From Nitrospirota bacterium (GTDB lineage Bacteria; Nitrospirota; Thermodesulfovibrionia; Thermodesulfovibrionales; Dissulfurispiraceae), in NCBI GenBank assembly GCA_040758355.1, contig JBFLWF010000043.1, positions 1 to 15,798 on the forward strand: a stretch of DNA of 15,798 nucleotides. The letters run 5' to 3'. The notes below the pieces were generated by a model. The model was not told the DNA's origin. It was given only the letters and a program-made list of their open reading frames with translations, and did not search any database. Below are positions 1-15,798 of the stretch, one piece after another (the first letter of the stretch is position 1; each line of letters begins with the position of its first letter). A program made the translations under genes and the position numbers.

Positions 1-55
1 CGGACTTGAAGCCGCGTTGTTTGAGGTTATTATGTGCTGTAGTTGCGGTTTGCAT
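1..55 (-). CDS. Possible 5' start of a gene running off the window (MQTATTAHNNLKQRGFKS...)
   Basis: ATG at 55 with an open frame to the edge and a weak SD. Too short to identify. Confidence 0.25.
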   Translation of the reverse strand, partial: MQTATTAHNNLKQRGFKS

Positions 56-225
56 TGCCTTGTTGTCTGATTTGCCCAGTTTGTTAACTCCTTGTCAAAA
101 ACTATTCGCTGTTATTGAACAGCCTTCATATGATTTAAAGTCTATCTAAATCAGAATAACAAAAACCGTTCCGACAAAAAATGATTTAAATCATGTTTAT
201 CCAAAATCTTTAATCTGATGGAATA

Positions 226-1251
226 TTAGTATCCTTCCAGCTTGAAATCGGAAAATACAATCCTGTATGTCACGACTGCCGTGAATAAAAAATATAAGAC
301 CAACGATATTATGGCAAACCTTCGCTGGACGGAAGGAAGGATTTCCGATAAGCTCTGGATGTTCCTGAACGGCATTACCACGCCGACACCCATGCCCAGA
401 ACAGAGCCGCCTAAAATTGTTATATAGAGCAAATAGCCGATGTATCCGTATTCCCTCTGGAGTATACAGAACGGGCAGTGGTGCGTCGGCAGCTCATAGA
501 AATAAAGGGAAATGAATGATATGAGCGATATAATCGATATGATGAATGTAACAGCACTTGCCAGAGAAAAAACATACCCGGTTAATTTCGAATTTCGAAT
601 TTCGAATTTCGAATTTTTAAGGAAACATATCCCTGATACAAACATGAAGGCCATGCCGAGATAAAACGCTATCTTCATCGGGATGCTCGGAAGTGCAGCG
701 ATCTCTGATGTAATGCCCCTTGTATCGGTACTGAAAAGGCTCCCGCAGCATGAGGTAATAACATCCGCCTTAAGCCTCAGGAGATAATTGGACTGAATTA
801 TCATCTCGGCTGTTACAAACAGTGCAATGACAAGAAGAAAGACGTATTTCTTCTTTATGAGCGGATAGTCGTATGCCCTGTTGTCTGTATAATTGAGAAT
901 AAGCCAGAGACCTGCAAGCAGAAAATTAACAACCTTCAGGATAAGCGTTGGATAGCCATAGTCATTCACATTGAGGGTGCCTGCTGCACACATTGCACCG
1001 ACAAAGAGCGAGTGTAGATTATCGGCAGTGTATATATACAGGAAAAGGGAGATGAGCTGAAAACCGAGGACATAGGCCAGGATGGTCGAAATGAGATACG
1101 TCCTTCTTTCGAGGTTTAACTGCAGTTCGCTGCCGCTTTTAATATCCCATTTTCTTACTATCCGAAGCCCAAAATACGAAGAGTAGAGAATTAGAAAAGT
1201 GATAAGGAATGACGACAAAAGAAGTGCGATTATTGCAGGATGGAATATCAT
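226..1251 (-). CDS. Polytopic (~8 TM) membrane protein of unknown function with Cys/His motifs (GAMCAAG, TSCCG, HHCPFC)
   Basis: 341-aa ORF with about 8 hydrophobic segments. Starts 10 nt after the stop of the upstream ABC ATPase, as the last gene of the NosL/ABC cassette. Confidence 0.85.
   Translation of the reverse strand: MIFHPAIIALLLSSFLITFLILYSSYFGLRIVRKWDIKSGSELQLNLERRTYLISTILAYVLGFQLISLFLYIYTADNLHSLFVGAMCAAGTLNVNDYGYPTLILKVVNFLLAGLWLILNYTDNRAYDYPLIKKKYVFLLVIALFVTAEMIIQSNYLLRLKADVITSCCGSLFSTDTRGITSEIAALPSIPMKIAFYLGMAFMFVSGICFLKNSKFEIRNSKLTGYVFSLASAVTFIISIISLISFISLYFYELPTHHCPFCILQREYGYIGYLLYITILGGSVLGMGVGVVMPFRNIQSLSEILPSVQRRFAIISLVLYFLFTAVVTYRIVFSDFKLEGY
584..616. repeat. Heptamer tandem repeat (AATTTCG)x4 plus partial copy inside the membrane protein gene
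   Basis: Four perfect AATTTCG units at 584-611, then AATTT. Encodes NSKFEIRNSK on the minus strand. Confidence 0.95.
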
Positions 1252-1261
1252 AAAATTTTAT

Positions 1262-1933
1262 TCATTCTGCTACCATGCCGTCTCTAATATTAATAATCCT
1301 GTCCACAACATTAGATTCGCAGACAAGAGGGTCATGGCTTGCTATAAGGATGGTCTTTCCTTCTCCTTTGAGCCTGCCGATTATATCCATGAACTCATGG
1401 GATAGTTTTGTATCGAGGTGGGCAGTTGGCTCATCTGCAATTATAACCGATGGGTTGTTAATCAAAGCCCTCGCTATTGCTATTCTCTGTGTCTCGCCTC
1501 CCGAGAGCCATTCAACCTTTGATAATGCCTTGTTCGAGATATTAAACATGTCGAGAGTCTCCAACGCCCTTTTCTTTAAAGGATAATATGTCTCACCCAT
1601 CGGATATGCAGGCAGCATGACATTCTCCAGTGCAGTTATGCCTTTAATGAGATTGAACTGCTGGAAGATAAACCCGAATGTCTTCCGTCTTATTCCTGTG
1701 AGGAACCGCTCCGGCAGGCTTGTGACTTCCCTGTCCACAAGCATAATCCTGCCGGATGTAGGTCTTGTCATGCAGCCGATGATGCTTAAAAGCGTGGTCT
1801 TTCCCGAACCGCTCGGTCCTTTGAATACCGTAACCTTATTTGCTTCTATGGAAAGGCTCACGCCGTTGACCGCAGTAAATTCATTGGGCTTTTCTGCATT
1901 AAATGTCTTTTTTATGTTTATAAGCTCTATCAT
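1262..1933 (-). CDS. ABC transporter ATP-binding protein, LolD/MacB-like
   Basis: Walker A GPSGSGKTT, GFIFQQFNL Q-loop, LSGGE signature, IIADEPT Walker B, SHD switch. Start moved from 1972 to the ATG at 1933 (MIELINIKK), which overlaps the permease stop as ATGA. Confidence 0.93.
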   Translation of the reverse strand: MIELINIKKTFNAEKPNEFTAVNGVSLSIEANKVTVFKGPSGSGKTTLLSIIGCMTRPTSGRIMLVDREVTSLPERFLTGIRRKTFGFIFQQFNLIKGITALENVMLPAYPMGETYYPLKKRALETLDMFNISNKALSKVEWLSGGETQRIAIARALINNPSVIIADEPTAHLDTKLSHEFMDIIGRLKGEGKTILIASHDPLVCESNVVDRIINIRDGMVAE

Positions 1934-3060
1934 CTCATTACAGAATCCGGATCGATTGTCGCTGCCCTCCACGAGGGGATAATGGTCGCTACTGTATAAG
2001 GGACAACAGTAAGAAAGAATAATGTCGAGACCTGATAGGGGTCAATAAACGGAGTCAGCTTAAACTCCGGATAAAGCACAGACCATCCCTTAAGTACAGG
2101 CTCAAAAAGAGAAGATGATGCAAAGAACACATGGAAATACGCAAGGATTATACCCGCAATAAACGATGTTACGGACACCACCGCGCCTTCCCAGAACTTC
2201 ATGAGTATCACATCCGATGTTTCCCATCCGATTGCCTTTAAAATACCGATCTCCCTTTTTTCCTCTGCGCTCAAACCCGATGCCTTATCCCATGCAAACA
2301 CGATAAATGCCATCACAGCGCCAGACATGATTACGATTACAATGCCGCCGCGCCAGTTAAAGACAGTGTCATATGTCCTCAATATCTCGTTTTTAGTGAT
2401 GACCCTTGTATCTGGATATATCTCCGTTATCTTCCTCGTAATGGTGTTTACCTCTCTCTGGTTTCTAACTTTGACAGTTAAATCCGTAGCATATTCCTTT
2501 GATATTCCGAAGAGCCTTCTGAAATCCTTCTCTGCAAGCAATATAAGATCGGATGATATAAGCTCCGATTCCGGAGAAAGCACTTCTCTTATCTTGAAAT
2601 TAACCAGAGCGCCGTCATATGCCATAAACGGCATTATGTCTCCTTCATAGGCAAGGCGGCTCCTCGAAATGCCTTTGCCGATGGCAATATCTCCCTGTCC
2701 GTATTGAAAGTCATCGGGAACAATCAAGGTATAATTTGCACCGGCTATGGGGTCGAAATAATATCCCCAGAGCCTTCCCTTTATCGAACCTATACCCCTT
2801 ATGCCTTTAATCTTATCGATATATCTGATTGGAATCAGGTCATGTCTTCCTGCAACAACCCTCTGCACCGTCATCTCCGGTGCATCCTTCAAAATAATGG
2901 ATGCCTCTTTTTTTATTGCATGGGTAAAAAACATAACGGATGATAGAACGAATACTATGAGGGTATAAACGAGGAACAGGGCAATATTCTTCCCCTTCCT
3001 CCTTAAAAGGGAAGACAGGGTGAAGTCTATTAAATTCCTATGTTTATCGATCCATTTCAT
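1930..3060 (-). CDS. FtsX/MacB/LolE-like ABC permease
   Basis: N-terminal TM, large extracytoplasmic domain, then EKREIGILKAIGW and C-terminal PSWRAATIDP motifs typical of the FtsX-like permease family. Confidence 0.9.
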   Translation of the reverse strand: MKWIDKHRNLIDFTLSSLLRRKGKNIALFLVYTLIVFVLSSVMFFTHAIKKEASIILKDAPEMTVQRVVAGRHDLIPIRYIDKIKGIRGIGSIKGRLWGYYFDPIAGANYTLIVPDDFQYGQGDIAIGKGISRSRLAYEGDIMPFMAYDGALVNFKIREVLSPESELISSDLILLAEKDFRRLFGISKEYATDLTVKVRNQREVNTITRKITEIYPDTRVITKNEILRTYDTVFNWRGGIVIVIMSGAVMAFIVFAWDKASGLSAEEKREIGILKAIGWETSDVILMKFWEGAVVSVTSFIAGIILAYFHVFFASSSLFEPVLKGWSVLYPEFKLTPFIDPYQVSTLFFLTVVPYTVATIIPSWRAATIDPDSVMR

Positions 3061-3111
3061 AGTTTTTACTTATTCTAATGTTAAATGTTAAAAATATCCT
3101 ATAAAATCGCC

Positions 3112-3426
3112 TTACTTCTCCCCCCTCACTTTTATATTTTTATATATATGATCAGAAGGCATGACAATAGAGCCTGACGGGAAATGTTCAAAAGATAACG
3201 GGCTGTCCTGAAAAGGTGTGTTTAAATCGGCCTGGGATAAATGCCTCGTATATCTCGCCTCTGTAAAAAGGGCAAGGTCTGTAAGCTCAAGCCTCCTTAC
3301 CAATTCAGCCTTTTCGGCAAGAACAAATCTGTTCCTAACCTTTGTATACGAAGCATGAATAAAGAGGAGGCACATTATAACCAGATTTATGCCCAAATAG
3401 ATAAAAAATATACCGGACTTTCTCAT
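3112..3426 (-). CDS. Small membrane-anchored hypothetical protein (104 aa)
   Basis: Single N-terminal hydrophobic segment, then LTDLALFTEARYTRH...PFQDSPLSFEHFPSGS. Co-oriented, starting 18 nt after the upstream NosL-like gene. Confidence 0.75.
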   Translation of the reverse strand: MRKSGIFFIYLGINLVIMCLLFIHASYTKVRNRFVLAEKAELVRRLELTDLALFTEARYTRHLSQADLNTPFQDSPLSFEHFPSGSIVMPSDHIYKNIKVRGEK

Positions 3427-3444
3427 CTGCTATTGGCTCACCAG

Positions 3445-3951
3445 CTATTCAAGTGTGTGCAAGACCTCCTGGGTTATATCCTTAAACCTCAGAATCTTTT
3501 TCCCTTTATGGTCCTTCATAAATCCCCTGGCGTCTTCTTCCTTTTCAAAAGGGATTGGCTCTTTGCCCATTGGCCCGTACACATCGCTTCCTACAACATA
3601 ATACGCCTTGTATCCGTCTATCAGCGTTAAATTATAGTAATCGGTCGCATATATGGAATCAATATCGGATTGATTCTTTGAAGGGTTATACTTTGCCATA
3701 TTAAAGTAATATTTGAACATGTCCTTTGCGCCGTCAAAAAAGGCATAAGAGCCGTCCCTGAATACTATCTCTGCGACCCAGTCAGGATATTTTGTCACAA
3801 ACATCCCGCAGACAGGGCATTTGTCCTTGGGAGAAGGCTTTACAGGCTTTTTCTCTCCGGCGTATGCGTAAAAGCAAGAAGTGAGAAGTGAGAAGTGAGA
3901 AGTAACAAAAAACAAGATAATAATTGTAAAAATTAAATTTTTAACTCTCAA
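3445..3951 (-). CDS. nosL: NosL-family periplasmic metal-binding protein (copy 1)
   Basis: Signal peptide, CPVCGM, FFDGAKDM, AYYVVGSDVYGPMG and PF...A..F...H.GK motifs of the NosL family. TTG start with GAGGAG 7 nt upstream. The symbol denotes the family, not a proven role in N2O reductase maturation. Confidence 0.88.
   Translation of the reverse strand: MRVKNLIFTIIILFFVTSHFSLLTSCFYAYAGEKKPVKPSPKDKCPVCGMFVTKYPDWVAEIVFRDGSYAFFDGAKDMFKYYFNMAKYNPSKNQSDIDSIYATDYYNLTLIDGYKAYYVVGSDVYGPMGKEPIPFEKEEDARGFMKDHKGKKILRFKDITQEVLHTLE
3877..3903. repeat. Heptamer tandem repeat (AGAAGTG)x3 plus 6/7 copy in the NosL-1 signal peptide coding region
   Basis: agaagtg agaagtg agaagtg agaagt at 3877-3903. Encodes TSHFSLLTS. 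Confidence 0.95.
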
Positions 3952-3976
3952 CTCCTAACTCCTCACTCTTAACTGT
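3942..3976. repeat. Degenerate heptamer array (5 units, consensus TAACTCY) overlapping the SD and start codon of NosL-1
   Basis: taactct caactcc taactcc tcactct taactgt. The minus strand reads ACAGTTA AGAGTGA GGAGTTA GGAGTTG AGAGTTA. Confidence 0.8.
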
Positions 3977-3979
3977 ATT

Positions 3980-4498
3980 TTAGTGCTTATGCTCCATCGT
4001 TTTTTTCTGTTTCATCATCTTCCTTTTTTCCCTTATCATCTTTGTATCATGATACATGTCCTCGTATGCAGCCTTCATTGCATCATCAAATGTTGCGAGA
4101 TTGCCGCCGTTTTCCTTAATAAACTTCTCTGCATCATCCTTTTTCTCGAATGCCCACTTTGCCCTTTTCGTCATTACGCCTGTTTTGTTTCCTCCAATTA
4201 CCCATGAGGCCTTTTCAGCGTCAATGGGCTTCTTTGTGTTGTAGTCTCCAACCATAACTGCCTTTGGCGTCTTATCGATGTTTAAGGCAAGGTCAATGGC
4301 TGCACAGTGGATGCTGCATGTCCCTTCTGTTGTCCCGTCATCGTATTCGATATACACTCTGCTGTGCCCGAATTTCTCCCTGTCCATGCCGCAGTACTTG
4401 CATGACGGATGCTTTTTAATGTCATCCTGCGCAAAGGCAGCTACGCTCAATAAAAGACATAATACCAGAATAACTGCAAAAACAATGCTCCTTTTCAT
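3980..4498 (-). CDS. nosL: NosL-family periplasmic metal-binding protein (copy 2; CxxCGM plus CSxHC)
   Basis: Sec signal ending AFA-Q, CKYCGM, CSIHC, DY....IDA..A.WV.G...GVM....AF....DA..F....GG pattern, Met/His-rich tail. AGGAGG SD upstream. Confidence 0.85.
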   Translation of the reverse strand: MKRSIVFAVILVLCLLLSVAAFAQDDIKKHPSCKYCGMDREKFGHSRVYIEYDDGTTEGTCSIHCAAIDLALNIDKTPKAVMVGDYNTKKPIDAEKASWVIGGNKTGVMTKRAKWAFEKKDDAEKFIKENGGNLATFDDAMKAAYEDMYHDTKMIREKRKMMKQKKTMEHKH

Positions 4499-4556
4499 AC
4501 CTTCCTCCTAATATTTTTTTATCCGCGCCACTTACCACCCCCTATTTCCCTGCCTA

Positions 4557-4565
4557 ATTATATCA
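4557..4565 (-). promoter_or_regulatory. Putative extended -10 promoter (TGATATAAT) for the NosL/ABC cassette
   Basis: The minus strand reads TG-A-TATAAT in the 78-bp intergenic region, about 60 nt upstream of the NosL-2 ATG. Confidence 0.6.
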
Positions 4566-4576
4566 TATAGTCTAAC

Positions 4577-5683
4577 TCATCCAATCCTCTTTCTGAACCT
4601 GAGCGAGCTTAGAGTCATGACAATTATACCAAGCAAAAGCAGCGACAACATCTGCGGCCATAGAATAGCAATGCCATTGCCCTTCAAAAATATGCCCCTT
4701 ATTATCACGAGGAAGTATCTGAGGGGGTTTATGTAAGTTCCATACTGGATTATCTCCGGCATATTCTCTATCGGAAACATAAAACCAGATAGCAAAACAG
4801 CAGGTATATAAAAAAGGAATGTTGCCATCATTGCCTGCTGCTGGGTTCTTGATATGGTGGATATGAAAAGACCTATGCCCAACACTGACAGGAGATAGAT
4901 CGCTGTAGCTAAAGGCATCAGTTGAATAGGGCCTTTTATTGGAATATTGAACCAGAACACGCCCACCATTGTCACAAGGAATACATCGAAGAAACCTATG
5001 ATGGCAAAGGGAATGGTCTTGCCGAGCATCAATTCTATGGGCTTTAATGGTGTGACCATGAGCTGCTCCATGGTGCCTATCTCCCTTTCCCGGACAACTG
5101 CCATCGATGTAAGCAAGAGGCAGGTGAGCATTATCACTATGGCAATAACTCCCGGCACATTGTAATTCCTGCTCCTCAAATCCGGGTTATACCATGCCCT
5201 TGTGCGCAGATCGATCTTTACAGGCTCAATCTTTTGCGCTCCCATGTCCTTTGTATATTTCATGATGATCCTGTTTGCATAATCCATGGCAACCGTTGCA
5301 GTATTGGAGTCAGTCCCGTCAACGAGTATCTGCACTTCTGTCTGCCTTTTATTCTTTAAATCCGATGAAAAACCCCTGTTTATCTGAATAGCAGCGGTTA
5401 TCCTTCCCCTGTCAAGCAGTTCCTGCATCTCGTCAGGAGAGTCGGCAAAGTACCCGATATTGAAATATCCTGATGACTCCAGCCTTCTCATGAGTTCCCT
5501 GCTCTCGTACGATTTATCGAGGTCGTATATTGCAGTTGAGATGTTGTTCACATCCGTTGTAACTGCATAGCCAAAGGCGAGCAACTGCATTACAGGGGTG
5601 AAAAAGACAATGGCGATCATCCTCCTGTCCCTGAAGACCTGGATGAATTCCTTTATTATCATCTGCTTTATGCGCTCAAACAT
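4577..5683 (-). CDS. ABC-2 type permease, YbhR-like
   Basis: KEFIQVFRD N-terminus, VDGTDSN, WYNPDL, REREIGTMEQLMVTP and LLSGFMFPIENMP motifs. Confidence 0.93.
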   Translation of the reverse strand: MFERIKQMIIKEFIQVFRDRRMIAIVFFTPVMQLLAFGYAVTTDVNNISTAIYDLDKSYESRELMRRLESSGYFNIGYFADSPDEMQELLDRGRITAAIQINRGFSSDLKNKRQTEVQILVDGTDSNTATVAMDYANRIIMKYTKDMGAQKIEPVKIDLRTRAWYNPDLRSRNYNVPGVIAIVIMLTCLLLTSMAVVREREIGTMEQLMVTPLKPIELMLGKTIPFAIIGFFDVFLVTMVGVFWFNIPIKGPIQLMPLATAIYLLSVLGIGLFISTISRTQQQAMMATFLFYIPAVLLSGFMFPIENMPEIIQYGTYINPLRYFLVIIRGIFLKGNGIAILWPQMLSLLLLGIIVMTLSSLRFRKRIG

Positions 5684-5685
5684 TT

Positions 5686-6795
5686 TTAAATAATCCTCTT
5701 TTTGAATTTTTTATTTGCAAGCGCAAACACCATCAAACCAAAAAATGTTAAAAGGATCGTCTCAAAGATTAGAAATTTAAAAGTATTCCCTTTAAGAAAT
5801 ATTCCTTTCAGTATCGATACGAAGTACCTTGCAGGTATGATGTGAGTTATCATTTGCAAAGGCTTCGGCATATTGGCTATAGCATACATAAATCCCGAGA
5901 GGAGAAACGCTGGGAGGAATGTAACAACCATTGAAATCTGGCTTGCAACAAGCTGTGATTTTGCGGCAATGGATATGAGTATTCCGAGGCTGAGGCCTCC
6001 AAATAAAAATATGGATGAAAGCACAGCGAGTAGAAGGAGGTTCCCCTGCAAGGGAACTTCAAATACAAAAACAGCCATTATGACAGACAGTGCAACATCG
6101 ACAAATCCGATAAAGAAATAAGGCAGCAGTTTTCCTATGATAAGTTCCGGCGTCTTTACAGGAGTTGATATCAACTGCTCCATAGTCCCCCTCTCCCACT
6201 CCCTCGCAATGGTTAATGATGTAAGGAGTGCTGCAATCACTGCCATTATCACTGCAATGAGTCCTGGAATTATGTAATTTCTCGATTTCAGTTCAGGGTT
6301 ATACCATACACGCACACGGGGGTCTATGAGAGGGGTTATCCTGCCCCCCTTTATCCTCTGCGAATACAGCTCTGATATTGCTGTTATATATCCGAGTGCT
6401 ATGGTTGCTGTGTTTGAATCGCTTCCATCAACAATTACCTGAAGCTCGGCATTTTTTCCTGTCTTTATGTTTTTCGAGAAGTCATTTGGTATCCAGACTG
6501 CAACCTGTGCTTTCCCGGAATCAAGGTATTTATCAATGTCTCTGTGGTCATCTGCATTGGCAACAACCGTAAAATAGTTAGATTCCCTGAACTCGGCAAC
6601 AAGCTCCCTGCTCAGGCTGCTTCTGTCCTGATCATAGACAACAGTTCTGAGATTGTTCACATCGAGTGTTATTGCATATCCAAAGATAAATAGGAGTATC
6701 ACAGGCATCATGAATGCCATTGCAAGGCTTAGTGGGTCTCGCCATATTTGAATTATCTCCTTCCTGGCTACTGCCTTTATCCTCAAAAATTTCAT
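5686..6795 (-). CDS. ABC-2 type permease, YbhS-like
   Basis: RKEIIQIWRDP, VDGSDSN, WYNPEL and AREWERGTMEQLISTP motifs. Paralogue of the adjacent permease. Confidence 0.93.
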   Translation of the reverse strand: MKFLRIKAVARKEIIQIWRDPLSLAMAFMMPVILLFIFGYAITLDVNNLRTVVYDQDRSSLSRELVAEFRESNYFTVVANADDHRDIDKYLDSGKAQVAVWIPNDFSKNIKTGKNAELQVIVDGSDSNTATIALGYITAISELYSQRIKGGRITPLIDPRVRVWYNPELKSRNYIIPGLIAVIMAVIAALLTSLTIAREWERGTMEQLISTPVKTPELIIGKLLPYFFIGFVDVALSVIMAVFVFEVPLQGNLLLLAVLSSIFLFGGLSLGILISIAAKSQLVASQISMVVTFLPAFLLSGFMYAIANMPKPLQMITHIIPARYFVSILKGIFLKGNTFKFLIFETILLTFFGLMVFALANKKFKKRII

Positions 6796-6815
6796 CTGAA
6801 AAATACCTCTAATCC

Positions 6816-6881
6816 GTCATTCCCGTGTAAACGGGAATCCAGTTCTTTAGTCCTCTGGATTCCTGCTTTCGCAGGAATGAC
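6816..6881. repeat. Inverted dimer of a CGTC/GTCATTCC-type palindromic REP-like element
   Basis: Unit 1 is GTCATTCCCGTGTAAACGGGAATCCAG (6816-6842). Unit 2 on the opposite strand is GTCATTCCTGCGAAAGCAGGAATCCAG (6881-6855). Each contains an ATTCC-N10-GGAAT hairpin with an 8-bp stem and 4-nt loop. Confidence 0.88.
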
Positions 6882-6926
6882 ATTTTCATTTCCCTTTGTA
6901 TCTTTGTAAAACATGTGGGTTTCATA

Positions 6927-7853
6927 TTATGCCTCTTCTATTAATGTCACAAATACATCTTCAAGCGATGGGGGAATCTTTTCAATCCCTGCTACCCTGA
7001 TATTTGACGATTCCAGTATTCTTTTAACTCTCGGTATACCACTCCTCGCATCCGCTACAACCGCATGCAGGAGGTTTCCAAAAATCGCTGCTTCTATTCC
7101 CTCCTTCTGCAGTATCTCCATCGCCTCCACAAACCTGTCAACTTCTATCTCTAAAACATTCTGCTTCATGTGTTCCCTTCTCAATTCATTGGGTGTGCCT
7201 TCGGCAATGATTTTCCCTCTGTATATGAGCGCAAGTCTGTCGCAGTAATCAGCCTCGTCCATATAATGTGTCGTAACAAATATAGTAGTGCCTGCCTTTG
7301 ACATGTCGTATATGAGGTTCCAGAAGTTGCGCCTCGAAATAGGGTCAACCCCTGATGTGGGCTCATCAAGGAATATTATGGGAGGTTCATGTAAAACAGC
7401 ACACCCGAGGGCAAGCCTCTGCTTGAAACCGCCTGGAAGCGTCCTCGTTATAGCATCCTTTCTATCTTTAAGCCCTGCCATTTCTAAAACCCACTCCATC
7501 CTCTCTTTTTTCCTGCTGTTTAAAACTCCGTAAATACCGCTGAAGAAGCCTATATTTTCCTCAACCGTGAGATCATCGTAAAGTGAGAATTTCTGTGACA
7601 TGTAACCTATGGTCTTTTTTATCTCTTCGGACTCCTTCATGATGTCATATCCTGCCACAAAGCCATTTCCGCTTGTGGGCAGCAGGAGGCCACATAGCAT
7701 CTTTATTGTTGTCGATTTTCCTGCGCCGTTCGGGCCGAGGAACCCGAAGACCTCTCCGCGCTTAACAGCTAAACTAATGCCGTCAACAGCCACAAAGTCC
7801 CCGAACTTCTTTGTCAAGCCCTCAATCTTTACTGCTATGTCTTCGCTTCTCAT
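6927..7853 (-). CDS. ABC transporter ATP-binding protein (YbhF/DrrA-like, second ATPase)
   Basis: GPNGAGKST, GYMSQKFSLY, variant LPGG signature, FLDEPTSGVDP, TTH switch. Confidence 0.95.
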   Translation of the reverse strand: MRSEDIAVKIEGLTKKFGDFVAVDGISLAVKRGEVFGFLGPNGAGKSTTIKMLCGLLLPTSGNGFVAGYDIMKESEEIKKTIGYMSQKFSLYDDLTVEENIGFFSGIYGVLNSRKKERMEWVLEMAGLKDRKDAITRTLPGGFKQRLALGCAVLHEPPIIFLDEPTSGVDPISRRNFWNLIYDMSKAGTTIFVTTHYMDEADYCDRLALIYRGKIIAEGTPNELRREHMKQNVLEIEVDRFVEAMEILQKEGIEAAIFGNLLHAVVADARSGIPRVKRILESSNIRVAGIEKIPPSLEDVFVTLIEEA

Positions 7854-7862
7854 CTCTTGGCC

Positions 7863-7889
7863 CGTAAGGGGGACTTTGTCCCCCTTACG
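7863..7889. repeat. Perfect 12-bp intergenic hairpin between the two ATPase genes
   Basis: CGTAAGGGGGAC-TTT-GTCCCCCTTACG. Confidence 0.85.
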
Positions 7890-7925
7890 AAAACCCCCTT
7901 TTTTAAATTTAATGAATCGATATTA

Positions 7926-8873
7926 TTAGTTTTTTGCACCTTCTTTTGACTCAAGAAAAGCTATTTTTGAAATAAATATGTCTTCAACAGAAGGGAGAAT
8001 CCTTCTGTAGTCCCTAACATCTATCTCCTCATCCCTTAATCTATCTATGACCTCTGTGGCAAGCCCCATTTCCGCAATAGCAATATGCAATCTGTCACCG
8101 TAAACACTCACGCTTTTGACAATATCGATGCCTTTAACAATTTCAGCAGCCCTCCTTGGGGCATCTGTTAAGAGCTCTATCACAGGCAGTCCAAATGAGT
8201 TTTTAATCCCCACAGGATTGTCCTCCATAAGTATTTTGCCTTTATGGATAAGTCCAATCCTTGTGCACCGCTCTGCCTCATCAAGATATGCAGTGGAGAC
8301 AAAAATAGTCACACCCTCTCTCAAAAGGTCATAGAGTATCCTCCAGAAATCCCTCCTCGAAACAGGGTCAACACCGTTTGTCGGCTCATCGAGGAAAAGG
8401 ACTTCAGGCGTATGTATTAATGCACATGCAAGCCCTAACTTCTGCTTCATGCCACCCGAAAGCCTTCCTGCAAGCCTTCCTTTAAAGGGCGTAAGATTGC
8501 TAAAACCGAGCAGCCTGTCGATCCTTGCAGGACGTTCTTTCATCGGCACTTCATAAAGGTCTGCATAGAACATTATATTTTCAAAAACCGTAAGGTCTTC
8601 GTAGAGTCCGAACCTCTGTGACATATAGCCGATCTTCTCCTTAATCCTCTCACCCTCATTTAAAATAGAATGGCCTGCAACCCATGCCTCGCCTGAAGTA
8701 GGTTCCATTATCGCTGTAAGAAGCCTCATGATTGTCGTCTTACCTGCACCGTCAGGACCAACAAGCCCGAATAATTCGCCTTTTTTAATTTCGAGATCGA
8801 GATTATCAACAGCAATGTTGTCGTCAAATACCTTTGTAAGGTCAGATGTATTTATTGCAACAGCTTCATTCAT
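7926..8873 (-). CDS. ABC transporter ATP-binding protein (YbhF/DrrA-like, first ATPase)
   Basis: GPDGAGKTT, GYMSQRFGLY, LSGGMKQK, FLDEPTNGVDP. The switch region reads STAY instead of xTH. ATGA overlap with the HlyD gene. Confidence 0.95.
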   Translation of the reverse strand: MNEAVAINTSDLTKVFDDNIAVDNLDLEIKKGELFGLVGPDGAGKTTIMRLLTAIMEPTSGEAWVAGHSILNEGERIKEKIGYMSQRFGLYEDLTVFENIMFYADLYEVPMKERPARIDRLLGFSNLTPFKGRLAGRLSGGMKQKLGLACALIHTPEVLFLDEPTNGVDPVSRRDFWRILYDLLREGVTIFVSTAYLDEAERCTRIGLIHKGKILMEDNPVGIKNSFGLPVIELLTDAPRRAAEIVKGIDIVKSVSVYGDRLHIAIAEMGLATEVIDRLRDEEIDVRDYRRILPSVEDIFISKIAFLESKEGAKN

Positions 8874-9853
8874 CTCAACATTATCCTCACATCAGCAGGC
8901 ATGCCAGGTTTTAACTCATCGTTTATATTCTTCACACTCACCTTCACACCAAAAACGAGCTTCACCCTCTCCTCCTGCGTCTGGACATTCTTCGGCGTAA
9001 ACTCAGCCTCTGACGATATATATGTCACAGCGCCTTCATATTTTTTCCCGGGATAGGAATCAGTTGTAATCTCCGCCTTTTGTCCGAGTTTCACAAGTCC
9101 GAGTCTGTCTTCCTTCACATAAACCTTTATCCATGGATTTTCGAGGTCTCCTATGGTATAAACAGGAATACCTGGTGCAACAGTCTCTCCAAGTTCAATG
9201 TTCTTTCTCATTATTACACCCGATACAGGCGCATAGAGTATCGTGTCTTTCAATCTCTCTTCAGATGCCTTCAGTGCTGCCTCTGCCTGTCTCACACGAT
9301 TCTCTGCAGCCCTTATCTCTTCCTTCCTCGGCCCTTCTTTTACAAGGCTCAATGCCTCAAGCGCCTTTTTATGCTGTGATGTAGCAGTATCATAGACCTT
9401 CTTTGCCGTATCCATCTGCTGGGCTGATATTGCGCCGTTTTTATAAAGGACCTCCGCCCTCTCATGATCTTTTTTAGCCTTAATCAGCTCTGCCTCGGCA
9501 TATTTAACATTCGCAGTTGCCTGCTCAATCTCCTGAGGCCTTGAGCCTGCCTTTAGTTCCTGAAGCCGTGTTATAGTCTCATTCAGATATGCCCTGTGCT
9601 GCGCCACCTGACTTTCAACCTCTGCGCTGTCAAGAATTGCAAGTTTATCCCCTTTTTTAACCTTTTGACCTTCCTCTACCAGAAGCTCCACTACCCTTCC
9701 CGATGTCTTGAATCCCATATTCACTTCCGTCACCTCCACATTCCCGGAAACAGTGAGCACCCCTTGCTCCTGCTTGCCGCCGAACCGACTTATCAGGAAA
9801 ACTGCCACGCCTATTAAAACAATAATTCCTGCGATTAATAGTTTCTTTTTCAT
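8870..9853 (-). CDS. HlyD-family efflux periplasmic adaptor (YbhG-like)
   Basis: N-terminal TM, SGRV..L.VEEG..VKKG lipoyl half, long coiled coil, APVSG, AEFTPKNVQT and LKPGMPAD motifs. Confidence 0.93.
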   Translation of the reverse strand: MKKKLLIAGIIVLIGVAVFLISRFGGKQEQGVLTVSGNVEVTEVNMGFKTSGRVVELLVEEGQKVKKGDKLAILDSAEVESQVAQHRAYLNETITRLQELKAGSRPQEIEQATANVKYAEAELIKAKKDHERAEVLYKNGAISAQQMDTAKKVYDTATSQHKKALEALSLVKEGPRKEEIRAAENRVRQAEAALKASEERLKDTILYAPVSGVIMRKNIELGETVAPGIPVYTIGDLENPWIKVYVKEDRLGLVKLGQKAEITTDSYPGKKYEGAVTYISSEAEFTPKNVQTQEERVKLVFGVKVSVKNINDELKPGMPADVRIMLR

Positions 9854-11172
9854 TTAGATGCCTCCTCGTATATATCTTCGCCAATAGCCCTTCTCAAAGA
9901 TGCTATGGCTATGTTTTTATCGTATATTGCCTGCAAATAGTCTGTCTCAGCCCTTAAAAGCATAGTCTGTGAATCAATCACATCCGTGCTTGTACCCGAA
10001 CCAGTCTCATATCTCAGAACCTCTATCCTCAGATTTTCTTTTGCAGTCTCGACAGCCTTTTGCAAAACCCCTATCCTCTCACCGGCATTTTCTATGTTCA
10101 GATATGAATCCTTTATCTCACGGATTATATCGAGCCTCAAAGACCTCTCTTCTTCCCTTACTTTCTCCATCTCCTTTTTCTCTTTACTGATTTCCGACCT
10201 TATAAGCCCTCCATCAAAAATAGGTACAGAAAGCCTCAATGCAAGGTTCCAGTTTTCTTTGAACTCAAAACTATCTCCTGACCTTTCAGAATATTCGCTG
10301 CTCAGATAAACGATTGGAAGCCTTTTGCCCTGTGCGAAATTGACCTTTTCCTCAACAACCTTCTTTTTCTTTGAAACAGCATTGTAATCGGGTCTCAGAG
10401 AGAATGCCCTGTTAGTGGCTTCTTCAAGGGCAGGATATTTGTCTGCCGGCGAATTTTCATGGACAAGGGATATTTTTCTGTTAATGTCCTCTATTCCCAT
10501 AAGCGTCTTTAAAAGCTCATATGAACTCTCGATGCTGTTCCTTACAACAATGGCATTCTGTTTTGCATGGGCAAGTTCTACCTCTGTCTTTAATAACTCG
10601 ACCTTTGGTACAGTGCCTGCCTTAAGGAAAAGCTCCACATTCTTTTTATGTGCCTCGAGCTGTTTTACCGATGCCTCGTTTGCATCGAGGAGCTTCTCGA
10701 GCTGATATATCTTGTAATAGACATTTGTGAGGTTATAGATGAGGTCCTGTTTGCTCATACGGAACATGTCTTCTGCGATGGATTTTTTGATCTCTGCAAT
10801 TGTTACTCCGGCATCAAGCCTTCCTCCTCTGTATAAGGGCAGTATAAAAGAAACTCCAAAATCGTATATATTGCTGTCGAACTCAGGGAAACCGGAGCCC
10901 TTAAGGGGCGAGCCTGAAATGGGAGTTATCGGTGAGGCATAACGGTACCTTGTTGCCCCGCTGTTGAAATCCAGACGCGGCATTTTGTTTGCCTTTGCCT
11001 CGCTGATCCCATAAGTTCCAATTTCAACATCCTTGCTTGACTGTATAATCCTGGGATTATTCTTGACGGCAAATTCGATAGCGTCTGAAAGGGTATAGGA
11101 TGTTTTATTCATCTCTGCATACGCTGTGCTTGACACAAATAACAGTGATATAAAAATCAACAGCTTCTTCAT
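9850..11172 (-). CDS. TolC-family outer membrane efflux protein
   Basis: Signal peptide MKKLL...AYA-E. Two OEP repeats (PLYRGG and PIFDGG; LFLKAG and RYETGSG). Start set at ATG 11172, with AGGAGG upstream, rather than 11196. Confidence 0.92.
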   Translation of the reverse strand: MKKLLIFISLLFVSSTAYAEMNKTSYTLSDAIEFAVKNNPRIIQSSKDVEIGTYGISEAKANKMPRLDFNSGATRYRYASPITPISGSPLKGSGFPEFDSNIYDFGVSFILPLYRGGRLDAGVTIAEIKKSIAEDMFRMSKQDLIYNLTNVYYKIYQLEKLLDANEASVKQLEAHKKNVELFLKAGTVPKVELLKTEVELAHAKQNAIVVRNSIESSYELLKTLMGIEDINRKISLVHENSPADKYPALEEATNRAFSLRPDYNAVSKKKKVVEEKVNFAQGKRLPIVYLSSEYSERSGDSFEFKENWNLALRLSVPIFDGGLIRSEISKEKKEMEKVREEERSLRLDIIREIKDSYLNIENAGERIGVLQKAVETAKENLRIEVLRYETGSGTSTDVIDSQTMLLRAETDYLQAIYDKNIAIASLRRAIGEDIYEEASK

Positions 11173-11186
11173 TGCAACCTCCTGAA

Positions 11187-11205
11187 AAGTGAACATTCAC
11201 TTACT
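11187..11205. promoter_or_regulatory. Palindromic putative TetR operator between tetR and tolC
   Basis: AAGTGAA-CA-TTCACTT at 11187-11202. The minus strand GTAAGTGAATGTTCACTT resembles the site at 11848-11867. Confidence 0.65.
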
Positions 11206-11219
11206 TAATAACTAAAAAA

Positions 11220-11834
11220 TTATTTGACTGACAGGCACTTCTCGAAATTTCTCCAAAGCTTCATTCCTTCATCCACAAGCGAGAATGAAAAACCGCTCAA
11301 TGACCACTTCATTGTCAATATCTGTATCATTCCCATAAACATCAGGGCGGCTGAAGAGTGTTCCATATCCTTTCTTATCAGACCGGCCTTCTGGCCTTCC
11401 TTTATAAGCGATTCTAATTTGGCAGAATATAAACCGATTGTGTTTAAAAGCTTTTCTTTTAGATTCTCTTTACCTATGTGCATCTCCTCCGAGAATATAA
11501 GCCGCGGAATCCCTTCATTCCTATCGATGTAGTCGAGGTGAAGCATAAATAGTCTCTTGAGCCGTGCGAGGGCAGAGGCATCGGTCATTACCGAAACAGC
11601 ATCGAGATTACGCAAAAGTCCTTCCCCGATCTTTTCCACGGTACCCTGAAGTATTTCATCCTTACTATTAAAATGCCTGTAGAGATTTGCCTCGGAAATA
11701 CCTACCTCTTCGGCTATTGCCGCCGTAGTAAGAGACTTGACCCCGCGTTTGGCGATAATCCTCAGTGCAGCCTCCACTATCTGGTCCCTCCTTATATCCC
11801 CGCTAAGCCTCGAACCGTTTTTAATCATTTCCAT
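11220..11834 (-). CDS. TetR/AcrR-family transcriptional regulator
   Basis: HTH region IVEAALRIIAKRG...LTTAAIAEEVGISEANLYRHFNSKDEI. Start is probably ATG 11834 (or 11828) after GAGGTGGAG. The GTG at 11867 abuts the -10 box and so lies upstream of the likely transcription start. Confidence 0.93.
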   Translation of the reverse strand: MEMIKNGSRLSGDIRRDQIVEAALRIIAKRGVKSLTTAAIAEEVGISEANLYRHFNSKDEILQGTVEKIGEGLLRNLDAVSVMTDASALARLKRLFMLHLDYIDRNEGIPRLIFSEEMHIGKENLKEKLLNTIGLYSAKLESLIKEGQKAGLIRKDMEHSSAALMFMGMIQILTMKWSLSGFSFSLVDEGMKLWRNFEKCLSVK

Positions 11835-11847
11835 TCTCCACCTCTTT

Positions 11848-11867
11848 GTAAGTGAGTATTTACTCAC
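11848..11867. promoter_or_regulatory. Palindromic putative TetR autoregulatory operator over the transcription start
   Basis: GTGAGTA-TT-TACTCAC at 11852-11867, within GTAAGTGAGTATTTACTCAC and directly adjacent to the -10 box. Confidence 0.75.
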
Positions 11868-11896
11868 ATTATAAGAAAATGAAAATCTCCTGTCAA
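11868..11896 (-). promoter_or_regulatory. Consensus sigma70 promoter of the tetR-efflux operon
   Basis: Minus strand TTGACA (11896-11891), 17-bp spacer, TATAAT (11873-11868). Confidence 0.88.
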
Positions 11897-11908
11897 GTAT
11901 TTTTTTAG

Positions 11909-13525
11909 TTATTCCTTTTTCTTCCAGTACGGATTGGAGAGGTCTTCAAAGGCTGTGATTGCTGCGACGGCTCCATGCCCAACAGCAGTGGCTATCTGCT
12001 TAATACCGCCGGTCACATCACCTGCGGCATATACCATGTGCATGGATGTCCTCTGCCTTGAATCAACCTTGATATATCCTTCGGAATCGAGCTTAAGGTC
12101 GAGCATCTTTGCGATCTCATTATTAGGCACATATCCTATGGCAACGAATACTCCTTCAACTTCCAAAACCTTGATGGAATTATCTTTGAGATTCTGGAGT
12201 CTGACACCGCCAACATGGTCTTTGCCTGTTATCTCCTTTACCACTGTATTCCAATAAACAGGGATTTTATTATCCGATAAGCTCTTTTGCAGGAATGCCT
12301 CTGCCCTTAATTTATCCCCCCTGTGAACCAGTGATACATCTGCCCCTATGCTGTGAAGGTAAAGGGCATCGGTAACTGCTGTATTTCCGCCGCCAACAAC
12401 GATGACCTTTTTGCCGTCCTTAAAGAAATATCCATCGCATGTGGCGCAGTAACTCACCCCTTTTCCGTAAAGGCTTTTTTCTCCGGAGACATCGAGTTTT
12501 TTATGCTCTGCGCCTGTAGCGATAATTATGCCTCTTGCATTGTACGTCCTTCTGTTTGTCTTGAGCTCAAAGATATCCTCAACTCTTCTTATATCAACAA
12601 CGCCCTCACCTTCTGATATGTGTGAATACTGTAATGCCTGCTGGTACATTATATCCACGAGGGTCTTTCCTGCTATCTGGCTGAATCCGGGATAATTCTC
12701 AACGATTGGTGTAACAAGCACCTGTCCTCCAACAGTAGCCTTCTCAAGAATCACAGATTTCAGTCCGCTCCTTCCGGCATATATTCCTGCCGTGAGTCCT
12801 GACGGCCCTCCGCCGATGATTGCTAAATCAACATTAACAGTCTCCCCTGCTACAGGAGCAAATGCCTTTTCAATTGATGAAAGATTATGTATCTCCTCTA
12901 CAAATATCTCTGGAGGTTTTACTCCGGTGCCGATGGGAATATCGTTTATAACAGTGAATGGAACAGTGACGATATGATATTTGTCTATATAATCCCTGTT
13001 TTCATACATCTCTATTATCTCTGCTGTTATTAAATCAGGTTTCGCAATGGCAGCAGAGATTGCAGTCAGAGCCTGCTGCGGGCAATAAGGACAAGTCGGC
13101 GATACAAATATCTGAATATGCCTTGGCTCCTTCAATTCAAAAAGCCTCTTCAATGCCGCATCTGAAAGTATAGTTCCGTTTGTGGAGGCAAGCATTATGG
13201 CCATTATTAATGTGCGTGCCTCTTCGCCGAGCGGCGCACCTACATAGCTGACCCTATATTTATCCGGATTGATAAGGATGGTTGGGAACCTTGTTATTCC
13301 CTTCTTCTTCGTGGTTTCGTCGCCTGACTTATAAATTTTTACATCAATTTTATCCGTGAGTTTAGAGATTCCCTTTAAAAGCTCTGACGTGAATGCACTG
13401 TACTGGTCATCCTTGTCGTCTTTTACGAATACCTCCAGCAAAACCTTCTCTTTAAGCTCCTTGAAAGTATCCCTAAGAACCTTTTTTGTTTCTTCAGGAA
13501 GTATCTCGCCGAATTGTTTATCCAT
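11909..13525 (-). CDS. trxB: Thioredoxin reductase with fused N-terminal double thioredoxin-fold (PDO/AhpF-NTD-like) domain
   Basis: N-domain FVSPTCPYCP. C-domain GGGPSG, GKGVSYCATCDG, GGGNTA, HRGDKLRA, YAAGDVTG. Start ATG 13525 has AGGAG at 7 nt; the ATG at 13531 is too close to the SD. Confidence 0.9.
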   Translation of the reverse strand: MDKQFGEILPEETKKVLRDTFKELKEKVLLEVFVKDDKDDQYSAFTSELLKGISKLTDKIDVKIYKSGDETTKKKGITRFPTILINPDKYRVSYVGAPLGEEARTLIMAIMLASTNGTILSDAALKRLFELKEPRHIQIFVSPTCPYCPQQALTAISAAIAKPDLITAEIIEMYENRDYIDKYHIVTVPFTVINDIPIGTGVKPPEIFVEEIHNLSSIEKAFAPVAGETVNVDLAIIGGGPSGLTAGIYAGRSGLKSVILEKATVGGQVLVTPIVENYPGFSQIAGKTLVDIMYQQALQYSHISEGEGVVDIRRVEDIFELKTNRRTYNARGIIIATGAEHKKLDVSGEKSLYGKGVSYCATCDGYFFKDGKKVIVVGGGNTAVTDALYLHSIGADVSLVHRGDKLRAEAFLQKSLSDNKIPVYWNTVVKEITGKDHVGGVRLQNLKDNSIKVLEVEGVFVAIGYVPNNEIAKMLDLKLDSEGYIKVDSRQRTSMHMVYAAGDVTGGIKQIATAVGHGAVAAITAFEDLSNPYWKKKE

Positions 13526-13553
13526 AACCATTCTCCTGCACGAATAATTTTAT

Positions 13554-13599
13554 GTGCCTTAAAAATTATATCAAAAATAAAGGCACTTTATAGTATAAT
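13554..13599. promoter_or_regulatory. Divergent promoter region between the trxB-like gene and the deacetylase
   Basis: Minus-strand extended -10 TGATATAAT (13573-13565), plus-strand TATAAT (13594-13599), and inverted repeat GTGCCTT-N19-AAGGCAC (13554-13586). Confidence 0.6.
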
Positions 13600-13606
13600 C
13601 CTGACT

Positions 13607-14521
13607 ATGCAAGGGGTCGGATTTATATATGATGGTATTTTTCTGAAACACGAAACTCCGCAATGGCATCCTGAAACAAGCGAGAGACTGGTCTCTATTT
13701 TAAACCACCTTAAAAATTCTGGACTCTGGGAAAAACTCATTCATATAAAACCGCGAAAGGCAGATTATGAAAATATTGCCCTTGCACACAAAAAAAGTTA
13801 TATCGATAAGATTAAAAACTTCGGGGTAGGTTATCTTGATGGCGACACATTCATGTCAGAAAACAGCCTTGAAGCCGCTCTCTATGCAGCAGGCGCTGTA
13901 ATAGAGGCAATTGAAAGATGCAAATTAAGCGAGATAAGCAGGGCATTCTGTGCTGTGCGTCCTCCTGGACATCATGCGGAGGCGGACAGGGCAATGGGCT
14001 TCTGCATATTCAATAATATCGCGGTCGGAGCGAGATACGCCCAGAAAATCGGATATGAAAAAGTATTTATCATAGATTTCGATGTGCATCACGGAAACGG
14101 CACGCAGCATATATTCGAAAAGGACGATACAGTTTTTTATTTCAGCACGCATCAGTATCCTCACTATCCCGGAACCGGCAGGGAATCGGAAAGGGGTATA
14201 GGAAAAGGCGAAGGATTTACTTACAATGTCACTATGCGAGCAGGCTCAGGAGACAAAGACTATCTGCATGTCTATCACGACATACTCCCCGGACTTGTAA
14301 AAAATTTCGATCCCGGCATTATCCTCGTATCCGCGGGCTATGACATTCGGACCGAAGATCCCCTGTCTTCCATCAGAATTTCAAACGAAGGCATTCGCGG
14401 CATCGTGCAAAATATCCTGTCGAGCGCCGATAAACCCGTTATCTTCACGCTCGAAGGAGGATACGACCTCGATGCCCTCGCAGAATCTGTTAAGATTACG
14501 ATTGAGGAAATGATGAAATAG
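13607..14521 (+). CDS. Zn-dependent histone deacetylase-family (HDAC/AcuC/APAH-like) amidohydrolase
   Basis: HPE..ERL, RPPGHHA, GFCIFNN, DFDVHHGNGTQ, SAGYD...DPL, LEGGY. Start at ATG 13607 (304 aa); the 13514 extension crosses the promoter region and the divergent gene start. Confidence 0.95.
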   Translation: MQGVGFIYDGIFLKHETPQWHPETSERLVSILNHLKNSGLWEKLIHIKPRKADYENIALAHKKSYIDKIKNFGVGYLDGDTFMSENSLEAALYAAGAVIEAIERCKLSEISRAFCAVRPPGHHAEADRAMGFCIFNNIAVGARYAQKIGYEKVFIIDFDVHHGNGTQHIFEKDDTVFYFSTHQYPHYPGTGRESERGIGKGEGFTYNVTMRAGSGDKDYLHVYHDILPGLVKNFDPGIILVSAGYDIRTEDPLSSIRISNEGIRGIVQNILSSADKPVIFTLEGGYDLDALAESVKITIEEMMK

Positions 14522-14564
14522 TCATATTCTTTCTATGCATCTGTGGCAAGTCGTAACCAGTAAG

Positions 14565-14770
14565 TTACGCTTTAATCGGCTCAAAAACGTGTTCGACCTT
14601 ATATTTTGCGACCCTTCTCTTTTTTGCATGTTCTTTTTCTTTAACAGGTATGTCCTTATCTATAAAGTCAAGCTCAGCACCGTCGGGTATTGTGTCTGCA
14701 ATCTCAGGATGGTCGATCAAGTGTCTTGCAAAATCCCGATATTTCTTTCAACATGTTCTTTTTTAGTCAT
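14565..14770 (-). pseudogene. Frameshifted small gene, tentatively DUF5647-like, third gene of the TA-like locus
   Basis: ATG 14770 gives MTKKEHVERNIG and then an early stop. The -1 frame from about 14735 reads DFARHLIDHPEIADTIPDGAELDFIDKDIPVKEKEHAKKRRVAKYKVEHVFEPIKA* with TAA at 14567-14565. Starts 9 nt after the upstream stop. The family name is from recall only. Confidence 0.6.
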
Positions 14771-14779
14771 TTTCTTAGG

Positions 14780-15022
14780 CTATGTCGTCATTGTTGTAAC
14801 TTCAACCAGATGATGCTTCTTGCGGGCATCATCCACAATTCCTTCCAACCTTTCAGAGACAGCATCTTCAATCCAGTCCGCCCCGCACTGCGAGCATACT
14901 GTTGCAGGTACATCTCTTACTACGACCACTCCAAACCCTAAGTCAACAGTAAAGGTAGTCCTACCTTCCTTTTTTGTGCCGCCGCAAAGGGGACATTTAT
15001 CAGGCAAGTTCTTAACTGTCAT
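14780..15022 (-). CDS. YgiT-type zinc finger protein (MqsA-like antitoxin N-domain)
   Basis: CPLCGG...VVVRDVPATVCSQCG. AAGGAGG SD and ATGA overlap with the upstream gene. No HTH domain. Confidence 0.88.
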   Translation of the reverse strand: MTVKNLPDKCPLCGGTKKEGRTTFTVDLGFGVVVVRDVPATVCSQCGADWIEDAVSERLEGIVDDARKKHHLVEVTTMTT

Positions 15023-15333
15023 TTTTGCCTCCTTGTCTTATAATCTGATTCAAAATGCTCTAAGTCGGGTTTATACGCTGTGATTACAAAGCACCATCCA
15101 CTCAAAGAATCAAGCGCTATGACCACATGAAGAGGTTCATCATTTATCCAGCCTAAAAACAATGCGCTTGGATATGGTTTATCATCAGGATAGTCCTCAA
15201 TGATTTCTCCATTTTTAAGAACCTCCTTAACATCCCTTCTTGAAATGCCTCTTTCAAACATTCGCTCAAGGGCATGTCTTTGCCATTCCACATAACCATT
15301 CTCAAGAGCGGCCTTTAACTTATCTCTATCCAT
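15019..15333 (-). CDS. DUF4258 domain protein (putative RelE/BrnT-like toxin)
   Basis: HALERMFERGI...GEIIEDYPDDKPYPSAL.LG....PLHVV......VITAY.PD pattern. Paired with the zinc finger gene. Confidence 0.88.
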   Translation of the reverse strand: MDRDKLKAALENGYVEWQRHALERMFERGISRRDVKEVLKNGEIIEDYPDDKPYPSALFLGWINDEPLHVVIALDSLSGWCFVITAYKPDLEHFESDYKTRRQK

Positions 15334-15440
15334 TTTGATTATACCTTATACGCAGCCTTATTATCAGCCGTTAAGATTATAGCTTAGACTTCGGATTCTT
15401 TTCACTTATTTTTACAATTTTCCGGCTTGCCGCCTTCCCG

Positions 15441-15522
15441 TCCCGCTTAGAGAACTCACAATTAAACCTCGCGGTAAGCCCCGATTGAAGCAAGGCTTCT
15501 CATGGAGTATTCTCTAACGGGA
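15441..15522. repeat. 82-bp element bounded by imperfect inverted repeats (MITE/REP-like)
   Basis: Left end TCCCGCTTAGAGAACTC (15441-15457). Right end GAGTATTCTCTAACGGGA (15505-15522), reverse complement TCCCGTTAGAGAATACTC. Confidence 0.6.
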
Positions 15523-15552
15523 TGAAAAATGTGCATGGCGAATTTATTCAGT

Positions 15553-15672
15553 TCAAGCACCGGCAGTCTCAGCATCCTTCAACGGTTTCACAAAATTTTC
15601 TTTATCATAATCTCTTAGAGATTTATTATGATTATCTTTCAGATGACTATGAAAGTGATCGATTAACTTTAA
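15553..15672 (-). pseudogene. Possible 3' remnant of a gene interrupted by the IS
   Basis: Stop-free frame of 39 codons in AT-rich DNA (LKLIDHFHSHLKDNHNKSLRDYDKENFVKPLKDAETAGA*) running from the IS boundary, with no plausible start of its own. Confidence 0.4.
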
Positions 15673-15673
15673 A

Positions 15674-15798
15674 GGCTCTTCGTGTAATCGAGTGGGTCAT
15701 TTTATATCTCCTTGAGCATACATGTAAGTATTTTCAGGCGCAGATACTCCTCGTCTCTGAGACCGTAAGCCCTTCTCTGTATAACACGAATTTTGTTG
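15674..15798 (-). mobile_element. ISL3-family insertion sequence, right end (truncated by the window edge)
   Basis: Terminus GGCTCTTCGTGTAATCGAGTGGGT starting at 15674 (ISL3 ends begin GGCTCT), just downstream of the transposase stop. AT-rich flank ACTTTAAA. Confidence 0.85.
15702..15797 (-). CDS. ISL3-family transposase, C-terminal fragment (partial)
   Basis: Own translation NKIRVIQRRAYGLRDEEYLRLKILTCMLKEI* matches the N.KI..I.R.AYG.R...Y..LKI C-terminal motif of ISL3 transposases. Not in the ORF track. Confidence 0.88.
   Translation of the reverse strand, partial: NKIRVIQRRAYGLRDEEYLRLKILTCMLKEI

Follow-up and report, generated by a model that had tools for sequence, protein, structure and literature searches.

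The window, the 15,798-nt stretch of Nitrospirota DNA analyzed here, contains in full a module of six genes, all on the minus strand. From the upstream end, these encode NosL-1 (3980..4498, 172 aa), which has a predicted Sec signal peptide and no lipobox; NosL-2 (3445..3951, 168 aa), which has no conserved lipobox; a 104-aa protein (3112..3426) with a single N-terminal hydrophobic helix and a conserved C-terminal motif; a 376-aa permease of the type VII (MacB/LolC/FtsX) fold (1930..3060), consisting of one helix, a periplasmic domain and three further helices; a 223-aa ABC ATPase (1262..1933); and a 341-aa protein (226..1251) predicted to be an eight-helix membrane protein. We start the ATPase at the ATG at 1933, which overlaps the permease stop, rather than at the upstream GTG at 1972 picked by the ORF listing. 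The intergenic gaps from the NosL-1 gene onward are 28, 18, 51, −4 (an ATGA overlap) and 10 nt, reproducing the tight, co-oriented packing described in the original prediction, which also gave the genes a promoter of their own. An extended −10-like site, TGATATAAT (4557..4565, minus strand), does lie 59 nt upstream of the first ATG, but this pattern is not clearly above chance, occurring three times in the window compared with 1.04 ± 1.03 expected and three or more times in 17 of 200 shuffles. Because the site lies 12 nt past the stop of the ABC-2 gene upstream, and no terminator-like site was found in between, it is a candidate promoter only, and an independent transcript is unproven. A related contig aligns to 3980–4559 and covers nothing beyond, which would be compatible with a module edge near 4559. 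The upstream TetR–OEP–HlyD–ABC-2 operon was considered as part of the system and rejected; it is missing from this place in a sister genome. There is no adaptor or outer-membrane factor among the six genes, as the HlyD and OEP genes of the window belong to the ABC-2 operon, and Pfam profiles detected no nosZ, nosD or nosR among the 17 window ORFs scanned, as had been claimed.

Both NosL-like proteins score above the curated cut-off of 24 bits for Pfam NosL (PF05573), at 57.7 bits for NosL-1 and 122.4 bits for NosL-2, and both match NosL structures in the PDB (NosL-1 to 7og7, E 1.4e-4; NosL-2 to 7osf, E 3.7e-11), bearing out their assignment. NosL-1 contains C33-x2-C36-G-M38, C61-x2-H64-C65 and M109, residues predicted to form a Zn-Cys4 and a Cu(I) site, with its six ligand positions conserved in 36/36 sequences and H64 in 35/36. 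NosL-2 contains C45-x2-C48-G-M50, D73-x3-D77, M128 and H148; D77 is conserved in 60/61 sequences and C45, C48, M50, D73, M128 and H148 in all 61. In the NosL of S. denitrificans, Cys62, Met64 and Met145 are each needed for copper delivery (PMC8457098). The equivalent residues, C36/M38/M109 in 36/36 NosL-1 sequences and C48/M50/M128 in 61/61 NosL-2 sequences, leave all three Cu(I)-ligand positions intact in both proteins and, at the level of sequence, support their proposed role as copper handlers. The characterized Zn site of NosL, Cys59/Cys62/Cys88/Asp92 (Cys3-Asp), shows natural variation, and a Cys/Asp swap at this site abolished function (PMC8457098); its equivalents, C33/C36/C61/C65 in NosL-1 and C45/C48/D73/D77 in NosL-2, keep the spacing of NosL and differ in residues. 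The Cys2-Asp2 site of NosL-2 is unlike the experimentally tested site, which counts against a copper-loading reading, as does the absence of NosL-1 from the corresponding locus of the sister genome, where a single NosL match was found in the whole genome.

The same residues bear on the identity of the metal. NosL requires Zn, NosL-1 has a Cys4 site, and the organomercury lyase MerB and NosL have a common fold (PMC8457098), raising the alternative that the module loads NosL with Zn or handles Hg or Ag. We regard another soft metal as decidedly improbable, since Cu(I)-selecting Met ligands are invariant and the recurrent neighbors of the module are of copper type (CusA, CopA, SCO, PCuAC and multicopper oxidases), with no mer gene among the annotated recurrent neighbor clusters.

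The permease scores 38.5 bits against Pfam FtsX (cut-off 25.5), and its four transmembrane helices, periplasmic domain after helix one and FtsX domain place it in the type VII superfamily. Its AlphaFold2 model (pLDDT 80.8) has LolE and LolC as best Foldseek matches (LolE, E 5.5e-16), with MacB at a TM score of 0.67 and the type VII heme exporter HrtBA also among the matches. Thus, Pfam and predicted fold agree with the MacB/LolDE-type assignment made earlier, and not with an ABC-2 permease. The ATPase has intact Walker A, signature, Walker B/D-loop and H-loop motifs and is closest to LolD/FtsE/MacB models, with LolD the nearest. From this fold, and from the mechanotransmission described for type VII ABC systems in the available portion of PMC8277102, we infer that the permease–ATPase pair may act by mechanotransmission on a partner in the periplasm or the membrane. 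One such activity would be that of a private Lol-like sorter pulling lipid-anchored NosL off the inner membrane, in keeping with the LolE/LolC and LolD matches and with the lipobox-like LAAC in one NosL of a nos-linked paralog of the module. This sorter is highly improbable, however, as a simple pattern scan of the 40 residues before CxxCGM detected a lipobox in 0/37 NosL-1 sequences and a lipobox-like motif in 2/62 NosL-2 sequences, and the window proteins miss the LolC/E (47.7 versus 362.45) and LolD (172.3 versus 307.75) equivalog cut-offs by far.

The 341-aa protein carries GAM87C88, SC168C169G and H257H258C259PFC262 on its three predicted periplasmic loops, and its odd loops contain 17 K/R residues versus 4 in the even loops. 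All eight Cys/His/Met residues of these motifs are invariant in 80/80 close relatives, so that the Cys/His-rich character noted originally resides in conserved motifs predicted to face outward. The protein belongs to no Pfam or NCBIfam family, has no match at E ≤ 5 in a PDB profile search and falls in unnamed Atlas clusters only; its AlphaFold2 model (pLDDT 91.2) has no Foldseek match at E ≤ 0.001 and matches only generic four-helix bundles in VIA-align (Z ≤ 13.7). This lack of a family or fold match does not show a new fold. Family members include proteins labeled Sulfurospirillum sp. and Sulfurimonas. With CC and CxxC motifs on its outer face, and TlpA in 21/80 and DsbD in 8/80 module loci, the protein could instead be a thiol-redox enzyme resembling DsbB/VKOR, or a sulfur-relay enzyme, reducing cysteines in NosL and its clients or supplying sulfide, with any link to copper indirect. 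We consider this improbable. First, Cys262, which closes the CxxC, is replaced by Asp in 24/103 distant homologs that keep Cys259, Met87 and His257, so the CxxC is not invariant as in a redox motif; such a swap would suit a metal ligand and break a disulfide. Second, matches to DsbB, DsbD and VKOR are absent from the Pfam, PDB sequence and listed fold matches. Finally, a redox enzyme leaves unexplained the constant presence of the ATPase gene directly upstream of the 341-aa gene (79/79 loci with flanking sequence).

The 104-aa protein likewise has no Pfam or NCBIfam family, and its Atlas neighbors are all unnamed. Its relatives have Cys52 in 59/61 and His75 in 42/61 cases; the window protein has Ala and Ser at these positions and the copy in the sister genome Val and Ser, a loss in the host lineage that counts against a copper-loading reading. 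Because its profile fails to recognize the 103-aa protein that occupies the equivalent place in the nos-linked form, homology of the two proteins is not established. A predicted complex of the permease with the 104-aa and 341-aa proteins scored 0.01 against a mark of 0.32 and carries no weight either way.

There are parallels with several known systems. Like NosDFY–NosL (PDB 7OSF series, 7ZNQ, 7OG7; PMC8457098), the module encodes NosL-family chaperones with Cys-x2-Cys-x-Met...Met ligands together with an ABC ATPase and permease for the periplasmic side, and it lies in the nos clusters of some genomes. By contrast, its permease is type VII rather than an ABC-2 NosY, NosD is absent, its two distinct NosLs are non-lipoproteins whose Zn ligands are changed, there are two additional membrane proteins that match no family, and it mostly occurs without nosZ. 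It shares a four-helix permease with a periplasmic domain and a LolD/MacB-like ATPase with LolCDE, MacB, FtsEX, HrtBA, YtrEF and BceAB, but reaches the curated cut-off of none of the named members it was scored against, has metal-chaperone partners and, unlike MacAB–TolC, includes no adaptor or outer-membrane factor. PCuAC/Sco and CusF resemble the NosLs in being soluble or anchored Cu(I) carriers for exported enzymes, and MccL, from the Wolinella sulfite reductase cluster, is a NosL-type protein that functions without NosZ. To our knowledge, no type VII ABC motor paired with a Cys/His membrane protein works with any of these carriers. Titles and abstracts on type VII ABC systems, copper and mechanotransmission describe no equivalent, in line with the earlier statement that no characterized system is known to have this composition. 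In the nos cluster of Sulfurospirillum cavolei, nosL is followed by a five-gene insertion (hypothetical, ABC permease, ABC ATPase, hypothetical, hypothetical) that the accessible part of PMC4794192 gives as extra genes, proposing no function; the likeness is by gene order alone, and this probable mention of the module, unnamed there, is the only one that we found in print.

More broadly, the module is conserved and mobile, and occurs across many bacteria, most of them anaerobes, that usually lack the N2O-reducing enzyme. Its family comprises at least 295 stretches that match it in species-representative genomes and at least 5,133 protein clusters at 90% identity, with no match in 72,556 plasmid records, and the four-gene core is kept in 59/60 well-flanked loci; the genes do stay together. 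nosZ was found in only 1 of 50 carrier genomes and in 10 of 38 carriers of the window-type module within the host class, and nosZ, NosD and NosY each in 0/80 module loci. Strict co-occurrence with nosZ is absent, and these carrier counts rule out a displaced nos accessory locus. The description ‘nosZ-independent’ thus holds for the family and for the window but not for the host genome, which has nosZ on contig C4 and a divergent second module copy at the tail of its nos cluster.

The proposal of a client other than NosZ stands in part: the module mostly occurs without nosZ, but two separate forms of it lie inside nos clusters. In a relative (G099, 99% complete), a full window-type module continues the co-oriented run of nosZ-D-R-F-Y and contributes two NosL genes; no others were found in that genome. 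The nos clusters of G000, G078, G124 and G159 have a divergent form (25–35% identity) at their end, and in G127 this form is 13 kb away from nosZ; counts of this form are lower bounds, as the profile search across the class missed it in G000 and G127. Among 151 genomes of the host class, nosZ is present in 13 of the 41 carriers of the module family versus 5 of the 110 non-carriers. Given this enrichment and the placement of both forms in nos clusters, NosZ stays among the candidates and is likely one of several clients.

Copper genes occur in 48/80 module loci, and in 38/56 loci of 14 kb or more. SCO, PCuAC, CopA and multicopper oxidases are among the genes that flank the module. In the same 151 genomes, nosZ, an O2-type heme-copper oxidase or a multicopper oxidase is encoded by 35/41 carriers versus 51/110 non-carriers, and multicopper oxidases alone have no genome-level association (12/41 versus 30/110). 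The remaining six carriers all encode one secreted CxxCH protein, found in 7/59 comparable non-carriers; this protein was chosen from three of those six genomes, of which only G057, G081 and G145 are independent, and its copper content is putative. Counted in this way, post hoc and among kin that are not independent, an exported copper enzyme, known or candidate, is present in 41/41 carriers, and the module occurs in 0/52 genomes without any of the four enzyme types. The module is not required for such enzymes, because 58/110 non-carriers have them and manage without it. PCuAC shows no exclusion overall (8/41 carriers versus 22/110 non-carriers), and in G057, G113, G159 and G198 it is no more than about 7 kb away from the module; among oxidase-bearing genomes, there is a trend in which 4/18 with PCuAC have the module versus 23/46 without. 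Searches of the host genome turned up neither a multicopper oxidase nor a plastocyanin-type or CxxCH protein, and its COX1-family gene reads as a NO reductase. NosZ, the only copper enzyme recognized there, has a separate module copy, which leaves the window copy without a recognized client and counts against a copper-loading reading.

CusA, counted at a cut-off of 40% identity in loci and host genome alike, occurs in 34/80 loci, and the host genome (2.77 Mb) has one match above that identity; the neighboring CusA tested is a true CusA. The gene lies upstream and co-oriented in 16 of the 34 loci, within about 100 nt in 8 of those, a placement that is also compatible with efflux. For example, the module could be a Cu(I)/Ag(I) scavenger, taking metal off periplasmic thiols or out of the membrane and passing it to CusBA for efflux in anaerobes, in which Cu(I) is the dominant form, a role that would suit the higher frequency of CusA/CzcA in carriers (29/41 versus 47/110) and the fold match to HrtBA, an exporter. 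We think scavenging unlikely, as 12/41 carriers, G099 and G113 included, have no CusA/CzcA match, placement in nos operons and beside SCO/PCuAC points to supply, and every carrier in the class sample has, post hoc, a known or candidate copper enzyme. Of the two purposes first suggested, loading for a client or detoxification, copper neighborhoods and ligands fit the general idea and the genome profile leans to supply.

We think it reasonably probable that the module is an ATP-driven Cu(I) loading machine on the periplasmic side of the inner membrane that supplies whatever copper enzymes its host exports. The observed basis is the gene set, synteny, type VII fold, conservation of ligand residues and genomic associations. 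By analogy with NosL, soluble NosL-1 and NosL-2 could each bind a structural Zn and one exchangeable Cu(I). The eight-helix protein would receive Cu(I), probably from CopA-type export, and hold it at a periplasm-facing Cys/Met/His site. Meanwhile, a permease dimer and the ATPase, working by mechanotransmission and moving nothing across the membrane, could either shift copper between this site and NosL or release it to a client, and the 104-aa protein may be an accessory subunit. Clients could vary, and may include NosZ, heme-copper oxidases, multicopper oxidases and the candidate secreted CxxCH protein.

Known chaperones largely fail to explain copper loading of exported enzymes in sulfide-exposed anaerobes and methanotrophs. 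If true, the loading model would offer a copper route open to testing, assign MacB/Lol-type motors a new task and define a new family of membrane metalloproteins, and the presence of the module inside some nos clusters means that it may matter for N2O removal under copper limitation. A still broader picture is possible, although somewhat less likely than not: a type VII ABC system that would be the first to traffic metal, serving anaerobes as a horizontally moving, general copper-insertion machine with a new membrane metalloprotein family, which can replace canonical NosL at N2O reductase and also matures an undescribed secreted heme-c/copper enzyme. In one metatranscriptome, short contigs (share 0.06) that may be DNA extend over the permease and both NosL genes.

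The module is real and conserved and, as far as we have searched, uncharacterised. As originally described, it consists of six tightly packed, co-oriented ORFs on the minus strand (226..4565), with gaps of 28, 18, 51, -4 and 10 nt, the gap of -4 nt presupposing that the ATPase starts at the ATG at 1933. The proposed pair of NosL-like proteins and the MacB/LolDE-type ABC transporter are borne out by Pfam, which assigns NosL to the first two genes, FtsX to the permease and ABC_tran to the ATPase and has no match for the 104-aa protein or the 341-aa membrane protein; NCBIfam contributes just sub-cut-off LolCE, LolD and MacB matches for module proteins. The suggestion that the module has its own TGnTATAAT promoter fares less well. 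The -10-like site TGATATAAT is present upstream of the module (4565-4557, minus strand), but the pattern has three matches in the window, a frequency equalled by 17 of 200 shuffles, and a promoter here is therefore plausible by position only. Full-text searches of the openly accessible literature turned up no account of a module-type system, in agreement with the claim that no system of this composition has been characterised. The available parts of PMC7558416 and PMC2886065 contain nothing on the module, and within the same accessible literature we found no paper on MccL, the NosL-type protein of the Wolinella sulfite reductase cluster. However, the accessible text on S. cavolei reports a five-gene insertion after nosL (hypothetical-permease-ATPase-hypothetical-hypothetical; PMC4794192), which is probably this module.

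A scan of species-representative genomes identified 295 stretches encoding relatives of the 341-aa protein, and the best 80 of these, labelled Nitrospirota, Desulfobacterota-type deltaproteobacteria, Methylococcales and others, form our locus set. Methylobacter tundripaludum (L074) and Methylocaldum (L046) are among the carriers available in culture, and both are non-pathogenic. The genes do stay together: among the 60 loci with enough flank for gene content to be counted, the ATPase is present in 60, the permease and the small protein in 59 each and NosL-2 in 57; two or more NosL-domain genes occur in 44 and all six genes in 41. In all 79 loci with flank, the ATPase gene immediately precedes that of the 341-aa protein. 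The 341-aa family is large and extends to Campylobacterota: scoring of 8,000 candidates gave at least 5,133 clusters at 90%, and there are 1,190 representatives at 50%. In Methylococcales, a protein of roughly 470 aa includes the second NosL as one of its domains; NosL-domain proteins of 470-540 aa adjoin TlpA and DsbD in loci of this order (L033:4656-6134, L074:12045-13448), and the remainder of the one such protein scanned in Pfam gave no match. In one genome, a 23S-IVP-type four-helix gene sits between the permease and ATPase genes (L124:10899-11342).

The sister genome of the host (G081) matches the window with 90% nucleotide identity across 223-3861 and has no match for 3862-11908. There, a thioredoxin-reductase-like gene is followed directly by five module genes; NosL-1 is missing, so it is dispensable in some genomes. 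Also missing at the equivalent place is the operon encoding TetR, an outer-membrane factor, an HlyD adaptor, two ATPases and two ABC-2 permeases (window 4577-11867, minus strand), which we take to be YbhGFSR-like and which this absence rules out as part of the system. Farther along the window, 11909-15333 holds a thioredoxin-reductase/AhpF-like fusion, a histone-deacetylase-family gene and a pair of DUF4258 and zinc-ribbon (MqsA-like) genes reminiscent of a toxin-antitoxin module.

Independence from nosZ, as first proposed, holds for the loci but not for the host genome. None of the 80 loci contains nosZ, nosD or nosY, and a search of 50 carrier genomes (completeness unstated), out of the 78 that contributed the loci, detected nosZ in 1. 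In a 151-genome sample of the host class, 41 genomes encode the membrane protein, 38 of them in window type, and 28 of these 38 have no nosZ match. Strict co-occurrence with nosZ is thus not seen and, together with the 80 loci, this result rules out a displaced nos locus. Nevertheless, the host carries a TAT-type nosZ on contig C4, nosZ is present in 13/41 carriers versus 5/110 non-carriers of this sample, and NosZ is likely one client of the module. The host cluster, of clade I (C4:37037-52803; L086, L087), has a split NosR whose C-terminal half is fused to NosD, and further holds SCO, transglutaminase-like and TlpA genes. Its tail encodes a NosL, a 103-aa protein, a Cys-rich, metallothionein-like 146-aa protein, a second NosL, an FtsX permease, an ATPase and a 335-aa membrane-protein paralog in which every one of the eight motif residues is kept; a copper-type P-ATPase and a TonB receptor come after this divergent module copy. 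The divergent form also ends the nos clusters of three genomes (G078, G124, G159), lies 13 kb from nosZ in another (G127) and is on a separate contig from nosZ in two (G054, G133). In G099, a full window-type module (52-68% identity) ends a co-oriented nosZ-D-R-F-Y run, and its two NosL genes are the sole NosL matches in that genome.

In S. denitrificans NosL, according to the portion of the report available, Cys62, Met64 and Met145 bind Cu(I), Cys59, Cys62, Cys88 and Asp92 bind Zn, delivery needs every Cu ligand, and not all NosL homologues sit in canonical nos clusters (PMC8457098). The three Cu(I) positions are kept in both window types (36/36 NosL-1, 61/61 NosL-2), and the Zn-site residues differ, being Cys4 in NosL-1 and Cys2-Asp2 in NosL-2. 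Both types are probably soluble, judging from the scarcity of lipobox-like motifs (0/37 and 2/62). The permease model (pLDDT 80.8) matches the folds of LolE, MacB, YtrF, HrtB, BceB and FtsX; type VII ATPases are described as working through mechanotransmission at the periplasmic face (PMC8277102). The 341-aa protein (226..1251) has eight hydrophobic segments, modelled as two four-helix bundles (pLDDT 91.2, pTM 0.90). Because 17 Lys/Arg residues fall in loops 1, 3, 5 and 7 versus 4 in loops 2, 4 and 6, we infer that Met87-Cys88, Cys168-Cys169 and His257-His258-Cys259-x2-Cys262 face outside. These eight residues are invariant among 80 close relatives. Among 103 distant homologues (the 310-350-aa members of 150 listed), Cys88 is kept in 103, Cys168 and Cys169 in 102 each, Met87 in 101, Cys259 in 99 and His257 in 93; Cys262 is replaced by Asp in 24, a change more in keeping with a metal ligand than with a redox disulfide. 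Short, in-frame 7-base tandem repeats occur at window 584-617 and at about 3878-3905. One of them corresponds to 8 extra residues, absent from relatives, inserted into a loop of the 341-aa protein that is predicted to be cytoplasmic; the other falls within the NosL-2 signal region.

Copper genes (CusA, CusB, multicopper oxidase, CopA, SCO, DsbD2-cupredoxin) lie beside 48/80 loci and 38/56 long loci; 18 long loci and the window have none alongside. At the genome level, carriers exceed non-carriers in O2-type haem-copper oxidases (27/41 versus 37/110, with 'O2-type' set by a cut at E < 1e-89 and the weaker class, inspected just in the host, reading there as NorBC) and in CusA/CzcA (29/41 versus 47/110); multicopper oxidases (12/41 versus 30/110) and PCuAC (8/41 versus 22/110) were also counted. 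We consider it probable that the module handles copper, whichever the direction. For the mechanism itself, we lean modestly towards periplasmic Cu(I) loading: Cu(I), for which CopA-type pumps are the probable exporters (found in 5/5 genomes tested, but also in 12/14 controls), would sit on the Cys/Met/His face that the eight-helix protein presents, and the type VII motor would drive its exchange with the pair of soluble NosLs; these would in turn hand it to exported enzymes. The data establish the module's composition, synteny, fold class, residues and associations; metal binding, complex formation and direction belong to the proposal. The module would work most like NosDFY-NosL, yet it is not a member of that system; it belongs with the type VII ABC systems but is none of the named ones. 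Two observations count against supply: cusA is co-oriented upstream in 16/34 loci and, for the window copy, the one recognised copper enzyme of the host has its own module copy.

Six carriers lack nosZ, O2-type oxidase and multicopper oxidase; in one of them (G145) the membrane-protein gene (L125:9148-10146) has no other module genes nearby, and three of the five tested gave no COX2 or cupredoxin match. All six encode a secreted, His/Cys-rich protein of 360-400 aa with a C-terminal CxxCH, versus 7 of the 59 non-carriers in which those three families are likewise missing, and the module occurs in 0/52 genomes with none of the three families or this protein, a post hoc pattern among kin that are not independent. 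Together with the nos insertions, this pattern fits supply better than detoxification, and the CxxCH protein is a candidate client. The module adjoins it in three of the six. The protein (L128:13451-14539, L135:5422-6525, L136:1370-2569) has no PDB or NCBIfam match and is found in 33/151 class genomes; its gene is accompanied by its own FtsX ABC pair, and a PCuAC or FtrD-like gene is often near.
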